In this document: positions 1 through 64,000 of the stretch, piece after piece
Layout: each line of letters starts with the position of its first letter
How positions within the stretch are numbered: the stretch's first letter is position 1
Source of the DNA: an uncultured bacterium
GTDB lineage: Bacteria; Latescibacterota; MWCZ01
Length of the DNA stretch: 64,000 nucleotides
Assembly: GCA_964510105.1 (NCBI GenBank)
Contig: CAZEAI010000008.1
Span: 6,923 to 70,922, forward strand
Reading direction: 5' to 3'
The notes under the pieces: generated by a model
What the model was told of the DNA's origin: nothing
Seen by the model: the letters and a program-made list of their open reading frames with translations, nothing else
Databases searched by the model: none
Made by a program: the position numbers and the translations under genes

Positions 1-86
1 GGTGCGGGTCACGACATCCCTGTTGAGTCAGCGACCGAGCCCATTCCCGGCACAAGCCCAGGCTGACACCATGGGGGAGGACAACG

Positions 87-1871
87 ATGGACCAGAAACC
101 TGTCAACGCGAGATTGTGGCGAAGACTAGCGGCGACGTGGATCGATTCGCTGGTTGTCTATGCTGTTGCGTCATTCCTGATCGCAGTCACGGCGGCGGCG
201 AGCGTACGGGTCTCGATCGAGCCGCTCTACGTGCTGCTGGCCGCCGCTTATGGAGCGGCGCTTCTGGCATGGCGAGGGCAGACCGTCGGCAAGGCGCTGT
301 TGGGAGTCGCTGTCGTCGACAAGACCGGTGGCGTGCCGAGCCTACGGGCCGCGCTGATCCGGGAGGCCCTGGGCAAATGGGGCATCGCCGTCGTGGCGCC
401 TGCGATTCTCGGCAGAGCGTTGGTGGGCCAAGGCTGGGTGCCGACGGTGTACGACGTGCTGCTACTGCTGCCGGTGTCGCTATCCTTGCTCATCTACTAT
501 TTGATCGCGAAGAGGACCTGGTACGACCGACTGGCCGGCACGGCAGTCGTGCGCACCTCCGCGCCCGGCTTTCGGGCATGGCCGGCATTCCTGGCCCTGA
601 TCGGAGCGGCAATACTGGGGGCGGGTGTGAAGGCCGCGGAGTACGCACAGTACGACTACGTGCCCTGTCGCCTGGCCGTGTACAGAAGCATGAGTTCCAC
701 GGAACCGTACGTGGAGTTCCTGGAGAGGGGGCACGCCTCGCCCGTCGACTACGTCATCGGGCTGTTCGACCGGTACGACGTGGTCGTGTTGTGCGAACGC
801 CTGCATCCGGAGGCGTCGCAGTGGAACTTCATCTACGACGTCGTGCGCGACCCGAGGTTCATCGAGCGAGTCGGACACATCTTCACCGAGTACGGCCACG
901 TGGGGATGCAGGCGTACCTCGACGACTTCATGTCAACGGAAGGACTCGACACGAGCGAGGTGAATAGACGAGCGGTTCATATCATGCGAAACATGCCGAT
1001 CTGGCCGGCATGGACCAACACGAACCTCTACACATATCTCACGCGCCTGTACGCTCTGAACCAGTCCTTGCCCGCAGACGAAAGGATCCGGCATCATCTC
1101 ACCGACGCGGCGGTCGACTGGTCCGAGGTCATAACGGAAGAGGACTACCAGGCGTACCGGCGGACGCTTTGGGATCGCGACGAGGACATGGCGCGGACCG
1201 TGATCGACGAGATGGAACGTCTCACCGTATCGGCCGATGTGCGGCCCAAAGGCCTCGTGATAATGAACACCAGACACGCCTACGATCTCACTGGACGTTC
1301 GCCGGACGCCCGGCGTCGAAACACATACGAGTACATCAAGGACGCTCTCGGCGAGCGATCGGCCAACGTGCTACTCAATCAGAGCATACTCATCTCGATG
1401 CCCATAGCGGGGGGGCTGTGGGAAGTGGCGTTCAACGAAACGGGTCACGTGCCGGCCGGTTTCGACCTCGACGGATCACCCTTTGGCGAAGACCCGTTCG
1501 ACTTGTTCCCGTTCTTCCCGGCGGCAAGGGCAAGGCTCAGGTTCCGCGATGTCTTCACTGGATTCGCGTACACACACCCTTGGGAAGCACAGTATACGCA
1601 GAGCGGCACACCGCGTATGTATGAGGGTTTCGAGCAGGAGGTGCTGCGCCGAGCAAGGCTCGTCAGCGAGCACAACGTGCGCGCACATGAGGCCTGCATC
1701 AAGGCGGAGCGAGAGGGACAGGTGCCTCGCACCCAAGAGCTCCCCGGTCGGAAGTTCGAAATACTCATTGAGCTTGTGCTGCTCTGCCTGAACGGCGTCG
1801 GACTGCCGATAGGCATCGCTGCGTTCGCCACGTTCCAGCTACGCGCACGTTCGAAGGGGATCGCCGCATGA
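87..1871 (+). CDS. RDD-family membrane protein with a large C-terminal domain of unknown function
   Basis: N-terminus (RLWRRLAATWIDSLVVYAVASFLIAV...) matches the RDD transmembrane domain pattern, with about 4 hydrophobic helices. The C-terminal 400 aa have no family I can name. The ORF is long and clean and ends at TGA. Confidence 0.55.
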   Translation: MDQKPVNARLWRRLAATWIDSLVVYAVASFLIAVTAAASVRVSIEPLYVLLAAAYGAALLAWRGQTVGKALLGVAVVDKTGGVPSLRAALIREALGKWGIAVVAPAILGRALVGQGWVPTVYDVLLLLPVSLSLLIYYLIAKRTWYDRLAGTAVVRTSAPGFRAWPAFLALIGAAILGAGVKAAEYAQYDYVPCRLAVYRSMSSTEPYVEFLERGHASPVDYVIGLFDRYDVVVLCERLHPEASQWNFIYDVVRDPRFIERVGHIFTEYGHVGMQAYLDDFMSTEGLDTSEVNRRAVHIMRNMPIWPAWTNTNLYTYLTRLYALNQSLPADERIRHHLTDAAVDWSEVITEEDYQAYRRTLWDRDEDMARTVIDEMERLTVSADVRPKGLVIMNTRHAYDLTGRSPDARRRNTYEYIKDALGERSANVLLNQSILISMPIAGGLWEVAFNETGHVPAGFDLDGSPFGEDPFDLFPFFPAARARLRFRDVFTGFAYTHPWEAQYTQSGTPRMYEGFEQEVLRRARLVSEHNVRAHEACIKAEREGQVPRTQELPGRKFEILIELVLLCLNGVGLPIGIAAFATFQLRARSKGIAA

Positions 1872-1924
1872 CGACCGAGCCATGCACGCACCGGTATTGA
1901 TGCACGCGGAGCAGTACCGATCAA

Positions 1925-3409
1925 TCAGTCGCCAAACCAGAAGGAGTATAGCTCCGCCTGCCACAGGTGAAATCGGAGGCGCACGGTCCGGCCCATCAGC
2001 GCGGACAGGCTGTCGCTCCCACTCCAGCGGGCGACCTCGTCGATGCTGTCGACAGTCGCTGGCGCGCAATCCTCGCGCGTGAATCCAGCGAGCGCGCCGC
2101 CCGTATCCGCGTCGAGCACCTCCACGAGCACCTTGCCGCGCCACGAGTCCACGTTCAGGTGGAGCCGCTCCGCCGACACTACCAGCGGACATGTCAGCAC
2201 GCTACCCCATTCGACGCCGCCCTTGAGCGAGACGAAGCCGTCCATGCGCAGCCGCGCCATGCAGACAGCGCCCGCATCGAGGTATTTCCGGGCGAGCGTG
2301 TCCGCGATCGAGATGCTCCGATACCGCAGGCCGGTATAGTAGAACCACAGCTCGTTGTTGCGCACAACGGGCCCGTTGGTCGTGACGATCTGCCCAGTAT
2401 CGTAGGCGCTGCCGTCACCGATTGGCGAGTGTTCCATGAACACCGCACGGTCGGCGACGCGGTCCCACCGTCGCAGGTCGCGGCTCGACGCCAGCTCGAC
2501 GGATTTGCGGCTATCCACGTTCTCGTACATCGGTGGATGCTTCGCCGCCCAGTGGTGCATGACCGGCAGCGCCAGATGCATGCCTTCGTACGGAAACACG
2601 GGGAAGTTGTACACGTCCGTGCGCCACTCGTCCGGACGGTTGTACACCGGGCCGAGGTACGCTGGATCGTCGATGATCCGCTGCAGTCGTGCGGCGCCAT
2701 TCTCCTGATCTGTCTGATCGGCGTGGAACGCGAGTTCCTGATCCGACCAGTGCTCGAAGTCCTCGCTCGTCGTCAGGAAGAACGAACGGCCGTACGGTCC
2801 GCCGTGCTTGACCGTCGCGATGAAGAGCTTCCGCTCGGCGTCCAGGGTGACGTTGGCCTCGTCGCTGCTTGGCATCGACGCCCATCCGGGGTCCTCCCAG
2901 GTCAGCGCGTCCGCCGAGACGAGCGGCTTCAGCTCACCGCCGCGGTACGCCAGACCCTTGAATCGGCGGCTCGGATCGTCGTCATGGGGATCGTGGATCG
3001 GTCCGAGCAGCATGCCCTGCGCCGACGGCAGGATGTTGTTGGCCGTGCCGATCGGCTCGCCGTTCCAGCGCGGCCCCTCGTAGTCGTGCAGCCCGAGGAT
3101 CGGCTTCTCCCAGTTCACTCCGTCGCTGGACGTCGCGTAGCAGTAGAAGGCGCTCCCGCCCGCCGGCGCACCGGTGGCATCGAGCCGGACTTCGGGGTCA
3201 AGCGATTCGGCCGAGCTCAGGTAGATCATCGTAAAACATTGCTCGACAGGGTCCCACGCCGGGGTCGTGCGGATCTGTATCGCGCAGTTCTCCCAGCGAT
3301 GTTCCGGGCGCACGACGGCGTTGCCGGGGGCTTTCTCCGGCTGATGGAGCTTGCGGGCGAGGTTGTGGATATCCTCGATATCGTGGTCGTCGATGAACAG
3401 GTGTTTCAT
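1925..3409 (-). CDS. beta-propeller glycoside hydrolase-like protein (GH32/43/130 clan-like)
   Basis: 494-aa ORF with buried-Asp/aromatic blade motifs (ELWFYYTG, DGFVSL, WSDQELAF) typical of 5-bladed beta-propeller glycosidases. The family assignment is tentative. Confidence 0.45.
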   Translation of the reverse strand: MKHLFIDDHDIEDIHNLARKLHQPEKAPGNAVVRPEHRWENCAIQIRTTPAWDPVEQCFTMIYLSSAESLDPEVRLDATGAPAGGSAFYCYATSSDGVNWEKPILGLHDYEGPRWNGEPIGTANNILPSAQGMLLGPIHDPHDDDPSRRFKGLAYRGGELKPLVSADALTWEDPGWASMPSSDEANVTLDAERKLFIATVKHGGPYGRSFFLTTSEDFEHWSDQELAFHADQTDQENGAARLQRIIDDPAYLGPVYNRPDEWRTDVYNFPVFPYEGMHLALPVMHHWAAKHPPMYENVDSRKSVELASSRDLRRWDRVADRAVFMEHSPIGDGSAYDTGQIVTTNGPVVRNNELWFYYTGLRYRSISIADTLARKYLDAGAVCMARLRMDGFVSLKGGVEWGSVLTCPLVVSAERLHLNVDSWRGKVLVEVLDADTGGALAGFTREDCAPATVDSIDEVARWSGSDSLSALMGRTVRLRFHLWQAELYSFWFGD

Positions 3410-3475
3410 CGCTGCCTCCCTCGGTCCAGCCGATTACTCGCGCCGCCCAATCGCAGCGCTCGTTCACCGACCGGA

Positions 3476-4606
3476 TCATATCCAACCGGTAAGTTCGGCC
3501 AGCAGGCGGCTGTAGTCCACGAAGTCCGACCACGAGATGTCGTGCGGCACCCCGTGGTCGCAGCCGGGGATGTAGCCACCATCCCTGAGTAACGGCGGCA
3601 CCACGCGCATCACCTCCCGGCGCATCTCATCACCCCCGGCGGCGATAGATCGCTTGTCGATGCCCCCCATGAATGCCATGTCCGTCCCGAATCGCTCGCG
3701 CAGCGCGACGATGTCGTTACCCGCGGCGACTTCCATCGGTCGGCACGAGTTGATGCCGGACTCGATCCAGATGGGCATCAGCTCATCGACCCGTCCGTCC
3801 GAGTCCATGTTCACTACCGGACATCCGCCGGCTTTGATCGCGGGCACCCACCGGTCGTATGACGGCTGAAGGAAGCGTCGCGCCATGGCCGGCGAGATCA
3901 TGCTGTGCGCTTTGTAGGCCATGTCCTCCGATATTTCGATGTACTCCAGTCGGACCCGGTCCAGAACCGGTTGCATAGTTGCAGAGACGAAGTCTGCCCA
4001 GAACCGAGCCATCTCATCCACGAGTTCCGGGTCGTCGATCATCAGCACGCACAGACGCTCCATCCCGCACCACTCCCGCAGTTGCCAGAACGGAGCGTTG
4101 AAATGAACCATGGCGACGTCGTCGTGCCCTTCGTGGGCTCGACAGCGTTCCTCGAAGTCATCGGGGAACCGCCCCTCGGCTCCAGACTCGTAGCGACACT
4201 TCATGTTCTCCCAGTCGTCGCGGCCCTCGACGGGGAACTTGTGCCACTTGCGCGTGACGAAGTCCTTGCCGTAGCGGATGTAGGTGTAGTCGTACTCGTC
4301 CGATATCTCGGTGATAGCCCCCATCCAGTCCTGGACGATGTAGTGCCCATCCCGGTGTTCGAGCACCTTCTCCTCGAACTGCGGGATCATCCGGAAATCG
4401 ACACCGAGATCGGAAGCCGGAACAGCTGGCTCGTTCGGATGGAATCCGAGTGCGTCGTAGACAGCCTCCATGTAGTCGACGCCATCGGGCAGACCTTCCC
4501 GCTGCCACCGGGAAAGCGTCTTCTCGCGTGGGTGACCGGGAGCGAAGGGCACCCGGTCGGGGTTGCCGAACCGCATTGTCTCGATAAAGCGCTCGCGCTG
4601 ATTCAT
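3476..4606 (-). CDS. uroporphyrinogen decarboxylase (URO-D)-superfamily protein (MtaA/CmuA-like)
   Basis: N-terminal MNQRERFIETMRFGNPDRVPF plus a roughly 370-aa length and downstream conserved blocks typical of the URO-D/methyltransferase family. Confidence 0.65.
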   Translation of the reverse strand: MNQRERFIETMRFGNPDRVPFAPGHPREKTLSRWQREGLPDGVDYMEAVYDALGFHPNEPAVPASDLGVDFRMIPQFEEKVLEHRDGHYIVQDWMGAITEISDEYDYTYIRYGKDFVTRKWHKFPVEGRDDWENMKCRYESGAEGRFPDDFEERCRAHEGHDDVAMVHFNAPFWQLREWCGMERLCVLMIDDPELVDEMARFWADFVSATMQPVLDRVRLEYIEISEDMAYKAHSMISPAMARRFLQPSYDRWVPAIKAGGCPVVNMDSDGRVDELMPIWIESGINSCRPMEVAAGNDIVALRERFGTDMAFMGGIDKRSIAAGGDEMRREVMRVVPPLLRDGGYIPGCDHGVPHDISWSDFVDYSRLLAELTGWI

Positions 4607-4700
4607 GCTGTGTGTCGCTCCATGTGGTCGTGGTCGGCTTCGCCTTGCCCACCCGCGTCGCTTCCGCGCGACGGGTTGGGGGCCGGTCTCGGTACCGCCG

Positions 4701-5792
4701 CTACTCCATGTTGTCCGGATCCCAGATCGTGGCGGCTATGTGCTGCTCGGGACGCTCCGGTGTCGTGTAGTAGTAGATCGTGACAAGCCTGCCGTCCGGT
4801 CGCTGGACCATGCGCGGGTATCCCAGATCCCACGTTCGCCCATCGTCTCGCAGGATCATCTCATCCCCCCACGTGGCGCCACCGTCGGCGCTGAGTTTCG
4901 CCCGGATTCCGTAGGGAGCGGCGCGGTATCCGTATGCAACGCAGAGCCTGCCGTCCGCGAGGCATACCATGGCCGAGGGATTACCGTTGCGCCCGGCGCC
5001 CGGCGCCGTCTCGGCAACCTTGCTGAGAAACTCCCACGTCGCGCCGTCGTCGTCCGATCGATAGACGTCTATCCAGTTGTCGTCGACGATTTCGCCGCCA
5101 GGTCCCTCGGTGTCTATTCGCCTGCGCAGCGCCGACACGAGCGTGGTCTCGGAGCAGCGAACAGTGGAGGGCATCACCGACCGCGCCTTGTCTTCAGGCG
5201 AGGTCATCCACGACACGAACTCGAACGTTCTCCCGGCGTCGGCCGTCCGCAGACACACCGCGCGATCACTCATCTTCGCCCCCACATTCGGAGCAATCGC
5301 GGACATGAAGACGTGACAGTCCGATCCGTCGTTGACGATGTAGTCGGTCCGGGCGGTAAGCTTCTCGCCGACTCCCGGCAATTCGTACGGACCCTCCCAT
5401 GTCCTGCAACGGTCGTAGGACACCAGGAACACGTTCCCACCGCAACGCATGGCGAAGTCCGGATGGGCGAAGTCGATTCCGCTCTGCGGCGTCGCGAGAT
5501 CGTCGACATCATCCGTCGTCCACCTGAAGCCGTCGTGGCGGGGAAGGTCACCGGGCTCCTCGACGCTCCACGTCTCGCCGCCATCCAGGCTTCGCGCTAG
5601 GACGCTCCGACTGGGTCGCTCTCGATCCTTCGAGTGAGACGTGTCGCTGGCCTTGTAGTATGCCTGCTCGAAGCCGACGACGATCTCGCCGTCCCAGCTC
5701 CAGTCGCCTGCGTTGGCTGGCCATCCGCCGAAGCGACCGGGCTCGTAGTAGACGACCACGTGCACCTTCGACGACCTTGCGTTCTCGCTCAC
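4701..5792 (-). CDS. BNR-repeat exo-alpha-sialidase-like glycoside hydrolase
   Basis: Repeated S-x-D-x-G-x-T-W motifs (SLDGGETW, TADAGRTF, SDDDGATW, SADGGATW) are characteristic of BNR/sialidase beta-propellers. Confidence 0.65.
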   Translation of the reverse strand: MSENARSSKVHVVVYYEPGRFGGWPANAGDWSWDGEIVVGFEQAYYKASDTSHSKDRERPSRSVLARSLDGGETWSVEEPGDLPRHDGFRWTTDDVDDLATPQSGIDFAHPDFAMRCGGNVFLVSYDRCRTWEGPYELPGVGEKLTARTDYIVNDGSDCHVFMSAIAPNVGAKMSDRAVCLRTADAGRTFEFVSWMTSPEDKARSVMPSTVRCSETTLVSALRRRIDTEGPGGEIVDDNWIDVYRSDDDGATWEFLSKVAETAPGAGRNGNPSAMVCLADGRLCVAYGYRAAPYGIRAKLSADGGATWGDEMILRDDGRTWDLGYPRMVQRPDGRLVTIYYYTTPERPEQHIAATIWDPDNME

Positions 5793-6120
5793 CGCTCTCT
5801 CCCTCCGTACGACCGCCCACCGGCGAGGCGACTACTGCTGCTCTGTGCCGCGGGATCGAACCCAACCCGCCGCGACACTGACCGTCGCCGTCGGTCCACT
5901 CTCCGCATCGGTATCCATGAACATGTAGCGGAATCCTGCGCGCGGGGCCATGCCGCCGGTGTGTTGCGTCGGGCCGAAGCGGTGTTACTTTCGCGAGTAG
6001 TTGGGCGGGCGGGCTCAAGCACCCGATATCCGGGAATGAGCGTCTCGGCCCCGGGGTAGTGTCGACCATCGGAATGAGCTCGACATCTCAGGCAACGCAG
6101 CTGCAGGGAGCAAGGCAGAC

Positions 6121-6840
6121 ATGTCGGACAGGAAATACGTACGACCAGACATCGACCGCGCCCAACTCGTGAATCCTGCCCGTCAGGCCGGTGAGTTCAC
6201 GCTCGAGGAGAACGAGATACAGCGGATCTTCGACGAGCGCGTCCGGCAGGAAAGGACGACATTCGGCGTTGCCCACCACCAGTACGACGCTCCGTTCAAC
6301 TACGACAATTTCCGCGTCGAGCTGGGCCGCCCGTGGGAGAACGCGGCGAATCAGAGCCGGCCGGACGCACCCGAGGAGGACCTGGGAAGCCGCTCCGATG
6401 AGTACGAGCCAGGCTACGTTGGCGCCGAGATGAATCCGGATGGCGTCGAGATCGACGTCCCTCCTTACGGCGCCATCACGTTCGTGGAAGATCAGCCGAT
6501 CGTCGAAGTCACCGTCGTCGGCAGCGCGTGCGTTCCGCCGGGGTACGTGCTGCTCCACGGTGAGCCGGTGGAATGGACGTACGCCAGATCCGGTGTGAAG
6601 ATGCGCGTGGACAACCTCTGGGGCGAGCACCTCCGGTGGCATCTGTGGAGCAAAGGCATCGACGAGAGCTACCGCGACGCAGGACTGAGCTGCGCCATCT
6701 TCCGGACTCCGCCGTGCCGCAAGATCACGATCATGGCAGGCAGCCAACACACGATCGACGCGCTGGACGTCAAGAACATGCGCCACGACGCTCATTACGC
6801 GGTGCGGCATATCTACGTCACGATGCAGACACCGGCATAG
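6121..6840 (+). CDS. hypothetical protein
   Basis: 239-aa ORF preceded by an AGGGAG RBS-like motif. No recognisable family. Confidence 0.4.
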   Translation: MSDRKYVRPDIDRAQLVNPARQAGEFTLEENEIQRIFDERVRQERTTFGVAHHQYDAPFNYDNFRVELGRPWENAANQSRPDAPEEDLGSRSDEYEPGYVGAEMNPDGVEIDVPPYGAITFVEDQPIVEVTVVGSACVPPGYVLLHGEPVEWTYARSGVKMRVDNLWGEHLRWHLWSKGIDESYRDAGLSCAIFRTPPCRKITIMAGSQHTIDALDVKNMRHDAHYAVRHIYVTMQTPA

Positions 6841-6850
6841 CGGCGGCGCA

Positions 6851-9751
6851 TCACTCGCCGCTCAATGCCGCCGAGACAGCGCGGACATCTCCGTAGATGT
6901 CGTCCCAGCCGGTGTAGCGGGCATCGAAGATCACGAGCGCTTCCTCCGCGAGGCCCCGCAACGGCGAGAGGTCGAGACCGGAGTCGACAACCGGTTTGTG
7001 CGCGTCGTACGACTGCCCAAACGCGTCGGCCGCTGAGGCATTCACGAGTACGCACCCAAGCGATGCGGTCGCGGCCCTGACGCTCTCCACCGCCTCGACA
7101 AGCGTCTGCCCGTACATCGTCGCATGGCCGGTGTTGAGCGCGTAGCGAAGGTTCGTCGCGCCGACCTCTCCGACGAATCCCAGCATCGCCTCGGCCGTTC
7201 CATGCCACTTCACCGGGTGGTGCTCGAGATTCAGCGACGGATCGTCGGGATGCGATACATCCACGCCGTAGTAGGATTCGCCCGGTTGGTGCTGCACGTA
7301 CAACGTCACGTTCCGCTCGCGAGCCCGCCGACAGAGATCGTCGACACCGCGCAGAAACGACTCGTCGATGCCCACTTGGTCGCACGGGTACTCCGGCTCC
7401 CGGTGGAGAGAGATCACCGCGTCGCGAGCGCCCCAGAGCGCCATCTTGTCCAGTAGCTCGTCGATGATGACGACGCTCTCCTCGTACCGCATCGCGAAGT
7501 TGTCGAGCAGCGTCAGATCGGGGTAGAAGTTCAGGCCGGAGCTGACGTCGACGATCAGCCGCAGCGACTGCCGTTCCAGCCAGCCTTTTTCGCGAGCGAG
7601 CTGCTCGACACTCCGCGTTCGGAGATAGCGCCAGTCGACCTTGACGCCGTCGAAATGCTGGAAGTACGTCGGCCACGCGAGTATCGCCGACTTCGCGTCG
7701 GATACGCCCGGCACCGCAAGGGCTCGGTTCCTGACTGGGGCGGGAGGCTCCGCTTCGGGCAGCATCCGCACGTCCGCGCCGGAAAGTGAAACCTCGAACA
7801 GTCGCACGTCGCCGCCGGCAATGGTATCGGCTGTCGACGCGCCGCGAGTGTCGTCGAACCCGGTCGGTCCGTAGCCCGGCGCATTCGCTTCGGAGCGATC
7901 GAGGGTGAGTTCGCGCAGCCCGGTCACCGTGCCGGTTGTCGCTGAGATGGCGAGTGGCTTCTCGTCCAGACCGTTGTTCTGAACGCCGAGGGTGTACGCG
8001 CCGTCGGGCCGTCTGCATGCGATGAAGCTCAGATCCTCGCCGACGGCAAAGATCTGCTGCATGCCGAATTCGTCGGCCAGCACGCGCTTCACGTGTTCCA
8101 GCATCGTGAATGGACACGGCAGCGCGCGCTCCTCCCCGCTCTCGACAGGCCCTGTCACCAGCGGTTCGGAGTTCAGGCCCAGCGGGCTGAGCAGGAGCGT
8201 GATATGCCCCGCGCCGAGCGGGATGAGCGAGATCGCCGGTTGCCCGGCACACTCCGCGATGGTTTCGGCCCCGGCGGGCAGCTCGATGGTGCAAAGCTCA
8301 AAGGCGTTCACTTCCTCGACCGATGCGCCGTCGGCAAATCGGACCGTGCTGCCGGTTGGGACCGGGTGCGCGCTGCCTATACCCCATTCCGGCCAGATAG
8401 CACGAGCATTCGCCGCTGTGACGACCAGGCTGCCGCCACCGTCGACGAACTGCTCCAGATTGTAGCGCGTCTCGGCGTTCGCCCCCTCGTTCAGTGTACC
8501 GGCGAGGACCACCAGGCCGTACTGCCCGAGCACCCACGACGAAGCATCTGACAGCAGGCAATCCGCGATGTCTCCGTACGGAGTGGGCGAGAGGAAGCCG
8601 CGCTCATCCCGGAAGTATGAGGCGTCCTCGTAGCCGGGGTACAGCACGGAAAGCACAGCGTGGGTCAGGTAGTCGCCCGCGTCGTACGGCATGGCTCCCC
8701 ACACCTGGTAGTAGTGCTCCGTGTAGAGATGGCGCGGCACCGCCCACCCGGCGAAGTGATCCAGCATGAGCGCGACCGGGGCATGCATGACACCGGGCTG
8801 TCCGTGCTCCTTCACGAAGCGCGCCGCACCGGCCTGTATCTGACCGATCGGCGACAACTGCCTCTCGTCGCCATCTCCGATAATCCACCCACTCTCGAAT
8901 CCGGCGGCGACGCAGTTATAGAGGTAGTGGGTGTACATCAGGCGCTTCATGAGCGACAGACTCGTGCCCAGCCCGGGACCGTAGGTGTACCCCTGCGCTT
9001 CTCCCTCGCTGCCGTATTCCTTGAGGCTCCAGCGGTTGAACACCGACACGTTGCCGAACCACGGTATGCCGTACTGCCTGCCCGCACCTCGGATGAAGGC
9101 ATAGTAGATTTGCGAGTTCGGCAGCGCCTGCGCTGTCTCGGCGCCGATGAGTGTGTGGTTGCCCTCCCGTATCTGATAGTGCCCGAAGCTGAGCGAGACG
9201 AGTGTGCTCAGGTGGTTGTCCAGATCGTCGCCCATGCGTTCGAAGTGGCGCTGGAAGTTCAGGTAGTGCGCGAAGCGATCGTCCGGCGATGGGCACTGCT
9301 GCTGAGCGTAGCCTCCTATGTACCTGCCGTCCTGCTCGCCATTGTCGATACTGAGGAACCGGTCTCCGAGGATGCGCGTCAGTTCACCGACCATGCCATC
9401 AGGTGGCATGATGTGTCCCCACTTCGTCGGATCGCCGGAGCCGGGTACGTGGCCCGAGATGTCGAACAGATACAGGTCGCGGTTCGCTACTTCCTCTACC
9501 AGCTCCAGGAAGTTCTCCGTGTGAATCGTGGGGAGCAGTAGCCACAACACGTTGCCCAGGCCGAAGCGGTCAACGTACTCATCCAGCGCCTCGCGCCAGC
9601 CGACGAGCCTGCCATCCTTTGTGCCGAAATTCCTGAGCGTGATGAACTGCATCCGGTTCCGGAAGGTCTCCCACGTCGGCACGCGCACGTGCCGGCGCTG
9701 ATAGTCCGGGTGGATGGTCGGATCAAGCAGATGCGGGTATATCGTCGCCAC
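6851..9751 (-). CDS. large multidomain protein: N-terminal glycoside-hydrolase-like region fused to a C-terminal xylose-isomerase-like TIM-barrel (sugar phosphate isomerase/epimerase) domain
   Basis: 966-aa ORF. The C-terminal roughly 270 aa (LIVDVSSGLNFYPDL...TLYVQHQPGE...LRYALNTGHATMYG) resemble AP-endonuclease-2 / xylose-isomerase-like TIM-barrel proteins. The N-terminal roughly 650 aa are unassigned. Confidence 0.45.
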   Translation of the reverse strand: MATIYPHLLDPTIHPDYQRRHVRVPTWETFRNRMQFITLRNFGTKDGRLVGWREALDEYVDRFGLGNVLWLLLPTIHTENFLELVEEVANRDLYLFDISGHVPGSGDPTKWGHIMPPDGMVGELTRILGDRFLSIDNGEQDGRYIGGYAQQQCPSPDDRFAHYLNFQRHFERMGDDLDNHLSTLVSLSFGHYQIREGNHTLIGAETAQALPNSQIYYAFIRGAGRQYGIPWFGNVSVFNRWSLKEYGSEGEAQGYTYGPGLGTSLSLMKRLMYTHYLYNCVAAGFESGWIIGDGDERQLSPIGQIQAGAARFVKEHGQPGVMHAPVALMLDHFAGWAVPRHLYTEHYYQVWGAMPYDAGDYLTHAVLSVLYPGYEDASYFRDERGFLSPTPYGDIADCLLSDASSWVLGQYGLVVLAGTLNEGANAETRYNLEQFVDGGGSLVVTAANARAIWPEWGIGSAHPVPTGSTVRFADGASVEEVNAFELCTIELPAGAETIAECAGQPAISLIPLGAGHITLLLSPLGLNSEPLVTGPVESGEERALPCPFTMLEHVKRVLADEFGMQQIFAVGEDLSFIACRRPDGAYTLGVQNNGLDEKPLAISATTGTVTGLRELTLDRSEANAPGYGPTGFDDTRGASTADTIAGGDVRLFEVSLSGADVRMLPEAEPPAPVRNRALAVPGVSDAKSAILAWPTYFQHFDGVKVDWRYLRTRSVEQLAREKGWLERQSLRLIVDVSSGLNFYPDLTLLDNFAMRYEESVVIIDELLDKMALWGARDAVISLHREPEYPCDQVGIDESFLRGVDDLCRRARERNVTLYVQHQPGESYYGVDVSHPDDPSLNLEHHPVKWHGTAEAMLGFVGEVGATNLRYALNTGHATMYGQTLVEAVESVRAATASLGCVLVNASAADAFGQSYDAHKPVVDSGLDLSPLRGLAEEALVIFDARYTGWDDIYGDVRAVSAALSGE

Positions 9752-9808
9752 GGTCAGGTCCTCTCAACATGTGCGCGGCGGAGCACTTCGCCACGAGACG
9801 GCGCGTGG

Positions 9809-12460
9809 CTATTCGACGGTAACCCGGTCCCCACCGACAAGATCCACGGGCTCGGCGAGACTCAACACGGTCAGCCCATCAACCGCCGATACACCTGCCG
9901 CCGCGACGGCGTCGTTGATCCGAATCGTCGTCACACTCGGCTTCACGCGCAGCTCGGCGAATGCCAGCGTTCCACCGTCGCACGAAATCGTGAGCGTGCC
10001 GTCCCGCTGCTCCAGAGTGCCCCAGCCTGTCGACGAGACCCACGGCGTGCGAATGTCGTCTTCCACCGGCGCGATGGTAATGCGGCTCGCCGGGATGTCC
10101 ACGGTGAAGCCGGAGGCGGCGAGCATCAGCGTCCACGATGACATCGCGCGGTAGTAGTGGTTCCCACACTCAAGGTGATTCCAGGTCTCCCCGGCGCGAG
10201 CGTGCCGATCCTCGATGTTCTGTACGACGGCGCGTGCATCGTCGATCCGACCGTAGCCGTAGAGCAGCGCCGCGAAGAGATATTCGATGCCGGTCCAGTT
10301 CGCGTCCGCCTGGATGTTCTGGAACGTGTGGTAGATGCGCGTCCCGGCGAAATCGGCGGGGTACGCCGCGTTGAGCAGCCCGCCTTCATCGGTGTAGTCG
10401 TGACGCATGACGGCGTCGCACGCGGCCTGGATGCGTTCCTCCGGTAGGCCAGGCGGCAGTCCGACCACCTTCGCGAACCACTCGCCGTCGATCTGATCGG
10501 CCATGCAGCACTCGTCTCGGAGGTCGCCGTCGACCCACAGGCTGTAGTACTCGCCGTTCCAGAGTTTCTCGTCGAACGATGCCGCACACGACTCCCGCAG
10601 CGACTCCCATCGCCCGGCGCGTTCGGCGTCGCCCATATCCGCCGCCATCCGCGACGCGGCGGTTAACGCGGCGAGCCACAGGCTGGCGATGTACGACGGC
10701 GTGCCGTAGAAATTCCAGTTGTCGTACGTATTCTTGCGCGTGTCGTGGTCCGGCAGGCCGTCGCCGTCGGCGTCGAGCAGGAGCATGTTGTCCAGCGCGC
10801 GGACGACGCCGGGCCACTGGCGTTCGAGGTAGGAGCGGTCGCCGGTCCAGAGCCAGTCGCGGCACGTCAACAGAACGAACTGCGGATTCATGTCGACGCG
10901 TTCGAAATCGTCGTCCACCTGCTGGAGGTCCACGGCGAGCAGGTGTGGAATGCGCCCGTCGTCGCGCTGGTATCTCGTGGAAAGCTCCATCTGCACCGTC
11001 TCAAGCTCAGGGAAGAGCGCGAGCAAGCTGAACGACCCCTGATACGAGATATCCATCGTGTGGAACCCGCAACAGCGAAGCCCCTCCCAGATGCCGAACC
11101 GGCCGTTCCTGATCCACCAACTACACTTCACGAGCGTGCCAAGCTGCCCCGACCACGCGTTCGGGTAGACCTCGTCCAGGCTCGTGTCGCATAGCGTGTC
11201 GGCGAACCGGCGCGCAACCGGGACGATGTCATCGCGATTCGCCACGAGGTATCGACACGCCTCGCCCGCGTCGGCGAACCAGTTTTCATACATGTGACCG
11301 AGGAGTTCCTCGTTCGCCGCGTAGTGGTAAGGAAAGTGCCACGAAAGCGCGAACCGTATTTCGCGCTCCTCGCCCGGCTCAAGCGTCACGTCCACGATGA
11401 GCGCACCGTCACCCCACGCGCTGTCGTCCGCGCCGCCGTACGCGGATATCCCGGCCAGGGAGGTCTTCACGAACACGCGCAACCCGTCGTCGGTGTCCAG
11501 CGCGCCCGGCTCCGCCGATTCCACGCGCCGACGTATATCGGCCACGTACGGCATCTCGCAGAGGTCTGCCGCGAGTTTCTGCAGCGCCGTGATGTCCATG
11601 GCGTCCACATCGGCGTCGGTGAGCGCACGCCACTCAGTCGGAGCCGTGGAACGCCCCCGCGCCGCTCCGGCGAGACCCGCTCGGAGATCGCGGTACAGGC
11701 CCTGCATCCATGAGGCGTACGACGGCGAACCGAACGACGTCCCCTGCCCCATGAAGGCCCGATACTCCCCGGCAACCCACGATAGCTCACCACCATTCGC
11801 CGCCAGACACATGCTGCCCGTGGTGGGACGGCGCTCGACCGCGCGTATCGTGGACATATCGAGATACGCCGTGCCGCCCTCTACCGAGACAGTGTTCACG
11901 AGGCCGCGGTCGCGCATCCCGTCGTGTATGGGATTCCGCATGCAGGCGAGAAGGGACGCGGATACGGTCCGGTCGCCGTCGTTGCGCAGCCGGTAGGTGG
12001 CGTAGAAACCGGGCGTGCCGGATGTTCTCGCATCGTGCGGCACGAACGGCGCGCTGAATTCGGACGTCACCTTGATCGGCAGCGAGGCGTCTTCGTAACG
12101 CAGCCGCGCCACGGGGAATCGCTGCTCGAACGCTATCTCCTGCACCGATTTCAGCCACGATGACGAGTAGAGCGTGCCGGACGGATTCGGATTCATGCCG
12201 AGGGTCCGGACCACCGGCTCCCCATCGACGATCTGGGTCCGCAAAACGAACGCCAGCGCGTCGGGCGGCATATTCGGCGTGGGGGTACCGCTGAACACGT
12301 CGGAGCGGTTCTCGGGCCAGGCTTGTGGTTTCTGTCCGAGCTGGAAGATCTCGTCCCAGTCGTAGAATCCGCCGTCCGGCCGCAGCTCTACCGATCCCGC
12401 TCCGACTCCGCCCAGCGGAATGCCACTCGCTCCCGCCATCCTCGTACGTATCTCGCCCAC
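9809..12460 (-). CDS. glycoside hydrolase family 116 (GBA2-type beta-glucosidase / glucosylceramidase-like)
   Basis: N-terminal GIPLGGVGAGSVELRPDGGFYDWDEIFQ motif is the signature of the GH116 N-terminal domain. Large (about 880 aa) with an (alpha/alpha)6-like catalytic region. The start is placed at a GTG with an upstream GGAGAGG; the ORF-finder start was 12604. Confidence 0.6.
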   Translation of the reverse strand: MGEIRTRMAGASGIPLGGVGAGSVELRPDGGFYDWDEIFQLGQKPQAWPENRSDVFSGTPTPNMPPDALAFVLRTQIVDGEPVVRTLGMNPNPSGTLYSSSWLKSVQEIAFEQRFPVARLRYEDASLPIKVTSEFSAPFVPHDARTSGTPGFYATYRLRNDGDRTVSASLLACMRNPIHDGMRDRGLVNTVSVEGGTAYLDMSTIRAVERRPTTGSMCLAANGGELSWVAGEYRAFMGQGTSFGSPSYASWMQGLYRDLRAGLAGAARGRSTAPTEWRALTDADVDAMDITALQKLAADLCEMPYVADIRRRVESAEPGALDTDDGLRVFVKTSLAGISAYGGADDSAWGDGALIVDVTLEPGEEREIRFALSWHFPYHYAANEELLGHMYENWFADAGEACRYLVANRDDIVPVARRFADTLCDTSLDEVYPNAWSGQLGTLVKCSWWIRNGRFGIWEGLRCCGFHTMDISYQGSFSLLALFPELETVQMELSTRYQRDDGRIPHLLAVDLQQVDDDFERVDMNPQFVLLTCRDWLWTGDRSYLERQWPGVVRALDNMLLLDADGDGLPDHDTRKNTYDNWNFYGTPSYIASLWLAALTAASRMAADMGDAERAGRWESLRESCAASFDEKLWNGEYYSLWVDGDLRDECCMADQIDGEWFAKVVGLPPGLPEERIQAACDAVMRHDYTDEGGLLNAAYPADFAGTRIYHTFQNIQADANWTGIEYLFAALLYGYGRIDDARAVVQNIEDRHARAGETWNHLECGNHYYRAMSSWTLMLAASGFTVDIPASRITIAPVEDDIRTPWVSSTGWGTLEQRDGTLTISCDGGTLAFAELRVKPSVTTIRINDAVAAAGVSAVDGLTVLSLAEPVDLVGGDRVTVE

Positions 12461-12677
12461 GTTCGCCTCTCCATGCCGGGGGTCCTGCCGACGGTGAGTT
12501 CCGCCGCACGATAAGCTACCGCGCGAAGTTGGAGTGGGGGTAGGCGGTACGCGCCTGCCCGTGTCGTCGCGAACGCCGTTGGGGTGAACGCGGCGGCTTG
12601 TCATCTTTCAGCTTCAACTTGATGCCGTAGGTCGGGACTGACACGCGGCTCCGTCGCGTCTCTCATGTCGCGGGGAA

Positions 12678-13979
12678 TTGTGCTCCATGATGCCGATACA
12701 AGCTCGCGCTGTGTACATCAAGCGGGAGGCCTATGAGGACCCCCGCGCTATGGAGCGCGTCGACCGAATGCTGCCGTTCATTCATTGCGAATCAGAGCCG
12801 GTGGTCATCGACGACGAGGGGTGGTACCGGCTCGTTCTCGACGGAGGACTCAACTCACTGCCCCGACACGGGCGAAATGCCGACACGATCGAGCCGATCG
12901 TCATCTTCAACGCCTTCCTCTACGACCACACGCCGGAGGAGCGCGACCGGCGGCGCGAGAAATTCCCGAAACTGTTCCGGACGCCCGGTACGAACGATCC
13001 ATACAGTGGCTACGGCGGCTGGGAGTGGCGCAAGTCGGGCGCGGACGAATACCGCCGAACCACGGGACTCGTCTGCCAGCCGGCGTACGCCATCCATTCG
13101 ATCTGGGGTTGTCATTTCCGATGCTCGTACTGCGATCTCGGCGGCGTAGCGAACGTCTACGTGAATCTCGACGATTGGATCGATCGTATCCGGGCGGGCC
13201 TCGGTAACCTTAACAACGCACCCGATCAAACGCTCTTCCAGTGGGACAACGGCGCGGACGTCGTGTGCTGGGAGCCGGAGTACGGTGCGACGAGGCTGCT
13301 CGTCGATCTCTTCGCGCGGACGCCGGGCAAGCATCTCGAACTCTACGTCGGTAAGAGCGATCACGTCGACTACCTGCTCGACTACGACCACCGCGGCCAC
13401 ACGGTCTGCTGCTGGAGCATCGCCGCGGAGACGCAGTGCCGCGATCTGGAGAAGCGCACCGCATCGCTTGAGGACCGCCTCCGCGCGGCGAGGCGGTGTG
13501 AGGACGCGGGCTATCCGGTCAGGATGCGCCTCAGCCCGATGGTACCTATCGCGGGATGGCAGGACGAGATCCCGCACATGCTCCGCCGCATCTTCGAGGA
13601 AACATCGCCGGAGATGCTCACCATCGAACCGCTGCGCTTCTATACATATGACCAGCTCGTCAGGGACTTCGCGCCCGGAGTTCTCGACGCCGAATTCGTG
13701 GACGCCATGCGCGATCTGCCCGACGACACCGGCGACTGGCACCGGCGCGAGTTTCCCGACGAGCTTCGGCAGCGCATGTTCGCCCTTGTGCTCGACGAAG
13801 TAGCTCGCCTGTCACCGGCGACGCCGGTGGCGTTCTGTCGCGAGAAGCGAACGATGTGGGATGCGCTCCAGAGCGACCTGGCGCGGATGGGGCAGCACCC
13901 CGACGATTACGTATGCAACTGCGGCCCGCGATCCGTCGGCCCGGATGCTCGCCTTCTACCCACGGTGGCGCCCGTGTGA
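12678..13979 (+). CDS. radical SAM protein, spore-photoproduct-lyase (SPL/SplB)-like family
   Basis: CHFRCSYC = CxxxCxxC radical-SAM cluster motif within a roughly 430-aa ORF. The overall layout resembles COG1533 DNA-repair-photolyase-like radical SAM enzymes. Confidence 0.5.
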   Translation: MCSMMPIQARAVYIKREAYEDPRAMERVDRMLPFIHCESEPVVIDDEGWYRLVLDGGLNSLPRHGRNADTIEPIVIFNAFLYDHTPEERDRRREKFPKLFRTPGTNDPYSGYGGWEWRKSGADEYRRTTGLVCQPAYAIHSIWGCHFRCSYCDLGGVANVYVNLDDWIDRIRAGLGNLNNAPDQTLFQWDNGADVVCWEPEYGATRLLVDLFARTPGKHLELYVGKSDHVDYLLDYDHRGHTVCCWSIAAETQCRDLEKRTASLEDRLRAARRCEDAGYPVRMRLSPMVPIAGWQDEIPHMLRRIFEETSPEMLTIEPLRFYTYDQLVRDFAPGVLDAEFVDAMRDLPDDTGDWHRREFPDELRQRMFALVLDEVARLSPATPVAFCREKRTMWDALQSDLARMGQHPDDYVCNCGPRSVGPDARLLPTVAPV

Positions 13980-14158
13980 TACACCTACCCATGCGTCTGG
14001 ACCGGGGGCTCAGCCCTCCCGTCCCGAGGACGCGCACAACACTACCCATCGTCGCCGCGGCGGGAATCGAGTGTCGCAGCGGCGACGTGAACGACTCCCT
14101 CCGGCTTTGTGTGGAGAACGCTCCCGTCGCGGTCGGGCGGACATCGAAAGGAATCCCA

Positions 14159-16221
14159 TGAAATCGCTGCTGATCGCCGTCGTGCTCGCCTGGATGCCGA
14201 CACACGCCGGTGTGCTGGAGAACGGCACGCTGATGGTCGACGGGAAGCCATTCTTCCCGTTCGGCACGTGGGGCGGCAGTCCGGAGCTCTGCGCAGACCT
14301 GGGGCTGAACACGGCGCTGCACACCGTGCCGAAGACACCGGAGGGAGTTGAGGAATTCCGGACGCGCCTGCGCGTATTCGCCGACCATGGGACGCAGGTC
14401 GCGGTTTTCCTGGGGTACGGCGGCAGCGAGCCTGTGCCGTGGACGCGCGGTGAGGTAGTCAACGCAACGGCGCTTGAGGGCGAGCCGAACCTGCTCGCGT
14501 GGTACCTCGGCGACGACGTGTACGAGACCGGCTTGCCAGGCGTTCGGCAAACGTCGGAGTATCTCCGCGAGCTGACGCCGGACATCCCGACCGCGGCGGA
14601 CTACATCGGCGACGTCGACTCGCCGGAAGCGCAGGATGTGTACGGCAACTACGTGGACATCAAGAACAACTACGCATACCCAATCCCCGGCGACGATCCC
14701 GTAGACGTACCGAGCCTCGACGAGTATGCCGCGTTCTTCGACGACAACCTCGCCGCATTCGGCGAGCCGCGCTGGACGGTAATCCAGTGCTTCCAGTGGA
14801 ACCGGCACTCAGATCGTTACAACCTCGGCGTCGGCGACGCCACCGGAGCGATCCCGGAGCCCGAGCAGGTGCGGCTTCTGGCATTCACGGCGCTGCATCG
14901 CGGCGTGCGCGGGCTCCTGCTCTATCCGGACCGCTCACTTGCCGCGCAACCGGAACATGCCGGCGAGTGGGCGCTGCTCGCACGAGAAATCGACCTCGTC
15001 GCGCCGCAGCTTGCGGCAGGACGCTGGGAGCCGGATCTCGCCTGCTCCGACCCGCAGGTACGCGCGTCGGCGTTCATCACGGATACGGCCGTGGTGATAC
15101 CGGCGCTCCAGGCGAAACCGCACTACAACCGCTGGGTGGACGCGGCAATCGCCGAGGAGTTCACCATCGACTGCCCGTGGCTCGCGTCGGAAGCGCCGCG
15201 AGCGGTAGTGGTAGCTCCGCCGGACGTCCATGAGTGCTCCGTAGAGCCGCTCGGCGACGGAATGGTGCGAGTGCGCGTCCCCTCGCTTGAGATCGCACAG
15301 TTCGTGGTGTTGACGTCCAGCGACGAAGCTGTCGCATCGCTGCGGACCGGCGCTCGTGCGGCGGCGAACTCGCTGGCGCACGTCATCGTACCGGCGGCGG
15401 CGGCGCAGGCGCGGGAATCGGCCGCGATTCTGCGGCATTCGGGCAGAGGCGGCGCGCGGCAGGCGGCGGCGCTGGTGGCGCAGTGCGCGCGCTCATCGGT
15501 AGCCGGGCGGCACGACGAGGCCCTGCGCCATTGGCGCGCTGCGTTGCGCACTTCACGGACGGCCATCGACGGCTTGATGAAGAGCCTCGACGCCGAGCGC
15601 GGCCTCTTCCCGGCGTCGCAGCGAGTGTACCTCGAGTCTCCGCACGCACTGCACAACATCTCCGGCATAGCGCGCCCGCTGAGCCTCGATCCGCAGTGGC
15701 ATTTCGTGACCGAATGGGACGTCGTAGGCCCCTTCGCGCTGGGCTGGAACGGCACGTTCGTCGAGGGGAACACGCATCAGCCGGCGCCCGCGCCGAAATT
15801 CGACCACCCGTACCCCCCTGAAATCGATCCGGCGGCCCCCGGCCCGTTCGCCACCGTGGACGGCCCGGCGATGTGGCGCTCGGCGGAAACGAACGTTTCG
15901 GGTATGTTGAACCTGGTCGGCCTGTTCGACACGCCGGACACCGTCGTCTCCTACGCGCGCGTGATCGTGACTGCTCCGCGCGACATGGCGGTGGAGGCGA
16001 GCCTCGGCTCGAACGACGGCGCGAAGGTGTTCGTCAACGGCGAGGAAGCTTTCTCGCGCTACTGCGCACGCACGGCGTTCCCACATCAGGACGCGTTCCC
16101 CGTTGACCTGCGGGCGGGGCGCAACGTCGTGCTCGTCAAGGTAGCGAACCTGGCGTTCGGCTGGCAGTTGTACTTCTCGATCAGGGACCAGGAACGCGTG
16201 CTCAGGTATTCCCGCGAATGA
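14159..16221 (+). CDS. secreted hypothetical protein, glycoside-hydrolase-like TIM-barrel region plus a C-terminal beta-sandwich module
   Basis: Signal peptide MKSLLIAVVLAWMPTHAG. The C-terminal roughly 150 aa are shared with ORF 21751-23559. The real start is internal to the ORF-finder ORF 13861-16221. Confidence 0.45.
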
Positions 16222-16264
16222 GCTTGCGAGCCCACTAACCCGTTCATGCCGGAAGGATCATACC

Positions 16265-19200
16265 ATGAATCGCCGCAGTACGCGCAGACTTGCGCGCGTC
16301 ATGACGCTACTCGCTACGCTCGGCACGCCCGCGCCGACCCTCGCCGCGAATGCAGAGGTACTGTGGGTGTACGAGACCACGGGCGGATACCTCGACAGCT
16401 CTCCGGCCGTCGCGGATCTGGACGGCGATGGTAGCCCGGACATCTGCATGACGAGCCTGGCCGGACCCGTTTTCGCGCTGGACGCCCTCGGCCGAGAGAT
16501 ATGGAAGATCGACCTGAAGGAGCGGATCACCATCGCGCCTACAGCCGCCGACGTGAGCGGCGATCGCGCTCCGGAAGTCCTCGTCGTGACGCAGACCGGT
16601 CGACTATATTGTCTCGAGGGCCGCAGCGGAGACGTCATCTGGGTCTACGACATACCGTCCCGCGCCAGGCTGGACAGCGTGGCGAGTTACACGCTGGAAT
16701 TCACGCCGGACGAACCGATCAAGCATGGCGGCACGACAATCGTCGCCGCGGACATCGACGCGGACGGCGCGGTGGAACTCGTAACGAACACGGTACGCGG
16801 TGCGGTGCTCTGCCTGAACGCGGCGGGCGACCTGCTCTGGAGCTACGACGCCGGCGAGAACCTGCCCGCGGCGCCCGCTGTCGGGGATCTCGACGGCGAC
16901 GGGGTGGCGGAGGTGGTGATCGGTTCCCTGGAACATCCCGCGACATGCCTCTCCGCCGAGGGCACGCTCCGCTGGCAGTACGATGCCGACGCCGATCTGC
17001 CGAACATCGGCCGTAACAAGGACATTGCCAGCCCCGTCATCGCCGACCTGGACGGAGACGGGCGAGGTGAAGTCGTCACAGTCGATGAGAACACGATGCT
17101 GGCACTCGACGCCGACGGCGCGGTGTTGTGGACGACCGTGGTCTCCCGCAAGCGAGTCGACGCGTCGCTCACCATCGCCGACGCGGATCGTGACGGCTCG
17201 CCCGAGATATACGTCGTCGACCTCACCGGAGACGTGGTCCGAGTGAACGCCGACGGCGCCCGCGTCTGGACGACGAACATCGGCCAACGGTGCCGCCGCG
17301 GTTTTTCGGTTGCCGACGTGGACGGCGATGGGGCGGTCGAGATCGTCGTCGGCGCCTACACCGGCAAGATCCACGTCTTCGCGCCGGACGGCGTAATCGA
17401 AGAGGAGCTGGAAATCGGCTCCGGAACGAACGCTACGAGCACACTGGCGGACCTTCTCGGCGACGGCGGCGTATGCGTCGTCACTCCGGAAATCACGGGG
17501 AATCTGGCGGTCTACCGCTGGGCTCCCGGCACCACGGTATCCGAGATACTCGTACCGGGGTATCGCGGCGGGAACTCCCGCACGGCCTCATCGTTCACCA
17601 CCCCCGTCGAACGGGAGCCCCTCTTCGAAGCGCTCTCCACCGGCTCCATATACGACCGCCGCCCGGTCTTCACCGTGGAACTGAAGAACCCGGCGCGCGA
17701 CGCGCTCACGGTCAGGCTCACCGTCGCGGACGACAACGGCATCGCCGGGGAAACGACGCGGACCATCCGAGGGAACTCGCGTGGAGCCCGCCTCTCGTAT
17801 GACGGCGATCGCCTCGTGGGAAACGCGATCTACACTTGCACGGCGTCTCGCGACGACAGCGTGTTGGAGTCCCACACGTTCACGCGGGTGATCCGACCGT
17901 TCGCCGCGGCTCTGGACGCTCTGCGGGAGCAGGCGGCGCGTATCGAGACGCTCATGTCGGAAGTATCCGACGTCAGCGGCGTCGCGGAGCGTCACGCATA
18001 CCTCCAGGGAGCGCTGCCCGCGCTTGCCTCCCGCACGGGGGAGCTTGGCCACCTTTCGGCGATGCAGCTTCGCGAACTGTGGAGCAATCTCGCCGCGCTA
18101 TCGGAGGACCTCGCCAGGCTGGAGATGCTTGTCAGCGCGGCCCGAGACGCCGGCACGGCTCTGGTCGTCTCCCAGGCCAACCCGTGGGCGCCGTTCGGCG
18201 GCGTGGACGAGCTTTCGGAGGGCCGGATGGGCGGCGAAAGTCTCTCCGTGGAGGCATTCGGGGGCGAAGTCGAGAGCGCGGCGCTCAACGTCTGGAACTT
18301 CTCGGGTACCGCGAAGACGCTCCGTGTGACGATGAGCGGCCTGGCGCTCGGCGACACCGTGGTCTCGGACGCAGTGACGGTGCGCGAAGTGGTCGCCGTC
18401 CCGACGCAGCGAGCGAAGATGAGCGCCGACGCCGTTCCGGAGCTTCGCGGCAGCCGCACCATCGTCGTACCGGCCTGGAGCGCGCGCCAGGTGTGGCTGG
18501 AGGTCCACACGGAAGCCCTTCGAGCCGGAACGTGGACGGGCGAACTGCGCCTGAGGAACATGAGCGTCGTGACGGAGGAGGCAGTCGCGCCCGTGACCAT
18601 CACAGTCTGGGCGGTGGCGCAGTCGCGCGAGCACGTGTTCAACCTCTGCGGGTGGGCGAAGACCCGCGGTGAGGGTGTATTGGAGGACATGCTCAGCCAC
18701 GGCATGAACGTCTTCACCGACGCGCGTCCGGTGCCGTTCCAGTACGACGCCGACGGGAGCATCGTCTCGGCGGATTACTCCGCGCTCGACGCCTACATGG
18801 CCTCGCACGCTCCCGAGGGCACGGCCCTGTTCCACTCGCTCGTACGACTCACCGGACCCGCCGAGCGGTTCAGCGAGGTCTGGAACCGGGCGTACAACGC
18901 GGCCGTCAAGCAGTTCGTCGCACACGTGGAGGAAATCGGGTTCGACTACAGCGACTACGCGTACTACCCCGTGGATGAACCCGGCATCGGCGACGGTCGC
19001 CGCGTGGCTGCGTTCGTGCAGTGGTCGGCAATCACTCGACAAGCAGATCCGGACATCCGCATCTACACGAACCCCATCGATCTGCCGTACGAATGGCTGG
19101 AGGAGCTTAACCCGTACGTCGACATTTATGCTCCGTTCCATAGCGGAGCGTGGCACAACGATCCGCAAGAAGCCCGTCACGTGGAACTGATGCATGGCGA

Positions 19201-19699
19201 CGGCCACGAGCTTTGGACGTATACGTGCAGCGATAACGCCAAGCACCTATCGCCGCTGGGCTACAGCCGCGCGCAGCCGTGGATGTCATTCAACGACGGT
19301 CACACCGGCGGCGGCATCTACACGTATTCTCGCTACAACGACACCGACTGGCATGTGGCCGGACTGGAGTACAACCTGGTCTACTCCGGCGACGACGGCC
19401 CCATCCCGAGCAAGCGGTGGGAGGCCGTGCGCGACGGCGTCGAGGACTACTCGATGCTGATGGCGCTCAGGGCCGCGGCGGCAGCACCGGGCGCCCGTCC
19501 CGACCTCGTGCGAAGAGCGCGTGCGCTCTTGGCCGGCGATGTCGTGACGGTCGGCAACTTCTGCGGCCTCGACGACGACGGAACGGTGCCCGGCAAGGAA
19601 GGCATGTCCGCCGCGCGACGCCTCGCCGACCGGCGGTACGCGACTATCACCTCGGTCCGCCGCGAAATGCACGACCTGCTGGAGGCGTTCGCGGAGTAG
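16265..19699 (+). CDS. secreted FG-GAP/PQQ-like beta-propeller protein fused to a glycosidase-like C-terminal region
   Basis: Signal peptide (MNRRSTRRLARVMTLLATLGTPAPTLAANA). There are at least 7 repeats containing ADLDGDG / ADVDGDG motifs (FG-GAP/VCBS-like), and a roughly 500-aa C-terminal region resembling ORF 14159-16221. Confidence 0.5.
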   Translation: MNRRSTRRLARVMTLLATLGTPAPTLAANAEVLWVYETTGGYLDSSPAVADLDGDGSPDICMTSLAGPVFALDALGREIWKIDLKERITIAPTAADVSGDRAPEVLVVTQTGRLYCLEGRSGDVIWVYDIPSRARLDSVASYTLEFTPDEPIKHGGTTIVAADIDADGAVELVTNTVRGAVLCLNAAGDLLWSYDAGENLPAAPAVGDLDGDGVAEVVIGSLEHPATCLSAEGTLRWQYDADADLPNIGRNKDIASPVIADLDGDGRGEVVTVDENTMLALDADGAVLWTTVVSRKRVDASLTIADADRDGSPEIYVVDLTGDVVRVNADGARVWTTNIGQRCRRGFSVADVDGDGAVEIVVGAYTGKIHVFAPDGVIEEELEIGSGTNATSTLADLLGDGGVCVVTPEITGNLAVYRWAPGTTVSEILVPGYRGGNSRTASSFTTPVEREPLFEALSTGSIYDRRPVFTVELKNPARDALTVRLTVADDNGIAGETTRTIRGNSRGARLSYDGDRLVGNAIYTCTASRDDSVLESHTFTRVIRPFAAALDALREQAARIETLMSEVSDVSGVAERHAYLQGALPALASRTGELGHLSAMQLRELWSNLAALSEDLARLEMLVSAARDAGTALVVSQANPWAPFGGVDELSEGRMGGESLSVEAFGGEVESAALNVWNFSGTAKTLRVTMSGLALGDTVVSDAVTVREVVAVPTQRAKMSADAVPELRGSRTIVVPAWSARQVWLEVHTEALRAGTWTGELRLRNMSVVTEEAVAPVTITVWAVAQSREHVFNLCGWAKTRGEGVLEDMLSHGMNVFTDARPVPFQYDADGSIVSADYSALDAYMASHAPEGTALFHSLVRLTGPAERFSEVWNRAYNAAVKQFVAHVEEIGFDYSDYAYYPVDEPGIGDGRRVAAFVQWSAITRQADPDIRIYTNPIDLPYEWLEELNPYVDIYAPFHSGAWHNDPQEARHVELMHGDGHELWTYTCSDNAKHLSPLGYSRAQPWMSFNDGHTGGGIYTYSRYNDTDWHVAGLEYNLVYSGDDGPIPSKRWEAVRDGVEDYSMLMALRAAAAAPGARPDLVRRARALLAGDVVTVGNFCGLDDDGTVPGKEGMSAARRLADRRYATITSVRREMHDLLEAFAE

Positions 19700-19732
19700 C
19701 CCGGACGCCGCACACATGACGGAGGAAGTTCC

Positions 19733-20974
19733 ATGAAACTGAGGCAGCCGCTCACAGGGAGCGCGGAGGCGCTCTTCGACTACGCCACCGATACGCCGGT
19801 CATCGACACGCATGAGCACATTCCCCGGACCGAGACAGACTACAACAATGCGACCATCGAGTTCGGACACCTGTTCAACCCTTACGTATCGAACGATCTG
19901 GCGTCGGCGGGCATGCCGTTCCCGAGGGATGTCTGGGCGGCGTTCCACAAGATAGAAGACGACTGGGATGCGTTCGAACCGTACTGGAATGCCGTCAAAC
20001 ACGGCAGCTACGCGCGTCCGCTCCGGATCGCGCTGCAACAGTTCTACGGCGTCGACGACCTCACCCGCGAGAACTACCGGGAGATCCTCGCCCGGATCAA
20101 CGAGAACAACACGCCGGGCATCTACGACCGTGTCTTCCGACAGGCATGCGGCATCGAGAGAGCGATTCGCTGCGGCGGAGACCTGCCCGAGATCGACGAT
20201 CCTCTCCTTGTTGGCAACATCACGTCACCGTCACTGCAGATCGGATCGAAGGATTCGCTGGAAACCATGGCGGAGCAGGTCGGCGCCGAGGGCATCTCCG
20301 GCCTCGACGAACTGATCGAAGTGTCGGACCGCTGGATGGAGATGCAGGCGGCCAACGGCGCGATGGAGTTCAAGAGCTTCGCCATGCCGGTGGAGGAGCC
20401 GGTGCGAGCCGACGCTGAGGAGACGCTATCGCGCCTCCTGGCGGGCGAGGCTCTGCCCGGTACGGAGACGACCGCGCTCGGCGCGTACCTCCGAGAGGCG
20501 AATGCGCGGAAGGCGGCCGAATTGGACCTGCCCCTCGCCCTCCACACCGGCGTCTGGAACGACTTCCGCACGCTCGCCGTGGCGGACGTGATCGGGTTCG
20601 TTCAGCGCAACCCCGATACCCGCATGGACATCTACCACCTCGGCATCCCCGACGTGCGGACGGCGTTGCAGGTCGTCAAGAATTTCCCGAACGCGTACCT
20701 GAACCTGTGCTGGTCGCACGTCGTCGCCAGCGACATGACAACGAACACGCTGAAGGAAGCAATCGACCTCGTTCCGATGAACAAGATCTTCGCGTTCGGC
20801 GCGGACTACGTCCTGTTCGTCGAGAAGGTGTACGGGCACCTGCACATGGCGCGGGAGAACGTCGCGCTGACGCTGGGCGATCGCGTCGACCGCGGCCTGA
20901 TGGACCTCTCCGAGGCGAAGCAGATTCTGCGCGCGTGGTTCTACGACAACCCGAAGGCGTTCTACCGATTGTGA
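19733..20974 (+). CDS. amidohydrolase-family (TIM-barrel metal-dependent hydrolase) protein
   Basis: N-terminal VIDTHEHIP metal-binding HxH motif. About 410 aa. Conserved downstream His/Asp positions. Confidence 0.55.
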   Translation: MKLRQPLTGSAEALFDYATDTPVIDTHEHIPRTETDYNNATIEFGHLFNPYVSNDLASAGMPFPRDVWAAFHKIEDDWDAFEPYWNAVKHGSYARPLRIALQQFYGVDDLTRENYREILARINENNTPGIYDRVFRQACGIERAIRCGGDLPEIDDPLLVGNITSPSLQIGSKDSLETMAEQVGAEGISGLDELIEVSDRWMEMQAANGAMEFKSFAMPVEEPVRADAEETLSRLLAGEALPGTETTALGAYLREANARKAAELDLPLALHTGVWNDFRTLAVADVIGFVQRNPDTRMDIYHLGIPDVRTALQVVKNFPNAYLNLCWSHVVASDMTTNTLKEAIDLVPMNKIFAFGADYVLFVEKVYGHLHMARENVALTLGDRVDRGLMDLSEAKQILRAWFYDNPKAFYRL

Positions 20975-20984
20975 GTCCCGCGGG

Positions 20985-21668
20985 CTATTCCGCGAGAAGC
21001 TCCCGCCCCTTCCGCGAGAGATCCCGGGCAATCGCCCTGACGGCTCGCTCGCCGAGTTCGCGCGACGCGTGGATTCGCGGGTCGTCGCCGCCGACGCCCT
21101 CCAAGGGCACGGCTGTATCCTTCGGCAGTCGGTAGATGTCCACGAGTTCGGGCCGTAGATGCCACAGGATGGACGTCTCCCACTTGGCCGCGTGATCGCT
21201 GGCGAAATCCAGATCGTCCGCCCATTCCATGTCGTCCGTTCCGTAGACGGCCATCGCTCCGGAATGCGCCTCGGCGACCTCCAGCATGAGATCGCGCTGC
21301 TGCTGACAGGTGTGTCCCGTGGCGAGGATCGCCGCGCGGAAGCCAACGGCCTCCAGCCCGTCTAGCGTCGTCGAGAGCACGGTCGCGAGGAACTCGGGAG
21401 TAACGGGAAGATTCGCGGCGTGCTTGTAGGCCGCTCCGTACGGGACCATGTACGGGATGCCGTAGAACACCGGCGGGAACGCGATGCCGCCGTCTATGCG
21501 CGCGGCCTCGCAGCAAAGCGCGTGCATCTTGATGGCATCATTACCCAGCGCGAGGTGTTCGCCGTGCCACTCCAGCGAGCCGACCGGAACGAACGCCAGC
21601 GGACACTGCTCCATCCGGGCTTCGAACTGATGAGGCAGCAGATTCTCGTATTGTACGACGTCTTCCAT
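20985..21668 (-). CDS. creatininase-family amidohydrolase
   Basis: VPVGSLEWHGEHLALGND motif, which is the creatininase-family metal-binding signature. The start is trimmed to MEDVVQY. Confidence 0.7.
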   Translation of the reverse strand: MEDVVQYENLLPHQFEARMEQCPLAFVPVGSLEWHGEHLALGNDAIKMHALCCEAARIDGGIAFPPVFYGIPYMVPYGAAYKHAANLPVTPEFLATVLSTTLDGLEAVGFRAAILATGHTCQQQRDLMLEVAEAHSGAMAVYGTDDMEWADDLDFASDHAAKWETSILWHLRPELVDIYRLPKDTAVPLEGVGGDDPRIHASRELGERAVRAIARDLSRKGRELLAE

Positions 21669-21750
21669 CCCTGAACTCCCGGCGGCTGCTTGCCACGTTC
21701 GCCCGGCGTTTGCCGGACCAGCGCACAAGCGGCCCTGAAACGGCCCCGGT

Positions 21751-23559
21751 CTACGGGTCCACCCAACGCAGATCCGGAACGGGGTCTCCGTCCTCGGCGG
21801 TGATCCGCAGGTAGAAACCCCACTCGCTGCCCCCCGCGTCGCCGATCTTCACGGCGATCTCCGACGTACCGGCAGGTAGATCGACCGGGAAGCTGTCGTC
21901 GTCGATCGCCGCCGGACGGGGCTCCAGCAACGTGGCGATGCGCTCGCCGTCGACAAACACGGCGCCGTAGTCGTTGCTGCCGAAGCGTATCCAGACCCGC
22001 TCCGGCCGGGCAAGCTCCACGTGCGTGACGCTCCAGGCGACGGGAGTGCCCTCCTTGCCGAAGATCGCCTTGAGGTCGACGTAGTTTGACGAGTCCAGCG
22101 CAACTGCCTGTGGCGGCTCGGCGGTCTCGGGCAGAGCGTCGCCCCTCGGGTACGATGCGTCGAAGTCGCCCACCTGCCCCACAAAGGGGCCGGTATGCAG
22201 CCATCCGCGCGGGAATCCATCGTACTGCGGCGGCTCGCGATGTTCGCGCACGTTCCGTGCCGCTTCCGCGAAGAGATCGTCGTGGAGGGCCTCTCTGTCG
22301 CGAATGACGGCCAGGTACTCGGCTACGTTCGGGACGATCGGCAGCGTGTCGTTGGGCGAACCCACGTAGGTCACCATGTCTTCCGGGGTCATGCGCAGGA
22401 ACACCTGTCCGTGGCAGTACAGCCATGCGTATGCGCCGGAGATCATCCGGGCGGAGGCATACTGGTGCCGGAACGCCGTGGCGGGGTAGTTCTCGCTCTT
22501 GTCGGCCATCGATCCGACGAGACTGTCGCCGAACACTTCGGCTCTGCCGCCGTGACCGAGAAAGGCTCCAGACGAATCGAGTATCTCGCGGTAGTAACCC
22601 AGCGGCCACGTTCCGATGGCGCTCGTGCCTCGACGCTTCCAGTAGTCGATCGAACGGTCGCCACCGTTCTCGCGCAGCATGCCTACGAAAGCGCGCTCGT
22701 TGCTCTGAGCCAGCGTCAGCAAAGCGCGTGGTCGGGTCTGCGCGTACGTCATCTCGGTGCTCACGTGGAATCCGCCCGGCGCGTCCCGCTCGGCGAACGC
22801 CTGCATCATCCCCGTGAATATGTCCTCTCCGAGCGGCGTGTTGGTGGGAGCCCACTCGGGCAGGAACCAGAGGACCAGATCCGGGAAACCGTCGAGCATC
22901 GCTTCGGCGATCTCACGGCCGCGCATTCTGACCTGCGGCCGCAGGCGGTCGAAGGGGTAGCCCGGCTCCCGGTAGGTCGGGTAATCCAGCTCGTAGAGTT
23001 CGGAGATGTACTCGATATCGAACGAGAGGCCTGCGAATCCAGCGCCTTGAGCGAACACGGCCAGTTCGCGCAGGTTCTCGCGGATGCTATCCCACTCCGC
23101 GTCGTTGAACCAGTTCGGTCCGTGCATGGTCGCCGCGAGCGTGAGGCTGTTGTGTTCCATACCGACGACGCGGCAGCTGTCGTTCATCCGCCTGCACATC
23201 TGGAACAGAGGGTTCGCATCGCCGACAACACGGCCGGCCGGTTCATCCGGCGCGTACCTGTTCGGCACGGACCAGATGTCCTGGAACCAGTCGTTCACTA
23301 CCGTCGCCACCATGATCCCGTCGACGCCACTCTCAGCGAAAAACCCGGCATGGTCGGCGAGATAGTTGGGTGGGATCCTCAAGTACAGGATGTTCTTGAC
23401 TCGATCGCCGTCTGGGTCCACTCGGTACCGAGGTGCGGGATGGAGGACTGTTTCGCCGTAATCCGGCATGAGCGCAGGCCCGGGAGCCGAACAGCCGGCG
23501 AGGCCCAGGACTACCGTGGATGCCAAGACAGAGCCGTAGACCCGTTGAAGCGTAGCCAT
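21751..23559 (-). CDS. lipoprotein, hypothetical glycan-active protein with a C-terminal beta-sandwich module
   Basis: Lipobox LAGC in MATLQRVYGSVLASTVVLGLAGCSAP. The C-terminal module (FGSNDYGAVFVDGERIATL...FPVDLPAG) is shared with ORF 14159-16221. Confidence 0.45.
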   Translation of the reverse strand: MATLQRVYGSVLASTVVLGLAGCSAPGPALMPDYGETVLHPAPRYRVDPDGDRVKNILYLRIPPNYLADHAGFFAESGVDGIMVATVVNDWFQDIWSVPNRYAPDEPAGRVVGDANPLFQMCRRMNDSCRVVGMEHNSLTLAATMHGPNWFNDAEWDSIRENLRELAVFAQGAGFAGLSFDIEYISELYELDYPTYREPGYPFDRLRPQVRMRGREIAEAMLDGFPDLVLWFLPEWAPTNTPLGEDIFTGMMQAFAERDAPGGFHVSTEMTYAQTRPRALLTLAQSNERAFVGMLRENGGDRSIDYWKRRGTSAIGTWPLGYYREILDSSGAFLGHGGRAEVFGDSLVGSMADKSENYPATAFRHQYASARMISGAYAWLYCHGQVFLRMTPEDMVTYVGSPNDTLPIVPNVAEYLAVIRDREALHDDLFAEAARNVREHREPPQYDGFPRGWLHTGPFVGQVGDFDASYPRGDALPETAEPPQAVALDSSNYVDLKAIFGKEGTPVAWSVTHVELARPERVWIRFGSNDYGAVFVDGERIATLLEPRPAAIDDDSFPVDLPAGTSEIAVKIGDAGGSEWGFYLRITAEDGDPVPDLRWVDP

Positions 23560-23704
23560 GGGATACCCCGCGGAAGTGAGTGATGCGATCGATTCCGACG
23601 AATCTACTGGGCGTTCCTGCCTGGTGGCAATCCGGCGTGCTCTGGACGCTCGATCGGAGAGAGTCCGGCCGTTCGGAGCACGCCACGGATCGTCGCGGCC
23701 GCGC

Positions 23705-25720
23705 CTATTCCGACTCCCACGCTCCCAAGTCCGGAGCGGAGCCGCGATACTCCGCCGGAGCGACGACCCGGACGGTGCTATCCCGCCACGCAACGTGGGT
23801 CACACCTGCGTCGATTGCCGGGCTGCCCTCTTCGAATCGCATTTCGGCGTCGAGGAGCGGATCGGCGTGCAGCGTCGTGGCGACGTCTATGTTGGAGTCC
23901 TGATGGTCGGCTCCGTTGCTCCAGAACAGATTCCTCAGCACCTGCGAGTTTCCGACGGCATTCGAGACCGCAAGGACGCGTGCCCCCGCGAAGATGTTGT
24001 TGGCCGCCAGGAGGTTGCCGCCGCCGGTGAGGTGTTGACTGTTCCCGGCGAACGTGTTGCCGAACACGTGTATCGGCTCCGGGATGGGCGCGCCCGAGTA
24101 GTCCTCCCGCGTGTTCGCACTCGCCATGCAGCCGATGCCGGCCATGGCGTTCTCCGCGATGACGTTGCCCTCGAAGAGGAACGTTCGGTCCGACACGGTG
24201 TCGTAGTCGATCAGTTGGATGCCGTCCTCGCCGTTGCGCTCGATACGGTTGTTGCGAATGTGAATCGGAAGCACCCCGCCGGTGTACGGGTGGAGCCGTA
24301 TCTCCACACCGTCGTCGCCGTTGTCGGAAATCACGCAGTGCTCGATGGTCGCCGCCGTGGGGCCGTCCAGATCGATGCCGTCATCGCGATTGCCGGTGAA
24401 CCGGCAGTACTTTACGAGCCCACCGCCGCCTTCGTAGTCTATGCCGTCGGAGGTCTCGGTAACGTGGCAGTGGGTGAGCGTGAACGGCACGTCGGCGGTG
24501 ATTCCGTCATCGGCGTTGCGAATCGTGAAGCCGCTGATCGTCGTTCCACTCCCGGCGGCGGAGACTCGGACGGCGTAGTCGCCCCCGCCCCCGTCGATAA
24601 CGGTCTCGTCGATCATCTCGGGGCCGCTCGTGAGGAAGTGCATCGATACCAGTGTCAGCGCTTTGTCGGCCAGAACGAGCGATTCGGCGTAGACGCCCGG
24701 CGACACGACTATCGTGTCCCCGTCGGTCGCCGCACCTATCGCCGCCTGGATGGTCGGATGGTCGGCGGGCACGCGGACGGGATTCGCTACGACCGGCTCC
24801 CGCACGAGCCGTATCTCGCTGATCGCGCCATCCAGCGTGTTCTGCTTGGGGAACTTTCCATTGTCGATGCCGCGATGCGAGACGTAGATCGAGTGGATGT
24901 CCGGATGGTCGTTCGGGTCCGACGATGGCGCGAACGTGAGCCCGCCGGGCAGCGTGGCCGCTACGTCGGGCCTACCGAGGAACGCGAAGTCGAAGAGCTG
25001 GACAAACGCGCCGTCGGTCGTGAACTCCGCGATCCCTCCCCTCGAAACCAGGAACACGTTACCGGTCACCGGGTCGACACCGATGCCCTCGGGATCGCTG
25101 ATGTGTGCCTCGACGCTGAACTCGCCGAGGAACACGAACTGCCCGGTCTCCACGTCGAATCGGTACTTCAGCACCCGCTCCTGTTGCGTTCCCGACGCGA
25201 CGTAGAGCACTCCGGTCGTCTGGTCGCAGGCGATACCCTCGGGGTCCGTGTACCGTCCGTCAAGGGTCGTTGGTGTAGCGGCGATCGGCGGCCCGAACTT
25301 GCCGTCCTCATCGAAGCGGAACCGCAGGATTCGCTTCCGATCGTCGTCCGTCACGTAGAGATGATCGTCCAGCGGGTTGTAGGCGATGCCCACGGGTTCG
25401 GTTCTCGTGCCACTATCCGGCGGCGCGAAATATGCGGCGTAGCGAGTTTTCAGATCGAGCGACGCTTCGAATACGTTGTGGCCCGCGAAGACGAGTTCTC
25501 CGTTCGCGTCCGTGGACTCGCCGTACTCGCTGATCTCTGAGTCCACGATGATCAGGTGTCCGCTCGCCGGATGGTACATCAGGCCTGCCGTATCCGAACT
25601 GCGCACGGGGCTGCCGTCCCAGAGATTCACGTGCGCGATCAGCTCCAGGCGATCCGCCGTCGCGTATCCGCCGACGAGAAGTAGTGCGGCGACTGCGGCG
25701 ATTCGAATGTGACCCCTCAT
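23705..25720 (-). CDS. secreted protein with an N-terminal beta-propeller region and a C-terminal right-handed parallel beta-helix (pectin-lyase fold)
   Basis: Signal peptide MRGHIRIAAVAALLLVGGYATA. The C-terminal half is rich in N/G/D turns with a repeated I-x-N-N periodicity typical of parallel beta-helix repeats. Confidence 0.45.
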   Translation of the reverse strand: MRGHIRIAAVAALLLVGGYATADRLELIAHVNLWDGSPVRSSDTAGLMYHPASGHLIIVDSEISEYGESTDANGELVFAGHNVFEASLDLKTRYAAYFAPPDSGTRTEPVGIAYNPLDDHLYVTDDDRKRILRFRFDEDGKFGPPIAATPTTLDGRYTDPEGIACDQTTGVLYVASGTQQERVLKYRFDVETGQFVFLGEFSVEAHISDPEGIGVDPVTGNVFLVSRGGIAEFTTDGAFVQLFDFAFLGRPDVAATLPGGLTFAPSSDPNDHPDIHSIYVSHRGIDNGKFPKQNTLDGAISEIRLVREPVVANPVRVPADHPTIQAAIGAATDGDTIVVSPGVYAESLVLADKALTLVSMHFLTSGPEMIDETVIDGGGGDYAVRVSAAGSGTTISGFTIRNADDGITADVPFTLTHCHVTETSDGIDYEGGGGLVKYCRFTGNRDDGIDLDGPTAATIEHCVISDNGDDGVEIRLHPYTGGVLPIHIRNNRIERNGEDGIQLIDYDTVSDRTFLFEGNVIAENAMAGIGCMASANTREDYSGAPIPEPIHVFGNTFAGNSQHLTGGGNLLAANNIFAGARVLAVSNAVGNSQVLRNLFWSNGADHQDSNIDVATTLHADPLLDAEMRFEEGSPAIDAGVTHVAWRDSTVRVVAPAEYRGSAPDLGAWESE

Positions 25721-25772
25721 GCTGGTTCCCTCCTCCATGCCTGATCAGAGCCCTTGCGAACAACGCTCCGCC

Positions 25773-26705
25773 TCACGCCAACCGTGCCATCGCCTCGTCA
25801 TCCAGGACGATGTCGAGCGCTTCGACGATCTCCCGCAACTGCTCAACGGAACTCACGCCGACAAGCGGAATCACCGTGGCCTCGTGATGCCGCATCCACG
25901 CGACGGCGAGCTGCGGTGCAGACACTCCCAGCTCTCGCGCGACACGGTTGAGCTGCTCCAGCCGCGCATCGCTGTCAGGCCCTGCGTACTGTGAACGAAC
26001 TGGTATGTCCGGGCGCGAGGCGAGGGCTCCCTTCAGCATCGGCGCGTAGCCAACCAGCGGTACGTCGTGGGACCGGCAGTAGTCGAGCAGATCCTCGTTC
26101 GTCGCCTTCTGGATGCCGAAGTCGGCCCCGGGTGCGGGGCGCAGATACGAGTAACGCTGCTGGATGCAGCAGTAGGGACTCCAGCCGTTCGCCGCGCCTA
26201 TGCAGCGCGCTTCCACGAATCGCGTCGGCAGATAGTTGCTCCCGCCGATGAATCGCACCTTGCCCGCGCGTACGAGTCGCTCGAACGCGGCCAGTGTCTC
26301 CTCGAGCGGCGTGTCGCGGTCATCGGCATGGGCGTAGTAGAGGTCGATGGCGTCGATGCCGAGGCGACGCAGGCTTCGTTCGCATTCCTGCTCGATCTGC
26401 GCGGCGCGCAGGCCGGCGGGCTGATCGGGATACTCCATGCCGACTTTCGTCGCGATGAGGATTTCTCCTCGATTGCTCCGCTCGCGCATCCACGCGCCGA
26501 GGAACCGTTCGCTATCGCCGCCGCTGCAGCCGGGCGCGTCACGGTTGTAGATGTTCGCCGTATCGATGAAGGCGCCGCCGCACTCGACGTATGCATCGAG
26601 AATCCGTGTCGAGGCGTCCGCAGGAGTGTTGCTGCCGACATGCATCGCACCGAGGCATAGCTCGCTCACAGGTGCTCCGGTCGAGCCGAACGGAACGGTC
26701 TTCAT
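25773..26705 (-). CDS. aldo/keto reductase
   Basis: MKTVPFGSTGAPVSELCLGAMHVG...GGAFIDTANIYN...IDLYYAHADDRDTP...GKVRFIGGSN. These are classical AKR motifs. The start is trimmed from the ORF-finder start at 26915. Confidence 0.75.
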   Translation of the reverse strand: MKTVPFGSTGAPVSELCLGAMHVGSNTPADASTRILDAYVECGGAFIDTANIYNRDAPGCSGGDSERFLGAWMRERSNRGEILIATKVGMEYPDQPAGLRAAQIEQECERSLRRLGIDAIDLYYAHADDRDTPLEETLAAFERLVRAGKVRFIGGSNYLPTRFVEARCIGAANGWSPYCCIQQRYSYLRPAPGADFGIQKATNEDLLDYCRSHDVPLVGYAPMLKGALASRPDIPVRSQYAGPDSDARLEQLNRVARELGVSAPQLAVAWMRHHEATVIPLVGVSSVEQLREIVEALDIVLDDEAMARLA

Positions 26706-26908
26706 CGCTATTCCTTCCGTATGCATCAGGCAGGTTCCGGTGGGCCAACGTCCGAGTTCATCGCCCGCGACACATTGATGGTACCGACAACTCCCGCGCC
26801 GGCCTACGCCATCGCGACGCACGGTTGCGCCGAACCGACGAAGGTCCGATCCTGTGCGAACGACGTTGAACGATCGCATGACGGAACACCCCTCGAAGGA
26901 CACACCCC

Positions 26909-27985
26909 ATGACACACCGCGAACGCATCTTCGCCGCCGCGAACCGCGCGCCGGTCGACCGCGTACCCACGCTGGGTGGCTGGATCACCAGCGCGGCGCA
27001 CTATCAGGAGATCGTCGGCATCGGCGAGGACGAGTTCTGGGCCGACCCCGAATCGGCGGCAGTCGAAGCGTTCCGCCTGCTTGACGCGGACGGGCTCGTG
27101 GACGTGTTTATCCCACCGTCGCAGGAGCGGTATCGCGGCATGGACATCCACGATGTCGAGGCGCGCCACACGAGTTTCCCGAACCCGGAGGCCGTCCGCG
27201 ACCACATTCGGGAGCACTACGGCGACCTCGGCGCGTTTGAGCGAAGCTTCGACGGCGACGCGTTCCGACAGGAGTACGTCGAGGAACGGCGCGACAAGCA
27301 GCGCAAAGCCGGCGATATGGTCTGGATGCCGCCAATCTGGGGGGCGTCGGGCGGCTTCATGTGGTACACCCTATTCGGATACGAGAGCTACCTCGGCGCG
27401 ATCGCGGAGTACCCGGACGATATCCGACGCCTATACGAGTCTTCAGCGGCGGGATGCTATCTGGAGAACGTGGAGATCGCCCGCGCGGTCCGGGAGAACG
27501 ACTTCGCGCCGGTGTTCCTCATCGGTCAGGATATCTGCAGTACCGCGGGGCCGATCGTCAGTCCGGCGTTCGTCGAGAAGAACTACTTTCCATTCGCGAA
27601 GGAAGCGCTGCGGCCGCTGCACGAAGCGGGCATCAGGACGATCTGGCACTGCGACGGCAACGTTCTGCCCATCCTCGACCTCATCCTCGATCTGGGCGTC
27701 TCCGGATTACAGGGCTTCCAGGAAGAGCAGGGCGTCCGCATCGCCGATCTCGCCAAACGCACGACATCGACAGGCGAACCGCTCATGTTCTACGGGAGCG
27801 TGTCGGTGAGCGGCGCTCTCCCCCACGGATCGGTCGAAGACGTGAAAGGGCAGGTTCGCACAAGCATCGACGCGACCGATGGGCGCGGGCTGTTCATCTT
27901 CCCGGCGAACACGATCGGTCCCGAGGTTCCGCTGGAGAACATCCGCGCGATGTACGACGCGCCACGGGAGATCGCCGGTGGGTGA
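26909..27985 (+). CDS. URO-D-superfamily protein (uroporphyrinogen decarboxylase / MtaA-like)
   Basis: MTHRERIFAAANRAPVDRVPTLGGW N-terminus and a roughly 360-aa length, paralogous to ORF 3476-4606. Confidence 0.6.
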   Translation: MTHRERIFAAANRAPVDRVPTLGGWITSAAHYQEIVGIGEDEFWADPESAAVEAFRLLDADGLVDVFIPPSQERYRGMDIHDVEARHTSFPNPEAVRDHIREHYGDLGAFERSFDGDAFRQEYVEERRDKQRKAGDMVWMPPIWGASGGFMWYTLFGYESYLGAIAEYPDDIRRLYESSAAGCYLENVEIARAVRENDFAPVFLIGQDICSTAGPIVSPAFVEKNYFPFAKEALRPLHEAGIRTIWHCDGNVLPILDLILDLGVSGLQGFQEEQGVRIADLAKRTTSTGEPLMFYGSVSVSGALPHGSVEDVKGQVRTSIDATDGRGLFIFPANTIGPEVPLENIRAMYDAPREIAGG

Positions 27986-28010
27986 GAAGCGTACAGGAGG
28001 GATTCACACC

Positions 28011-29093
28011 ATGGCCGGCGAGCGTAGCATCGGTTTCGGGCAGATCGTGGAGGACTGGTCCACCGTCAAGAAGCGATGGGAGGCCTGGTGGGAGGGCAGC
28101 CTGTACGACGGCGCCATGGTCACGGTCACCGCGCCGCGGGACGGCGTCATCCCCGACGATCTGCCGGACGTAGACCCGGAGACGCAGTGGACGGACGTCG
28201 AATACATGATCCGGCGCGCGTTGCGGGCCGCTGATTCCACCTACTATGGCGGCGGAGCGGTGCCGTGCCTCTGGAACAACTGGTCGGCGGGACATGCCCT
28301 GTACCTCGGCTGCGAGCCTCACTTCTCGTCGGACACCGTCTGGGTCGATCCGGCGCCCGTCACGGAGAGTGGCTACCCCGAATTCGACGACTGGAGAAAC
28401 AGCGCATGGTACCGGTGGATGCTTGACAGCACCGAGGCCGCGGCGAAGGCAAGCCAGGGTCGGTATTTCGTCATGCCTGCCTGGGGGAATCACGCGGGGG
28501 ACAACCTCGGCCTCGTCAGGGGCACGCCGCAGCTCATGAGGGACATCGCGTTCGATCCGCAGTGGGCGAGGTCGGCGCTGAAGGAAGCGTCCGAGATCCA
28601 GATCGAGGTCTTCGAGGCGCTGTGGGATCGAGTGGCCCCGGAGAAGGTCGGCGTCGAAGGTTTCGTCAACTACGTGGGTGGCTGGTCATCAAAGAGGACG
28701 ATGGGATTCGACTGCGACATCTCCTGCATGGTCAGCGCGGAGACGTTCCGCGAAACATTCCTGCCGCCGCTCGTGGAGACGATGCACACCGTCGAGCACC
28801 GCTTGTACCATCTGGACGGACCGGGTGCCCTGCACCATCTGGACACGTTGCTGGACGTGCCCGAGTTGCACGCGATTCAGTGGGTCCCCGGATGGGGGCG
28901 GGAAGCCATGTCCGAGTGGATTCCGCTGCTGTCACGAATCCAGCTGTCCGGAAAGAACATCGTCGTGAGCGTCAGACAGCACGACGTGGACCTCCTGCTG
29001 GATGAGCTTCGCCCGGAAGGGCTGTGCATTCAGACCCACTGCCCCACCGAGGACGACGCGAGAGCGCTTCTTGACCGCGTAGCGGCGCGCTAG
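28011..29093 (+). CDS. putative URO-D-superfamily protein
   Basis: 360 aa with an AGGAGG RBS upstream of the ATG at 28011. The C-terminal blocks (HLDGPGALHHLDTLLDVPELHAIQWVPGWG) resemble the URO-D family. The similarity is weak. Confidence 0.35.
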   Translation: MAGERSIGFGQIVEDWSTVKKRWEAWWEGSLYDGAMVTVTAPRDGVIPDDLPDVDPETQWTDVEYMIRRALRAADSTYYGGGAVPCLWNNWSAGHALYLGCEPHFSSDTVWVDPAPVTESGYPEFDDWRNSAWYRWMLDSTEAAAKASQGRYFVMPAWGNHAGDNLGLVRGTPQLMRDIAFDPQWARSALKEASEIQIEVFEALWDRVAPEKVGVEGFVNYVGGWSSKRTMGFDCDISCMVSAETFRETFLPPLVETMHTVEHRLYHLDGPGALHHLDTLLDVPELHAIQWVPGWGREAMSEWIPLLSRIQLSGKNIVVSVRQHDVDLLLDELRPEGLCIQTHCPTEDDARALLDRVAAR

Positions 29094-29145
29094 CGCAGGA
29101 CCGATCCGGCCGCCCGCAAGAGCGCCCAACATTCGAGGAGAGATC

Positions 29146-30657
29146 ATGAACTTCCGCCCGCGCAGCGCTGAACGCCATCTGTGGGACACCTGGTTCTACG
29201 ACAAAGACGGCGAGTATTACCTGTACTATCTCTCGAATCCCCGGGACGCGAACGGCGACTGGCAACCGTGGGACGCGTTCTCCCTCGCCGTCAGCCGCGA
29301 CCTGCTCCACTGGGAGGAGAAGGGCGAGGTGTTCCGGAAATCGGACGACCCGGCCGACTGGGATAGCGAACTCATCACCACCGGCGACATCATCCGGTAT
29401 CAGGGCCGGTACTACATGACCTACCGGGCCACTCAGGACCGCGTGGAGAAGAACAACATCATCGTCTCCGACGACCTGCTGAACTGGGAGCGTATCAGCC
29501 CGTCGCCCGTCCTCGTTACCTGCGCACCCGGTTCGCCGTACGAATCCGACCCCGCACGGACGATCAACGACTACGTCGAGATGCGCGACGTGACAATCAC
29601 CGAACTCCCGGACGGCACGCTCGAAGGGCTGTTCACGGCGCGCGTTGACTCCGGGCCCCATACGGGACGGGGCGTGATCGGGCGCGCGTTCTCCCCGAAC
29701 ATGTCCGACTGGCGGATGACCGAACCGCTCTTCGCGCCGGGGAGATTCAACGTCATCGAAGTGCCGAGTCGGTATGAGCACGACGGAATCCACTACCTGA
29801 TGTACTGCGTGAACGGCTGGCTCGAATCCGCGCTGGAATCGAGCAACTACCCGTCGATTCACTGGTGCACGGGATACGCCGTGTCGCGGCAGTTCGACAC
29901 GGGCTTCGAGTACGTGCCGGACCAGGTCCTCGGCATAGGCGACGCGTACGTCGGGCGGCTCGTCGACGCGGGAGGAGAAACGCTATTCCTCCATCACCTG
30001 TGCGGGGATCGGCCCGCTTTCGCGTTGCCGAAGAGCGTCTCCTTCGCCGACGACGGGACGATCCGGCTTGGCTACTGGCCCGGCATCGACTCGCTCATCG
30101 CGGGCGAGCCGGTGCGCGGATTCTCGACGCTCCGCTTCTTCAAGGACGACGGGAAGGCGGTGTGCTCCGGGGAGATCGGCTCCGACGCCTGCACGCTCGA
30201 CAACGCCGGGGGGTTCGGCGACGCATACCTGGCCGGCAGCTACTCCGACTTCGTGCTGGACGTGGACATCTCCTTCGACCGGTGCGTATCCGCGGGCATC
30301 CTTCTGAACACGGACGTGCCCGCCCGGTCGGCTGCCATGGCGACACTGCACGCGGATCGCGGCGCCTTCCAGGTCGGCAGGTCGCGGAGAGTCTACAACC
30401 ACCTCGCGCCGCTGGATGTCCGCCATGAGTATGTCGATGACGGATTGCGACGCGGCCGCGTGCATCTGAAAGTAGTATCGCGCGCCGAGGGCTTCGACTG
30501 GTATCTCGACGGTGTGCACGTCCTGACCACCATCGACGAGGATCTGCTGGCGGGATCGATCGGCTTCTTCGTCCGCGAGGGCAGCGCCCGGTTCTCGAAC
30601 CTGACGATCGCCGCGCTTGAGCCGGAAGACTGCCCGAATTTGAGGCGGCCATCGTGA
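29146..30657 (+). CDS. GH43/GH32-like beta-propeller glycoside hydrolase with a C-terminal beta-sandwich
   Basis: HLWDTWFYDKDGEYYLYYL... and repeated W/D blade motifs. 503 aa. Confidence 0.5.
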   Translation: MNFRPRSAERHLWDTWFYDKDGEYYLYYLSNPRDANGDWQPWDAFSLAVSRDLLHWEEKGEVFRKSDDPADWDSELITTGDIIRYQGRYYMTYRATQDRVEKNNIIVSDDLLNWERISPSPVLVTCAPGSPYESDPARTINDYVEMRDVTITELPDGTLEGLFTARVDSGPHTGRGVIGRAFSPNMSDWRMTEPLFAPGRFNVIEVPSRYEHDGIHYLMYCVNGWLESALESSNYPSIHWCTGYAVSRQFDTGFEYVPDQVLGIGDAYVGRLVDAGGETLFLHHLCGDRPAFALPKSVSFADDGTIRLGYWPGIDSLIAGEPVRGFSTLRFFKDDGKAVCSGEIGSDACTLDNAGGFGDAYLAGSYSDFVLDVDISFDRCVSAGILLNTDVPARSAAMATLHADRGAFQVGRSRRVYNHLAPLDVRHEYVDDGLRRGRVHLKVVSRAEGFDWYLDGVHVLTTIDEDLLAGSIGFFVREGSARFSNLTIAALEPEDCPNLRRPS

Positions 30658-31003
30658 AGGCGATCCGGTGGGACGGTCTCGGGGGTTGCCGCAGCGGGAG
30701 TAGTTTCGCTCACGTCGGTCGCGACGGCGCATTCGCCGCCACACAACAGATAGACTAGGAGGGATTGGAGGTCTTCGCCGTTGCAGGGAGAGCATTCCCT
30801 CCGTCTGCGCGAGCACGGGCTTCTACTCACGTTCGTGCTTTTCCACGTCCATGCCGAACCGTGTGCCAGACGAGGGATTGACCTGTTGGATGGCCCGACG
30901 GATTTTGAACGCCGCATTCCATACCGAGTTTGCCGACAGGACACCGTAGACGGCCCGCGGGACGGGTTGCATTCCGAGCGCCGCACACAAGGAGGGCAAG
31001 TCG

Positions 31004-31531
31004 ATGAAGAGGCAGCTGTTCTATTCGCTACTGTCCGTGTACATTGCGACCGCCGTCATCACGCTCCTTGGCGTCATCGGCGTCTTCAGTGTGTCGGGCG
31101 GCATACTGGGGACACTTGTCACCGCCCTGCTCGTCCAGACGGCAGGCGCCGTGATCGCTCTCAGCCGCAGTGTGGACGTGTTCGGCGATGACGAGCAGGT
31201 CCTAGCAGCAACAAATGCAGGTCTTGAGCGTGAATTGCGGCAGCTTCGGGGAGAACAGGAAGAACTCTTGGAGGAGTGCAAGCAGGCCAAGGCGGAAAGG
31301 GACGAGCTTGGAGCGGCGCTCAGTGAGTACGACTGCGCTCGAAACGAGGTTTTGGCATTGGTCGGGCCGGGGCCGGTCAACATCGACACGATCTGCTCCA
31401 AGCTGCAAAGTGCTTCGGCGCGGGACAAGGAAATCGTGCTGCAGGTCATCGGTCGACTCGTTGAGGAGGGCAAGATAGAGGCAGACGACAGGTCAAGCAT
31501 CGCCAGAGAGTATCGCCTGAAGGTCTCATAG
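31004..31531 (+). CDS. membrane protein with a coiled-coil region, hypothetical
   Basis: Two N-terminal hydrophobic helices followed by an ELRQLRGEQEELLEECKQAKAERDEL coiled coil. An AAGGAGG RBS is present. Confidence 0.4.
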   Translation: MKRQLFYSLLSVYIATAVITLLGVIGVFSVSGGILGTLVTALLVQTAGAVIALSRSVDVFGDDEQVLAATNAGLERELRQLRGEQEELLEECKQAKAERDELGAALSEYDCARNEVLALVGPGPVNIDTICSKLQSASARDKEIVLQVIGRLVEEGKIEADDRSSIAREYRLKVS

Positions 31532-31754
31532 TATCCCAAGGCGGAGCCCGGATCGATACGACCCGCCTTCATGCGTTGGGCGCGCGCATCTTGCCAAAGC
31601 GCTACTCGCTGCGGGCAGTGACGACGCCGAGCCATCGGCGCGGGGGTCGCCGCGCGGAGGCGCGAGATCGGAACGTGTTCGAGGCCATCACGGAGAGTCC
31701 ACGAATCCTGAGCAGCGATGCCAGACCCGAAACGCACAAGGAAAGGTGTAGTCG

Positions 31755-32570
31755 ATGCTGAACGTGAAAATTGGGTGCCAGCCAATACTCTGGAAGTCAG
31801 GCACATTCGAGGAGATCGCCCACGAGATCGCCGACATCGGCTATGACGGCGTCGAGGCCCCCGTTGCGGCCTACAAGGGAAACGAGGCGGAGCTCCGCCG
31901 CATCCTGGACGAGACGAAGCTCGAACTCGCCTCGACGTATACCGCCGGCTACTACATGGATCCGGCAACGCGGCAGGCGGAGATCGAGAGCACCGTCGAA
32001 ATCGGAAAGATGCTGCCCGATTACGGCTGCCACGTCATGATCAGCGCGCCGCAAGCGATGCAGAAGGACCGGAAGGCGTACACGCTCTGGGAGCATCGCA
32101 TGTTCGCCGAGGCGCTGAACGAGATCGGCCGACGCCTCGCCGAGTACGACGTCGCGCAGGTATTCCACAACCACGCCTGGACGACGCACGAGACACGCCT
32201 CGAACTCGACCTGCTGCTGGCAAACACGGACCCGCGCTACCTGCAGATGGGTTTCGACACGGGACACCTGCGCCTCGGATGGGCCGACCCGGTGGAGATG
32301 TTCCAGCTCTACGGCGACCGCGTCGGATATGTCCATTTCAAGGATTCCTGCGGCCGTGCCGACGTGTGGGACGCCATCAAGAACGACGAGGACTGCTGGG
32401 TCGAACTGGGCAAGGGCGAAGTCGATCTCGAGGGAATCCTCGCCGAGCTGGACAAGCGCGACTACACCGGCTGGCTCACCTACGAGCAGGATCGCTCGAA
32501 GATCCCCGCGCGGGAAGCGGCGACTATCAGCCTGGCCCATGCAAGGGAGCTGGTGGCACGGTTCCAGTAG
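31755..32570 (+). CDS. sugar phosphate isomerase/epimerase (xylose-isomerase-like TIM barrel, IolE-like)
   Basis: 271 aa. The blocks ...DIGYDGVEAP...GFDTGHL...VHFKD match the AP_endonuc_2 / xylose-isomerase-like family. Confidence 0.65.
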   Translation: MLNVKIGCQPILWKSGTFEEIAHEIADIGYDGVEAPVAAYKGNEAELRRILDETKLELASTYTAGYYMDPATRQAEIESTVEIGKMLPDYGCHVMISAPQAMQKDRKAYTLWEHRMFAEALNEIGRRLAEYDVAQVFHNHAWTTHETRLELDLLLANTDPRYLQMGFDTGHLRLGWADPVEMFQLYGDRVGYVHFKDSCGRADVWDAIKNDEDCWVELGKGEVDLEGILAELDKRDYTGWLTYEQDRSKIPAREAATISLAHARELVARFQ

Positions 32571-32671
32571 TGGTCAGACCGGGCCGTGCGTCGTCGGTCC
32601 AGTCGCATATCGCCGGGCGGCGGGATGGTCCCGTTCATCGCGCCGCCTGGATGCGGATTCAGTGGGCAGCA

Positions 32672-34683
32672 TGATTGCATCGACAACCGAGTCACGAAAC
32701 GAGGCAGACGTGAGCAAGGCATCATTCCCGCGCCAGATGGTACATCTGGACTTCCACACTTCGCCGCACATCCCGGACGTGGGGCGCGAATTCCACGCCG
32801 ACGACTTCGCCCGGACCTTCGCCGACGCACATGTCGACAGCGTCACGCTGTTTGCCAAGTGCCACCACGGCCACTTGTACTACGACACCGATCGCGCCGA
32901 ACGGCATCCGACGCTGCGGAAGGGGCTCGACCTCCTAGGCGAGCAGATCGAGGCGCTGCACCGACGCGGCATACGTGCGCCGATCTACGTGAGCGTTCAG
33001 GTCGACGAACACGCCGCGAACACCCATCCGGAGTGGATCGCCGTGGCCCCGGTCGGCGCGAAACTCGTCGGCGGCGGACCGGCCGTTCCGGGCTGGCAGA
33101 TACTCGACATGTCGAGCCCGTATCAGGAGTACTTCGCCGAGCAGCTTGCGGAGGTACTCGGGAAGTTCGCCCCGGTGGACGGCCTGTTCCTCGACATGTG
33201 CTGGGACCAGGTCAGCGTCTCCCGCTGGGCGCTCGACAGCATACGCAGCCGTGGCTACGATCCGCTCGACGCCGAGGATCGCCATCGGTACGCGCGCGAG
33301 GTGAGCCATTCGTACATGGATCGCTTCAAGACCATGATCGATGACGCTCAGGGCCACGGCGAGCCGGCGTACATCTGGTTCAACAGCCGACCGAAGACGA
33401 GTCTGCACGTCGAGAAGAAGTTCCTCCGCCACGTGGAGATCGAGAGCCTTCCGACCGGCGGGTGGGGCTACGCGTATTTCCCGTATGTATCGCGATTCGT
33501 GCGGCCATTCGGTCTGCCGACGCTGAGCCATACGGCGCGTTTCCATCGGAGCTGGGGCGATTTCGGCGGGCTGAAGCCGGAGGCGGCGCTGCTCTACGAA
33601 TGTTGTCTGATGCTCAGCCAGGGCGTCACGAGCGGCGTTGGCGACCAACTCCACCCGCGAGGAGTCCTCGATAGGGCCGCGTACGAGCGAATCGGCAGCG
33701 TGTACCGGTACATCGAATCGTGCGAGCCGTGGGTGGACAACGGCAGGGTGCTGAGCCAGATCGCCGTGATCGTGGACCCGGAACTCGGAGACGACCCCGG
33801 ACCGTCAGGACTGGGCGTTGTCCGGGCGCTCCAGGAACTGCGCCAGCAGTTCGACCTCGTCACCTCCACGGCGAAGCTCGATTCCTACGAACTCGTGATC
33901 GTCCCGGAGACGACTCCCGTCGACGATCGGCTGCGCGAGAAGCTCGCGGCGTACATCAAGGCGGGCGGCGCGCTGATCGTCAGCGGCGCGGCAGCGCTGG
34001 ACGATGCCGGAAAGCCGGTACTCCGGGAGCTTGGCATCCGCGCGGACGGGATGTCGCCGTATTCAACCACGTTCCTCCGCGCCGCTCCCGGACTGGAGCA
34101 CGCGCTGCCGGCGCTGGATCACGTAATGTACGAGCCGGGATTCCGTATGACTCCGGCGCGGGGAGCGCAGGTTCTGTGCCACGTTGTGGAGCCGTATTTC
34201 GAGCGTACATGGGAGCATTTCTGCTCGCACGCGCAGACGCCGCCGGACCACGCCGGCGAATGGGCTGCGGTCGTCCAGCACCGGAACGTGATCACGCTGG
34301 CGGCGCCGATCTTCACCGCGTACGGCAAGCACGCGAGCGTGCCCTATCGCCAGTTGCTCGGCGCGTGTATCGACCGTTTGCTGCCGCGCCCTCTCGTGCG
34401 CGACGACGGCCCGGCTCATCTGGAGACATCCGTGGTGAGGAAGGGGCGCCGGACGATCGTGCATCTCGTCAGTTTCTGCGCGGTGAGGAAAGCCGACGGG
34501 ATGGACATCGTGGACGATCCGTTCCCGCTCGTCGACATGCCACTGGCTGTGCGATACGATAGCGCCCCGCGGCGTGCGCTTCTCGCACCGGCGAACGAGG
34601 AGATTCCGTTCACGTATGATGACGGCTACGCGCATATGAACGTGACGTCGCTGACCGGGCATACGATGGTCGTAATCGAGTAG
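32672..34683 (+). CDS. putative glycoside hydrolase (GHL6-like catalytic domain with a GH42-type trimerisation-like domain)
   Basis: MVHLDFHTSPHIPDVG...FAKCHHGHLYYDTD resembles the hypothetical-glycosyl-hydrolase-6 family. The start is uncertain (32672 ATG or a nearby GTG). Confidence 0.45.
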
Positions 34684-34892
34684 CCGTAGCCGCGGTGGCG
34701 TTCGATGTAGCGCCATGCTCCTATCGCAGGCCACATTCGCGCCGAAAGCGCACTCCGGGCTGGGTTTGCGTATACGTGCGACACCTCCGTTCCTGACTGA
34801 TCACCCATTTGGCTCGCGGACGTTTCCAAGCGATATTGCTCGGCAGGTGTACCTCTGTGCTTGCCGAACCTCCTCGGACAAGGAGTGTGAAC

Positions 34893-35405
34893 ATGTCCCT
34901 CCGCCGCCTGTTCCCGTTCGTCGTCCTCGCGCTCTTGACATCACGCTCCCACGGCCAGGAGGCTTTTCGCGCCGCCCCGGTGGAGGAGCAGATCTCGATT
35001 GTGCAGGACATCGCGATCGCTGAACACACTCCTTCGATCAGAAATGCCTCCGTCACCAAAGACGGCCAGTACGTCGTTTCCCTGGACAACTACAACTACT
35101 ACAGCCTGTGGAGCCTCGGCGACGGCGCCCGGCTTCGCTACGAGTTCCTCGATTACGAGGACTACGAAGCGCAGGCGATGGCGATGTACCCGAACGGGTC
35201 TCATTTCGTCACCTTCGACACCCGATTCTCGGCCGAGACCCAGCGACCGGGCTTCGGCGTGCGTCAGTATCGACCCCACGACGGCAGTCTCGTTCGCACC
35301 CATTCGGGAGATTGGGGCGAACTCGCCGTCTTCGGAACGGTGTGGCGTGCCGCGGCCATCAGCGCCGACTGGCAGTATTTCGCCGGCGCGGTCAGGTCAA
35401 CGTAG
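34893..35405 (+). CDS. N-terminal fragment of a giant WD40/Fn3 T9SS cargo protein (signal peptide plus the first WD40 blades)
   Basis: AAGGAG RBS and signal peptide MSLRRLFPFVVLALLTSRSHG. The WD40-like motifs (TKDGQYVVSL, ISADWQYFAG) continue in the next segment in another frame. Confidence 0.5.
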   Translation: MSLRRLFPFVVLALLTSRSHGQEAFRAAPVEEQISIVQDIAIAEHTPSIRNASVTKDGQYVVSLDNYNYYSLWSLGDGARLRYEFLDYEDYEAQAMAMYPNGSHFVTFDTRFSAETQRPGFGVRQYRPHDGSLVRTHSGDWGELAVFGTVWRAAAISADWQYFAGAVRST

Positions 35406-38400
35406 AGGAGATCGGCTCTATCCCATCAGCGATCGTGATGCGCAAAACCGACGGCGAGGTCGTGTTCCGCTACACCGGCGATCCCGGCGTCGCCCAGGCT
35501 GTGGCGTTCAGCCCGGATGGCCAGTACTTAGCAGTCGGGGGGAATGAGCGGGATTCAGAATCGGGTTTCGTGAAAGTCTGGGAGCTTGCGACGGGCGATC
35601 TCGTACACACGCTCAGCCACGCACGAGTTGTCTATGCCGTGGCGTTCGCGCCGAACAGCGACACGCTCGTCTTCGGCGGCACCGACTTCACCGAGGAACC
35701 GGACACAGTCAAAGTGTGGGACCTCGGGAGCAGCACGCTGGTTCATGCCCTCCCACAGGAAGAACCCTATACGAAGGTCATCACAATCAGCCCGGACGGT
35801 GAAACCATCGTAACCGGTGGTCAGAGCATGGTCAACGTGTTCCGGATGGACGATGGCACGCTCGTCCGGTCGATCCCCGAGGTCCACTCGGCATCGCTGA
35901 AATCACTCTCTCTGGGCCTCGACGCCGAGATCGTGGTGTCGTCGAGCTTCGACGGAACCATCAAGGTGACCGAGTTGGGGTCCGGCCAGATTCTGCGGGA
36001 GATCGGCATCGGCACACTCCGGAGCGCGGTCATCAACTCCGCGGGACGGTATGTGACGTCTGCCAGCGGCGATGGTGCGCTTCGGAAGTGGAATCGATAC
36101 ACGGGCGAGCTGCTCCAGACATCGGTCGAGCGCCACACCGGTCCCATCGGTGCGCTATCGCTGAGGGGCGGAAGGTTGACGTCCGGCGGCGGCGGAATTG
36201 CCAGCTCGCTTCGATCGTGGTACGCTCGTACCCTCCGCCCGCGCGTCGAGTTCCTGGCCGAGTCGCGCACTAGATTCCTCGATGCAGTGGAGACGTATGC
36301 GGTCGATCGGTTCTACTACGTTGCGGCCACGCGTGGACAGGGCATCATGATCTGGGACGGCGAGACCGGCGAACTGGTCCACACTCTCGACGACGGGGCA
36401 ATCGTGGAGGCCGTCGCGGTCACCCCCGGTGGAGAGACGGTAGTCTCGGCGCCACGGGGCGGCAGCCTGAAGTACTGGCGATTGTCCGATGGAGAATTGC
36501 TCCACACCGAGGAGCTGGCGCACAACGATATCGTCGGTGGCCTCGCCATGACAGATGATGGGCAGTACGTGATTTCGGCCAGCATGGACGGCCTCATCAA
36601 GATCTGGCGGCTTTTCGACTACGGCCTGGAAGCCACGTTGACGCATCCGGAGTTGAGCGATGATAAGGGGTTGTTCGGCGTACGCGATCTGGCGGTGAGC
36701 CCGGATGGGCAGTACCTGGCGTGCGGCAGGCACGGCGACCTGTCATCCGTGGAAATATGGCGTATCAGTGACGGTAGCCTCGTTACGTCGGTGACGGGTC
36801 ACCGCGAGCCGATACGCAGCATCGCATTCGACGCCACGGGCAGCACGATCGTCACAGCCGGCGAGGACGACGTGATCTACACGTGGCTCGTGGATCCGCC
36901 GATGGGCATCATCCCGCCATCGAGCCTCGCGATCCAACCACGGTCCGGGCTTCCGGTGACCCCGATAATCCGCGCCACGCTTCACGGAGTCTCGGCCTGC
37001 ACCCTCAGCGTGAACGTCGACCCGACGAAGCTGGTGCCCGCCGAGAACTTCGTACCCGCCAGTGTGTACTCCGCGCAACCCGACGCAGCGGCGTCGTACA
37101 CGGTGGACGGCTCCACCATCACGGCGATAATCTCCGCGGGTCGGCCAGTCTCGCTTGTCAACGGATTCCTGGCGAAGCTTCTGTTCGAGGTCGCGCCGGG
37201 AGCCGAGCCGGGCACGGATGTCGCACTGACCTGGAACGTAAGCGGAACATCGTTAGGCGGCGACGCGCCGGACGAATTCGTCGACGCGGTCTACACGATA
37301 CCCGTGCCGCGCGACACGCGCATCACGGCCCTCTCGCCGGCAAGCGTGGCGGCGGGCGTCCCGAGCGAAGTGGTGATCTACGGCGCCAACTTCACCGGCG
37401 CGACGGAAGTCGCTCTTGTAGACGGTGGGGACGTGCCGATTGCGACATACTATGTCATCAACGACGGTCTCATTCGGGCGGTTCTCCCGGTGACGCTCAC
37501 CGCCGGCTCCTACCAGGTTCGCGTCTCGTCGCCCATCGGAACGTCTACGAGCGTCGAGACCCTCACCGTCACCGAGGCGTCGAGCGATACTCACCCGCCG
37601 GCCGGCGTGACCGATCTCAGCGTCGAATCGTCCACTACCACGAGCCTGCTCGTCCAGTGGACGGCACCCGCGGACACGCTCGACAATCTATCCATCGGCA
37701 CGGACCCGGTAGCGGGGTACGATCTGCGCGTGACGAGCGCGGTGATCGACTCCGAGACCTTCACGAGCCTGCCGCGTGTGCCTCTTTCGCCGCCGAAAGC
37801 TCCCGGCGAGATCGAGTCGGCATGGGTGGGCCCGCTGGAGTCCGGTCGGATCTATTTCGTTGCGCTTGTGAGCACTGACGATTCCGGCAATCGCTCCCAG
37901 ATATCGAATGTGGCCCACGGGATCACGTTGGAGGATACCGAGCCGCCGACCGCGCTGAAGCAGGTCGTAACCGCGATATCGGACGTGCAGGCTACCGTGA
38001 TCGTCGAGTCCGACGAACCGGCGAGAGCAGTGATGAAATTGTTCGAAGCGTTCGGCGGCTTGGCAGATACCATCGTCGTGGCAATCGACGAGCCGGCAAA
38101 GACACTTCGCCTTACAGCGGAGGGGCTCACGCCTTCGACGATATACGGGTACACCGTCGAACTCATCGATGAGCGCGAAAACTCATCCGTCACCACGATA
38201 CGTCCAATCACCACGTTGGCCTTCCCCGACGAGACACCCCCGTCGTTTGTTGTGCCGGTGTTCATGGGCACTCGCGCGGACAACTCCGTCACCCTGGGGT
38301 GGACCGCGAGCGAGCCGGTAACGTCGACGGTGTTGTACGGCGTCACGACCTCATACAGCGACTCGTTCGAGGTGACCGATGCGTCGCTCGCGAATGTCGT

Positions 38401-39985
38401 GAAGATCGAGGGGCTCGAGCCGTTGACGAGCTATCACTTGCAAGTTCGGCTGTACGATCTCGCCGGGAACGGCCCCATATCCAGCGACGACATCGTTCTG
38501 CGCACGCTACGCGATCCGGATGTCTACGCACCACAGTACATCGCGGCCCCGGCCGTCGTCTCGCGCGACTCGACCAGTGTCACGCTGACCTGGGCGACGG
38601 ACGTGCGCACGGAGGCAAGAATCGACTACGGTATGACCGAGGACTACGGCCTCGCGAAGGCCGTCTCCATTCTCGAGACGGCACACTCCGTGGTGCTGAC
38701 GAAGCTGCTCACCGACACCCGCTACTACTATCGCGTGACGGCGATCGACGAGGATGCAGCGGAGACGGCCTCGTCAGGCGGCGTCTTCCGCACAACGGAT
38801 GGACCCGATCTGAACCCGCCGGTGGTGCTGGAAAGTCCGGTGGCCATCGTCGGCACGGATGAAGTGCGGATACGCTACCGCACGGACGAGCCGGCGATGT
38901 CGCTCCTGCTGCTGTACGAGCAGGCGCAAGGCGCGCTGCTTCGCGTGATCCCGCCCGCGCTTGAGTTCACCACGGAGCACGAGGTGTACGTCGGCGGTCT
39001 GGAGCCGGGCAAGACGTACTACTACCACCTGACGCCGTTCGACATGGCGCGGAACGAGCCCATTCTCAGGCTGCGATCATTCCGCACGGCGGAGTCTCCT
39101 GACGAAACGCCACCTGTGTTCGTGGCGGGTCCGGCCGTCGCCTATTCCTCCGATGAGCGCGTGGTGATCCGGTGGCGCACCGACGAAGTCACTGCGGGTG
39201 AGCTTTGGTATCAGGCGGAGGGCGACTCGGTGGCAACGAGCGTCGTCGATCCAACGCTCGACTGGGGCCACCAGGTCACGATCACGAACCTCGAACCCGG
39301 CGCGAGTTTCGATTTCGCCGTCGTCGCGCGGGACATGAACGACAACGAGACGATCGAGCCCACCGGAAGCGTGATCAGCCTCGCCGCTGGAAAGCCCGCT
39401 AGGCTGGCCACCGGCAGGTCGAGTTCGTTCGCCACATCCGCGTCGCCGGACGAAGCGGCGCCGGTGATCCTGACCGGGCCGATGATCGTCGGCAGGAGCA
39501 GCCGGTCGCTATCGGTTGCGTGGAAGACCGACGAGGTCGGCACGAGCGTGGTGCGGTATGGCCGCGTGGCTGACGCGAGCGGGCGACTCGCCCAGGTCGT
39601 CTTCGACGGACAGACCGAAGACGGTGCGTTCGGTCGGGATCATCAGGTGACGCTCACGAACCTGACGCCTGGCGCAACATACCAGTTCGAGGTGGCGTCG
39701 GTAGACCAAGCGGGAAATGCCGAAACGACGTCCTCGCTGGCCGTAGCAAGCACAACCCCGACGGTGGACATTACCGCTCCGCGCATCACGGAGGGTCCGA
39801 ACGTCGACGTGAGCGACGACAAGGCAATCGTGCGCTGGCGCACCGATGAGATCGCCGACAGTGAGGTCAGCTACTGGGTCGGGAGTGATCCGGCAAACAC
39901 GGTGACGATCGGAGAGCGTACCAGGTCGCATGTGGTCGTGCTGACGAATCTGCAGGCGTCTACGGCCTACGAGTTCGTCGTATGA
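35381..39985 (+). CDS. central segment of the giant WD40 + fibronectin-III-like repeat protein (frame-shifted relative to 34893-35405)
   Basis: From QVNVEEIGSIPS onward there are clear WD40 repeats (FSPDGQYLAVGG, VWDLGSSTL...) and then at least 12 Fn3/PAP-N-like modules of about 100 aa each (...YYYRVTAIDEDAAE..., ...YQFEVASVDQAGNAE...). The first roughly 90 codons of the ORF-finder ORF (35108-) are Arg-rich overlap artefact. Confidence 0.55.
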   Translation, partial: RRRGQVNVEEIGSIPSAIVMRKTDGEVVFRYTGDPGVAQAVAFSPDGQYLAVGGNERDSESGFVKVWELATGDLVHTLSHARVVYAVAFAPNSDTLVFGGTDFTEEPDTVKVWDLGSSTLVHALPQEEPYTKVITISPDGETIVTGGQSMVNVFRMDDGTLVRSIPEVHSASLKSLSLGLDAEIVVSSSFDGTIKVTELGSGQILREIGIGTLRSAVINSAGRYVTSASGDGALRKWNRYTGELLQTSVERHTGPIGALSLRGGRLTSGGGGIASSLRSWYARTLRPRVEFLAESRTRFLDAVETYAVDRFYYVAATRGQGIMIWDGETGELVHTLDDGAIVEAVAVTPGGETVVSAPRGGSLKYWRLSDGELLHTEELAHNDIVGGLAMTDDGQYVISASMDGLIKIWRLFDYGLEATLTHPELSDDKGLFGVRDLAVSPDGQYLACGRHGDLSSVEIWRISDGSLVTSVTGHREPIRSIAFDATGSTIVTAGEDDVIYTWLVDPPMGIIPPSSLAIQPRSGLPVTPIIRATLHGVSACTLSVNVDPTKLVPAENFVPASVYSAQPDAAASYTVDGSTITAIISAGRPVSLVNGFLAKLLFEVAPGAEPGTDVALTWNVSGTSLGGDAPDEFVDAVYTIPVPRDTRITALSPASVAAGVPSEVVIYGANFTGATEVALVDGGDVPIATYYVINDGLIRAVLPVTLTAGSYQVRVSSPIGTSTSVETLTVTEASSDTHPPAGVTDLSVESSTTTSLLVQWTAPADTLDNLSIGTDPVAGYDLRVTSAVIDSETFTSLPRVPLSPPKAPGEIESAWVGPLESGRIYFVALVSTDDSGNRSQISNVAHGITLEDTEPPTALKQVVTAISDVQATVIVESDEPARAVMKLFEAFGGLADTIVVAIDEPAKTLRLTAEGLTPSTIYGYTVELIDERENSSVTTIRPITTLAFPDETPPSFVVPVFMGTRADNSVTLGWTASEPVTSTVLYGVTTSYSDSFEVTDASLANVVKIEGLEPLTSYHLQVRLYDLAGNGPISSDDIVLRTLRDPDVYAPQYIAAPAVVSRDSTSVTLTWATDVRTEARIDYGMTEDYGLAKAVSILETAHSVVLTKLLTDTRYYYRVTAIDEDAAETASSGGVFRTTDGPDLNPPVVLESPVAIVGTDEVRIRYRTDEPAMSLLLLYEQAQGALLRVIPPALEFTTEHEVYVGGLEPGKTYYYHLTPFDMARNEPILRLRSFRTAESPDETPPVFVAGPAVAYSSDERVVIRWRTDEVTAGELWYQAEGDSVATSVVDPTLDWGHQVTITNLEPGASFDFAVVARDMNDNETIEPTGSVISLAAGKPARLATGRSSSFATSASPDEAAPVILTGPMIVGRSSRSLSVAWKTDEVGTSVVRYGRVADASGRLAQVVFDGQTEDGAFGRDHQVTLTNLTPGATYQFEVASVDQAGNAETTSSLAVASTTPTVDITAPRITEGPNVDVSDDKAIVRWRTDEIADSEVSYWVGSDPANTVTIGERTRSHVVVLTNLQASTAYEFVV

Positions 39986-41527
39986 TCGGCGGACCTGCAG
40001 GACAACGGACCGGCCGAGGTGGCGGGCCTGTCGTTCACGACGTCCGCAAGCGCCGATGTCGATGCACCGACGATCGCCGGAATGGACGTGTCGGCGCTCG
40101 GTGACATCTCCGCGAAGATCGTCTGGACGACCAACGAACCGTCCGACAGCTTCGTGGAATTCGGAACGACGACGGCGCTCGGACTGGCGGAGGGCTCGGA
40201 GGAGACGGTGACGGACCACGAGGTGTGGCTGACGAACCTCGAGCCGAACACCGAGTACCATTTCGCGCCGACCTCTACCGACATCGCCGGCAACGACGCC
40301 TCCGAGCCGACCGACGCGTTTAGGACCCTGGCAGCGCCTGAGAGCGATCCGCCCGACGCGCCGCTCGGCGTGGACGCGGTGCCGGGAGACCAGGCGGTCC
40401 TCGTGACGTGGAACGCTGTAGCCGACGGAGACGTGGCGGGATACAATGTCTACCGTACTCCCGATGTGCTGGTGGCCACGCTCCTTCAGGACACAGTTCA
40501 CATCGAGGACGGGCTCGACAACGGAACGACGTATACCTACCAGGTGCAGGCGGTGGACGAGTTCGGTAACGAGAGCGCGCTCTCCACGGTGACCGGCGCG
40601 GCAACACCGGCCCCATCGAACGTTCCGTCGGCCCCGACCGCGTTGTACCCCACCGAAGGCTCCAGCGACGCGCTCCAGCCGTATCTGACGGCGGAACCGG
40701 CCGAACCATCCGCATCGCGGCCGGATGCGGAACTGGTGTACACGTTCGTGATCGCGCGCGACGCCGAGATGTCGGACATCGTCGCAACGAGTACACCGAC
40801 AGCGAAGCTCCCCGGCTATCGCCAGCCCTGGTGGAAGCTGGCAGTGATCGAGCTGGAGCATGACAGCACGTACTACTGGGCGGCGGCAGCCTCGGACGGC
40901 GTCTTCCGGGGGAGCCTGGGAACGCCGAACAGCTTCGTCGCGGACAGTTCCGCGGAAGCGGTACTCACCGACGTTGCGCTTGCGACCTTCGCCGCCACCC
41001 CCAACGCGCAAGGGATCACGGTGGAATGGTCCGGAGCCGAGCCCAACGACCGGTTCGTCGTGCTGCGATCCACTGAGGAGGACGGCCCGTCATCGCCGAT
41101 ATCGGGCTGGCTCACCGGGGAAACGTCGCACGAGTTCACGGACATGGCGGTTACCGGCGGCAGGGAATACTACTACCGACTGCAGCGCGTGTTCGCTTCC
41201 GGCGCAACTCACGGGTATGGACCCGTATCGGCCATCGCTTCGTTGCCGGACCGGTTCGCGCTCACCGGCGTCGCGCCGAATCCATTCAACCCGACGACGG
41301 TCATTCGGTTCGACGTCCCACGCGCCGAACCAATGCGGCTTGACATCTACAACGCCGTCGGGCAGAAGGTGCGGACACTCGTTGACGGCATCCTCACGCC
41401 GGGCGTACACGCTCGAACCTGGGACGGATGCGACGATACGCTGCGTGGACTCGGATCGGGCACCTACTTCATCAGGATGGAGGCAACACAGTACACAAAG
41501 ACGATCAAGGTCACCATGGTGAGGTAG
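39986..41527 (+). CDS. C-terminal segment of the giant repeat protein: Fn3-like modules plus a T9SS (Por) C-terminal sorting domain
   Basis: This lies in the same frame as 35381-39985, separated only by a TGA at 39983-39985. It ends with ...PNPFNPTTVIRFDVPRAEPMRLDIYNAVGQKVRTLVDG...GTYFIRMEA..., the TIGR04183-type T9SS CTD. The first ATG is at 40019. Confidence 0.55.
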   Translation, partial: SADLQDNGPAEVAGLSFTTSASADVDAPTIAGMDVSALGDISAKIVWTTNEPSDSFVEFGTTTALGLAEGSEETVTDHEVWLTNLEPNTEYHFAPTSTDIAGNDASEPTDAFRTLAAPESDPPDAPLGVDAVPGDQAVLVTWNAVADGDVAGYNVYRTPDVLVATLLQDTVHIEDGLDNGTTYTYQVQAVDEFGNESALSTVTGAATPAPSNVPSAPTALYPTEGSSDALQPYLTAEPAEPSASRPDAELVYTFVIARDAEMSDIVATSTPTAKLPGYRQPWWKLAVIELEHDSTYYWAAAASDGVFRGSLGTPNSFVADSSAEAVLTDVALATFAATPNAQGITVEWSGAEPNDRFVVLRSTEEDGPSSPISGWLTGETSHEFTDMAVTGGREYYYRLQRVFASGATHGYGPVSAIASLPDRFALTGVAPNPFNPTTVIRFDVPRAEPMRLDIYNAVGQKVRTLVDGILTPGVHARTWDGCDDTLRGLGSGTYFIRMEATQYTKTIKVTMVR

Positions 41528-42097
41528 GAGGCCGATCCGCCCCGGTCGGATTGGCGAATCGCGTGGCCGCGACGGGCGCTCTGTCCCTCGCGGCCGCCTG
41601 CGTGCGGGGTACCGCTGTGCGGGCTACCATGGGGGTGCCACGCCACCGCTGCCCTCGTCCGCACCCTCAACGCCGTGTCGACGTGCCTCCGGTGAGCGCT
41701 CAGGCTTCGCCCTTCGCGCAGGGTTTGATGTTCGCGCTATCCGAAGTAATTTCCACGCCATAAGCGGCAGTTAGCCATATCCGTTCCGTACCGAGCTAGG
41801 GCGAGGAAGGAATCGGTAATGGGCTCCCAACGGCTGTTCGACGGCGTACCTGTCGTACAGCGCTGCCTCGGCAGCCATCGCGAGACCCCCGCTGGATCTC
41901 CGAGTGCGTTCGGGCAAACGGCGTCTGCTCGCCACCTCCCAAGTTCCGCCCTGATCCATCCACGTCGTCCGACACCGCAGCCTTCGAATTGCAGCGTACT
42001 ACACCCGCGCCCGCGCCATCCCCACCATCGCAGACCATGCCATCGGCCTGCGCCGGAAGGGGCGGACGTTCTTGAGGCTCTCAAAGGAGAATGAGCT

Positions 42098-42601
42098 ATG
42101 CGAACAAGGCTGGGGTACTGGATCTCCGCCGGGATCGTCGTCCTGCTCGCGGGATGCACCGCGAACCAGGATTCCACGATCAAGTCGAATGTCGAGCGGT
42201 ACCTGACTGAGAGCGCTCGAGCTGTTAACGCGCGAGACTGGGAGGCTTACGGAGAACTCTTCACCGAAGACCTGCTGATGTTCGCTCCGGGATTTCCCGG
42301 GACAAGGGGGCGGGACGCTCGTCTGGAGATGGTTCAGGGCATCATGGCAGCGTTCCCTGACGGTCGCGTGGATGGGCAGCGGGCGTTCGGCAAGGGCGAA
42401 TGGGCCTGCTTCCAGTTCGAATTCTCCGGCACAAACACTGGGCCGCTCGCAGCGGCTGACGGCAGCGAGATACCCGCCACCAACAAATCTGTCAAGTTCT
42501 CATACTGCATCGTTGCGCGGTACGAGGCAGGGCAGATCGCCGAACTCCATGAGTACTTCGATCAGATGGACTTGCTGACGCAGCTTGGCCTTGTGCCGTA
42601 G
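42098..42601 (+). CDS. SnoaL-like (ester-cyclase / NTF2-fold) lipoprotein
   Basis: Lipobox LLAGC, followed by the typical SnoaL block ...DWEAYGELFTEDLLMFAPGFPG.... Confidence 0.55.
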   Translation: MRTRLGYWISAGIVVLLAGCTANQDSTIKSNVERYLTESARAVNARDWEAYGELFTEDLLMFAPGFPGTRGRDARLEMVQGIMAAFPDGRVDGQRAFGKGEWACFQFEFSGTNTGPLAAADGSEIPATNKSVKFSYCIVARYEAGQIAELHEYFDQMDLLTQLGLVP

Positions 42602-42760
42602 AGGGGGCTGAGCGACCGCATGGTGCGGACGGCGACCCCTGGCCTCGGCGAAAACAGTGGCGTCGGAGGGTTGACGCGTGCCGCTATGGCGAATCTCGCA
42701 CCGGATCAGCTCAACACAGGCTGCGTAGAGGTTAGGGACACTCTCAGAGGAGGGCGTACG

Positions 42761-43243
42761 ATGCGAGCGAGACAGACTTGCTGGATTGCCGTCGGGGTCG
42801 GCCTGATGTCCATGGGTTGCAGCGCGACGGGGATGGCGGACCGCGATGCTTTCGAGGCGGCAGCAAAGGAGTTGGCTCAGGACTACTCCGTGGCCGTGGA
42901 TAGTGGAGATGTGAATCTCTATGTCACCCATTTGGACGACAACGCGATATACATGGCGCCAGGCGCTCCGGAACACAGTGGGCGGGCGGCTGTCGGAAGA
43001 GCGTTGGGAGAGTGGTTCGCGGCAGTGAATTTCGAGGAATTCGCCGTCAACCTTGAAGAGTTCGAGGTGTTCGGTGATTTCGGCTACATCCGTGGCACGT
43101 ACTCCTGTCTCACGATCCCATGGGCAAGTGGGGACACAACTCGGTTTGAGGGCAAAGTCCTGAGCATCCTGAGACGGCAACCCGACGGTTCCTGGAGGAT
43201 CTACCGCGACTGCTTCAACTCGAACGGGCTTCCGGCTATCTGA
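42761..43243 (+). CDS. NTF2-like (DUF4440/SnoaL-type) lipoprotein
   Basis: Signal peptide with MSMGCS. The C-terminal ...RQPDGSWRIYRDCFNSN motif is shared with the 48597-51033 paralogues. Confidence 0.5.
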   Translation: MRARQTCWIAVGVGLMSMGCSATGMADRDAFEAAAKELAQDYSVAVDSGDVNLYVTHLDDNAIYMAPGAPEHSGRAAVGRALGEWFAAVNFEEFAVNLEEFEVFGDFGYIRGTYSCLTIPWASGDTTRFEGKVLSILRRQPDGSWRIYRDCFNSNGLPAI

Positions 43244-43452
43244 CGTTGGCGCCATACCGGCGCCGACGACGGCGAGCTGTCATGCGCACCGGGAGACGGA
43301 GACGCACCGGTCTTTACTACCAGCTATTCCTTAGTATATTACCCCCTGATGTCGATCGCTGAGCGGGATAGTTGTACACGGCCCGCCCGTTCCTAGTGCC
43401 CTCCGTAGGCGGGTGGTCCCGCGCACTGCCGGCGCCGCCCGAGGTGGTCGCA

Positions 43453-46400
43453 GTGGATACTCAACGGCGAGCAGACGACGCAACTCTGGTCGGGCGTTGC
43501 CTCGACGGTGACCGCGAGGCGTTTGCCGGGCTCGTGCAGGCCTACGAGCAGACCGCCCTCGCGACGGCGATGGCGTACGTCGGCAACTCGGACGACGCGG
43601 GAGACGTCACCCAGGACGCCTTCGTCACGGCCTTCACGTCGATCGGCGATCTACGAAACCCGGCGCAGTTCGGGAGCTGGTTCCGACGAATCGTGCAGCG
43701 GCACGCGCTTGAGCGTGTACGCGATGCCGGACGAAGCACCCCTCTCACCGACGAGCACGGCGCCACACCCCCGCCCGCGTCGCCGGATATGCCGCAGACA
43801 TCGTTCTCCGCCGACGTGTCGTCCGCCGTGCAACAGCTTCCGATGGCATACCGCGACATCGTCCTGATGTATTACCTCAACGACTTGTCCTACCGCGGCA
43901 TCGCGGAGATCATGGACCTGCCGGAGTCGACGATACGGAGCCGTCTGCGAACGGCACGGCGAAGGCTGAAAGGCGTCCTGCCCAGACAAGGCCGCAATCG
44001 CGGCGCCGACGACCACGGGCAGATCCGCTCGGCGATTCAGAAGTCGGTAGGCAAGCGCCACTATCGCGACGCTCTCGAACGCCTCCTGTCGGCCGGAATG
44101 GAGCACATACGCGATACGCTCTCGGATGAGGAACAGGAGCTGTTCGGACGGAACGTCGAGACGATCCTCTCGCACGTAACCGGCATCGAGGACGAAAGCC
44201 CGTGCAGAGCGGATTGGGGGGAGGCGCCCGACGTCGAGGGATTCGTCGGGCGCGCGGAGGAACTCGCGACGTTGCGCACGTGGATCGCGGACGAGCAGTC
44301 GCGCCTGATTGCCGTCATCGGTATGGGTGGAATCGGTAAGACAGCACTCGCGGCAAGAGCAGCCAGGATCGTCGCAGGCCAGTTCGAGTGCGTCTTCTGG
44401 CGATCGCTGGTGAACGGACCGCCGCTTTCGAATGTGCTCACTGAGTTGATCGGGCACCTTCTTGGCGAGTTCAGCGTGCCACGCTCCGATCGGATCGACG
44501 AGCAGATCCGACGCGTCATGGAGTACCTGCGGTCCCACCGCTGCCTCATCGTGTTGGATAACGTCGAGGGAATACTGGAGGCCGGCGCCGCCGGTCGCTT
44601 CCGCGAGGGATACGAAGGTTACGGGCAACTGATACGACAGTTCAGCGAGTGCCCTCACCAGAGCACGGCGCTGCTCACCAGCCGTGAGCGGCCGCGCGAT
44701 TTCGCTCTTGTGGAGCGTGTTGACGGAACCGAACTGCACGCCTTCGAGCTGAAAGGCTTGGATGGCGACGCCGCACGGGAGCTTCCGGGCCTGGAGAGCA
44801 TTGCAGCATCGGACGACGACTGGCAGACGCTGGTGGAGCATTTTTCCGGCAATCCGCTCGCTTTGAGGCTGGTGGCGGAGAAGGTGTTGGACCTGTTCGG
44901 GGGAGATCTGTCACACTTCCTCGCGGCCGGACTTCCGCTGTTCGACGACGTGCGCGACATACTCGATCGGCAGTTCGAACGCCTGACGCCGCTTGAGCGT
45001 GACGTGATGTGCTGGCTGGCGATCGTACGGGAGCCGGTAACTCCGGATGAGATCCGCGTACGACTGGTTCCGGCCGTGTCGGCGAGTGAGCTTCTCCAGA
45101 TCATGCACTCCCTCAGTCTGCGAACGCTCGTGGAGCACCGTTCGGGTACGTTCCTTCTGCAGAACGTCATCACCGAGTACGTTACCGACCGAATCGTCGA
45201 ACAGGCGGCCGGCGAAATCGCGGCGGGCCTGGTGACTCTCCTGGATACCCACCCGCTGACGATGGCAACGGCGAGACCCAACGTGAGAGACGCACAGCGG
45301 CGTCTGATACTGTCGCCCGTCGGCCTTCGCGTGGTGAACGAATTCGGCCCGAACGCCGTGGAAGAAGCGCTGAAGGCAACCGTCGATTCGCTTCGTGCCG
45401 GCGACGCGCTCCCGAACGGGTATGCCGCGGGCAACTACTTCGACCTCGTGGCTCATCTCTTCGGCGAGGTGGTCGGCTGGGATTTCTCGCACCTCTCGGT
45501 CCGTCAGGCGGACCTGACCAGTGCACACGTGCACGACACCAGCTTCGCGCACTCCGTGTTCGGCGAATGCGCGCTTCAGCACGCACATGGCAACGTGGAT
45601 TGGGCTGAATTCAGTCCCAGCGGCCGGGAGATAGCGATCTCAGCGTTCGGACGACTGGAAACGCGATCGTTCCCGGGCCTGGAGCCGCTCAGCGCCGATT
45701 GCACGGAGGGTGTACGGTCGGCGACGTACACGACAGACGGTCGCCTCCTCGCCATCCGTCTTGAGCACGCGGAGAGTTGGCCGGAAGCAGCCGATCGCTA
45801 CTCGCCTCGACGGATCGATGGTGGGACCGGTAGCAGATGGCATAACTCTGTGATGGATGTTGCATCTGGAGCGGCCCTGTTGGAATACGATGTGCAGTGG
45901 ATGAATATCGGCTGCCTATGCCCTTCCGGCAGGCTACTCGCCCACGACGACATCGACTTCACCATCAAGGTGCTCAACCTGGAGAACAAGGAGTGCGTCG
46001 CGACGCTGCCGAGCAGCGTAGGCCGCCTCTCTCAGCACGGACTGGCATTCCACCCGGACGGTGAGATGCTGGCAACCTGTGGCTACGACGGATCGGTCAG
46101 GGTGTGGGATGTTCGGTCAGCCGAATGCAAATGGACGTCCGAGCAACAAGGATGTAGCAGAATCGCATTCACCCCGGACGGCGACAAGCTTGCTATCTCC
46201 GATACCCACAGCCATCGGACTCGGTTCATGGACGCCGATTGCGGTACGTGTCGAGGCACCATGGAGGCGGCTCTGCTGTCGTTCCATCCCGACGGCAGAA
46301 CGGTGGCCGGTCACGATTCGGCCAACCGCATCGTGATCTGCGCCGTCGATACCTCCGATCTCGCGGCGACATTCCGAAGCGAAACGGGGATGGTGACGGC

Positions 46401-48279
46401 CGCCTCGTTCAGCCCGGATGGACGGTACTTGTTGGTGGCGGAGGAGCCGGGCCTGCTCCGCGTCTGGGATCTGGAGACGGGGCAAAGCCTGAATTCGTCA
46501 CAGGGAAACCGGCACGCGAACGAGCCGAGGGCCGATATCGACCCAACCGGAAGACTTGTGGCCGTAGGTGAGGAAGCGGGCCAGGTGCATGTCTGGGACG
46601 TATCGGCGTCGCGCGTCGTCACGACACTGCGTGAGCGAGAGGCCCTGCTATCTGCGCACGAGTTCACGCCCTCGGCAAGCTCTCCGTCTGAACGCGACTG
46701 GCTCAACATAGATGAAGAGTGGAGAGTCTACGATGAAGACTCGGAACTATGCATCAACACAGCGGATGGGAGTCTGCGACGACAGACGCACCGAATTGCC
46801 TCGCCTGTACGCGACGTGGTTTTCAGTCCGGACGGATCGCTTGTGTCGGGCGCGGATCCGGCGGACCGGGGATTCAGGGCATGGCACGTGAGCACGGGAG
46901 AGTGCGTTGGCTGGTACAACAGATCGCATGCCGTCCGCTATGTCTGTTTCGCGCCGAATAGCTCGCTCGTCGCCTGTCACACGACGGATGACGAGGCCGA
47001 ATATCCGACAACGATCTGGAATTGTCGTACCGGGCAGCTCGTTCGTGGGCTCCCGTGTCACTCGTGGCATATGGCTTTCACCCCGGACGGCAGAACCTTC
47101 GCGGGAGCGACCTACCGCGACGGGGAATTCGTCATGAACCTGTGGGACGTTTCCTCGGGTGAGCGACGGCTGTCCCTCGAAGCGCGGGAGTGGATAACGT
47201 ATTTCTGGCTCTACAGCGTGACCGGATTCAGCGCGGACGGGAGACTGCTGGGTACGTGTCTGGGCGGCCCGAACTACAGGGGAGCCATCGTGTGGGATAC
47301 GGCTGTAGCTGAGCCGCTGCTGAAGGTGCCCGGCAGCAAATACCTCAGCTTCCTCGAGAACGACCGAGTGTTGGTTCGCGGCGGGATGGAAGGCCAGACG
47401 GTGTCGGTCGTGGACGTCCGAACGGGTGAACAGATGGACTCGTGGAACACCAGTATCACCGGCCCGACCAGAGCATTCAGCTCCGACGGCAGGATGATTG
47501 TCACGGCATCGGAGCATCAGCCGGGTGTATCGGTCTGGAATGTCGACGATGGATCCCACGTGTGCACGATTCCCCGGATTCGTCCGTACGATGGAACGAA
47601 CATCGCGCACGCGGACGGGCTGACGCCTGCCGAAACAGCGACACTGAAACGCCTGGGCGCCATCGAGCAAGAGGTGGGGCTCTCCCCTGCCGAGCCCCAG
47701 TCGCCGCCGCGTTCGTCGCCACGGGACCCTCTCGAACGACGATTCACCGCATGGGCAGGGGGACCGAGGGCGCTCGTGTCGGTCGTCTGCGTCGAAGCGG
47801 CCGATCGAACCATCCTGTCCGACCGGCTTGAGGGTAACCAGCGCGTCGAACGCATGCGCGCCCGGCACGCACAACGGCTGCGGGATCTCACCGGTCGGCA
47901 CCACGGGCTGACAATCTGCGACGACGGCGCGAGCGCTTCCATCGCTTTCCACACACCCACGGAGGCGCTGGAGTTCACGCGAGAGTGCCGTCGAGAGACA
48001 GAAGCGGACGGGATCAGGCTGCTTACCGGCATCCATGTGGAATCGATCAGGATCGGGAGCGAGGACCCCTTCGACCACCTTGCCACACACCTTACCGGGA
48101 TAGTCGAGAAGGCGAATTCGTCCGGGGTCTGGGCGAGCGACGAATACAAGGACCTCCTTGCGAGATTCGGTCCGAACGGCCTGCCGGAGCCGGTGTGGAT
48201 CATGCACCCCAACTGCCAGCTCAAAGGGCTTCCGGGGAAGCACAAGCTATGGTCGCTGACCGACGACGCGCCGGCCTGA
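43453..48279 (+). CDS. ECF sigma-70 factor fused to an NB-ARC/STAND NTPase, WD40 repeats and a C-terminal class-III-cyclase-homology-like domain
   Basis: Sigma-70 region 2 (AFAGLVQAYEQTALATAMAYVGNSDDAGDVTQDAFVTAF) and region 4 (LPMAYRDIVLMYYLNDLSYRGIAEIMDLPESTIRSRLRTARRRLKG). Then FVGRAEELATLRTW...IAVIGMGGIGKTALA...CLIVLDNVE...GNPLALRLV, the NB-ARC P-loop/GxP motifs. Then at least 10 WD40 units (FHPDGEMLATCGYDGSVRVWDV...). Then a roughly 170-aa C-terminal domain matching the cyclase pattern (...IRLLTGIHVESIRIG...VWIMHPNCQLKGLPGKHKLWSL). This is one uninterrupted frame. The start is set at the GTG at 43453 after AGGTGG; the exact start is uncertain (43372-43453). Confidence 0.65.
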   Translation: MDTQRRADDATLVGRCLDGDREAFAGLVQAYEQTALATAMAYVGNSDDAGDVTQDAFVTAFTSIGDLRNPAQFGSWFRRIVQRHALERVRDAGRSTPLTDEHGATPPPASPDMPQTSFSADVSSAVQQLPMAYRDIVLMYYLNDLSYRGIAEIMDLPESTIRSRLRTARRRLKGVLPRQGRNRGADDHGQIRSAIQKSVGKRHYRDALERLLSAGMEHIRDTLSDEEQELFGRNVETILSHVTGIEDESPCRADWGEAPDVEGFVGRAEELATLRTWIADEQSRLIAVIGMGGIGKTALAARAARIVAGQFECVFWRSLVNGPPLSNVLTELIGHLLGEFSVPRSDRIDEQIRRVMEYLRSHRCLIVLDNVEGILEAGAAGRFREGYEGYGQLIRQFSECPHQSTALLTSRERPRDFALVERVDGTELHAFELKGLDGDAARELPGLESIAASDDDWQTLVEHFSGNPLALRLVAEKVLDLFGGDLSHFLAAGLPLFDDVRDILDRQFERLTPLERDVMCWLAIVREPVTPDEIRVRLVPAVSASELLQIMHSLSLRTLVEHRSGTFLLQNVITEYVTDRIVEQAAGEIAAGLVTLLDTHPLTMATARPNVRDAQRRLILSPVGLRVVNEFGPNAVEEALKATVDSLRAGDALPNGYAAGNYFDLVAHLFGEVVGWDFSHLSVRQADLTSAHVHDTSFAHSVFGECALQHAHGNVDWAEFSPSGREIAISAFGRLETRSFPGLEPLSADCTEGVRSATYTTDGRLLAIRLEHAESWPEAADRYSPRRIDGGTGSRWHNSVMDVASGAALLEYDVQWMNIGCLCPSGRLLAHDDIDFTIKVLNLENKECVATLPSSVGRLSQHGLAFHPDGEMLATCGYDGSVRVWDVRSAECKWTSEQQGCSRIAFTPDGDKLAISDTHSHRTRFMDADCGTCRGTMEAALLSFHPDGRTVAGHDSANRIVICAVDTSDLAATFRSETGMVTAASFSPDGRYLLVAEEPGLLRVWDLETGQSLNSSQGNRHANEPRADIDPTGRLVAVGEEAGQVHVWDVSASRVVTTLREREALLSAHEFTPSASSPSERDWLNIDEEWRVYDEDSELCINTADGSLRRQTHRIASPVRDVVFSPDGSLVSGADPADRGFRAWHVSTGECVGWYNRSHAVRYVCFAPNSSLVACHTTDDEAEYPTTIWNCRTGQLVRGLPCHSWHMAFTPDGRTFAGATYRDGEFVMNLWDVSSGERRLSLEAREWITYFWLYSVTGFSADGRLLGTCLGGPNYRGAIVWDTAVAEPLLKVPGSKYLSFLENDRVLVRGGMEGQTVSVVDVRTGEQMDSWNTSITGPTRAFSSDGRMIVTASEHQPGVSVWNVDDGSHVCTIPRIRPYDGTNIAHADGLTPAETATLKRLGAIEQEVGLSPAEPQSPPRSSPRDPLERRFTAWAGGPRALVSVVCVEAADRTILSDRLEGNQRVERMRARHAQRLRDLTGRHHGLTICDDGASASIAFHTPTEALEFTRECRRETEADGIRLLTGIHVESIRIGSEDPFDHLATHLTGIVEKANSSGVWASDEYKDLLARFGPNGLPEPVWIMHPNCQLKGLPGKHKLWSLTDDAPA

Positions 48280-48390
48280 CGCAATTCTCAGTCGCCGCGC
48301 GACCGACAAGTCGCACGGGCTCGGCACGATCCATGAACTCCTCGCGGCGCGTCGCCCCACCACGGGGATCGTCAGGCGGTATTTTCGCAG

Positions 48391-48495
48391 TGCGGTAAGC
48401 GACTTACGCACCTTTCGCGCTATACCCCCCTGGGGGTCGGAATGCCTCGACATGAGCACATCCAGCCACCGTACTCCATCTAGTAGGCAGCAGCG
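48391..48495. repeat. about 100-bp conserved intergenic element A with a CCCCCC-T-GGGGG palindrome
   Basis: About 75% identical to 51271-51360 (GCGACTTACGCA..TTTCGC.CTATACCCCCC(T)GGGGGGTCG.AATGCC...CATCC...CCATC). Confidence 0.5.
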
Positions 48496-48596
48496 GGCAG
48501 AGCAGCGGTGATTCGTATCGCCGTGAGAAGCCTCGTGTTGTACCGATTCGAACCAGATCAACTGGACACCCGGCACACACGCGGAGGAGGAGAGCA

Positions 48597-49085
48597 ATGC
48601 GCACGAAATCAGTGTGCTGGATCGCCAGCGGCATCATCGCCACCATCGTTGTTCTCGCGGGCTGCGGCGACGGCTCGGCGGACGCGTCGGGCGATGTGGA
48701 CTTCGGCGCAACTCTTGCGGAACATGCGGCGAAGTATGCCGCGGCGTGCAACGCGGGCGATGCGGACGCCTACTGCGCCTTACTCGACGAGAGTTTCACT
48801 CAGTTGCCACCAGGCGCTCCACCATTCATTGGGAAGGCAGCCGTCAGGGATGCGATAGGAGGGTTTTTCGAGGCATACGATCTCGAGGATTTCACGATCG
48901 AAACACAAACGTACGAGGTGTCCAGGGAATTTGCATGGAATTGGGGCACGTATTCCTATCGCACGGCTCCAATGGGTACGACCGATTTCGCTCCGTACGA
49001 GGGCAAGTACCTGAGCGTACTGAAGAAGCAGCCTGACGGTACCTGGTTGTTCTACATTGGCTGCTTCAACTCGAACACGCATTAG
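48597..49085 (+). CDS. NTF2-like (DUF4440/SnoaL-type) lipoprotein, paralogue 1
   Basis: GGAGGAGG RBS and lipobox VLAGCGDG. Conserved blocks ...AAACNAGDADAY...FAWNWGTYS...KKQPDGTWLFYIGCFNSN. Confidence 0.6.
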   Translation: MRTKSVCWIASGIIATIVVLAGCGDGSADASGDVDFGATLAEHAAKYAAACNAGDADAYCALLDESFTQLPPGAPPFIGKAAVRDAIGGFFEAYDLEDFTIETQTYEVSREFAWNWGTYSYRTAPMGTTDFAPYEGKYLSVLKKQPDGTWLFYIGCFNSNTH

Positions 49086-49248
49086 GGTAGATCGCGCCGT
49101 CGGCGATAGCACCAACGAAACGGGCGGGTCTCCTGAGATGGCAGCCCCGTACCGCCTGCACGGCCGACAGCGATCTGCGGAAACCGGAGCGACTGGGGAG
49201 TTCGTTCCGGCGCATCGTTCAACAGCTCCTCGAAGGGGAGGAAGAGCA

Positions 49249-49746
49249 ATGCGATCACGACTGACGCGTTGGATTATCAGCCGTATTGCGGGCAGCAGCG
49301 ACGACGCGACCACAGTCCCGACGACGGCGGAGACCGAGGGCTTCGAGACGGGCCCCGAGGAATTTGTGCGGGCCTTTGTGGCAGCGTGTAAGGCTGGGGA
49401 TCTGGATACCTACATGGCCCTTGTCGACAAGGACTTCGTCAGGATGCCCCCGGATGCTCCACCGATCGTCGGAGAAGCGGCGATCAGGGAGTGGGCCAAA
49501 GGTTTCTTCGAGACATTGGAACTTGAGGAATTCACGGTCGATAATCGCGAATCCCACGTGTTCGGCGATTTTGCCTGGTTCTGGGGCACGCACTACATTC
49601 GCTCGGCTGTCAAGGGACAGGAACCCTCGGTATGCGAGCATATCGACGGCAAGCACCTCACTGTTCTGAAGAAACAGGCTGATGGCTCCTGGGCGGTGAT
49701 CGCCGACTGCTTCAATGGAAACGCACCTCCTACTGTGCCAAACTGA
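49249..49746 (+). CDS. NTF2-like protein, paralogue 2 (lipobox Cys replaced: IAGSSDD)
   Basis: Same fold blocks as paralogue 1. The start is at MRSRLTRWIISRIAGSSDD, preceded by the GGGGAGGAAGAG motif shared by all paralogues. Confidence 0.55.
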   Translation: MRSRLTRWIISRIAGSSDDATTVPTTAETEGFETGPEEFVRAFVAACKAGDLDTYMALVDKDFVRMPPDAPPIVGEAAIREWAKGFFETLELEEFTVDNRESHVFGDFAWFWGTHYIRSAVKGQEPSVCEHIDGKHLTVLKKQADGSWAVIADCFNGNAPPTVPN

Positions 49747-49885
49747 CGCGGTGGGGGGGCATCCGAACGCGCCGGGCGGGCTGCCGTGCGGGTAGCTCCG
49801 GCCGCTCTCAACGTCGCACGGCGGTCAAGCGATCCACAGAGGCCTGCGCACCGTTCAGCAGCGTCTCGAAGAGGAGGAAGAGTAA

Positions 49886-50391
49886 TGCGAACGCAACTAG
49901 CCCGTTGGGTCACCAGCGGCATCATCGTCGTTCTCGCGGGCTGCGGCGACGACAGGGACAGCGGCCCAACGGCGGCCGAGATCGAAGCCTTCGAGGCGGC
50001 TGAGGTGACGCTTCCGCAAGCGTATGCCGCGGCGTGTAACGCGGGGGATGCGGACGCGTACGTCGCTCTTATCGATGACGACTACGTTCAACTGCCCCCT
50101 GATGCTCCACCGGTCATTGGGAAACCGGCCATGCTCGAGCGAATCAGACTGATGTTCGGGGCGTATGATTTCGAAGAATTCACCGTCGATAACCGCAAGG
50201 CGGAGATGTTTGGCGACTGGGGTTGGGTCTGGGGTACGCACTCCTATCTCCTGGCACCCCAGGGCACGACCGAATTCACAAAGTACGACGGCAAGCACCT
50301 GAGCATTCTGAAGCGGCAAGCCGACGGTTCCTGGCTGTTCTACGGCGACGCCTTCAACTACAACGCTCCCGCGATGAAACTGGCGCCCTGA
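49886..50391 (+). CDS. NTF2-like lipoprotein, paralogue 3
   Basis: MRTQLARWVTSGIIVVLAGCGDD lipobox. Conserved ...AAACNAGDADAY...KRQADGSWLFYGDAFNYN. Confidence 0.6.
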
Positions 50392-50523
50392 GCGAGCGTA
50401 CCGAAAGGCCGGACGCGACTCAGTGCACGGGTGGTCCCGCCCGTTCTCGACGCTGAGGCGGAGGGCGGGTCGCCCATACGACCGTCGCATCGGTTGGCTG
50501 CGCACTCGAAGGGGAGGAAGAGA

Positions 50524-51033
50524 ATGCGATCCCGACTGACGCGTTGGATTACCAGCCGTGTTGCGGGCAGCAGCGACGACACCACCGCCGTCCCGACAGC
50601 GGCGGATGTCGAGACTTTCGAGGCATTCCTTGCGAGGCTTGCGGTGGGTGCGGATGGGTATGCCGCGGCGTGTAACGCCGGGGATATCGACGCCTTCTGC
50701 GCCCTACTCGATGAGGACTTCACTCAGATGCCGCCAGACCAGCCACCATGCGTTGGGAAAGCGGCCGTTAGGGAGCGAATGGCAGGACTGTTCGCGGCAG
50801 TTGATCTCGAGGACTTCACGATCAACCACCAGGATTGGGCCATGTTTGGCGATTTTGCCTTCCTGTGGGGCACGTACTCCTGTCGCACGGCGCTGCAGGG
50901 GCAGACACCCCCGGTATGGAGTTCGTTCGACGGCAAGTACCTGAGTGTCGTGAAGAAGCAGACTGATGGTTCCTGGCTGGCGTACCTCGACTGCTTCAAC
51001 TCCAACGTTCCTGGAGCGGAATTGGCGCTGTGA
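50524..51033 (+). CDS. NTF2-like protein, paralogue 4 (lipobox Cys replaced: VAGSSDD)
   Basis: MRSRLTRWITSRVAGSSDD... and conserved NTF2-like blocks, with the same upstream motif. Confidence 0.55.
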   Translation: MRSRLTRWITSRVAGSSDDTTAVPTAADVETFEAFLARLAVGADGYAAACNAGDIDAFCALLDEDFTQMPPDQPPCVGKAAVRERMAGLFAAVDLEDFTINHQDWAMFGDFAFLWGTYSCRTALQGQTPPVWSSFDGKYLSVVKKQTDGSWLAYLDCFNSNVPGAELAL

Positions 51034-51270
51034 GCGAGCGTACCGACAGACCGGGGGGCTCCCGCGCATGGAGCCCCCCCGGTCTCCGTACCGCCCTTAC
51101 GCACGCGAGCCTGCCTGGCGCCGCATTCACCCGGCGTGCTCGCGGCGCCGTGACACCTCCTCCAACACCGCCTGACGCACTGATCGCGCCGCGTCGACGC
51201 GAGCTGCGGATTCCTCACGAACTGTCACGCCTCAATGAGAACCTCAGGGTTCCGTTCGCGCAGTCCAGTG

Positions 51271-51360
51271 TGCGACTTACGCAGATTTCGCCTATACCCC
51301 CCGGGGGGTCGCAATGCCCCGGTTCGGCCACATCCGGCTGTCCCCATCCATCTAACAGGC
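51271..51360. repeat. about 100-bp conserved intergenic element B (perfect CCCCCCGGGGGG palindrome)
   Basis: Paralogous to 48391-48495. Located between the last NTF2-like gene and the cyclase-homology ORF. Confidence 0.5.
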
Positions 51361-51437
51361 AAGCAATCACGGTCAACTGCCCGGACCGTGGGAGTCACAT
51401 CGCATCAGGGCGGGAAGATCGAGTTAGGGAGGCATCG

Positions 51438-52052
51438 ATGGCCTGCGATCGCGAATCGGGCGATCACGGATCGGGCGAAAACGACCTCAGCGTCGAGCCC
51501 GTGTCGAGCGGAATCGCGCTAGTCTCACTAGTAGCGACACTCCCCGCCGACCCGTCGGTCCTCGTCGCCCGGCTCGAAGGGAACGAGCGAATCGAGCGGG
51601 CACGCCGGGCGGTGGCGTCCAGGGCGAGCGACGTGATCGGGAATCACAGTGGATGGCAGGTCGCCGGTAACGGCGAATCGATCACGGCTGCCTTCGGAGC
51701 GCCATCGGAAGCGCTTGACTTCGCGCTTGAGCTGCAGTTCGACACCGGTTCGCGGCTCATCAGGCTGCGTGTGGCGGCGCACGTTGACGTCGTGGCAGAT
51801 CGGGGATCCGGCGTCGCCTGCGGCGACGTGGGACCGTACGACGACATGCTCGCCTTCACGCGGCAGTTGCTGCGGAGGAACGGCGGCACGGAGGTGTGGA
51901 CGAGCAACGATTTCAAGACTCAGATCGACCACCACGGCACAACGCGTCAACGAGAACTCGACTGGATGATGCGACCAAACTGCGTGCTCGACGGGTACGA
52001 GGGACGGCACATCCTCTGGTCGGTGAATAGCCGCGAGGCGGCGATTCCTTAG
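51438..52052 (+). CDS. stand-alone class-III nucleotidyl-cyclase-homology-like domain protein (degenerate)
   Basis: GGGAGG RBS. 205 aa. ...IALVSLVATLPADPSVLVARLEGNERIERARR...IRLRVAAHVDVVADRGSGVACGDV...DWMMRPNCVLDGYEGRHILWSV parallels the cyclase blocks (VTVLFADIVGFT / RIGIHTGxVV / xELKGK). It is paralogous to the C-terminal domain of the ECF-STAND protein. Confidence 0.45.
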   Translation: MACDRESGDHGSGENDLSVEPVSSGIALVSLVATLPADPSVLVARLEGNERIERARRAVASRASDVIGNHSGWQVAGNGESITAAFGAPSEALDFALELQFDTGSRLIRLRVAAHVDVVADRGSGVACGDVGPYDDMLAFTRQLLRRNGGTEVWTSNDFKTQIDHHGTTRQRELDWMMRPNCVLDGYEGRHILWSVNSREAAIP

Positions 52053-52167
52053 GCAGTTCGCTCTGCGAACTGCAAAACGAATGCGAGCGCCACGAGCGTT
52101 CGCCGCGCGGGCAGCCCCGCTCCACCCGTTCCTCCTCGGGGCTGCCTGCCATGGAAAGGAGTTCATC
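52053..52167 (+). promoter_or_regulatory. conserved intergenic element, copy 1: terminator-like hairpin, conserved spacer, then leader hairpin, upstream of a T9SS cargo gene
   Basis: GCAGTTCGC-tct-GCGAACTGC hairpin immediately after the stop codon. A conserved ACGAAxGCGAGCGCCACGxGCGTTCGCC spacer follows. A second hairpin GGCAGCCCCG-n17-CGGGGCTGCC sits 20 nt before the RBS. Confidence 0.5.
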
Positions 52168-53517
52168 ATGAACATGCGCCGCACCATCCTTCTGTGTCTG
52201 GGGATGCTGCTCTGCGCGGGAGTCCGAATCGCACACTCAGCCCCCGCCATCGCACCCGACTGGATACAAAGCGGCCATTCGAGCTATGTGTTATGTGTGG
52301 CGATAGACTCGGTTGGGAATACCATCGTTACGGGGAGCGCCGACCGCACGATTAAGGTGTGGGACCTGTCCGGCGGCAGGTTGCTGCGGACGCTCCCCGT
52401 TCCCGACAGTGGCGACGAGGGTCACACGGCCGGCGTACAAAGCGTGGCGATCAGCCCTGACGGGAGCACGATCGTCTCGGGAGACTGGGACCACACTACG
52501 AAGGTGTGGAACCTGTCCGACGGCAGGCTGCTACGCACGCTCATCGGCGGCAGAGGCGATGCGTGGAGCGTAGCTTTCGCCCCGGATGGTAACACGGTTG
52601 TCTCGGGCGGCTTCGATGCCACGATCAAGGTGTGGCGGCTGTCCGACGGCACCGTGCTGCGCATACTCAGAGGCCACACGAGCTACGTGACCAGCGTGGC
52701 AGTCAACGGGAATACTGTCGTCTCGGGGAGTGCCGATCGTACGGTCAGAGTGTGGGATCTGTCCGACGGCACGCTGTTGCGGACCCTCACTGCTTCAAGC
52801 TGCGCGGGCGCCGGTCATACCGCTTGCGTGGCCAGTGTGGCGATCAGCCCCGATGGGGACAGGATCGTCTCGGGGAGCGCCGACGGCACGATCAAGGTAT
52901 GGAATCCGTCCGACGGCACGCTGCTGCGAACACTCCCAGTCCCGGGCGGCGGCGACGCGGCACACACGGGTGGTGTCCGAAGCGTGGCGATCAGCCCCGA
53001 CGGGAACAGGATCGCGTCGGGAGGTCTCGACGCCACGATCAAGCTGTGGAGTCTAACCGAAGGCTCGCTGGAGAAGACCCTCGCCGCCCATGGGAACACG
53101 GTGTGGAGCGTGGCGATTAGCTCCGATGGCGGATCCATCGTGTCAGGTGGAGGAGACGCACGGGTGATCCGATGGGGTGTGTATCCGCCGCTCAAGACGC
53201 TGACACCGCCTAGTGCGGTAGAAGGGAATCCACGGCAAGCTCGTGCGACCTTGTCACAGAACGTCCCGAACCCGTTTAACCCATCGACGTCCATCCCGTA
53301 CTCGCTTGCGTCGGACGGCGTTGTGCGGCTCGAGTTGTACGACGCGATCGGCCGGCCGGTGCGGACGTTGCTGGCCGACTACCGCCACGCGGGAGAGCAC
53401 TCCGTCGTGTGGGACGGTCGCGACGACGCGGGTCGCGCGGTAGCGAGTGGCGTCTACGTTGTACGGATGGTGGCAAGCGGCTTCGTCACAGCGCGGAAGG
53501 TGACACTGCTGCGATAG
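52168..53517 (+). CDS. secreted WD40-repeat protein with a T9SS (Por) C-terminal sorting domain
   Basis: Signal peptide MNMRRTILLCLGMLLCAGVRIAHS. About 8 WD40 units (TIKVWDLSDGTLLRTL...). C-terminal NVPNPFNPSTSIPYSLASDGVVRLELYDAIGRPVRTL... T9SS CTD. Confidence 0.7.
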   Translation: MNMRRTILLCLGMLLCAGVRIAHSAPAIAPDWIQSGHSSYVLCVAIDSVGNTIVTGSADRTIKVWDLSGGRLLRTLPVPDSGDEGHTAGVQSVAISPDGSTIVSGDWDHTTKVWNLSDGRLLRTLIGGRGDAWSVAFAPDGNTVVSGGFDATIKVWRLSDGTVLRILRGHTSYVTSVAVNGNTVVSGSADRTVRVWDLSDGTLLRTLTASSCAGAGHTACVASVAISPDGDRIVSGSADGTIKVWNPSDGTLLRTLPVPGGGDAAHTGGVRSVAISPDGNRIASGGLDATIKLWSLTEGSLEKTLAAHGNTVWSVAISSDGGSIVSGGGDARVIRWGVYPPLKTLTPPSAVEGNPRQARATLSQNVPNPFNPSTSIPYSLASDGVVRLELYDAIGRPVRTLLADYRHAGEHSVVWDGRDDAGRAVASGVYVVRMVASGFVTARKVTLLR

Positions 53518-53645
53518 CGAGAGGATTGCCGCAGTTCGCCTAGCGAGCTGCAAGACGAAAGCGAGCGCCACGCGCGTTCGCCGCGCGGGCAGCCCCGTTC
53601 CACCCGTTCCTCTTCGGGGCTGCCTGCCATACAGAGGAAAGAGTC
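53518..53645 (+). promoter_or_regulatory. conserved intergenic element, copy 2
   Basis: About 90% identical to copy 1. Hairpin 1 carries a U-G wobble change (GCGAGCTGC). Hairpin 2 is identical. Confidence 0.5.
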
Positions 53646-56045
53646 ATGATACGCACACTGACAACGCTCACAGCCACGCTGTTCGCGCTCGGCCCGCTCG
53701 CTGGGGCAAATACGGACGTCAGCGGCGAAATCACGACTACCACGTGGACCGCCGCAATGGGCCCCTATCAAGTCACCGACACGATCACCGTCCCGACGGG
53801 CAACACGCTCACCATCGAGCCAAGCGTGGATGTGCTCTTCGACGCCGACGTGCCGTTCGTCGTCGAGGGCGCGTTGGATGCAGTCGGCACCGAAGTCGAC
53901 AGCATCCGGTTCATCGCGGGCACCGCCGACGAGTGGGGCGGCATCCGCTTCAACGGCGGCGACTCAAGCACGATCCACTACGCGCGCGTCAGCGATGCAT
54001 TCACCCACGCGCCCTCTCCGTTTGTTGGTGGCGAAGGAGGCGGCATCCACCTGTTGAGCTCATCGCTCGGTCTGGCACACTCTGTCGTAAGCGGCAACAC
54101 AGTCGAGGGCTACGGAGGTGGTCTGTTCGCCGACAGCGCCACCGTCACACTCGACTCATGCGCGATCACGGGCAACGCGGCGAAGAAGGCCATGGCTGGC
54201 GGCGACGGCGGTGGCGTTTATGCGGTCGAGTCGACCGTTTCGTTAACTGGATGCGCGGTGTCTCAGGACAGCGCCGCTGGCGCTGGAGGCGGCGTACACG
54301 GCCGGAACTCGACGCTGTCTCTCGAGGCGTGCGACATCCAAGACAACGCCAGCCTGTCCACTGGCGGAGGGCTCCACCTCGTTGGGGGCACCGTCGGTAT
54401 GACGGTATGCAGTGTCTCGAACAACGACGCCGGAGGCACAGGAGGTGGGCTATACACCACTGGGGTCGACATGGTCCTGGCTGACTGCGACGTATCGGGT
54501 AACGCATCAGGCGCGTCTGGGGGCGGGCTGTGCGTTGCGGGAAGCGGAAGCGGTCTCACCCTGACCGACTGCACTGTGTCAGCGAACGTGGCTGGTCTCA
54601 ACGGCGGCGGAATGGTTCTCAACGGGGTTACTGCGACGCTCGCAGGCTGTGCCGTCGATGGCAACTCGGCAGGTACGGCGCCGGTCGCAGGCGGCGGCTC
54701 CGGCAATGGCGGGGGATTTTCCGCAAGGGGTGGGGCGATCACGCTCTACAACTCCACGGTGAACCGCAACACGGCAGGCAAATGGGGTGGGGGGTTCTAC
54801 ACCGGCGGCACGGCGGTCACTATGGGTGCCTGCGAGCTCCGGGGAAATGCGTCCTGGGGAGGGGCCCCGACCGATTTCTTCGGCGGCTCGACCGTTACGA
54901 TGACGAACTGCCTCGTGGCCGGGAATACTGCCTTTCTGCCAAGCGCAGGCCTGGATTTCCATGATGCCTCCGCGACGCTGGTGAATTGCACCGTCGTCGA
55001 CAATCGGTCGCTGGGCGAACCCGGTTGTACCCCGCCGGACAGCGTATGGGGAATCATAGGCGCCGCCGCCAGCAGCCCGGACCAGACGATCACACTCATC
55101 AACTCCATCATCTGGGGACACAGTGGGGACCACGGTCTGGACTACTGGCTATGCGGAGCAGAAACGGGCGTCTGCCCGGGGATCTGCATCCCAGGACCTT
55201 TCCCGCCTGGCGCGCCGACGACTGCGACCTACTGCGCCGCCGGGGCCGTCAATGTGGAAGGGTGGTGGTCGAGCGTGGGGAACGTCAACGCCGACCCGAT
55301 GTTTGTCGACACGATCGCGTACGCGCTGCTGCCGAGCTCACCGTGCATCGACACGGGGTCACATTACATCCTCGATGAGGACGGCTCCCCGTCGGACATG
55401 GGGTACACCGGCGGAGGGCGGTACGGGCGGTGCCAGGTGTCACTCGTGCCGGACACGCTGTACCGCGACTCCACTGACTTCGTTCGCGTCAGGAACGTCG
55501 GCGACGCGCCTCTCGGCGTGTTCGAGCCGGACCTTCCTGATTCGTTTGTGACGGACATGGTCTTCCCGCAAGCCGTTGAGCCGGACAGCACGCTCTACAT
55601 TCCGGTGACGTATACCCAGCGCGGCTACCATGAGAAGACCGCCGTCATCCATACTTCTGATCCGTGGACACCGGATACGGTGGTGCTGCTGAAGGGCAAG
55701 TGGCCCGTGGCGATAGCAGCAATCGCTCGCCCACCGGCGTTCGCGCTGTCGCCGAACGTCCCGAATCCGTTCAACCCGGCGACGCGCATCCCATATGCGC
55801 TCGCGTCGGACGGGGATGTGCGGCTCGTGCTGTACAACACCCTCGGCCAGCGCGTGCGTACGGTCGTGGACGAATATCGAAGCGCGGGCGAACACTCCGT
55901 CGTGTGGAATGGGCGCGACGACGCGGATCGGCCCGCGGCGAGCGGGGTGTACATCGTGCGGCTGACTCACACTGGGGCGAATCGGAACGATTCGCGGACG
56001 AACTCGAACGCAGTGAGAGTTCGCAGGGTGACGCTGCTGCGATAG
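53646..56045 (+). CDS. secreted right-handed parallel beta-helix (Pmp-like) repeat protein with a T9SS C-terminal sorting domain
   Basis: Signal peptide MIRTLTTLTATLFALGPLAGA. Dozens of GGG[LV]x / NxAxxGGG repeats of about 22-25 aa. C-terminal NVPNPFNPATRIPYALASDGDVRLVLYNTLGQRVRTV... CTD. Confidence 0.65.
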   Translation: MIRTLTTLTATLFALGPLAGANTDVSGEITTTTWTAAMGPYQVTDTITVPTGNTLTIEPSVDVLFDADVPFVVEGALDAVGTEVDSIRFIAGTADEWGGIRFNGGDSSTIHYARVSDAFTHAPSPFVGGEGGGIHLLSSSLGLAHSVVSGNTVEGYGGGLFADSATVTLDSCAITGNAAKKAMAGGDGGGVYAVESTVSLTGCAVSQDSAAGAGGGVHGRNSTLSLEACDIQDNASLSTGGGLHLVGGTVGMTVCSVSNNDAGGTGGGLYTTGVDMVLADCDVSGNASGASGGGLCVAGSGSGLTLTDCTVSANVAGLNGGGMVLNGVTATLAGCAVDGNSAGTAPVAGGGSGNGGGFSARGGAITLYNSTVNRNTAGKWGGGFYTGGTAVTMGACELRGNASWGGAPTDFFGGSTVTMTNCLVAGNTAFLPSAGLDFHDASATLVNCTVVDNRSLGEPGCTPPDSVWGIIGAAASSPDQTITLINSIIWGHSGDHGLDYWLCGAETGVCPGICIPGPFPPGAPTTATYCAAGAVNVEGWWSSVGNVNADPMFVDTIAYALLPSSPCIDTGSHYILDEDGSPSDMGYTGGGRYGRCQVSLVPDTLYRDSTDFVRVRNVGDAPLGVFEPDLPDSFVTDMVFPQAVEPDSTLYIPVTYTQRGYHEKTAVIHTSDPWTPDTVVLLKGKWPVAIAAIARPPAFALSPNVPNPFNPATRIPYALASDGDVRLVLYNTLGQRVRTVVDEYRSAGEHSVVWNGRDDADRPAASGVYIVRLTHTGANRNDSRTNSNAVRVRRVTLLR

Positions 56046-56125
56046 TCGAGGCGAACCGGAGTTGCGTAGCAACTCCCAGACGAACGTGAGCATCGCGAGC
56101 GTTCGCGGGGCTGCCGGCAACACTT
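56046..56125 (+). repeat. conserved intergenic element, copy 3 (partial)
   Basis: GGAGTTGC-gta-GCAACTCC hairpin with two compensatory base-pair swaps relative to copy 1, followed by the CGCGAGCGTTCGC conserved spacer. No cargo gene follows. Confidence 0.4.
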
Positions 56126-56354
56126 GCCGGATACGCGCGGTCGGGCTGACGACTCTCAGCGCCGTTGACGAGGCGAAAGAGTGCGATCGAACGAGCGGGG
56201 CCCATGCGGGGAGCGGCGCGCGCCACGGGTATACTTGGCACCGACGGGCTGAGGCACAAAGAGGCTTGAACGCTCAAGAATTTGGGCGTATGTTCGGTAC
56301 GGGAACCAACCATGGGTGAGAGGAACACGACATCGCGTGTTGAGGAGGTTTGCC

Positions 56355-57344
56355 ATGCAGCCAATTCGCGTAGCAGTGACGGGCGGAGCGGGCCAGATCG
56401 GGTACAGCCTGCTCTTCCGAATCGCATCGGGCGAGGTCTTCGGTCAGGATCGTCCAGTACGTCTCCAACTCCTTGAGATCACGCCCGCGTTGAAAGCGCT
56501 TGAGGGCGTAGCCATGGAACTCACCGACTGTGCGTTCCCCACACTCGACGGCGTCGACATGACGGACGATCCAGAGGTGGCGTTCGACGGCGCGAACTGG
56601 GCGCTGCTCGTCGGCGCGAAGCCGCGCGGCCCGGGAATGGAACGCGCGGATCTACTCCAGGACAACGGCAAGATTTTCGTCGGGCAGGGCAAGGCGCTCC
56701 AGAAGGCGGCGGACGACACACAGATCCTCGTCGTCGGCAACCCATGCAACACCAACTGCCTCATCGCGATGCACAACGCGCCGGATATTCCGAAAGGGCG
56801 CTTCCAGGCGATGACGTTGTTGGATCATCGTCGCGCCAGAGCGCAACTTGCTCTGAAGGCCGGTGTCAACGTCGACGCGACCTCGAACATGGTGATCTGG
56901 GGGAATCACAGTGCAACTCAGTTCCCGGACTTCGAGCAAGCCAAGATCGGAGGCAAGCCCGCCGAAGAGGTGATCGGGGATCGCGCCTGGCTTGAGGGCG
57001 AATTCGTCTCGACCATTCAGAAGCGTGGTGCGGCCATCATCGCCGCACGCGGGTCGTCGTCTGCGGCGTCCGCGGCGAATTCCATCGTGTGGAATCTGCT
57101 GTGCATGACGCTGCCAACTCCCGAAGGCAACTGGTTCAGCGCAGCCGTTTGCTCCGACGGTAGTTACGGCGTCGAGGAAGGCCTCATAAGCAGCTTCCCG
57201 GTGGCTCGGTACGGCGGCGGGGACCTGAGCATCGTGCAGGGCCTGTCGATCAGCGACTATGCGCGTGGCAAGATCGACGCGTCGGTCGATGAACTCAGGC
57301 AGGAGCGGGAGATGGTCAAGGATATGCTCCCGGACCGCGCCTGA
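56355..57344 (+). CDS. mdh: malate dehydrogenase (NAD-dependent, LDH-like/cytosolic-type)
   Basis: [40 protein letters not shown] (Rossmann GxGxxG), [24 protein letters not shown] and IWGNHS are classic MDH motifs. Confidence 0.85.
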
Positions 57345-57505
57345 CGAGTGCGGCACCGTCGGGAGGATTCGCGTAGGCACGTTTGTCATGAACGATTCTG
57401 ACGCAGCCGGGGCGCGCCAGCGATGTTGGCGCGCTGGACTCCATCCGACCAGACGAGCGAATGTGCAACCGTCACGTCGGAGCGTCCTGTCACGGGGAAG
57501 TCTTC

Positions 57506-58606
57506 ATGGATGCGTCGATGATGTCGAAGTTCCTGCCAGGGATGGATCTGTGCGAAGCGTTCTACCATGAGGTCGTGTCCCCAATCATCGAGCAACGGTT
57601 CCCGGGCTTGGTGTACTCCGCTGCAAAGCTGCACCACGGATCGGATGTTCTGGGATTCGATACACCGCAGTCGATGGACCACGACTGGGGGCCGTCCAGG
57701 ATCGACCTCTTCCTGCGAGAGGTGGACTGCCACCGCCTGTCTGAAGAGGTGGGATCGGTTCTCTCGTCTGAGCTCCCGCATGTGTTCCGCGGGTTGCCGA
57801 CGGATTTCAGATCGGACGATGAGCACGCTGGGATCGTTCTTGTGGCTGAAGGACCTGTATTGCACAGGATCAACTGCACTACCACAGACCGATTCTTTCA
57901 TCGCTTCCTCGGATTCAGCCCGCTGGATCCCATCGGGGAGACGGACTGGCTGACCGTCTCTCCGCACTACCTTCGGATGATCGCATCGGGTAAGGTATTT
58001 CATGACGGATTGGGCGAGCTTCGGGCAGCACAGGATGCGCTGCGCTGGTACCCCAGTGATGTCTGGCTCTACCTCCTGTCGTGCCAATGGGGAAGAATCG
58101 ATCAGGAAGAGGCGTTCATGGCGCGGTGCGGCGACGTCGGTGATGAGCTTGGTTCCCGCCTCGTTGCATCTCGCATGGTGGAAGAGCTCATGAAGCTCTG
58201 CTTCCTGATGGAACGCCAGTATTGGACTTTCAGCAAGTGGTTCGGCACAGCTTTCTCGCGGCTGGAATGCGCCGCGACGTTGACCCCCGTGTTTGACGCG
58301 GTGCTCAGCAGCACGGGATGGAAGGAGCGAGAAAAGCACCTCTCGGAGGCGTATGTCGATGTGGGTATTATGCACAACACTCTTGGAATAACCACCTTCA
58401 TCGAACCGAACGTATCGCAGTTCTACGATCGGCCTTATCAAGTGCCACACGCTGAGCGGTACTGCTTCGCGCTGCGCGACTGCATCCAATCGGACACGGT
58501 GTTGTCCTGGCCGAAATACGTAGGCGGCGTCGGGCAGTTCGTGCACTCCACCGATGTTCTGTGCAGCACGGTGCACTGCAAGAGGATCGGAGCGATCTAT
58601 GAATGA
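57506..58606 (+). CDS. hypothetical protein
   Basis: 367 aa in a clean frame, convergent with cysNC. No family confidently recognised. The start is chosen at MDASMMSKF. Confidence 0.35.
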   Translation: MDASMMSKFLPGMDLCEAFYHEVVSPIIEQRFPGLVYSAAKLHHGSDVLGFDTPQSMDHDWGPSRIDLFLREVDCHRLSEEVGSVLSSELPHVFRGLPTDFRSDDEHAGIVLVAEGPVLHRINCTTTDRFFHRFLGFSPLDPIGETDWLTVSPHYLRMIASGKVFHDGLGELRAAQDALRWYPSDVWLYLLSCQWGRIDQEEAFMARCGDVGDELGSRLVASRMVEELMKLCFLMERQYWTFSKWFGTAFSRLECAATLTPVFDAVLSSTGWKEREKHLSEAYVDVGIMHNTLGITTFIEPNVSQFYDRPYQVPHAERYCFALRDCIQSDTVLSWPKYVGGVGQFVHSTDVLCSTVHCKRIGAIYE

Positions 58607-58777
58607 AGAACCGATCAAGTAAGGTCGCCCGAACGCGTGCGGCATCGTCGCCGTCTGCGCCCCGACCGGACCAGGGGCGAGCGGTCGCGCGGATATCTCG
58701 CGGTGTGCACCGTGGAAGTGCGGCGTAGGACCGATGCCGCGTACGCTGGTCGCTCTCGTCGTAGCGGAGCACGCAGT

Positions 58778-60646
58778 TCACCGCGCGCCGATCACGCCAC
58801 GCTGTCGGAGCAGGCCGAGGAGCCGATCCACGGCCTGGTCGACAGTGAGCTGGGTGGTGGAAACCACTATGTCGGGATCGCCAGGCTCTTCGTAGGGGGC
58901 GGAGATGCCGGTGAATTGCTTGATCTCGCCGCTGCGCGCTTTCTTGTACAAGCCTTTCGGGTCGCGTCTTTCGCATTCGTCCAGATCGCACTCGACGAAT
59001 ACCTCTATGAAGGCATCGCCTATGATCTCTCGGGCGCTATCCCGGAACGTTCTACTGGGAGAGATGAAGGACGCGATGACCAGCATGCCTGCGTCGTTGA
59101 ACAGATGCGCAGTTTCAGCGACACGACGAATGTTCTCTTCTCGATCGGCGTCTGAGAATCCGAGATCCCGGTTGAGGCCATGTCGAACGTTGTCGCCGTC
59201 GAGAACATAGCAGGCCTGCCCCATGTTCATCAGGCGCAACTCAAGCGCGTGAGCGATGGTCGATTTCCCGGAACCGCTGAGGCCGGTGAGCCACAACGTG
59301 GCCGGTCCCTGCCTGAAGAACCGCTGACGTTGATCTGTTGAAACCAGGCTCTGCGTGCGCGTGATATTCGCACTGATGACGCCGCCCTCATCGGGGAGTC
59401 GGTCGATGATCATGCCGCACGCAACCGTACGGTTGCTTTCAGGATCTATCAGAATGAAGGAGCCGGTGCTGCGATTGCGTTGATAGCTCTCACAGGGGAT
59501 CGGCTGGAATAGCCCCAGTGAAACGCGCCCGATCTCGTTTGTCGCCAAGGTGCCGGCATCTGCACGGTGGAGCGTGTCGGGATCGACTTTGTAGGTGATC
59601 TTCTCGACAGACGTGCGCAGGATGGCGGTGCCATGTTTGAGACGGTAGTCCACACTGATATCCAAAGGCGCTTCGTCCATCCACACAAGCATGGCTTCGA
59701 TCTCTCGACGGATCTGCGGTTGGTTGCCCGGATGTACCAACATATCGCCGCGGCTCAGGTCGATCTCGTCGGCCAGGCATACGGTGACTGCGTGCGGAGG
59801 GAAGGCGTAGTCGCTCTCACCATCGGCGGTGAGAATGCGCTCGACCGTCGTGTTCCCACCGGAAGGCAGGGCCAGAACCTCATCGCCCACGCGAAGGACA
59901 CCGGACTCGATACTACCACAGTAGCCACGAAAGCCTGAGTTCGGTCGGTTCACGAACTGGATGGGCATGCGAAAGTCGATCAGGTTACGGTCGCCGGCTA
60001 TTTCGACGGTCTCCAGATGCGGAAGGAGAGCGCTGCCCTCATACCACGGCATCTTCTCGCTGCGTGTTACGACATTGTCGCCGCAGAGCGCGCTGATCGG
60101 CATGAACGTGAGTCCGGGCAGGTCTAGCTTGGCAGCGAAATCCGCGTATTCGCCGTGCAGATCATTGTAGACGTCCTCGGAGTAGTCGACGATGTCCATC
60201 TTGTTGACGGCAACTACCACGTGGGCTGTACCCATCAGGGAAGCGATGAAACCATGGCGTTTCGACTGCGTGGTGATGCCGTTCTTGGCATCAAGCAGGA
60301 TGATCGCGAGGCCTGCGCCGGACGCCCCCGTGACCATGTTGCGGGTGTACTGCTCATGTCCCGGCGTGTCGGCGATGATGAAGCGACGTCGCGGCGTGGA
60401 GAAGTAGCGATAGGCGACGTCGATCGTGATGCCCTGCTCACGTTCGGCTTTCAGTCCGTCCGTCAGCAATGCCAGATCCGTATCGCGGCTCAGCTTCCTG
60501 GAGGCCTCGCCAACCGCATGCAGATGGTCCTCGTAGACGGAGTTCGTCTCGTAGAGCAGGCGTCCGATCAGGGTCGATTTGCCGTCGTCAACGCTTCCAG
60601 CCGTGCAGAAACGCAGGAGTTCGGTGCTCTGTGCGGGGTGGTTCAT
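58778..60646 (-). CDS. cysNC: bifunctional sulfate adenylyltransferase subunit 1 / adenylylsulfate kinase (CysN-CysC fusion)
   Basis: N-terminal GTPase fold (CTAGSVDDGKSTLIGRLL, DTPGHEQY, NKMD). C-terminal APS-kinase (LWLTGLSGSGKSTIA...GDNVRHGLNRDLGFS...KARSGEIKQFTGISAPYEEP). Confidence 0.85.
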   Translation of the reverse strand: MNHPAQSTELLRFCTAGSVDDGKSTLIGRLLYETNSVYEDHLHAVGEASRKLSRDTDLALLTDGLKAEREQGITIDVAYRYFSTPRRRFIIADTPGHEQYTRNMVTGASGAGLAIILLDAKNGITTQSKRHGFIASLMGTAHVVVAVNKMDIVDYSEDVYNDLHGEYADFAAKLDLPGLTFMPISALCGDNVVTRSEKMPWYEGSALLPHLETVEIAGDRNLIDFRMPIQFVNRPNSGFRGYCGSIESGVLRVGDEVLALPSGGNTTVERILTADGESDYAFPPHAVTVCLADEIDLSRGDMLVHPGNQPQIRREIEAMLVWMDEAPLDISVDYRLKHGTAILRTSVEKITYKVDPDTLHRADAGTLATNEIGRVSLGLFQPIPCESYQRNRSTGSFILIDPESNRTVACGMIIDRLPDEGGVISANITRTQSLVSTDQRQRFFRQGPATLWLTGLSGSGKSTIAHALELRLMNMGQACYVLDGDNVRHGLNRDLGFSDADREENIRRVAETAHLFNDAGMLVIASFISPSRTFRDSAREIIGDAFIEVFVECDLDECERRDPKGLYKKARSGEIKQFTGISAPYEEPGDPDIVVSTTQLTVDQAVDRLLGLLRQRGVIGAR

Positions 60647-60740
60647 GGCTGCTCAGTCCTACGTTCAACTCGTGCGGGAATGGATCGCGGTGGCCTGTTT
60701 TTGTACCGCGGTTCAGGCTCTGGGCTTTCGGCCGAGCAGC

Positions 60741-61628
60741 TTAGAAGTAGCCCTCGCGCTTCTTCTGCTCCATGGAAGCATCCTGATCGTGGTCGATGAC
60801 GCGTGTGCTGCGCTCCGATTGGCGAAACTCTTTCATCTCTTCGATGATCTCTTCAGTGCTGGTCGCGGTCGAGCGCACCGCCCCGGTACAAGGACTGCAT
60901 CCCAGAGTGCGGAACCGGCACATCACAGTCTGGCTATCCTCATCGGGATCGGCAGGAATCAGTTGGCCGTTCCTCTCGATCACCTGACGTTCCGTGGCGT
61001 AGTACATCGGTACAATCGGAATGTCCTCCTGCTGGATGTATTCCCAGACATCCAGCTCGGTCCAGTTCGACAGGGGAAACACCCGGATTGATTCGCCTGG
61101 ATTGAGCTTGGGATTGAAGAGGCGCCAGATCTCCGGGCGCTGGTTCTTCGGATCCCACTGGCCATACTCATCCCGGAAGGAACAGATGCGCTCCTTAGCG
61201 CGGGAACGCTCTTCATCGCGACGGGCGCCGCCGAAGGCAGCGTCGTAGCCGCCCTGACGCAGGGCAGCAAGCAGTGCCTGTGTCTTCAGAAGCTCGCAGC
61301 AGCGGACCGTGCCCTGCTTCGAGGGATGGGTGCCCTTGCCAATCGCATCCTCGTTCCGGTAGACCCGCAGGTCGGCTCCGATCTCCTTGCAGAAGCGGTC
61401 ACGAAACTCGACCATCTCCGGAAACTTGACGCCCGTATCTACATGCAGTAGCGGGAACGGTATCTTGCCGGGAGAGAAGGCCTTCTGGGCGAGCCGCACC
61501 ATCGTGGACGAGTCTTTCCCGATCGAGTAGAGCATCACGGGTTTCTCATACTCCGCGAAGACTTCCCGGATGATGTGGATACTCTCGGCTTCCAGGTCTT
61601 TGAGCGCGCCTATGCGATAGCTTTCCAT
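60741..61628 (-). CDS. cysD: sulfate adenylyltransferase subunit 2
   Basis: [47 protein letters not shown], the PAPS-reductase-fold CysD signature. Confidence 0.85.
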
Positions 61629-61715
61629 GCGTCCTGTTCTCTCCAGCACTGACCTGGGTGGCCGCCTGTAATCGTTCCTGATCGGGTTCGTTCCTGGTCG
61701 GATTCAGGCTCCCGC

Positions 61716-63179
61716 CTAATTCAGAGCGACCTGTTTCGCACCGCGATAGAGGTTGTTCGCTTCGTCAAGAAGAGATTGAGGAACGATGCCGGTATCCACT
61801 TCCCGCAGCCTGACCGGCTGGATCGTAGTCGCGGCTGAAAGCAATCTGTCAGGATGCTGAGCTCCAATCACATCGGCCAACGCTTGTAGTCCGTGCTCCG
61901 GATCCTCACACAGTCCGTCGTAATGGAGGAAATGCAGATTGCCTACACTGTTCGCCAACAGATGTCGGTAGCCAGCTACCCAGTACTCAAGCCAGAAAGC
62001 CAACTTTCCGGCGTCCTTCGACGTACGTCCATCCAACCAGCCATCGAAATCGATGGGTCGCAGGTTCTCGCCGAAGTCGAAGTGTCCGATCGCTCGCATG
62101 TATTCCGATGCGAATGGGTCATCTTTCTGGATACTGAGGAAATTCAGATGTTGCTTCAGCAATGAAGCTGCGTGCTGAAGCGGCTCCCGAAATGGGACGA
62201 GGATCTCCGAAGTCGGAAAATGCCTATGCAGCCAGCCGATACGCGCGGTGTTGGGGTTGTTCTTCGACACATATCGTGCTGTTGCTACATCCCGACCTCG
62301 GCGCAACAGGACGATCTTGCGCATGTGATCGCGAAAAAACTCTTCGAACTCTTCATGCGCCTCGTTCTGCCAGACTACGATGCGATCATCCCTGTAATGT
62401 GACCGCCAGAAGGTCTTCCACAGCACCTCCTCCAGCGCCTCGGGGCTATCGACATTCATGAGCATGCCGTCACCGTGAGCGCGTTCCCGCAGCGCGCTCT
62501 CGCGTCTGAAGACCGCAGAGAACTGGTTCCACAGACAGGGCGTGAGTACGAATGGCATATCGCGGTAACTGTGAGATGCGAGATCCGGCATCTGTGCGCA
62601 ACACTCGAGTAGCAGAGTCGTACCCGCGCGGGGCAACGCTGTGATGAAGACTGGACGATCGATCTTGCATGCGGCAAGCTGGCGGGCAAATAGCTGGCTC
62701 TCGATGTCGGCGAGCGGGATCTGTGCTACGTAGGTCTTGAACGCAATCCGGTGCACTAGCCGATCTATGGGCGAGTAATCGCTCTTTTTGTCGCCGATCT
62801 TCGGGGAGTTCGAAACCAGTGACAGAGCGAGAAAGGCGAATGCGCTGCTCGCGATGAGGAACGCCGGAGATACCGCGACATCCATGACCGACTGGAGAGA
62901 AACGAGGTCAAGACGATCACCGATCCATAGTACTCCTACTGGTAGCAGGAGCGCCGCTGCTCCACCAACGGCCAAGACGAAGGACAACCCGAACAACCGT
63001 TTCGCATCGGCCTGGACCGCGCTCTCTTTCGCGTCGTCATCCAAGGTTGTGCTGCGAATCACCTCAAGCGAACGACGTGCGATCGGGATGACCTCTCTGC
63101 TCTTGTCAATCAGTCCGAAAGCTCGAATGAGAGCGAAGAAGCCTACGACAAGGAAAGTCGCGACAATCCACTCGATCAT
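61716..63179 (-). CDS. membrane-anchored sulfotransferase-family protein
   Basis: N-terminal roughly 130 aa with 3-4 TM helices. Then ITALPRAGTTLLLE (5'-PSB, the PAPS phosphate-binding loop of sulfotransferases) and a downstream RxxxxxxS-like 3'-PB region. Confidence 0.55.
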   Translation of the reverse strand: MIEWIVATFLVVGFFALIRAFGLIDKSREVIPIARRSLEVIRSTTLDDDAKESAVQADAKRLFGLSFVLAVGGAAALLLPVGVLWIGDRLDLVSLQSVMDVAVSPAFLIASSAFAFLALSLVSNSPKIGDKKSDYSPIDRLVHRIAFKTYVAQIPLADIESQLFARQLAACKIDRPVFITALPRAGTTLLLECCAQMPDLASHSYRDMPFVLTPCLWNQFSAVFRRESALRERAHGDGMLMNVDSPEALEEVLWKTFWRSHYRDDRIVVWQNEAHEEFEEFFRDHMRKIVLLRRGRDVATARYVSKNNPNTARIGWLHRHFPTSEILVPFREPLQHAASLLKQHLNFLSIQKDDPFASEYMRAIGHFDFGENLRPIDFDGWLDGRTSKDAGKLAFWLEYWVAGYRHLLANSVGNLHFLHYDGLCEDPEHGLQALADVIGAQHPDRLLSAATTIQPVRLREVDTGIVPQSLLDEANNLYRGAKQVALN

Positions 63180-63415
63180 TCGGAGGGTTCCTCGGTCTCG
63201 CTATGACTGGACTTCTTCAGCATTCGTATCAGCCGCCTGACCGGATACCACACGAAACCGAACAAAGCGAGAACGATGGCCGCAACCACGGCGAGAAACG
63301 CACCAATGGCAGACAACCCAGCGCCCGGTCCGATATAGGCCATGGCAGACACTGGCGTCAGGCAGGCCAGGATGATGGCTCCGATTGCGCGCTCAGGCAC
63401 TCGTTGGCAGGCCAT
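63176..63415 (-). CDS. small integral membrane protein (2 TM), hypothetical
   Basis: 79 aa with two hydrophobic helices. The stop overlaps the sulfotransferase start (ATGA), which suggests translational coupling. Confidence 0.35.
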   Translation of the reverse strand: MACQRVPERAIGAIILACLTPVSAMAYIGPGAGLSAIGAFLAVVAAIVLALFGFVWYPVRRLIRMLKKSSHSETEEPSE

Positions 63416-63434
63416 GAATTCCCTCCGATCGTCG

Positions 63435-64000
63435 CTATCGACGCAGGAACCGAGAGTAGTCTACCGGCAGCCCTTGCGCCTGCGATACGAGTCCGACTAT
63501 TCCACGGTCGATGTAGTTGACGTACTCCCAGACGATCTCGCCTTCCCGGGTAACCTCAAACACTCTGCCGTAGTGTGCATCGGTGAGGAGTAGATTACCG
63601 TTCGGCAGCCACTGATGCGCTCCTTGAGCGCCAGTGAAGAACGGATTGTCCGCCCCGCCCTCGTAGTACACCCGCGTGCTGTCGCCGGGTGCCGATATGA
63701 TGAGTATACGACTGTGAAGGACACCGTCGTCCGACGGATTTCCCGGGTTGTTGTCGAAAACGGAGAAAGTGTCTCCATCGATGAAATCCGGATCGTGCTG
63801 CCTTGTGAAGATGCCAGTGGAGATGTACTTGATACTCTCGGTGTCTTCGTTGAAAACAAATATGGTACTAGGGTTGCGCAGCGAAACCAGCACGTCGCCT
63901 CTCCCAAAGAAACCTTCCTCCAACGCGTCGGGGAACGGCTCGGCGTCGTTCATGTGCAGTCGGTCGTCGAGGAGTTCGAAGTAGGGCTCCGCAGGCTGCT
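63435..64000 (-). CDS. arylsulfotransferase (ASST)-like beta-propeller protein, C-terminal part (5' end beyond the window)
   Basis: HQWLPNGNLLLTDAHYGRVFEVTREGEIVWEY resembles conserved ASST-family blade motifs. The gene is truncated by the window edge. Confidence 0.4.
   Translation of the reverse strand, partial: QPAEPYFELLDDRLHMNDAEPFPDALEEGFFGRGDVLVSLRNPSTIFVFNEDTESIKYISTGIFTRQHDPDFIDGDTFSVFDNNPGNPSDDGVLHSRILIISAPGDSTRVYYEGGADNPFFTGAQGAHQWLPNGNLLLTDAHYGRVFEVTREGEIVWEYVNYIDRGIVGLVSQAQGLPVDYSRFLRR

Follow-up and report, generated by a model that had tools for sequence, protein, structure and literature searches.

A probable young pseudogene of a giant T9SS-type cargo gene in an uncultured marine bacterium

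Results and discussion

A giant gene of an uncultured, GC-rich (64%) marine bacterium is very probably a real and still young pseudogene, produced by two ordinary recent mutations in a T9SS-type cargo gene of narrow distribution. The conceptual gene comprises 2,211 codons on the + strand (34893–41527) of the 64,000-nucleotide stretch analysed here (the window), and is interrupted twice, by a change of frame and by an in-frame TGA. A sequence-only reading of the same DNA had already recognised a giant WD40 and Fn3 gene with one frameshift and one in-frame TGA, and its main features were recovered where it had placed them.

Reading frames at the interrupted locus

Gene callers split the locus into three ORFs, which we refer to as pieces A, B, and C. 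Piece A (34893–35405, + strand) has 170 codons plus TAG and begins at the ancestral ATG, with a Shine–Dalgarno-like AAGGAG 7 nt 5' of it (34880–34885, + strand) that can be read straight from the sequence. Its 170-aa product begins MSLRRLFPFVVLALLTSRSHGQ, has a signal-peptide-like N-terminus followed by the first ~2.5 propeller blades, and ends YFAGAVRST before the TAG stop. The final four codons (VRST) are out-of-frame read-through past the deletion, and the piece is otherwise colinear with residues 1–167 of the intact proteins P0002 and P0122 in protein alignments. Piece B (35390–39982, + strand; 1,531 codons) lies in the -1 frame, which is open from 35108, reads GQVNVEEIGSIPS from 35390, and closes at the TGA at 39983–39985. 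It carries the remaining propellers, a TIG domain, and Fn3-like modules 1–8, the last of them incomplete; the NCBI call for this piece (P0001, 1,515 aa) starts at ATG 35438. After the TGA the same frame stays open for 513 codons to a TAG at 41525–41527. This piece C (39986–41527, + strand) contains the end of module 8, modules 9–10, a ~210-aa tail, and the sorting domain, and is started by gene callers at GTG 40019 or ATG 40082.

Domain architecture

The WD40 beta-propeller region (35025–36901, + strand; residues ~45–670) is divided by the frameshift and probably forms two propellers. PF00400 scores 115.5 bits against a Pfam cutoff of 27, and many further propeller models match. The WD40 blades that had been ascribed to piece A are not recognised by Pfam on that piece alone, but they do appear in an AF2 model of orthologue residues 1–440 (pLDDT 66.5, pTM 0.68), which consists of all-beta blades unbroken across residues 50–435. 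Top Foldseek matches of this model are WD40 propellers, the best being PDB 2ymu (E = 5.6e-21), and the residue equivalent to the frameshift falls inside strand E163-172. The frameshift is therefore predicted to interrupt a folded domain, a continuous propeller. The N-terminal region also matches numerous WD40 proteins of cyanobacteria and planctomycetes at 22–31% identity. Bacterial WD40 proteins such as the highly repetitive propeller of Nostoc punctiforme (PDB 2ymu) share the blades that make up the N-terminal ~650 aa here, but most are cytoplasmic STAND/NTPase or kinase fusions, whereas the propellers in the window are joined to a secretion signal, Fn3 modules, and a sorting domain.

The propellers are followed by an IPT/TIG domain (37322–37528, + strand; PF01833, 21.3 bits against a cutoff of 20.9) and an array of Fn3/purple-acid-phosphatase-N-like modules (37586–40636, + strand; PF16656, 141.9 bits, cutoff 30; PF00041, 98 bits, cutoff 25). 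The array consists of ~10 tandem modules of 96–116 aa, rather than the "about 20" first counted, and each opens with D-x(1-3)-[PA]-P. Together they span residues 899–1915, with the TIG domain before them and, after them, a ~210-aa stretch assigned to no family and the C-terminal domain. The sequence-only reading had also placed ~1500 aa of Fn3 ahead of the TGA, where the first ~500 aa of piece B are in fact WD40 propeller.

The C-terminal sorting domain (T9SS type A/FlgD-Ig-like; 41270–41512, + strand) lies above cutoff for TIGR04183 Por_Secre_tail (NCBIfam, T9SS type A; 24.7 bits against 23) and for FlgD_ig PF13860 (30.6 bits against 27). It is below the cutoff for Pfam PF18962 (17–18 bits against 27). 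Other genes in the window bear a similar C-terminal tail, for example at 53646–56045.

Intact orthologues and the origin of the lesions

The orthologous gene of a sister strain, P0122, is intact at 2,213 aa at loci L010 and L011, which come from two samples, and is ~91% identical in nucleotides over the gene. More distant orthologues P0002 and P0126 are likewise intact (2,208 aa; 62% amino-acid identity, 100% coverage). Each of these orthologues is one uninterrupted ORF of 2,208–2,213 aa and a single gene across the lesion boundaries, where separate genes had been considered. We treat L010 as the orthologous locus because its neighbouring genes are syntenic with those of the window. At the DNA level the two loci differ by only two indels within the gene, a 1-nt deletion and a 6-nt in-frame indel. 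Global alignments with the orthologues are colinear over both lesion sites.

The deletion accounts for the single 1-nt gap at 35388–35392 (+ strand), where the window reads GCGGT and the sister GCGGGT (Ala-Gly), so that loss of one base from a GGG run shifts translation into the -1 frame. Protein alignments at this junction set YFAGA/GQVNVEE of the window (slash at the frame change) beside YVAGAGNVNVD in P0122, YVAAAGLIEVE in P0002, and YTAGAGKLWPP in a further distant orthologue, L009. The TGA (39983–39985, + strand) lies within Fn3-like module 8 and is a C-to-T transition relative to the sister's CGA (Arg); the residue is also Arg in P0002, and not the Ala that had been taken from a paralogous repeat. 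Both lesions are judged to be derived in the window lineage, because the sister and the distant orthologues keep a single uninterrupted ORF. These intact orthologues bear out the suggestion of a recent pseudogene, which was one of several offered originally. No intact allele of the window's own lineage was found. Disruption is isolated to the giant gene: the remaining 37 genes predicted in the window include nothing that looks like a fragment, and the neighbours covered by L010 are intact in both strains.

Recurrence of both lesions in other samples

Contigs that were assembled separately, from three projects and at least four or five BioSamples, carry an identical frameshift and an identical TGA. 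The exact 170-aa truncated product was found on at least four other contigs from different samples (SAMN10231921, SAMN10231903, SAMN11854481, and JGI 3300009374). Contigs from SAMN10231921, SAMN10231904, SAMN11854494, and JGI 3300009374 have the TGA at 39983 and encode the exact 502-aa post-TGA product. Contigs sharing the lesions are 99.92–100% identical to the window and stem from different assembly pipelines (JGI, ENA/SUTE22-1, ENA/SCRA20-1, and NCBI MAG). Both lesions, as read from assembled contig sequences, were present in all sampled contigs of this near-clonal population. The independence of these samples is one of sequencing and assembly, not of evolution, as they probably represent one basin and one near-clonal population.

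Because they recur in this way, both lesions are taken to be real. A sequencing or assembly artefact, in which consensus errors dropped a G and introduced the T at 39983 in a gene that is really intact, might be suspected because the deletion shortens a brief G run (GGG to GG) amid GC-rich sequence and because the gene is internally repetitive. We consider it highly improbable given the recurrence across samples and pipelines and the presence of the TGA on a haplotype with different nearby SNPs (L012/P0124). The assembly error in a repeat proposed earlier is further opposed by Fn3 modules too divergent to collapse, by the position of both lesions away from any repeat-collapse point, and by colinearity with the intact sister apart from the two indels.

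Programmed recoding would restore a full-length cargo protein from a real sequence of this kind, through a -1 (or +2) frameshift near 35390 and a UGA at 39983 that is either read through or decoded as selenocysteine. The frames overlap by ~300 nt, making a shift geometrically possible, and the remainder of the gene is without decay. However, the interval 35100–35410 has no X_XXY_YYZ slippery heptamer and no homopolymer of five or more. RNA 3' of the frameshift is less stable than shuffled sequences (z = +1.4, +1.9) and that 3' of the TGA is average (z = -0.7, -0.5), and an Rfam search returned no SECIS or frameshift element. The orthologues have neither feature, with Arg (CGA) at the TGA site and not Cys or Sec. 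TGA is a normal stop in this genome, as the sequence-only reading had held from neighbouring genes; stops among the 39 predicted window genes are TGA in 18, TAG in 20, and TAA in one. The TGA here is followed by T, a context that terminates efficiently in E. coli. Genes with programmed frameshifting (dnaX, IS3-family transposases, prfB) similarly encode one conserved protein jointly in two overlapping frames, but unlike them this gene lacks a slippery sequence and a stimulatory structure, and the shift is not conserved in orthologues. Recoding would also call for two independent events in one gene that are missing from the sister strain, which is very unparsimonious, and we find it barely credible.

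Age of inactivation and fate of the fragments

Values of dN/dS against L010 are low in all four segments (0.21, 0.19, 0.11, and 0.18), and amino-acid replacements polarised by P0002 show no excess in the window lineage (42, vs 54 for P0122; p = 0.26). Because of these two results the inactivation is estimated to be recent. Such an absence of relaxed constraint fits a very young pseudogene and is equally expected of a still-functional gene. SNPs within the lineage (five nonsynonymous, one synonymous in the gene) fit drift, but this ratio is anecdotal because the intact gene upstream carries two within-lineage SNPs that change amino acids as well.

The three predicted ORFs, together with low dN/dS of pieces B and C against the sister strain, might instead reflect gene fission, in which each piece is translated on its own and remains useful. 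Piece A would then be a short secreted N-terminal stub, piece B a WD40/Fn3 protein of the cytoplasm from about ATG 35438, and piece C a fragment with the sorting domain from GTG 40019 or ATG 40082. Fission seems quite unlikely to us, and the youth of the lesions accounts for the low dN/dS. The frameshift falls within a beta-strand of a continuous propeller, so that neither piece A nor the beginning of piece B is a complete domain, and the TGA falls within Fn3 module 8. Shine–Dalgarno use by this organism is evident from the AAGGAG at the native start, whereas the candidate internal restarts have no such sequence. A T9SS sorting domain needs a signal peptide on the same chain; pieces B and C have none, and the sorting domain on piece C would be unusable.

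The young-pseudogene explanation might be refined, though not replaced, by adaptive loss, in which the giant surface protein became a liability (e.g., by serving phages as a receptor or grazers as a target) and null alleles swept the population. Across the samples both lesions seem to be fixed; the family is a narrow one, and the cell can evidently do without the gene. The distant orthologue L009 has its own, different in-frame TAG (L009:9508) in place of a Ser conserved in all others, which would bring disrupted lineages to two of four; its contig coverage is only 3.6x and this TAG may be an error. Drift or hitch-hiking can also fix lesions in a near-clonal population, and we hold adaptive loss to be doubtful.

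A young pseudogene of a T9SS-type cargo gene

In its ancestral form the gene would have encoded, in order, a Sec signal peptide, WD40 propellers, a TIG domain, ~10 Fn3/PAP-N-like modules, and a T9SS type-A-like C-terminal sorting domain. Loss of one G from GGG at 35388–35392 would cause translation from the native start to stop four codons on, at TAG 35403–35405, and the CGA-to-TGA transition at 39983 would add a second block. Short-homopolymer indels and CGA-to-TGA nonsense mutations are the commonest mutational types. Ordinary bacterial unitary pseudogenes likewise combine a single-base indel of this type and such a nonsense mutation with intact orthologues and intact surroundings. The present case shows no difference in kind from them, and the youth of its lesions leaves dN/dS and lineage change counts still like those of a functional gene. 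Phase-variable contingency loci, which rely on simple-sequence repeats, also switch off large surface-protein genes by indels in mononucleotide runs. Unlike them, this gene has only a GGG/GG run, far shorter than tracts known to slip at useful rates, and a second, non-reversible nonsense mutation.

Known T9SS type A cargo (TIGR04183/PF18962) includes, for example, long adhesins and hydrolases with many domains from Bacteroidota and related phyla of the FCB group. The ancestral gene resembles it in its signal-peptide-like N-terminus, long modular Ig/Fn3-rich body, and ~80-aa C-terminal beta-sandwich. It differs in that PF18962 is subthreshold and no T9SS machinery is visible within the window, and in that the signal peptide and sorting domain of the window allele are parted by a frameshift and a stop. 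An N-terminal WD40 double propeller on T9SS-type cargo appears uncommon, and with full-length matches to only three or four orthologue lineages the family is, by sequence, narrowly distributed.

The products originally predicted, a secreted N-terminal fragment without the sorting domain and a separate fragment bearing it, follow from the sequence. The only one made efficiently would be the 170-aa stub of signal peptide and incomplete propeller. The 1,531- and 513-codon stretches would yield no working surface protein, since neither has a signal peptide or a convincing ribosome-binding site and the sorting domain has lost its link to an exported chain; fragments after the frameshift are unlikely to be functional. 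Beyond the two lesions the giant gene is so far free of decay in this lineage.

Structure and domain content of the interrupted gene

The 2,211 codons between 34893 and 41527 on the forward strand very probably represent a genuine, young pseudogene for a giant T9SS-type cargo protein, disrupted by two hits, a frameshift at 35388–35392 and an in-frame TGA at 39983–39985. The ORF map and translations reproduce the layout and coordinates proposed in a sequence-only reading of this DNA. AAGGAG at 34880–34885 precedes the ATG at 34893, which opens a 170-codon ORF (piece A, 34893–35405) whose product starts with MSLRRLFPFVVLALLTSRSHGQ, ends in ...ISADWQYFAGAVRST and terminates at TAG 35403–35405. 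The −1 frame, open from 35108, reads GQVNVEEIGSIPS... from 35390 and runs up to the TGA (piece B, 35390–39982, within which P0001 is a 1,515-aa database call starting at ATG 35438). Past the TGA, the same frame continues for 513 more codons to TAG 41525–41527 (piece C, 39986–41527). Our joined translation of 2,211 aa consists of piece A through Ala166, piece B, one residue for the TGA, and piece C. In the window allele the frameshift and the TGA thus place the N-terminus resembling a signal peptide (MSLRRLFPFVVLALLTSRSHG-QE, judged by eye, on the 170-aa ORF) and the C-terminal domain on separate ORFs; the intact orthologues P0122 and P0002 carry an N-terminal signal peptide and the sorting domain on one polypeptide.

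The WD40 propeller is matched by Pfam PF00400 at 115.5 bits (cutoff 27), and piece A by itself has no Pfam match. Downstream, a TIG domain precedes an array of Fn3/purple-acid-phosphatase N-terminal-like modules, detected as PF16656 (Pur_ac_phosph_N; 141.9 bits, cutoff 30) and PF00041 (fn3; 98 bits, cutoff 25). The array had been put at about 20 repeats from sequence, a count that falls to ~10 tandem modules of 96–116 aa each (residues 899–1915), with the TGA lying inside module 8. Residues 429–509 of piece C match the T9SS type A sorting domain TIGR04183 (Por_Secre_tail, NCBIfam) at 24.7 bits (cutoff 23), and the extreme C-terminus matches PF13860 (FlgD_ig) at 30.6 bits against 27. Membership among T9SS type A cargo is nonetheless marginal because Pfam PF18962 reaches only 17–18 bits on the C-terminal domain, under its cutoff of 27. 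Pfam and NCBIfam scans of the 64 kb, mostly with one library per gene, found no T9SS machinery among the predicted genes of the window.

An AlphaFold2 model of P0002 residues 1–440, built from a shallow alignment (pLDDT 66.5, pTM 0.68; residues 120–370 mostly >70), shows beta blades with unbroken four-stranded periodicity over residues 50–435. Its top Foldseek matches are WD40 propellers (2ymu, E = 5.6e-21, followed by G-beta and designed seven-bladed propellers). Because the residues equivalent to the frameshift, 167/168, lie inside a strand (E163–172) of this continuous propeller, piece A is predicted to be an incomplete propeller fragment and no separate domain.

Intact orthologues and the ancestral state

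Used as a query, the joined protein recovered P0002, a 2,208-aa orthologue with 62% identity at 100% query coverage, encoded by a single gene of an 85-kb JGI contig; the remaining matches covered the WD40 part only (13–31% of the query), apart from one to the Fn3 part. P0126 (2,208 aa, 91% identical to P0002) is also intact. The sister-strain protein P0122, an uninterrupted 2,213 aa found in two ENA samples, clusters with the middle piece at 90%. The gene family is narrow, with three or four lineages found. Separate orthologous genes at the two boundaries, an arrangement the sequence-only reading had allowed for, did not appear: P0122, P0002 and P0126 are each encoded by a single uninterrupted ORF.

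P0002 was compared at the protein level only, where its global alignment with the window gene contains 17 gap columns in 2,218. The sister-strain locus L010, which encodes P0122, is syntenic with 32632–48674 of the window, sharing a GHL6 glycosidase, this gene, two SnoaL genes and a sigma70-NB-ARC-WD40 gene. At the DNA level, the window gene and its L010 counterpart differ by two indels only, one of 1 nt at the frameshift and one of 6 nt, in frame, at 35688. The latter falls in a first-propeller loop (window TDF--TEEPD, sister TDYPRTDLPD), and P0002 has the longer form.

At the frameshift, the window reads GCC GGC GCG G-T CAG against GCC GGG GCG GGT AAT in L010. The corresponding proteins read YFAGA/GQVNVEE in the window (slash at the junction), YVAGAGNVNVD in P0122, YVAAAGLIEVE in P0002 and YTAGAGKLWPP in L009, a distant orthologue from a GTDB MAG. 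This point is read in a single frame by P0122/L010, the second sister-strain locus L011, P0002, P0126 and L009. The TGA at 39983 stands opposite CGA in L010, and both P0122 and P0002 have Arg at that position. Both lesions are thus derived: in the first, a G has dropped out of a GGG run, and in the second a C-to-T transition has converted CGA to TGA.

Scans of a metagenome collection with the orthologue alignment and with exact TGA/CGA patterns returned nothing; the collection evidently does not hold these samples, and the scans are uninformative on intact alleles. A protein search with the two repaired junction segments as query, meant to catch fragments of this lineage crossing either junction, gave one unrelated match (33%) and missed the known P0001 and P0002 too, so this negative carries no weight.

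Identity to L010 is mosaic over 32632–48674. It is ~88–92% upstream, 75–86% across the WD40 part at 35.0–37.0 kb (dS ~0.6), and 94–98% from ~37.4 to 46.6 kb (dS 0.10–0.15). Because dS jumps 4–6-fold near 37.3 kb, a recombination breakpoint inside the gene is suggested at that point.

Recurrence of the lesions in other assemblies

The lesions were scored on assembled contigs. The 170-aa truncated product was matched exactly on contigs from SAMN10231921, SAMN10231903, SAMN11854481 and JGI 3300009374, and the 502-aa post-TGA product on contigs from SAMN10231921, SAMN10231904, SAMN11854494 and JGI 3300009374. These contigs are 99.92–100% identical to the window over 1.3–13.5 kb. At the contig level, identical lesions thus occur in at least four to five BioSamples, and the TGA is still present in L012 (protein P0124), a window-lineage contig with SNPs 47–52 nt upstream of it. 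PMC12220078 describes one of the BioSamples as taken from a marine oxygen-deficient water column, and the study codes suggest the Cariaco Basin as the probable site.

An assembly error within a repeat was among the three explanations offered from sequence. Because the exact truncated and post-TGA products recur on contigs from other samples, a one-off assembly error is excluded, and repeat-collapse misassembly was rejected on the colinear alignment to L010. The same recurrence, together with the uninterrupted colinear orthologues P0122 and P0002/P0126, supports another of those explanations, a recent pseudogene. The lesions are best regarded as population-level alleles rather than assembly noise.

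Evaluation of recoding and readthrough

The third explanation was that the gene is still expressed through recoding or readthrough. The 300-nt frame overlap (35100–35405) contains no X_XXY_YYZ slippery heptamer and no homopolymer of five or more or long A/T run. Predicted folds downstream of the frameshift are weaker than shuffled controls (35392–35470, z = +1.42; 35405–35490, z = +1.88), and those following the TGA are average (39983–40042, z = −0.68; 39983–40070, z = −0.54). Programmed −1 frameshifting was rejected for want of a slippery site, a stable downstream structure and conservation in the orthologues, none of which has a frameshift. Phase variation was also rejected, as the tract is only GGG.

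Selenocysteine insertion fails on similar grounds: Rfam gave no match of any kind in the window at gathering thresholds and no SECIS element at E ≤ 1 in 34700–41700, where its sole match was miRNA-like and lay past the gene, and no orthologue has a Cys or Sec codon at the TGA position, the homologous residue being Arg. A hairpin at 41596–41671, ~70 nt past the gene stop, gave a spurious Rfam mir-598 match (27.7 bits, cutoff 69) and could be the ancestral gene's terminator. The genetic code is standard because TGA terminates 18 of the 39 predicted genes of the window (TAG ends 20), which bears out the earlier remark that TGA serves neighbouring genes as a normal stop. Reassignment of TGA under tables 4 or 25 was rejected on the same count; no other predicted gene in the window requires an in-frame TGA, and GC content is 64%. 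The native start has a Shine–Dalgarno-like sequence, and none precedes the candidate restarts at GTG 35435, ATG 35438, GTG 40019 and ATG 40082.

Continued function would then depend on non-canonical recoding, with a frameshift at the non-slippery GCG-GUC plus UGA readthrough or context-specific reassignment. If this were true, the lack of further decay and a stop codon in L009 would be hints of a lineage habit and not of gene death. With no slippery site, supporting structure or SECIS, and with Arg in the orthologues, we consider it highly improbable.

Selective constraint and age of the probable inactivation

Turning to the age of the pseudogene, Nei–Gojobori dN/dS between the window gene and L010 is 0.21 for piece A, 0.19 and 0.11 for the WD40 and Fn3 parts of piece B, and 0.18 for piece C, with an overall dS from the sister strain of 0.25. 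Polarised by P0002, amino-acid changes split 42 to 54 between the window and P0122 branches (p = 0.26). Because dN/dS is low and these changes are symmetric, nearly all of the divergence would have accumulated under purifying selection, and inactivation appears young when set against the divergence of the two strains. Such values are what very young lesions would give. Among window-lineage contigs, the six SNPs within the gene (five nonsynonymous, one synonymous) are compatible with drift and too few to weigh; the intact upstream gene has two SNPs, likewise nonsynonymous.

L009 (MAG SRP077602_co2_316, contig CAZSJP010000052.1, 3.6x coverage, ~57% amino acid identity) is intact at the first junction and has its own in-frame TAG at 9508–9510, in the second propeller (GAGDG*LKFWR), where every other orthologue has Ser. 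Its contig stops short of the TGA position. Either low coverage has produced an error here or the TAG marks an independent inactivation, and recurrent or selected loss of the surface protein, for which this one low-coverage stop codon is the evidence, is a tentative reading.

Genomic neighbourhood

The other 37 predicted genes of the window appear whole. Among them are glycoside hydrolases (GH116, GHL6, GH32/43-like), BNR, FG-GAP and beta-helix proteins with FlgD_ig tails, URO-D-like proteins, a CysNC/CysH/sulfotransferase cluster, and a malate dehydrogenase (Mdh) whose best named relatives (Anaerolineae, Latescibacteria, Caldithrix) reach ≤67% identity.

The intergenic stretch at 41803–42024, upstream of a SnoaL gene, is a strain-variable patch with identical flanks, where two other assemblies, L002 and L003, show contig breaks at 41802/41803, a 1-nt indel at 41818 and nine clustered SNPs at 41971–42024. 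Further downstream, a 1,635-aa ORF at 43372–48279 combines ECF-type sigma-70 regions 2 and 4 with an NB-ARC NTPase and WD40 propellers. The sister strain conserves this ORF at 1,665 aa, and a named protein of like architecture occurs in Gemmataceae (P0040). Six small SnoaL/DUF4440-like paralogues (136–169 aa; 42098–51033) flank this gene, most of which appear to have N-terminal extensions. Across 58000–64000, GC drops from ~64% to 57–60% over a sulfate-activation/sulfotransferase cluster encoding a CysN/CysC fusion, PAPS reductase, Sulfotransfer_3 and an arylsulfotransferase.

Implications for strain-level variation

Since the lesions are genuine, 34893–41527 should be annotated as one pseudogene, and neither as three hypothetical proteins nor as a case of recoding. 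In biological terms, a near-clonal population, probably from marine oxygen-deficient water, has very recently lost a giant WD40/Fn3 surface protein of narrow distribution, whose gene is retained by a co-existing or neighbouring sister strain. It is a small, ordinary case of strain-level variation in cell-surface repertoire.

Follow-up and report, generated by a model that had tools for sequence, protein, structure and literature searches.

A predicted ECF sigma factor joined in one gene to an NB-ARC/WD40 STAND body and a degenerate cyclase-homology domain

Control of a sigma factor usually lies with a separate anti-sigma protein, a small fused domain, phosphorylation or transcription, and STAND and NLR proteins usually signal through effectors of the death, nuclease or protease type or through simple DNA-binding modules. 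In STAND regulators of the MalT/AfsR/GutR type, activity is gated by inducer binding and ATP. The autoinhibition principle of STAND regulators has been set out previously (PMC6468293). The extensions carried by some ECF sigma factors, among them the WD40-like extensions of ECF57 (PMC8999054), are presumed to be regulatory (PMC7826278, PMC8999054), and none of the 19 ECF extension groups summarised is described with an NTPase switch (PMC7826278). Fusions of an r4_2-only HTH to NB-ARC or NACHT-WD40 have been catalogued in cyanobacteria (K.3 'r4_2*NB-ARC' and 'r4_2*NACHT*WD40'), and no r2*r4*NB-ARC pattern is listed among the 361 cyanobacterial genomes (PMC11119718). TRADD-N/STAND proteins have been described with an "ECF-like HTH" as effector (PMC8195603). 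A literature search found no published description of a complete ECF (σ2 plus σ4) fused to a STAND NTPase, and PMC7671368 makes no mention of such sigma-STAND fusions. The original prediction had held that a sigma factor acting as a STAND effector was previously uncharacterised. No paper found contradicts this, but the arrangement is less isolated than was supposed, given the r4_2-only fusions, the ECF-like HTH, ECF57 and the database entry P0184.

Table 1. Features of the fusion gene and its surroundings in the window, the whole 64,000-nt stretch of DNA that was analysed
Feature	Position	Strand	Remarks
S1, SnoaL-like lipoprotein	42098..42601	+	lipobox LAGC
S2, DUF4440/SnoaL_2-like lipoprotein	42761..43243	+	SMGC
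Sigma-70-type promoter-like site TTTACT-16-TATATT	43313..43340	+	consensus match only, ~110 nt before start codon
Whole fusion gene	43453..48279	+	1608 aa from GTG start, stop codon included
ECF sigma region 2 (σ2), aa 27-94	43531..43734	+	Pfam Sigma70_r2
ECF sigma region 4 (σ4 HTH), aa 122-173	43816..43971	+	Pfam Sigma70_r4_2, Sigma70_r4
Family-specific linker, aa 181-253	43993..44211	+	helical by sequence appearance; motif K-R-x-Y-R-[DE]-A-L-E
NB-ARC/STAND nucleotide-binding oligomerisation domain (NOD), aa 254-640	44212..45372	+	starts at DWGEAPD
Walker A GMGGIGKT, aa 290-297	44320-44343	+	sequence reading
Walker B LIVLDNVE, aa 365-372	44545-44568	+	sequence reading
GNPLAL, aa 466-471	44848-44865	+	sequence reading; GxP motif
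Spacer and 14 WD40 blades, aa 641-1407	45373..47673	+	ends with terminal motif RPYDGTNI...LGAIEQE
Degenerate class III cyclase-homology domain (pseudo-cyclase), aa 1425-1608	47725..48276	+	profile search and fold
Candidate promoter or operator: conserved non-coding block, core TTCGTATCGCCGTGAGAAGCCTCGTGTTGT	48512..48541	+	85 nt before first downstream DUF4440 gene (S3)
S3, DUF4440-like lipoprotein	48597..49085	+	position conserved in orthologous loci
S4, DUF4440-like paralogue	49249..49746	+	without hydrophobic signal peptide
S5, DUF4440-like lipoprotein	49885..50391	+	profile match, signal reading
S6, DUF4440-like paralogue	50524..51033	+	without hydrophobic signal peptide
Stand-alone pseudo-cyclase paralogue, 204 aa	51438..52052	+	identical to P0283

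The fusion gene lies in a frame that runs uninterrupted from 43372 to 48279 on the forward strand, with zero stops in the translation given by the ORF listing. This frame would encode 1635 aa from an alternative TTG start at 43372; the GTG at 43453 is the best start, as it has GAGGTG 6 nt upstream, agrees with the JGI gene call (P0279) and brings the N-termini of the orthologues into alignment. The same continuous ORF is present in the NCBI, JGI and ENA assemblies, and a strain variant (L084) differs from the window gene by 82 substitutions and 0 indels. Relative to this variant the dN/dS of the fusion gene is 0.21, with a per-segment range of 0.06 to 0.40: it is lowest in the linker (0.06), 0.15 in the sigma module and 0.2 in the WD40 segment, where both dS and dN peak. 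All segments of the gene, whose GC3 is 0.75, are under purifying selection. The original prediction of a single ORF that joins an ECF sigma factor, an NB-ARC domain, a WD40 array and a cyclase-like domain is thus confirmed as a genuine, conserved fusion, a merger by assembly error being excluded by the independent assemblies, the lack of indels in L084 and two full-length orthologues. No membrane-spanning segment was found in the fusion protein. Two promoter-like sites were found where chance alone would give 3.0; the one listed in Table 1 has no counterpart in one of the orthologous loci (L001). The region 5' of the gene shows no conservation relative to L001 and no evident autoregulatory ECF-type promoter; in the absence of such conservation, no autoregulatory promoter can be proposed.

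The N-terminal module matches the Pfam models Sigma70_r2 (aa 27-94; E = 1.6e-10, 41 bits against a cut-off of 24), Sigma70_r4_2 (aa 122-172; E = 1.3e-13, 50.8 bits against 25.7) and Sigma70_r4 (E = 6.6e-10, 38.8 bits against 24.1), as well as the NCBIfam model TIGR02937 for sigma70-ECF (81.1 bits against 42.9). Its core aligns end to end with solved ECF sigma factors over aa 7-174, the DxxQxxF and FxxW motifs of σ2 are invariant in five of five family members, and 27 residues separate the end of region 2 (aa 94) from the start of region 4 (aa 122), a short linker with no σ3 or σ1 regions. At the level of sequence, the module is thus a complete ECF (group 4) sigma factor with σ2 and σ4, as had been predicted; the sigma sequences nearest to it belong to ECFs that carry different long extensions. 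The helical linker that follows is retained in all five family members and was not found in the N-termini of the cyanobacterial relatives of the protein, nor in other ECFs. ECFs of ~620 aa that seemed to share this linker were rejected, the likeness being limited to a short segment after σ4. Homology of the σ4 plus linker of the window protein to the r4-like HTH that the cyanobacterial proteins carry was likewise rejected (best E = 0.24).

The motifs quoted in the original prediction for the NTPase (GMGGIGKT, LIVLDNVE and GNPLAL) are all present, and the Pfam model NB-ARC (PF00931) matches aa 280-371 with 38 to 41 bits against a cut-off of 23.5. Compared with the consensus hhhhD[DE], the Walker B motif contains the first Asp, has Asn at the second acidic position and has a Glu two residues later; close homologues have similar Walker B motifs (LLVLDNAE and LLILDNVE). 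The closest solved relatives of the domain are plant CNL NB-ARC domains and PH0952. WD40 and beta-propeller models of Pfam match aa ~815-1370, and repeat analysis combined with reading of the sequence gave 14 blade motifs, equivalent to two seven-bladed propellers, rather than the roughly 10 blades claimed originally. The protein has a STAND layout, with a C-terminal WD40 repeat sensor and the sigma factor in the N-terminal effector position.

From DWGEAPD to LGAIE, the body is 40 to 45% identical to more than 1,000 STAND proteins with XRE, LuxR or BTAD N-termini, and it is a typical representative of a large STAND family whose N-terminal DNA-binding modules are interchangeable. The sigma factor and linker have no similarity to the N-termini of those STAND relatives while the body is shared, which makes this an effector swap at a fixed junction of the family. 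The resulting combination is very rare, with five lineages among 1.84 billion representative proteins. The layout is kept in at least three full-length lineages and in two that are frameshifted (L092 and L093), and the domain order sought elsewhere was recovered in two full-length orthologues (L001/P0121 and P0122), which contain the same five parts at 53 to 57% identity. A metagenome scan with an alignment of the sigma factor, linker and P-loop returned 271 sigma relatives, 0 of which crossed the junction. Three further candidates for family membership (L063, L073 and L015) proved to be other ECF types or fragments. The one traceable sample of the family came from a marine oxygen-deficient water column.

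Six SnoaL/DUF4440 genes flank the fusion gene, as the original prediction had stated; a lipoprotein signal is retained in four of the six, although all had been described as lipoproteins. Conservation of this neighborhood was also borne out: a DUF4440/SnoaL-like gene lies directly 3' of the fusion in all three cyclase-bearing loci (the window, L001 and the P0122 locus), and the stand-alone pseudo-cyclase co-occurs in two genomes, in the second of which it is linked to DUF4440 genes. The suggested connection to the SnoaL regulators of ECF41 was not upheld. Because the SnoaL/DUF4440 proteins here are encoded by separate genes and are mostly exported lipoproteins, they are more likely to be targets of a regulon than cytoplasmic regulators. 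The neighboring genes also include some that encode secreted, FlgD_ig-tailed proteins. A distant homologue (L092) lacks both the pseudo-cyclase and DUF4440 neighbors, which may confine the proposed regulon to a single subgroup.

A 30-nt conserved non-coding block precedes DUF4440 start codons by 85 to 86 nt in four distinct sequences (the window, L001, L086 and L084). It occurs once in the window, where 0 chance matches would be expected, and precedes only one gene there. The block is a candidate promoter or operator; it contains no recognisable "AAC" -35 element of the type found in many ECF promoters. A role as an RNA hairpin or known RNA family was rejected, since there was no Rfam match and one stem checked by eye was lost in L001 and L086, and a short upstream ORF was excluded by a stop codon in L084. 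There were no Rfam matches and no rRNA or tRNA genes anywhere in the window.

On the model of MalT, Apaf-1 and PH0952-type STANDs, and of ECFs whose extensions are regulatory, the protein is proposed to be a cytoplasmic one-component NTP-gated sensor that uses an ECF sigma factor as its STAND effector to drive the adjacent lipoprotein genes, a proposal to which we assign an even chance. While the protein rests with ADP bound, its NOD/WD40 body and helical linker would keep σ2 and σ4 away from core RNA polymerase. Binding of a cytoplasmic ligand to the two WD40 propellers would then lead to nucleotide exchange and to opening or oligomerisation, and the freed sigma module would engage core RNA polymerase and transcribe the adjacent array of DUF4440/SnoaL-like lipoprotein genes, with the genes for the secreted FlgD_ig-tailed neighbors as possible further targets. 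The candidate target promoter would include the block at 48512-48541, and transcription driven by the sigma factor would be expected to start a few bases 3' of CTCGTGTTGT. A sigma factor works on RNA polymerase as a monomer, so the induced-proximity logic of STAND effectors is not straightforwardly transferable, which counts against this mechanism, as do the missing "AAC" element of the conserved block, its presence before only one gene of the window and the lack of an evident autoregulatory promoter.

The sigma-like module could instead be the ordinary DNA-binding domain of a MalT/AfsR-type activator or repressor that works alongside the housekeeping holoenzyme. MalT and other STANDs that oligomerise work by cooperative DNA binding, and the equivalent slot in homologous STANDs holds a plain HTH (XRE, LuxR, r4_2-only or BTAD; PMC11119718). 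What makes this explanation improbable is that σ2 is complete, with motifs of regions 2.1 to 2.4, and scores above the curated ECF cut-off in a sigma module that is under purifying selection (dN/dS of 0.15). Furthermore, we know of no role for σ2 beyond core binding and -10 recognition.

It is common to interpret bacterial NB-ARC/NACHT-WD40/TPR proteins as parts of conflict systems, a setting in which an ECF-like HTH effector has also been reported (PMC8195603). The protein might accordingly be an NLR-like conflict or anti-phage sensor, with WD40 repeats that recognise an invader protein and a sigma factor that launches a defence or dormancy program; the elevated dS and dN of the WD40 segment would be in keeping with this. 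We regard such a role as unlikely. Neither the fusion protein nor the stand-alone pseudo-cyclase nor S3 matched a PADLOC family at E <= 1e-3, none of the loci contains recognisable defence genes, and the conserved partners are genes for lipoproteins and secreted proteins. In addition, the dN/dS of 0.2 in the WD40 segment indicates that there is no diversifying selection.

Regulated proteolysis within the linker could also free the sigma factor, in which case the fusion would be a pro-sigma factor tethered to a sensor. Processing of pro-sigma factors and their activation by proteolysis are known, an example being the N-terminal extension of BldN (cited in PMC7826278), and no segment of the gene is more strongly conserved than the linker. 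With no protease gene conserved in the neighborhood and no mark of a cleavage site in the sequence, this route has a low probability.

Beyond the gated sigma factor that is our preferred reading, the protein ends in a domain in which the original prediction had seen the block pattern of class III nucleotidyl cyclases. The set of profile matches that it anticipated was obtained for Sigma70_r2, Sigma70_r4, NB-ARC and WD40 but not for Guanylate_cyc: as a single sequence, the C-terminal domain had no match in a Pfam scan, including PF00211, and a word-indexed homologue search found nothing. A five-sequence profile of the domain matches class III cyclases (Ma1120, E = 5e-10; Rv1900c, E = 1.8e-5). 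An AlphaFold model based on an alignment that took in PF00211-positive homologues reached a pLDDT of 83.8, and all of the top 50 matches of this model in a PDB fold search were class III cyclases (TM of 0.74 to 0.85, E of ~1e-11); a two-sequence alignment gave an unusable model (pLDDT of 49). The profile and the predicted structure point to a class III cyclase fold, so that the fold and homology of the earlier claim stand, but the catalytic residues are gone. Among the three fusion orthologues, the first metal position retains an acidic residue (E in the window protein and D in the other two), the second metal Asp is replaced by A, G or M, the substrate-specifying Lys by C, R or Y, the transition-state Asn by T, A or A and the Arg by G, E or G. 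That the domain is an active nucleotidyl cyclase, with a second-messenger output besides transcription, is consistent with its fold, its profile-level homology and the residual acidic residue but is very improbable given these replacements and the missing Guanylate_cyc match; PF00211-positive relatives in the same alignment (P0287-P0289), like Ma1120, retain the Lys, Asn and Arg, and the PF00211-positive relatives keep the second metal Asp as well.

The catalytic residues are also lost in stand-alone paralogues, one of which was correctly predicted near the fusion gene (35% identity to the fused domain, E = 4e-33), and two new motifs, RLEGNxR and PNC.L.G..G.H.LWS, are common to the fused domain and the small stand-alone paralogues. 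The pseudo-cyclase would not synthesise cNMP; its most probable role is that of a regulatory module for dimerisation or nucleotide binding, and it may pair with the stand-alone paralogue. A more tentative reading, which we hold to be rather doubtful, has the protein as an NLR-like receptor with a sigma output and as part of a recurrent class, its STAND body being a nucleotide-gated anti-sigma factor and the two pseudo-cyclases a partner-switching pair that would tune the switch. On this reading, an ECF sigma factor inhibited in cis would be unmasked when the WD40 propellers capture a ligand and the NB-ARC module opens or oligomerises with ATP. The original prediction had raised both an anti-sigma role of the STAND in cis and NTP- and ligand-gated recruitment of RNA polymerase, which are plausible.

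The idea that the fusion is an assembly chimera, a missed frameshift or a decaying pseudogene, with the sigma factor and STAND in reality separate genes, is effectively refuted by the assemblies, orthologues, dN/dS of ~0.2 and lack of indels given above. In its favor, two distant relatives on long-read contigs (L092 and L093) have several ORFs called across the homologous region, and the sigma-plus-linker ORF stops right after DWGEAPD. However, the pieces are colinear, the frame switches at consecutive residues (2 in L092 and 4 within 3.3 kb in L093) and a neighboring sulfatase gene is split too, all of which points to indel errors.

If the proposed gating of the sigma factor is correct, nucleotide- and ligand-dependent access of a sigma factor to RNA polymerase would represent a new regulatory logic for both the sigma-factor and the STAND/NLR fields, and no "one-component" ECF known so far would be larger. 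With just one gene, a candidate target promoter beside it and a candidate partner protein, the system is compact enough for the hypothesis to be tested directly, either in vitro or in a heterologous host. The rarity of the family, with only five lineages known, limits its general biological weight.

The described systems share different parts of this architecture. In the HTH-NB-ARC-WD40 STANDs of Cyanobacteria and Chloroflexota (e.g., Calothrix and Nostoc), the body is colinear with that of the window protein and 40 to 45% identical to it, likewise consisting of an NB-ARC domain, a spacer, 14 WD40 blades and a terminal motif (RPYEGMNI...LKALGA), with an N-terminal nucleic-acid-related module at the same junction. 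Those proteins differ in that the N-terminus is a single HTH (XRE, LuxR/r4_2-only or BTAD) with no σ2 and in lacking both the helical linker and the C-terminal pseudo-cyclase. MalT, AfsR/SARP-type regulators and GutR similarly combine a P-loop STAND NTPase and a C-terminal repeat sensor that control a transcription output in cis; however, their LuxR- or OmpR/BTAD-type domains recruit or assist the holoenzyme, whereas the output of the window protein is the sigma subunit itself. The HTH of MalT is C-terminal, in contrast to the N-terminal effector and WD40 sensor found here.

ECF41, ECF56, ECF294 and ECF295 (SnoaL-like), ECF42 (TPR) and ECF57 (WD40-like) also contain a σ2-σ4 core with an extension in cis and no obvious anti-sigma factor. 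Known ECF extensions are small or consist of repeats only, whereas the extension here is ~1,430 aa long and includes an NB-ARC domain. In ECF41, ECF56, ECF294 and ECF295, the SnoaL-like domain is fused to the sigma factor, in contrast to the six separate genes of the window, four of which encode proteins with lipoprotein signal peptides. The class III cyclases Ma1120 and Rv1900c have the same predicted fold as the C-terminal domain, which differs from them in lacking the catalytic residues.

Another parallel in design, P0184 (an uncharacterised database entry with the order ECF-AAA_16-TPR_MalT-DUF1349), likewise has a complete ECF (r2 plus r4_2) N-terminal to a STAND NTPase and a repeat sensor, but its NTPase belongs to the AAA_16/MalT-like clade (Walker A GEAGIGKS), its sensor is of the TPR type and it has no pseudo-cyclase; similarity between P0184 and the NOD of the window protein is marginal (E = 5.7e-4). 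The existence of this unrelated ECF-STAND fusion shows that the design principle arose more than once, and if the receptor-like reading is true, the independent ECF-AAA_16-TPR fusion would make sigma-STAND wiring a recurrent, unrecognised class of sigma regulation. The window protein is a variant of known STAND transcription regulators and of ECFs with regulatory extensions.

The sigma-NB-ARC-WD40-pseudo-cyclase fusion is genuine, and it is very rare. The fusion gene encodes a complete ECF sigma factor, as the original prediction had proposed, with both conserved regions matching Pfam models (see the table) and the NCBIfam sigma70-ECF model scoring 81 bits against a cutoff of 43. This sigma part (aa 7 to 174) aligns end to end with solved ECF sigma factors such as SigW, RpoE, SigE, and SigH. 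The NB-ARC domain was likewise recovered with its three motifs, and its nearest solved relatives are plant CNL NB-ARC domains and the archaeal STAND protein PH0952. The WD40 array is present, but the estimate of about 10 blades was too low: a motif count and direct reading of the sequence identified 14 blade markers of the "FSPDG" type (aa 720 to 1342), and therefore two seven-bladed propellers. No part of the protein has the hydrophobicity needed for a membrane-spanning segment, and the protein is therefore regarded as cytoplasmic.

Features of the fusion protein (aa), of the window, and of the interrupted distant homologues (positions within loci L092 and L093)
Feature	Position	Strand	Basis or remark
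Sigma70_r2	aa 27-94		Pfam, above gathering score
Sigma70_r4_2 + Sigma70_r4	aa 122-173		Pfam, above gathering score
NB-ARC	aa 280-371		Pfam, above gathering score
GMGGIGKT	aa 290-297		motif of fusion protein
LIVLDNVE	aa 365-372		motif of fusion protein
GNPLAL	aa 466-471		motif of fusion protein
WD40/beta-propeller models, many	aa ~815-1370		Pfam
Fusion ORF, maximal	43372 (TTG) to 48279	+	open reading frame without internal stop codon
S4	49249-49746		hydrophobic core and lipobox lost: MRSRLTRWI(I/T)SR(I/V)AGSSDD vs ...VVLAGC in other four
S6	50524-51033		hydrophobic core and lipobox lost, as in S4
Interrupted distant homologue L092	10001-14054		two frameshifts
Interrupted distant homologue L093	1457-4797		four frameshifts

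A stop codon or frameshift at the sigma-STAND junction was sought and none was found in the gene of the window, in agreement with a single continuous ORF, whose third-position GC content (0.75) is typical for coding regions of the window. The GTG at 43453, the start assigned originally, is favored because GAGGTG is located 6 bases 5' of it, the JGI gene call P0279 (an identical protein) begins at the corresponding GTG, and the N termini of orthologues line up with it; the resulting protein has 1,608 residues. The fusion protein or a relative with at least 90% identity was assembled independently three times, in an NCBI contig (78.6 kb), a JGI contig, and an ENA contig. The JGI copy is identical to the window protein, and the ENA copy (P0280) differs from it by 82 amino acid substitutions and zero indels. 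Between P0280 and the window, dN/dS (Nei-Gojobori, segment by segment) was 0.15 for the sigma, 0.06 for the linker, 0.16 for the nucleotide-binding oligomerization domain (NOD), 0.13 for the spacer, 0.20 for the WD40 segment, 0.40 for the pseudo-cyclase, and 0.21 overall. Compared with L084, a strain variant of the window, dS in the WD40 segment (45883 to 47652) was 0.186 versus about 0.09 in the remainder of the gene, with dN/dS still 0.2; recombination or gene conversion among the repeats is a possible cause.

The same domain order recurs in other genomes. Two full-length orthologues contain all five parts: P0121, encoded at locus L001 of a GTDB MAG, with 53% identity across 1,629 residues, and P0122, on a 125-kb JGI contig, with 52 to 59% identity, segment by segment. 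Two more distant relatives, P0123 and P0124, were first met as short proteins; P0124 is on a 1.85-Mb contig, so truncation at a contig end does not explain its length. When the window protein was mapped to the DNA encoding the two (L092 and L093), colinear homologues appeared whose sigma is 36 to 39% identical to that of the window. The frame in L092 switches at consecutive residues (7 to 270, 267 to 411, and 412 to 1404), the four switches in L093 lie inside 3.3 kb, and a sulfatase gene adjoining the L092 homologue is likewise split. The switches are read as indel errors of long-read assembly, or possibly as signs of pseudogenes, rather than as evidence of two genuinely separate genes.

A search with residues 1 to 700 gave over 1,200 matches, named NB-ARC, NACHT, or WD40 proteins and found chiefly in Cyanobacteria and Chloroflexota; the best 120 were 37 to 45% identical from DWGEAPD onwards. 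Many of these STAND relatives carry an N-terminal XRE, LuxR/CsgD, or BTAD module. Their body start (DWGEAPDV...GMGGIGKT) is common to the window protein, and their body end (RPYEGMNITG...LKALGA) is matched there, where the body finishes with LGAIEQE (aa 1401 to 1407); neither the sigma nor the linker had detectable similarity to the N-terminal modules of 104 relatives (best E = 0.24). Matching body ends and dissimilar N termini place the window protein in a known STAND family, with a complete ECF sigma and a helical linker of ~70 residues in the N-terminal effector slot and the pseudo-cyclase appended beyond the normal C terminus of the family. An exhaustive phmmer search of 1.84 billion representative proteins used residues 1 to 300, so that junction-spanning proteins rank above stand-alone sigmas; the only matches through the junction were P0121, P0122, P0123, and P0124. 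The family alignment, scanned against metagenomes, recovered 271 sigma relatives, none of which crossed the junction; among 69 complete ones, 49 were stand-alone and none had a P-loop. In a representative search, the closest sigma-core relatives (P0125 to P0270) formed dozens of clusters of cytoplasmic ECFs of ~600 to 680 aa with an unannotated ~440-aa extension; others were ECFs of 1,100 to 1,400 aa in which a hydrophobic segment precedes CarboxypepD_reg repeats. Large fusions seem to arise readily in this sigma clade.

Scanned as a single sequence, the C-terminal domain had no Pfam match, no homologues in a word-indexed search, and only a marginal PDB match (E about 1e-3). A profile of five copies (the window domain, P0280, P0121, P0122, and the stand-alone paralogue of the window) matched the full cyclase-homology domain of Ma1120 (E = 5e-10) and that of Rv1900c (E = 1.8e-5) and recovered stand-alone relatives, 3 of them with Pfam PF00211. 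The AlphaFold model, from an eight-sequence alignment (pLDDT 83.8, pTM 0.82), had class III cyclases as all of its top 50 PDB matches, with TM 0.74 to 0.85 to Ma1120. The designation "cyclase-homology-like" was thus right on fold and ancestry, yet the domain is a predicted pseudo-cyclase: when aligned with relatives whose catalytic residues are intact, the fused domain and the small stand-alone paralogues have other residues in place of the second metal-binding Asp, the substrate-specifying Lys, and the transition-state Asn and Arg, all of which P0287 to P0289 and Ma1120 retain; this contradicts an active cyclase. The degenerate group has conserved motifs of its own, RLEGNxR and W.M.PNC.L.G..G.H.LWS.

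Six SnoaL/DUF4440-like genes surround the fusion gene, two upstream (S1 and S2) and four downstream (S3 to S6), followed by the stand-alone pseudo-cyclase (204 aa, 51438 to 52052), a secreted WD40 protein, and large proteins that carry FlgD_ig sorting tails. All six had been described as lipoprotein genes, but the lipoprotein signal (LAGC or SMGC) is present on only four (S1, S2, S3, and S5); the starts of S2, S4, S5, and S6 are internal ATGs preceded by strong GGAGG sites. Judging from their N termini, S4 and S6 may be the cytoplasmic members of a family that is otherwise exported and, if so, could act as ligands or partners for the cytoplasmic sensor. At the P0122 locus and in L001, the gene directly downstream of the fusion gene is DUF4440-like (in L001, it has 53% identity to S5 and runs off the contig end), and on another contig of the same MAG as L001, the stand-alone pseudo-cyclase P0285 adjoins two DUF4440 genes. 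The L092 homologue ends at the usual end of the WD40 family and has neither a pseudo-cyclase nor DUF4440 neighbors, so the fusion gene, pseudo-cyclase, and DUF4440 genes travel together as a subgroup feature. The genes upstream in L001 (MFS, TPR, and metallophosphatase) are unrelated to those of the window.

The WD40 protein directly after the stand-alone pseudo-cyclase (52168 to 53517) is seven-bladed with an N-terminal signal peptide; a FlgD_ig/T9SS-like C-terminal sorting segment was seen by eye only, and FlgD_ig and Por_Secre_tail are absent from the 25 Pfam matches listed for it. This protein appears to be exported, so that the cluster seems to have WD40 domains both intracellularly, as the sensor, and extracellularly. 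An element with a hairpin, GCAGTTCGC-NNN-GCGAACTGC-AA.ACGAA.G.GAGCGCC (52053 to 52081 and 53531 to 53559, with a weaker copy near 56046 to 56100), directly follows the stop codons of three consecutive genes, those for the stand-alone pseudo-cyclase, the secreted WD40 protein, and a 799-aa FlgD_ig protein; the number expected by chance is zero, and it could be a terminator or REP-like element. Elsewhere in the window, ORFs at 35108 to 39985 (1625 aa, WD40 and fn3) and 40019 to 41527 (502 aa, fn3 and FlgD_ig) are called as one 2213-aa gene in L084 (1626 to 8267); the split may be a stop or frameshift in the window or a true difference between two strains.

Genomes whose proteins are only about 53% identical (window versus L001) share a near-identical block upstream of S3 and of the L001 DUF4440 gene, with the core TTCGTATCGCC.TGA..AGCCTCGTGTTGT. 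The block occurs once in the window (chance expectation, zero), and four distinct versions (window, L084, L001, and L086) each lie 85 to 86 nt before a DUF4440 start codon. It is taken as a candidate promoter or operator. Many ECF promoters have a CGT-type -10 element, and the typical -35 is AAC. The CTCGTGT invariant across block versions resembles such a -10 element, but the AAC is not evident, so an ECF-type promoter is offered as a hypothesis only. The block matched no known RNA family; a candidate RNA stem checked by eye was not maintained, and a small ORF is excluded by a stop codon in L084. The only promoter-like feature ahead of the fusion gene was a match to the sigma-70-like consensus, TTTACT-16-TATATT, and L001 does not share it.

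By analogy with characterized STANDs and with ECFs carrying regulatory extensions, the most economical model for the fusion protein would be a one-component system. An ADP-bound NB-ARC/WD40 body and the strongly constrained linker would keep σ2/σ4 unable to bind core RNA polymerase; recognition of a cytoplasmic ligand by the propellers would lead to nucleotide exchange and opening or oligomerization, and the freed sigma module would then transcribe the adjacent lipoprotein array. The class III cyclase fold works as a head-to-tail dimer; the pseudo-cyclase probably serves in dimerization or nucleotide binding and may pair with its stand-alone paralogue. Alternatively, the sigma-like module could act solely as a DNA-binding domain, or the sigma could be set free by proteolysis; an NLR-type conflict sensor is disfavored by the lack of PADLOC matches. 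The system envisaged in the one-component model is compact and thus directly testable. One assembly with this gene cluster came from a marine sample of an oxygen-deficient water column.

An incomplete coverage of the literature yielded no paper in which a complete ECF joined to a STAND NTPase is described or tested, yet the suggestion that such a protein had not been characterized before is qualified by partial precedents. In a survey of 361 cyanobacterial genomes, NB-ARC, NACHT, and WD40 were accessory to r4_2-only proteins alone, and an NTPase together with both r2 and r4 was seen in 0 of 59 patterns (PMC11119718). Kaur et al. mentioned an "ECF-like HTH" as an N-terminal effector in TRADD-N proteins, which can include STAND modules (PMC8195603). 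The ECF reclassification recognized 19 groups with C-terminal extensions (SnoaL-like, TPR, Cys-rich, DUF1835, and transmembrane), and ATPase, NB-ARC, and WD40 are unmentioned in its main text (PMC7826278); ECF57 extensions with WD40-like repeats are noted in a review (PMC8999054). One protein among the top 150, P0184 (NCBI, 1416 aa), combines Sigma70_r2 and r4_2 with AAA_16, TPR_MalT, and DUF1349; it is an unrelated fusion of a complete ECF to a STAND NTPase, showing only marginal similarity to the NOD of the window, and sigma-STAND fusion therefore arose at least twice. The fusion protein is best filed as a STAND transcription regulator with a whole sigma factor as its effector or, equally, as an ECF whose NTPase-containing extension is of unprecedented size.

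Follow-up and report, generated by a model that had tools for sequence, protein, structure and literature searches.

Fusions between a sigma factor and a STAND module (NB-ARC/WD40) are known mostly from genome surveys. ECF promoters of the RpoE/AlgU type have TCTRA as their -10 element (GGAACTT-N16-TCTRA) and a CGTC -10 is common among ECF groups, while class I activator-dependent promoters are exemplified by CRP at -61.5. No target promoter of sigma-STAND fusions is described in the literature that was read. Among regulators, ECF57 comprises sigma factors with WD40-rich C-terminal extensions (PMC8999054). Among operators, the closest described ones are, by resemblance, the type-2 operators of the CsoR family, with the streptomycete consensus ATATACCCCTNAGGGGTATAT and a TAC-X9-GTA dyad (PMC3902906). 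Here, we analysed a repeated intergenic element beside a sigma-STAND gene, in an organism rare in databases, and conclude that it is real and lineage-conserved and most likely a duplicated promoter/operator region, a control region of an ordinary kind.

The element lies in a part of the window (the whole stretch of 64,000 nucleotides that was analysed) with 64% GC, where the genes around it are on the + strand. Their order is two SnoaL genes, the sigma-STAND gene, copy A of the element, four SnoaL/DUF4440 genes, a hairpin, copy B and a gene for a 204-aa protein, followed by genes whose products are a WD40 protein and a beta-helix protein, each carrying a FlgD_ig tail. The main features are:

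43453-48279, + strand: sigma-STAND gene, encoding an ECF sigma factor (regions 2 and 4) followed by NB-ARC, WD40 and, at the C-terminus, a cyclase-like domain (Pfam; NCBIfam TIGR02937, 81 bits; C-terminal homology)
48597-49085, 49249-49746, 49885-50391 and 50524-51033, + strand: four SnoaL/DUF4440 lipoprotein genes, the copy A unit (48597-51033)
51047-51085, + strand: terminator-like hairpin after SnoaL#4, GACCGGGGGGCTCC...GGAGCCCCCCCGGTC (fold z = -3.4, 0/200 shuffles as stable)
51438-52052, + strand: 204-aa class III cyclase-like gene, the first after copy B, paralogous to the STAND C-terminus

The sigma-STAND gene has about 1,610-1,635 codons and its sigma core is complete (TIGR02937, 81 bits); its true start is probably GTG 43453, which follows GAGGTGG, and not TTG 43372, which opens the longest open reading frame. 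PADLOC gave no defence-system match for the protein. Its C-terminal ~200 residues (47683-48276) and the 204-aa protein form one family with 34% identity, and the family profile matches class III cyclase domains (Ma1120 4wp9, Rv1900c 1ybt) at E ~1e-6, so the label of cyclase homology, given to the 204-aa frame at first reading, holds. By eye, the first metal-binding Asp position of this family appears to be replaced and the second is Glu; if these positions are altered, the cyclase-like domain may be catalytically dead. The hairpin after SnoaL#4 has a stem of about 15 bp, begins 14 nt past the stop codon and has no T run; it looks like a terminator and would set the SnoaL array apart from the transcription unit of copy B. 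The two SnoaL-like lipoprotein genes upstream of the sigma-STAND gene (42098-42601 and 42758-43243) are preceded by a 570-nt gap (41528-42097) from which the element is absent. A second family of intergenic repeats occurs at 52053-52171, 53531-53649 and, in part, 56071-56118 (119 nt, 86% identity); these repeats immediately precede the genes for the secreted proteins (WD40 and beta-helix), are found twice also on a contig of a relative (L011), and form three strong hairpins (-58 kcal/mol, z = -4.6, 0/200 shuffles as stable).

The element itself is present twice, in the following extents:

48377-48491, + strand: copy A core (nhmmer E 3e-32; blastn to copy B E 4e-12)
51251-51363, + strand: copy B core (nhmmer E 3e-31)
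48303-48376, + strand: weakly conserved upstream extension of copy A, ACAAGTCGCAC...GAACTCCTCGCGGCGCG (five-way alignment; 92% identical to its counterpart A' in a relative)
51175-51250, + strand: weakly conserved upstream extension of copy B, ACTGATCGCGC...GATTCCTCACG, common to version C (five-way alignment)

The first-pass annotation had proposed a repeat of about 75% identity over about 95 bp. Such a repeat exists, with a comparable 68% identity over the 117-column core of a MAFFT alignment and 85% over a 61-bp core when the two intergenic regions were compared with the window by blastn (E 4e-12). Weaker homology reaches about 75 nt further upstream (48303-48376 and 51175-51250). Using nhmmer profiles built from 2, 3, 5 or 6 versions, we found two copies and no more in the 64 kb window, both on the + strand, the next best match having E > 1. 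GCGACTTACGCA likewise occurs exactly twice in the window, and so does CTATACCCCCCNGGGGG, for which 0.33 matches would be expected by chance (up to 3 mismatches). In the pairwise alignment, the runs identical between the copies are GCGACTTACGCA, TTTCGC, CTATACCCCCC, GGGGGTCG, AATGCC, CACATCC and TCCATCTA. The segments had been placed correctly, but the element begins about 14-20 nt further upstream than was proposed. The palindrome described as perfect in the shared region is so only in copy B (CCCCCCGGGGGG, C6G6), while copy A reads CCCCCC-T-GGGGG.

Both copies lie in long intergenic gaps, in the same orientation as the next gene. Copy A starts 98 nt past the stop codon of the STAND gene (48279) and ends 106 nt before ATG 48597; copy B ends 75 nt before ATG 51438, and both of these start codons are preceded by good Shine-Dalgarno sequences. 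The similarity of A and B stops about 8 nt past an invariant TCTA, and the leaders beyond are unrelated between the two.

Versions of the element were found in three further lineages, all beside the same SnoaL or cyclase-like gene families despite rearrangements of gene order, which answers the concern, raised with the original proposal, that related genomes might show no conservation. In total, we compared six versions (A, A', B, B', C and D) from four independent lineages. The exact 204-aa protein is encoded on six short metagenome contigs (L001-L006), which belong to the same strain and carry an identical element without variation. Versions A' and B' are those of a relative (L011, L012 and L040) that has the same gene order and about 91% nucleotide identity. 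Version C (L007:1775-1896, MAG GCA_964606675.1; L007 is identical to L010, and L008 is the same sequence) is a single copy before a SnoaL gene, in a lineage whose coding regions are about 64-75% identical to the window and whose genes run cyclase-like, SnoaL, C, SnoaL, cyclase-like fragment, WD40. The fragment, L007:2645-2842, is a 65-codon piece matching the C-terminal third of the cyclase-like gene, between the SnoaL and WD40 genes, and is a rearrangement remnant in that lineage. Version D (L041:79-199, an ENA contig) is within 260 nt before a SnoaL gene. A 124.7 kb contig (JGI 3300072015), known by its gene map and tied to L041 by a SnoaL protein of the same 90%-identity cluster, has an ECF-STAND gene (1,602 aa), a gap of 279 nt, SnoaL, a cyclase-like gene and genes for secreted FlgD_ig proteins, which indicates that D follows the ECF-STAND gene. 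A profile search found the element absent from the gap between the SnoaL and cyclase-like genes of the D lineage (L009, L042). In that gap, L009:420-520 holds the remnant of a SnoaL start (ribosome-binding site, ATG, lipoprotein signal peptide, frame break), which suggests gene decay in the array of this lineage. In the simplest history, a single ancestral element stood between the sigma-STAND gene and a SnoaL/cyclase-like operon, and the window lineage amplified SnoaL and gained a second copy before the cyclase-like gene.

A profile built without C recovers C at E 3.6e-5 (5 Mb search space). Pairwise core identity is 84% for A/A' and B/B', 57-68% between A-type and B-type versions, and 48-53% to C. 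Between the window and its ~91% relative, identity is 85% over the core and 61-67% over the unconstrained spacer next to it; next to copy A, the upstream extension is 92% identical to A', the adjoining stretch 48280-48302 being 61% identical. In the same pair the core differs by 15% and third codon positions by 4-15%. The core thus diverges about as fast as third codon positions, so constraint is block-wise and not global. Conservation of this block-wise kind, with fixed spacing across lineages of 50-65% core identity, argues for function. Wider searches gave little more. The strict 20-base pattern TTACGCAN{10,13}TACCCCCCNNGGGGT matched one contig (L007) among 185,579 species genomes, a set of representatives that does not include the source genome, and a scan of metagenome contigs with TACCCCCCNNGGGGT-N41-TCTA yielded 27 loci, all chance palindrome matches, without recovering the known JGI contigs. 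A search of the window for further regulon sites (CAYMTC-N15-17-TCTA; G/C-rich TAC-N10-GTM) returned the two known sites and otherwise chance-level matches.

The conserved blocks within the two copies, together with the leader behind copy A, are:

48380-48410, + strand: upstream block of copy A, TATTTTCGCA-N11-GACTTACGCA (TTCGC and TTA-GC kept in the six aligned versions)
48423-48438, + strand: palindrome of copy A, TACCCCCCTGGGGGTC (TAC-N10-GTC), centred about 58 nt upstream of the predicted start
48457-48463, + strand: -35-like box of copy A, CACATCC, 16 nt before TCTA (CAYMTC in 6/6)
48476-48483, + strand: -10-like box of copy A, CCATCTAG, its invariant TCTA 48 nt after TACCCCCC; predicted start about 48488-48491
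48492-48596, + strand: 5' leader of SnoaL#1, kept in A' and C but without a counterpart in copy B
51295-51310, + strand: palindrome of copy B, TACCCCCCGGGGGGTC (TAC-N10-GT(A/C) match)
51329-51335, + strand: -35-like box of copy B, CACATCC (motif search)
51348-51355, + strand: -10-like box of copy B, CCATCTAA; predicted start about 51360-51363

The columns invariant in the six-way alignment are TT..CG.A in the first block, A.TTA..C, TACCCCC followed by G.GGT, CAYMTC, and C.TCTA. All six versions contain the TTCGC...GACTTAYGC block and a palindrome of C and G runs framed as TAC-N10-GT(A/C), which ends in GTA in B', C and D and in GTC in A, A' and B. The point at which C changes to G moves between versions (C6TG5, C6G6, C7TG4, C5G7), while the dyad distance stays at 10. 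From TACCCCC to TCTA there are exactly 48 nt in each of the six, although the block before the palindrome varies by 1 base. The box upstream of TCTA reads GCACATCC, CCACATCC, TCACCTCC or GCGCATCT; its CAYMTC lies 16 nt before TCTA in A and B, whereas in C and D the distance is 17 nt and the box is shifted by one base towards the palindrome. The -10-like box is CCATCTAG, or the same with a final A, in A, A', B and B', and CGTCTAG in C and D.

We consider it rather probable that a single cis-regulatory region, made up of a promoter and upstream operator sites, is present here in two paralogous copies. The start site, the acting sigma factor, the protein that binds the palindrome and the sign of regulation are what we infer from the alignment and the gene context. 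Transcription would start about 6-9 nt past the invariant TCTA, near 48489 and 51361. With the A/B similarity ending about 8 nt past TCTA and the A-type leader kept in A' and C, the pattern is the one expected if the start is just past TCTA. The promoter would have an ECF-type arrangement, with (C)RTCTAR as its -10 and GCRCATC, 16-17 nt upstream, as its -35. TCTAA/TCTAG fits the TCTRA of RpoE/AlgU-type promoters, and the CGTCTA of C and D contains CGTC; the ECF-type spacer of 16-17 nt is present as well (16 in A and B, 17 in C and D). The AAC core (GGAAC/TGAAC) of an ECF -35 is absent from the box upstream of TCTA.

Copy A would then drive the array of SnoaL-like lipoproteins, and copy B the cyclase-like gene, probably along with the genes that follow it, for the secreted WD40 and beta-helix proteins. 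The strong terminator-like hairpin that copy B follows was counted in favour of a promoter of its own at copy B. The leader of SnoaL#1 is conserved between lineages (48492-48596; L007:1897-1992; L012:1671-1775), and one hairpin in it changes on both sides, from CCAG...CTGG in the window to CCGG...CCGG in L007; the leaders of L007 and L041 fold better than shuffles (z = -2.8 each), those of the window no better.

As for the sigma factor, the adjacent ECF-sigma/NB-ARC/WD40 protein would be the obvious candidate, since its ECF core is full and its adjacency to the element is kept in the lineages where it is visible. The first-pass annotation had offered promoters of this sigma factor, forming an autoregulated regulon. 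The promoter part is the best-supported class of reading, with copies that are intergenic and co-oriented, a spacing kept in four lineages and an ECF-type -10, though with a -35-like box that has no usual AAC. The autoregulated part found no support: both motif and element are absent upstream of the sigma-STAND gene (43372/43453), which has a good sigma-70-like site of its own instead (TTTACT-N16-TATATT, 43313-43340).

With its centre near -58 and its distance constant, the palindrome may bind a symmetric oligomeric regulator, which would activate from a class-I-like position or modulate the promoter; the TTCGC...GACTTAYGC block would be a further protein contact upstream. For a classical repressor, a site centred near -58 would be poorly placed, which counts against this layout. 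That the dyad is fixed while the C/G switch moves suggests recognition by a symmetric protein, which would read both the dyad and the G-tract shape. The earlier suggestion of a site for a dimeric regulator is thus plausible for the palindrome, which keeps TAC-N10-GT(A/C) in six of six versions as the C/G boundary shifts, and the promoter and regulator readings are both reasonable and mutually compatible. A more specific model is tentative and, in our judgement, rather unlikely to be right in full: the element would be the target promoter of a one-component sigma-STAND regulator, with an unusual AAC-less -35 (GCRCATC) and a second input through the phase-locked CsoR-like palindrome, and the free-standing 204-aa paralogue could feed back by heterodimerising with the degenerate cyclase-like domain of the regulator.

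Other explanations were weighed against the promoter-operator reading. We think it improbable that a tetrameric repressor, of the CsoR/RcnR/FrmR family (DUF156) or similar, uses the palindrome as an operator that overlaps a weak sigma-70-type promoter (GCGACT-N15/16-TATACC), with transcription beginning right inside the palindrome or after it and what remains of the element forming the 5' UTR. The palindromes CTATACCCCCCTGGGGGTC, GATACCCCCCGGGGGGTAG, CCTACCCCCCCTGGGGTAGG and GGTACCCCCGGGGGGGTAA do closely resemble the streptomycete type-2 consensus and its TAC-X9-GTA dyad (PMC3902906), and a constant dyad distance with a mobile C/G boundary is allowed by G-tract shape readout. However, the dyad spacing is 10 and not 9 in all six versions, three of the six have GTC instead of GTA, and the G-tract is broken in A' (GGTGG). 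The putative -10 TATACC has no -7 T and is replaced by CCTACC in C and by GGTACC in D, conservation of the -35 does not extend to C, and the invariant TCTA at its fixed 48-nt distance is left unexplained. No CsoR/RcnR/FrmR homologue was detected by phmmer among the six-frame ORFs of the window (E > 0.3 throughout, with CsoR, RcnR and FrmR sequences as queries). Separately, a scan for a sigma-70 promoter within the element found no -35/-10 pair, and none of the candidate hexamers is retained in C and D; a MerR-type layout, with the palindrome between -35 and -10, was rejected as the flanking hexamers are not conserved.

It is distinctly improbable that the element marks a boundary of recombination, belongs to a REP-like mobile repeat or is left over, without function, from a segmental duplication. 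The copies do flank a four-gene array, and the locus is recombinogenic, as seen from the body swap in SnoaL#1, the truncated cyclase-like fragment in L007 and the shuffled gene order. In the swap, window 48674-49143 corresponds to L011:307-790 and L012:1851-2334; the replacement protein (P0007) is 45% identical, whereas the flanks show 90-94% DNA identity in the ~91% relative. The breakpoints fall inside the signal-peptide region and past the stop codon, and the event, the only one of its kind visible, has the look of a cassette exchange or of gene conversion among the paralogues of the array. The first-pass annotation had considered the copies as recombination boundaries of the NTF2 cassette. 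The array period is about 640 bp and excludes the element, relatives with un-amplified SnoaL genes have a single copy beside them, and the swap breakpoints at 48674 and 49143 lie away from it, so this proposal was not borne out. Nor does the element have terminal inverted or direct repeats of its own or a stable stem-loop of the REP/BIME type (fold z -0.4 to +0.8). The scarcity of the strict pattern, with one contig among the 185,579 species genomes (source genome not included), and the block-wise conservation with fixed spacing across lineages also speak against a mobile or functionless repeat.

An RNA-level element, either a structured 5' UTR/riboregulator or a leader-peptide attenuator in which a Shine-Dalgarno-like G run pairs with the C run before a 13-codon ORF, seems very unlikely to us. 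Such an ORF, equal in length and ending at TCTAG or TCTAA, is found in A, A', B and D (in the window, ATG 48442 to TAG 48483, MPRHEHIQPPYSI, and ATG 51314 to TAA 51355, MPRFGHIRLSPSI), with the G run 5-10 nt before its ATG. Its start is kept in these four versions only, being AAG in B' and GTA in C; the element thus has no conserved ORF. Changes between A and A' and between B and B' are mostly non-synonymous within it, and by our own estimate an open frame of this length arises by chance in about 40% of cases at 64% GC. At the RNA level, Rfam 15 gave no match in the whole window at the gathering threshold and, at E < 10, only an irrelevant miRNA model in 48200-51700. Fold z-scores of the element are between -0.4 and +0.8 on both strands, with no excess stability over shuffles, and RNAalifold on the six versions gave a weak consensus (-7 kcal/mol) with a covariation term of +0.25 and hence no covariation bonus.

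A sigma-54 promoter, with the G run as -24 GG, AATGC as -12 GC (GG-N10-GC) and the TTCGC/TTACGC blocks as an enhancer-binding-protein site, is highly improbable: GG-N10-GC with a -12 TGC is found in A, B, B' (AAGC) and D, but A' (TGT) and C (TACA) lack the -12 GC, the G run would yield the GG in any case, the supposed enhancer site is placed just 20-45 nt upstream, the conserved TCTA is unexplained, and no sigma-54 activator was present among the proteins scanned.

Returning to the promoter-operator reading, its interest is in the position of the element beside a sigma-STAND gene, which makes it a concrete candidate for the target promoter DNA of such a fusion and suggests a regulon of few members, made up of SnoaL-like lipoproteins that are exported and of WD40 and beta-helix proteins that are secreted. 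Otherwise, it would be a control region restricted to its lineage, in an uncultured bacterium that is rare, and not a new class of element.

Compared with the operators of the CsoR/RcnR type-2 class, the element shares a pseudopalindrome of C- and G-tracts, which a TAC...GTA dyad frames in B', C and D, with tract lengths that vary at a fixed dyad distance. It differs in its X10 spacing (X9 in the operators), in GTC in 3/6 versions, in AT-rich flanks that are mostly missing, and in a palindrome that lies about 58 nt upstream of the predicted start and not over the promoter; moreover, there is no DUF156 gene in the window, and the targets are unrelated to metal/persulfide stress. Class I promoters are similar in layout, the symmetric site of the element being centred about 58-60 nt upstream of what would be the start, at an invariant distance to the -10 box; the palindrome, however, is unrelated to CRP/FNR boxes, and the start in this comparison is a predicted one.

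The likeness to ECF promoters consists in two short boxes 16-17 nt apart, a -10-like TCTAA/TCTAG or, in two lineages, CGTCTA, an adjoining ECF sigma gene and targets that encode exported proteins. Unlike those promoters, the element has GCRCATC, without AAC, as its -35-like box and an extra palindrome locked in phase upstream, while the sigma gene itself is without the motif and its product continues into NB-ARC, WD40 and cyclase-like domains. Judged by domain architecture, the sigma-STAND protein may be a regulator of the ECF57 type: like the members of that group, it combines a complete ECF core with a long WD40-repeat extension and has no adjacent anti-sigma gene, and it differs from them in having, in addition, an NB-ARC NTPase and a cyclase-like domain of class III.

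Follow-up and report, generated by a model that had tools for sequence, protein, structure and literature searches.

What are four tandem paralogues of an NTF2-like gene, alternating between forms with and without a lipoprotein signal, doing beside the gene of a large STAND-class transcription regulator, and do array and regulator belong together? Hardly any of the very numerous DUF4440/NTF2-like proteins has an assigned function, and the triggers of large bacterial STAND (NLR-like) transcription regulators are mostly unknown. A recurrent neighbourhood of the two, as described below, offers both families a concrete hypothesis: the regulator may control the NTF2-like genes, or their products may deliver its signal. 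The relevant features of the window (the whole 64-kb stretch of DNA analysed here) are the following.

42098-42601, plus strand: P5, SnoaL-type (PF07366) NTF2-fold lipoprotein of 167 aa, lipobox LAGC, signal peptide MRTRLGYWISAGIVVLLAGC
42761-43243, plus strand: P6, DUF4440 lipoprotein paralogue of 160 aa, lipobox SMGC
43372-48279, plus strand: cytoplasmic STAND regulator of 1635 aa, with ECF sigma (regions 2 and 4), NB-ARC, WD40 and divergent cyclase-homology domains (Pfam, NCBIfam); hereafter ECF-STAND
48386-48489, plus strand: upstream copy of a direct repeat, containing TATACCCCCCTGGGGG, 72-73% identical to 51259-51361
48597-49085, plus strand: P1, DUF4440 lipoprotein of 162 aa (LAGC)
49207-49248, plus strand: conserved leader of P2, including a GGAGG ribosome-binding site (repeat family D7; exact 26-mer)
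49249-49746, plus strand: P2, signal-less DUF4440 paralogue of 165 aa, N-terminus MRSRLTRWIISRIAGSSDD, predicted cytoplasmic
49843-49884, plus strand: conserved leader of P3 (repeat comparison)
49885-50391, plus strand: P3, DUF4440 lipoprotein of 168 aa (LAGC)
50482-50523, plus strand: conserved leader of P4, with a 1-nt deletion relative to P2 and P3
50524-51033, plus strand: P4, signal-less DUF4440 paralogue of 169 aa, N-terminus MRSRLTRWITSRVAGSSDD, predicted cytoplasmic
51044-51089, plus strand: G+C-rich hairpin after P4, likely end of the transcription unit
51259-51361, plus strand: downstream copy of the direct repeat, upstream of g204, paired with 48386-48489
51438-52052, plus strand: g204, 204 aa, free-standing paralogue of the C-terminal cyclase-homology-like domain of ECF-STAND (35% identity, BLASTP E 8e-34)

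The first-pass annotation had described a co-oriented four-gene NTF2-like array at 48597-51033 and, upstream of the ECF-STAND gene, a further two genes for NTF2-fold lipoproteins. Both descriptions hold, with P1-P4 being four consecutive plus-strand genes and P5 and P6 being recognised by Pfam and by their lipoboxes. No further family member was found in the 64-kb window beyond P1-P6, and comparison loci amounting to 1.37 Mb contained just one. At least 12 contigs, drawn from about 10 independent metagenome assemblies, carry the array at 99.9-100% identity, and the exact P3 sequence occurs on 12 contigs. The Cys-less forms of P2 and P4 are therefore not the sequencing variants that would have refuted the first description, and a sequencing or assembly artefact was rejected. 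One source sample of the array is a marine water-column sample (PMC12220078), on which ground a sponge-symbiont origin, guessed from the many WD40 genes, was also rejected. Searches of genome and metagenome contigs using the four-paralogue alignment as query found no relatives. Plasmid tblastn for annotated contexts gave nothing with the lipoprotein of locus L184 (see below) and, with P3, a single weak match in an unannotated Gemmatirosa kalamazoonensis record.

That these genes are tandem NTF2-fold paralogues is agreed upon by Pfam, PDB profile matching and AlphaFold/Foldseek. P1-P4 and P6 score 35-47 bits for DUF4440 (PF14534; gathering cut-off 25.2) and 36-49 bits for SnoaL_2 (PF12680; gathering cut-off 27), and P5 reaches 76 bits (E 2e-21) for SnoaL PF07366 (cut-off 28.4). 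The family profile matched 3HX8 at E 1e-30 in PDB searches, and the AlphaFold model of P2 (pLDDT 87.6; element order H-H-E-H-E-E-E-E) is disordered over residues 1-25, the remainder forming an NTF2 cone, an alpha+beta fold with three helices against a curved antiparallel sheet, whose best Foldseek matches are the NTF2-like cones 3HX8, 3D9R and 3ROB (probability 1.00; TM-scores 0.8-0.9, normalised to target length). Nearly invariant residues, in P2 numbering, include D51, P67, P68, G75, G113, G134, K135, D145, G146, W148, D153 and N156, with W148 as the sole invariant residue of the family alignment. The family is large and mostly composed of lipoproteins, with 2183 matches at E <= 1e-8 and named members from Gemmatimonadota and Latescibacteria. 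Since a lipobox occurs in 92 of the 120 best homologues and a signal peptide in 14 more, export is the ancestral state.

Against this background, the four array members differ in their export signals. Lipoproteins were defined by a positively charged n-region and a hydrophobic h-region followed by a lipobox [LVI][ASTVI][GAS]C. P1, P3, P5 (LAGC) and P6 (SMGC) display these characters, and the lipobox previously noticed in P1 and P3 (...VVLAGC-GD) was confirmed. P2 and P4, which carry ...AGSSDD at the same place, had been described as having Cys-less signal peptides. The Cys is indeed replaced, but no signal peptide is left: the h-region is deleted, with 7 (compared with P3) to 10 (compared with P1) hydrophobic-core residues missing, and an Arg stands in the remnant. 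The best 9-residue Kyte-Doolittle mean is accordingly 0.8-0.9 in P2 and P4, versus 2.1-3.2 for the lipoproteins P1, P3, P5 and P6; homologues with signal peptides mostly reach 2.0-3.9. A twin-arginine motif was looked for in P2 and P4 and is absent, and their orthologues in strains L007 and L008 are likewise devoid of a lipoprotein signal. With the core deleted and the Cys changed to Ser, P2 and P4 are predicted to be without any signal peptide and hence cytoplasmic. The lipoprotein/Cys-less alternation is thus real and implies different localisations, as had been suggested. Phase-variable switching of signal peptides by 5' cassette exchange was considered and rejected, as the lipoprotein/cytoplasmic order is the same in every contig, and the divergent strain L007 keeps it too. 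The locus would be a clear natural example of a secreted protein re-targeted to the cytoplasm via deletion of its signal-peptide core.

The history of the array is older and less simple than first proposed. Amplification had been called recent, on an estimated 50-70% identity among P1-P4; the measured pairwise values are 42-56% for amino acids and 59-69% for nucleotides, and dS values of 0.63-1.05 (0.6-1.2 at the widest) indicate an old rather than recent event. P6 is 33-42% identical to P1-P4, and P5 only 20-27% identical to the other five genes, although the first 20 codons of P5 share 68-70% DNA identity with those of P1 and P3 (gene bodies, 42-46%). P1-P4 form one clade (100% bootstrap) in which the P4 core groups with P1 at 72-74% and P2 stands apart, which led us to reject an origin of P3-P4 by plain duplication of a P1-P2 unit. 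The upstream motif reported as common to the four genes is a leader of roughly 45 nt before P2, P3 and P4, of which P1 has only the GGAGG...AATGCG core. The sequence CTCGAAGRGGAGGAAGAGNAATGCGA is exact upstream of P2 and P3 and carries the 1-nt deletion upstream of P4, and none of 100 shuffles had two matches. Its conservation had been attributed to co-amplification with the genes, an explanation that the comparison of two strains does not support. When the window is compared with strain L007, P2 and P4 show 96-99% identity over their bodies but only 84-88% over the first 90 nt, which are mosaic: the first 57 nt of P2 in the window differ from P4 of strain L007 by one mismatch, and the first 13 codons of P4 are 92% identical to those of P2. 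Such 5' mosaics despite nearly identical bodies show ongoing gene conversion of the 5' ends, which the shared P2-P4 leader reflects. In effect, the 5' ends of the signal-less genes are kept alike by gene conversion.

The array persists across strains, and its variation bears on what may be the most ordinary explanation, namely a lineage-specific tandem expansion of lipoproteins in which P2 and P4 became export-less by deletion and are drifting to pseudogenes, the adjacency of ECF-STAND being coincidental. The large, mostly lipoprotein family and the tandem duplicates found elsewhere in it would be expected under this explanation, as would the relaxed dN/dS of all members (about 0.44-0.54). The P1 position (slot 1) is occupied by a different, P6-like gene in strains L007, L008 and L097, P6 itself grouping with the slot-1 gene of L007 (69% bootstrap); L097 also has a P5 orthologue (96% identical). 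In L007 and L008, the invariant codon W148 of P2 is an amber codon (TAG), and at least one cytoplasmic copy is therefore dispensable. Drift is contradicted by the pooled pN/pS of P2 and P4 between the window and strain L007, which at 0.46 lies below neutrality (binomial test, p = 0.007; the lipoprotein P3 has 0.54), and by the signal-less N-terminus, which is kept and exchanged between P2 and P4 with no decay. P2 and P4 are thus under purifying selection and maintained, not junk, as the preserved lipoprotein/cytoplasmic order of L007 also indicates.

The coincidence part of this explanation was confronted with other loci in which family members lie near STAND genes. In L184, a BTAD/NB-ARC/TPR regulator is divergent from a DUF4440 lipoprotein gene, which is followed by a signal-less, core-only DUF4440 gene of 134 aa. 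In L102, a BTAD/AAA_16/TPR regulator is divergent from a membrane-anchored DUF4440, followed by a 186-aa gene and a signal-less, core-only paralogue of 134 aa. L098 has BTAD-STAND and LuxR-STAND regulator genes with DUF4440 genes interspersed, two of them exported and one, of 137 aa, signal-less; the signal-less copy sits on the far side of the regulator. The signal-less genes of these three loci have no room for an upstream signal peptide, and the divergent regulator-NTF2 arrangement leaves gaps of 87-290 nt. With G+C contents of 59%, 53% and 67% and regulators only 29-37% identical, the three loci are unrelated. In the window, a STAND ATPase with a DNA-directed output also adjoins the genes, and an exported member is twice followed by a signal-less one on the same strand (P1-P2, P3-P4).

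Pair and STAND regulator occurred together in all three positive cases among the seven homologue contexts examined, a small sample, and neither occurred in the other four. This co-occurrence argues for specificity, and the four contexts with neither are also what a plain expansion would give. By tblastn, three of the six close-homologue contexts with DNA had STAND-ATPase matches, versus none of 80 distant-family loci (402 kb) and none of 80 malate-dehydrogenase comparison loci (1.37 Mb; best match 74% identity, no synteny), a rough enrichment test because the comparison loci come from other taxa, and one whose queries included the positive loci's own proteins. Searches by phmmer with STAND queries against long open frames likewise gave nothing in the distant-family or malate-dehydrogenase sets. 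An exported and signal-less pair beside STAND genes recurs in three loci unrelated to one another and is absent from all 160 comparison loci, which is hard to reconcile with coincidence, as is the fact that tandem duplicates away from STAND regulators, in the distant family, are lipoprotein plus lipoprotein. The pair in L102 consists of sisters (100% bootstrap), whereas the signal-less copies overall do not form one clade, indicating that exported/cytoplasmic pairing was repeatedly created or kept matched. A plain expansion is therefore regarded as tentative and rather unlikely, although the array would simply be one if the association were to fail in a genome-wide census. The link to the neighbouring STAND regulator, already suspected in the initial description, is supported by these loci, and finding the same pair beside STAND regulators in three unrelated bacteria makes it probable that the pair works with the regulator.

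How the regulator could do so in the window is constrained by its own features and those of its surroundings. The ECF-STAND gene ends 318 nt before P1. No membrane-like segment was found in its product, which means that P1, P3, P5 and P6 cannot touch it, and the direct lipoprotein-regulator contact that had been envisaged is not sustained. Its NB-ARC region is 27% identical over 401 aa (E 1e-13) to the BTAD-STAND regulator of L098. Its C-terminal domain and g204 both have homologues whose matched regions correspond to Pfam Guanylate_cyc; the g204 domain was identified via these homologues, the AlphaFold model from a two-sequence alignment reaching a pLDDT of only 35. Read from the sequences, g204 has Asn at the position aligning with D in the CDDG motif of the regulator, a residue that may correspond to the second of the metal-binding Asp residues in class III cyclases.

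Array and intergenic regions were also searched for control elements. The hairpin after P4 is the sole one with excess stability (z = -3.4; none of 200 shuffles as stable) and favours one operon; strain L007 has a hairpin at the same place whose stem differs in sequence (z = -2.2). The three intra-array intergenic regions showed no excess folding (z-scores -1.3 to +1.0), and conserved RNA structures in the leaders were rejected. The flanking direct repeat of roughly 105-170 nt (its alignment extends to about 170 nt) has two copies only in the window, without excess RNA folding. A search for ECF-type promoters (GGAAC-N16-17-CGT class) in front of P5, P6, the regulator, P1 and g204 came back empty, and a sigma-70 promoter scan gave nothing relevant. 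A polyketide or other biosynthetic cluster as context for the SnoaL-like genes was rejected, with no such genes near any of the four loci.

Taken together, these observations are best explained by two exported/cytoplasmic NTF2-like cassettes in a STAND-regulator module, controlled by the regulator and perhaps feeding back on it, a reading to which we give a probability of roughly one half. Each cassette would comprise an exported, lipid-anchored DUF4440 protein (P1, P3) and then an export-less cytoplasmic paralogue (P2, P4), and would belong to a recurrent neighbourhood in which such a pair lies beside a STAND-class transcription regulator that combines an ATPase (NB-ARC/AAA_16) with a repeat sensor and an output domain directed at DNA. 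The window regulator has an ECF sigma output and a WD40 sensor, and those of the other three loci have a SARP/BTAD output and a TPR sensor, with a LuxR-type regulator in addition at one of them. Most likely, the regulator switches on a co-transcribed P1-P4 operon, whose NTF2 cones, placed on either side of the inner membrane, may bind or convert one and the same small hydrophobic compound, and the cytoplasmic copy may report this compound back to the repeat domain of the regulator.

A more specific version of this model, in which the pair is a two-compartment sensor of a membrane-permeant hydrophobic molecule, appears doubtful. The lipoprotein would capture or convert the compound in the periplasm, and the cytoplasmic copy would bind the same compound and be recognised by the WD40/TPR repeats of the regulator, with ATP-dependent transcription activation as the result. 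Signal-peptide deletion in a duplicated lipoprotein gene would have re-created the pairing several times, and gene conversion would have kept it matched. If true, bacterial NLR-like transcription factors would have an adaptor-type input not described so far.

Two further explanations concern the regulator side. The NTF2-like proteins might be trans-acting co-sigma or anti-sigma partners, equivalent to the SnoaL-like extension of ECF41/ECF56. The genes do adjoin an ECF-type sigma domain, such extensions contact the sigma core in ECF41, ECF56, ECF294, ECF295 and ECF205 (PMC7826278, PMC7730460, PMC8999054), and only the cytoplasmic P2 and P4 weakly match NF006089/TIGR02960 (E 2e-4 to 1e-2). These matches, however, reach 15-21 bits where the cut-offs stand at 240-265 and span about 50 residues of shared fold. 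Of the six NTF2 proteins, four are extracytoplasmic lipoproteins, away from a regulator with no membrane segment, and the regulators of L098, L102 and L184 have SARP/BTAD or LuxR outputs and no sigma domain. Such a role is thus very unlikely, and the conserved partner is the STAND core or sensor, not sigma. Defence systems commonly contain STAND ATPases with WD40 or TPR sensors, and the array varies between strains with gene conversion, but an NLR-like anti-phage or conflict system with the paralogues as diversified effectors or immunity proteins is barely credible, given that the regulator, P1, P2, P5 and g204 match no PADLOC model (E <= 1e-3), that no toxin or nuclease domain lies nearby, that the N-terminal domain of the regulator is a transcription module, and that the array is invariant across about 10 samples.

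Returning to the cassette module, its likeness to known systems is partial. The activity of ECF41/ECF56-type sigma factors is regulated by a SnoaL_2-like extension fused to their C-terminus (PMC7826278, PMC7730460), and the window likewise associates an NTF2-fold module with an ECF-type sigma domain. Its six NTF2 genes are nonetheless separate open reading frames with most copies exported, and NB-ARC, WD40 and cyclase-like domains come after the sigma domain. Membership in this class, implied by the analogy initially drawn, is not supported, the proteins being free-standing and the other loci sigma-less; in the loci compared, the recurring partner is the STAND ATPase and not the sigma factor. 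Among sigma-70 accessory domains of cyanobacteria, NB-ARC accounts for 9% and WD40 for 8% (PMC11119718); the same combination of sigma-70/ECF, NB-ARC and WD40 is reported there, but the survey describes no partner genes. The best matches of the window NB-ARC region are cyanobacterial NB-ARC/WD40 proteins, with alignments covering only 60-73% of the query, and their N-terminal domain, where named by the source, is HTH XRE, MarR, CsgD or LuxR and never sigma. In the collection of papers searched, nothing relevant turned up on DUF4440 together with STAND, lipoproteins or sigma factors, nor any report linking large STAND transcription regulators to DUF4440 pairs.

The three external loci share their architecture with AfsR-type SARP/NB-ARC/TPR and MalT/LuxR-type (LAL) regulators, divergent from the NTF2 genes, and the NB-ARC region in the window is homologous to theirs. 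In the intergenic region of L184, GGAGCG occurs three times as a direct repeat, with spacings of 12 and 11 nt (shuffle frequency 1e-4); heptamer-like and about one helical turn apart, these repeats resemble, by analogy, a SARP binding site. Known examples of the AfsR and MalT types control antibiotic or maltose genes, whereas the window regulator combines an ECF sigma output with a WD40 sensor. As for the NTF2-like proteins, the DUF4440 or 'ketosteroid isomerase-like' structures 3HX8 (Mesorhizobium loti), 3D9R (Pectobacterium) and 3ROB (Planctomyces) have the same cone, but those are single soluble proteins without known function, whereas the family described here consists of lipoproteins and their signal-less sisters, set in an alternating array beside a STAND regulator.

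At this locus one giant regulator gene is flanked by six genes, all in the same orientation, that encode the small NTF2-fold proteins P1 to P6.

Genes of the locus (window coordinates, strand, description)
42098-42601, +, P5, small NTF2-fold protein gene with a SnoaL (PF07366) match
42761-43243, +, P6, small NTF2-fold protein gene with DUF4440 and SnoaL_2 matches
43372-48279, +, regulator of 1635 aa with sigma-70 regions 2 and 4 (ECF type), NB-ARC and WD40
48597-49085, +, P1, DUF4440 and SnoaL_2 matches
49249-49746, +, P2, DUF4440 and SnoaL_2 matches
49885-50391, +, P3, DUF4440 and SnoaL_2 matches
50524-51033, +, P4, DUF4440 and SnoaL_2 matches

The array described by the first-pass annotation, four consecutive NTF2-fold genes with P5 and P6 upstream of the ECF-STAND gene (STAND being a class of large ATPase regulators), is real. 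Its fold assignment also stands: all six proteins scored above the Pfam gathering cut-offs of NTF2-clan families, a family profile matched PDB 3HX8 (E 1e-30), the AlphaFold model of P2 is an NTF2 cone (pLDDT 87.6), and profile searches pointed to no other fold. The fold and family of P1-P6 are already known; the best Foldseek matches of the P2 model were 3HX8, 3D9R and 3ROB, none with an assigned function. Members of this DUF4440 subfamily have the C-terminal motif DGSW(K)xYRDCFNSN. A search of the regulator for a membrane segment found none.

Standard lipoprotein signal peptides, with a hydrophobic maximum of at least 2.1, are carried by P1, P3, P5 and P6. P2 and P4, by contrast, peak at 0.8-0.9: 7-10 residues are missing from their hydrophobic core, what is left of it has acquired an Arg, and Ser has replaced Cys. 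Rather than the Cys-less signal peptides reported earlier, they have no signal peptide at all and are predicted to be cytoplasmic; the first ~25 residues of P2 are disordered in the AlphaFold model. A lipobox is present in 92 of the 120 best homologues and a signal peptide in a further 14, so that export is the ancestral state and that of P2 and P4 a derived one. The Cys-less forms are not sequencing artefacts, as the same array recurs with 99.9-100% identity in at least 12 contigs from about 10 samples (JGI, ENA and Logan assemblies), one of them from the marine water column (PMC12220078); the source samples include the SUTE22-1 and SCRA20-1 series. No close genome was found among GTDB species representatives, where the best malate dehydrogenase match was 74% identical. 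The order lipoprotein, cytoplasmic, lipoprotein, cytoplasmic is kept in a divergent strain (contig L007, ~92% nucleotide identity to the window). The likeliest reading of this alternation is an exported/cytoplasmic cassette that is present twice and is tied to a STAND-class transcription regulator.

The genomic context of seven homologues, selected by similarity and length of available sequence alone, was examined. An exported/signal-less pair with a STAND regulator was present in three of them, whose regulator domains were confirmed with Pfam; both the pair and the STAND regulator were absent from the remaining four.

Unrelated loci combining a DUF4440 pair with a STAND regulator (BTAD and LuxR are regulator output domains)
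L184, 1022-aa BTAD/NB-ARC/TPR regulator divergent from a DUF4440 lipoprotein, with a 134-aa core-only DUF4440 76 nt beyond the latter
L102, 1248-aa BTAD/AAA_16/TPR regulator divergent from a membrane-anchored DUF4440, beyond which come first a 186-aa gene and next a 134-aa core-only paralogue
L098, two exported and one 137-aa core-only DUF4440, interleaved with BTAD/AAA_22/TPR and AAA_16/TPR/LuxR regulators

The core-only genes leave no space for a signal peptide. G+C content is 59%, 53% and 67% at L184, L102 and L098, respectively, against ~63% in the window; the three sets of regulators are mutually 29-37% identical, and the NB-ARC region in the window shows homology to its L098 counterpart (27% over 401 aa, E 1e-13). 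A single query set gave STAND-ATPase matches in three of six close-homologue contexts, in none of 80 distant-family loci (402 kb) and in none of the 80 malate-dehydrogenase loci used for comparison (1.37 Mb). Where the distant family has tandem duplicates, both copies are lipoproteins. Signal-less copies are not monophyletic, the L102 pair being sisters (100% bootstrap) and P1-P4 a single clade (100%); the exported/cytoplasmic pairing therefore arose repeatedly or stays matched. At L184 (4949-5109), three GGAGCG(C/A) direct repeats with 12- and 11-nt spacing (shuffle frequency 1e-4) lie ~80 nt upstream of the lipoprotein gene, in the intergenic region common with the divergent BTAD-STAND regulator. 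Their layout resembles that of SARP binding sites.

In the simplest mechanism, that of regulator and target, the regulator would activate the NTF2 operon, whose products would handle a small hydrophobic compound on either side of the membrane. More boldly, the cytoplasmic copy may present a putative ligand to the WD40 or TPR sensor. The main rival, to which we give substantial weight, sees an ordinary expansion of paralogues whose copies are decaying. Three points sustain this weight: the comparative sample is small, P2 is truncated in some strains, and a search of the locus recognised no promoter for the sigma domain. The truncation is a TGG to TAG change, in strains L007 and L008, at W148, the sole invariant residue of the family. 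Between the window and L007, pN/pS is 0.48 for P2, 0.54 for P3 and 0.45 for P4; the pooled value for P2 and P4 (0.46) is below neutrality (p = 0.007), indicating purifying selection on the signal-less genes like that on their lipoprotein sisters. The codons 3' of the TAG are still intact in both P2 orthologues (L007:897-1340 and L008:315-758).

The ECF41-like sigma partnership proposed at first is contradicted: scores fall below threshold, four of the six NTF2 proteins are extracytoplasmic, and what all four loci have in common is a STAND ATPase with a repeat sensor and not a sigma domain, which argues against such a partner. The first-pass interpretation survives in part, for a reason other than the one it gave, and some of its measurements needed correction. 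A defence-system reading has no support.

Protein identity among P1-P4 is 42-56% (50-70% had been claimed), nucleotide identity 59-69% and dS 0.63-1.05, values that make the amplification old, not recent. The upstream motif attributed to all four genes holds for P2, P3 and P4, with a common leader of ~45 nt including GGAGG; P1 has the ribosome-binding core only. Core-domain trees place P4 with P1 (72-74% bootstrap) and P2 apart, ruling out a simple duplicated pair; yet over their first 13 codons P2 and P4 share 92% identity. Between strains, identity is 96-99% in the gene bodies but falls to 84-88%, in a mosaic pattern, over the first 90 nt, the first 57 nt of the window P2 equalling L007 P4 with one mismatch. 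Thus the shared leader and N-terminus come from continuing 5' gene conversion instead of recent co-amplification. More weakly, the same holds for P5, a member of a different Pfam family (SnoaL PF07366): its signal-peptide codons (42098-42157) share 68-70% identity with the corresponding codons of P1 and P3 (48597-48665 and 49885-49944), against 42-46% for the mature parts. An ATGCG(A/C) start and a Trp at residue 8 occur in all six genes, and 5' ends appear homogenised across the whole locus. The first slot has turned over: in L007 (232-726), L008 (3-143) and L097 (15317-15670) it holds a gene only ~49% identical to P1 that clusters with P6 (the paralogue encoded upstream of the regulator), and was therefore replaced or converted. 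The L008 and L007 copies of P2 are identical in the C-terminal half, but 29 of their first 75 residues differ, a pattern that indicates between-strain recombination inside the gene.

A G+C-rich hairpin without a U-tract follows P4 (51044-51089) and is the only unusually stable one (z = -3.4). L007 has a hairpin at the matching place (2685-2730), its stem differing in sequence through compensatory changes. This suggests a single transcription unit ending at the hairpin, likely a terminator in an organism whose terminators depart from the E. coli pattern. An imperfect direct repeat (72-75% identity; 48386-48489 and 51259-51361) brackets the four-gene array, 108 nt upstream of P1 and 77 nt upstream of g204, the 204-aa gene after the array (51438-52052). 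It is alignable over ~170 nt (roughly 48382-48545 and 51255-51425); both copies contain TATACCCCCC(N)GGGGG and GCGACTTACGC, and no further copies occur in the window. The repeat may be a common promoter/operator, or the scar of an insertion or duplication that built the locus.

The regulator C-terminus (last ~190 residues, 47700-48279) and the free-standing g204 are paralogues (35% identity, E 8e-34), neither with a direct Pfam match. In HMMER homologues (416 cluster representatives), the stretch that aligns is Pfam Guanylate_cyc and usually follows WD40 domains, which identifies a divergent cyclase-homology domain of class III. Where the regulator has the first Asp of its CDDG motif, g204 has an Asn; we take this position to correspond to the second Asp that binds metal in class III cyclases. 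Large WD40 and fibronectin-III protein genes surround the locus (35108-39985, 40019-41527, 52081-53517 and 53646-56045). Several of their products end in an FlgD_ig-type domain, similar to the sorting domains of type IX secretion, and a signal-like segment is present at the N-terminus of at least one; apparently exported WD40 proteins are unusually concentrated beside a WD40-bearing regulator. The best 120 homologues of the regulator N-terminal 720 residues (43372-45531) show 60-73% query coverage and 37-46% identity; those with a source name are mostly cyanobacterial, and the N-terminal domains named are HTH XRE, MarR, CsgD and LuxR, with no sigma factor among them. A further protein that combines sigma, NB-ARC, WD40 and cyclase-like domains, P0251, was found at below 50% identity.

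The literature searched, with incomplete coverage, yielded no published link between DUF4440 and STAND regulators, or exported/cytoplasmic pairs, and the recurrent NTF2-like pairing beside STAND regulators represents a modestly novel, testable lead. Among known systems, sigma/NB-ARC/WD40 fusions are catalogued in cyanobacteria (PMC11119718), and SnoaL-like extensions are established for ECF41, ECF56, ECF294, ECF295 and ECF205 (PMC7826278).
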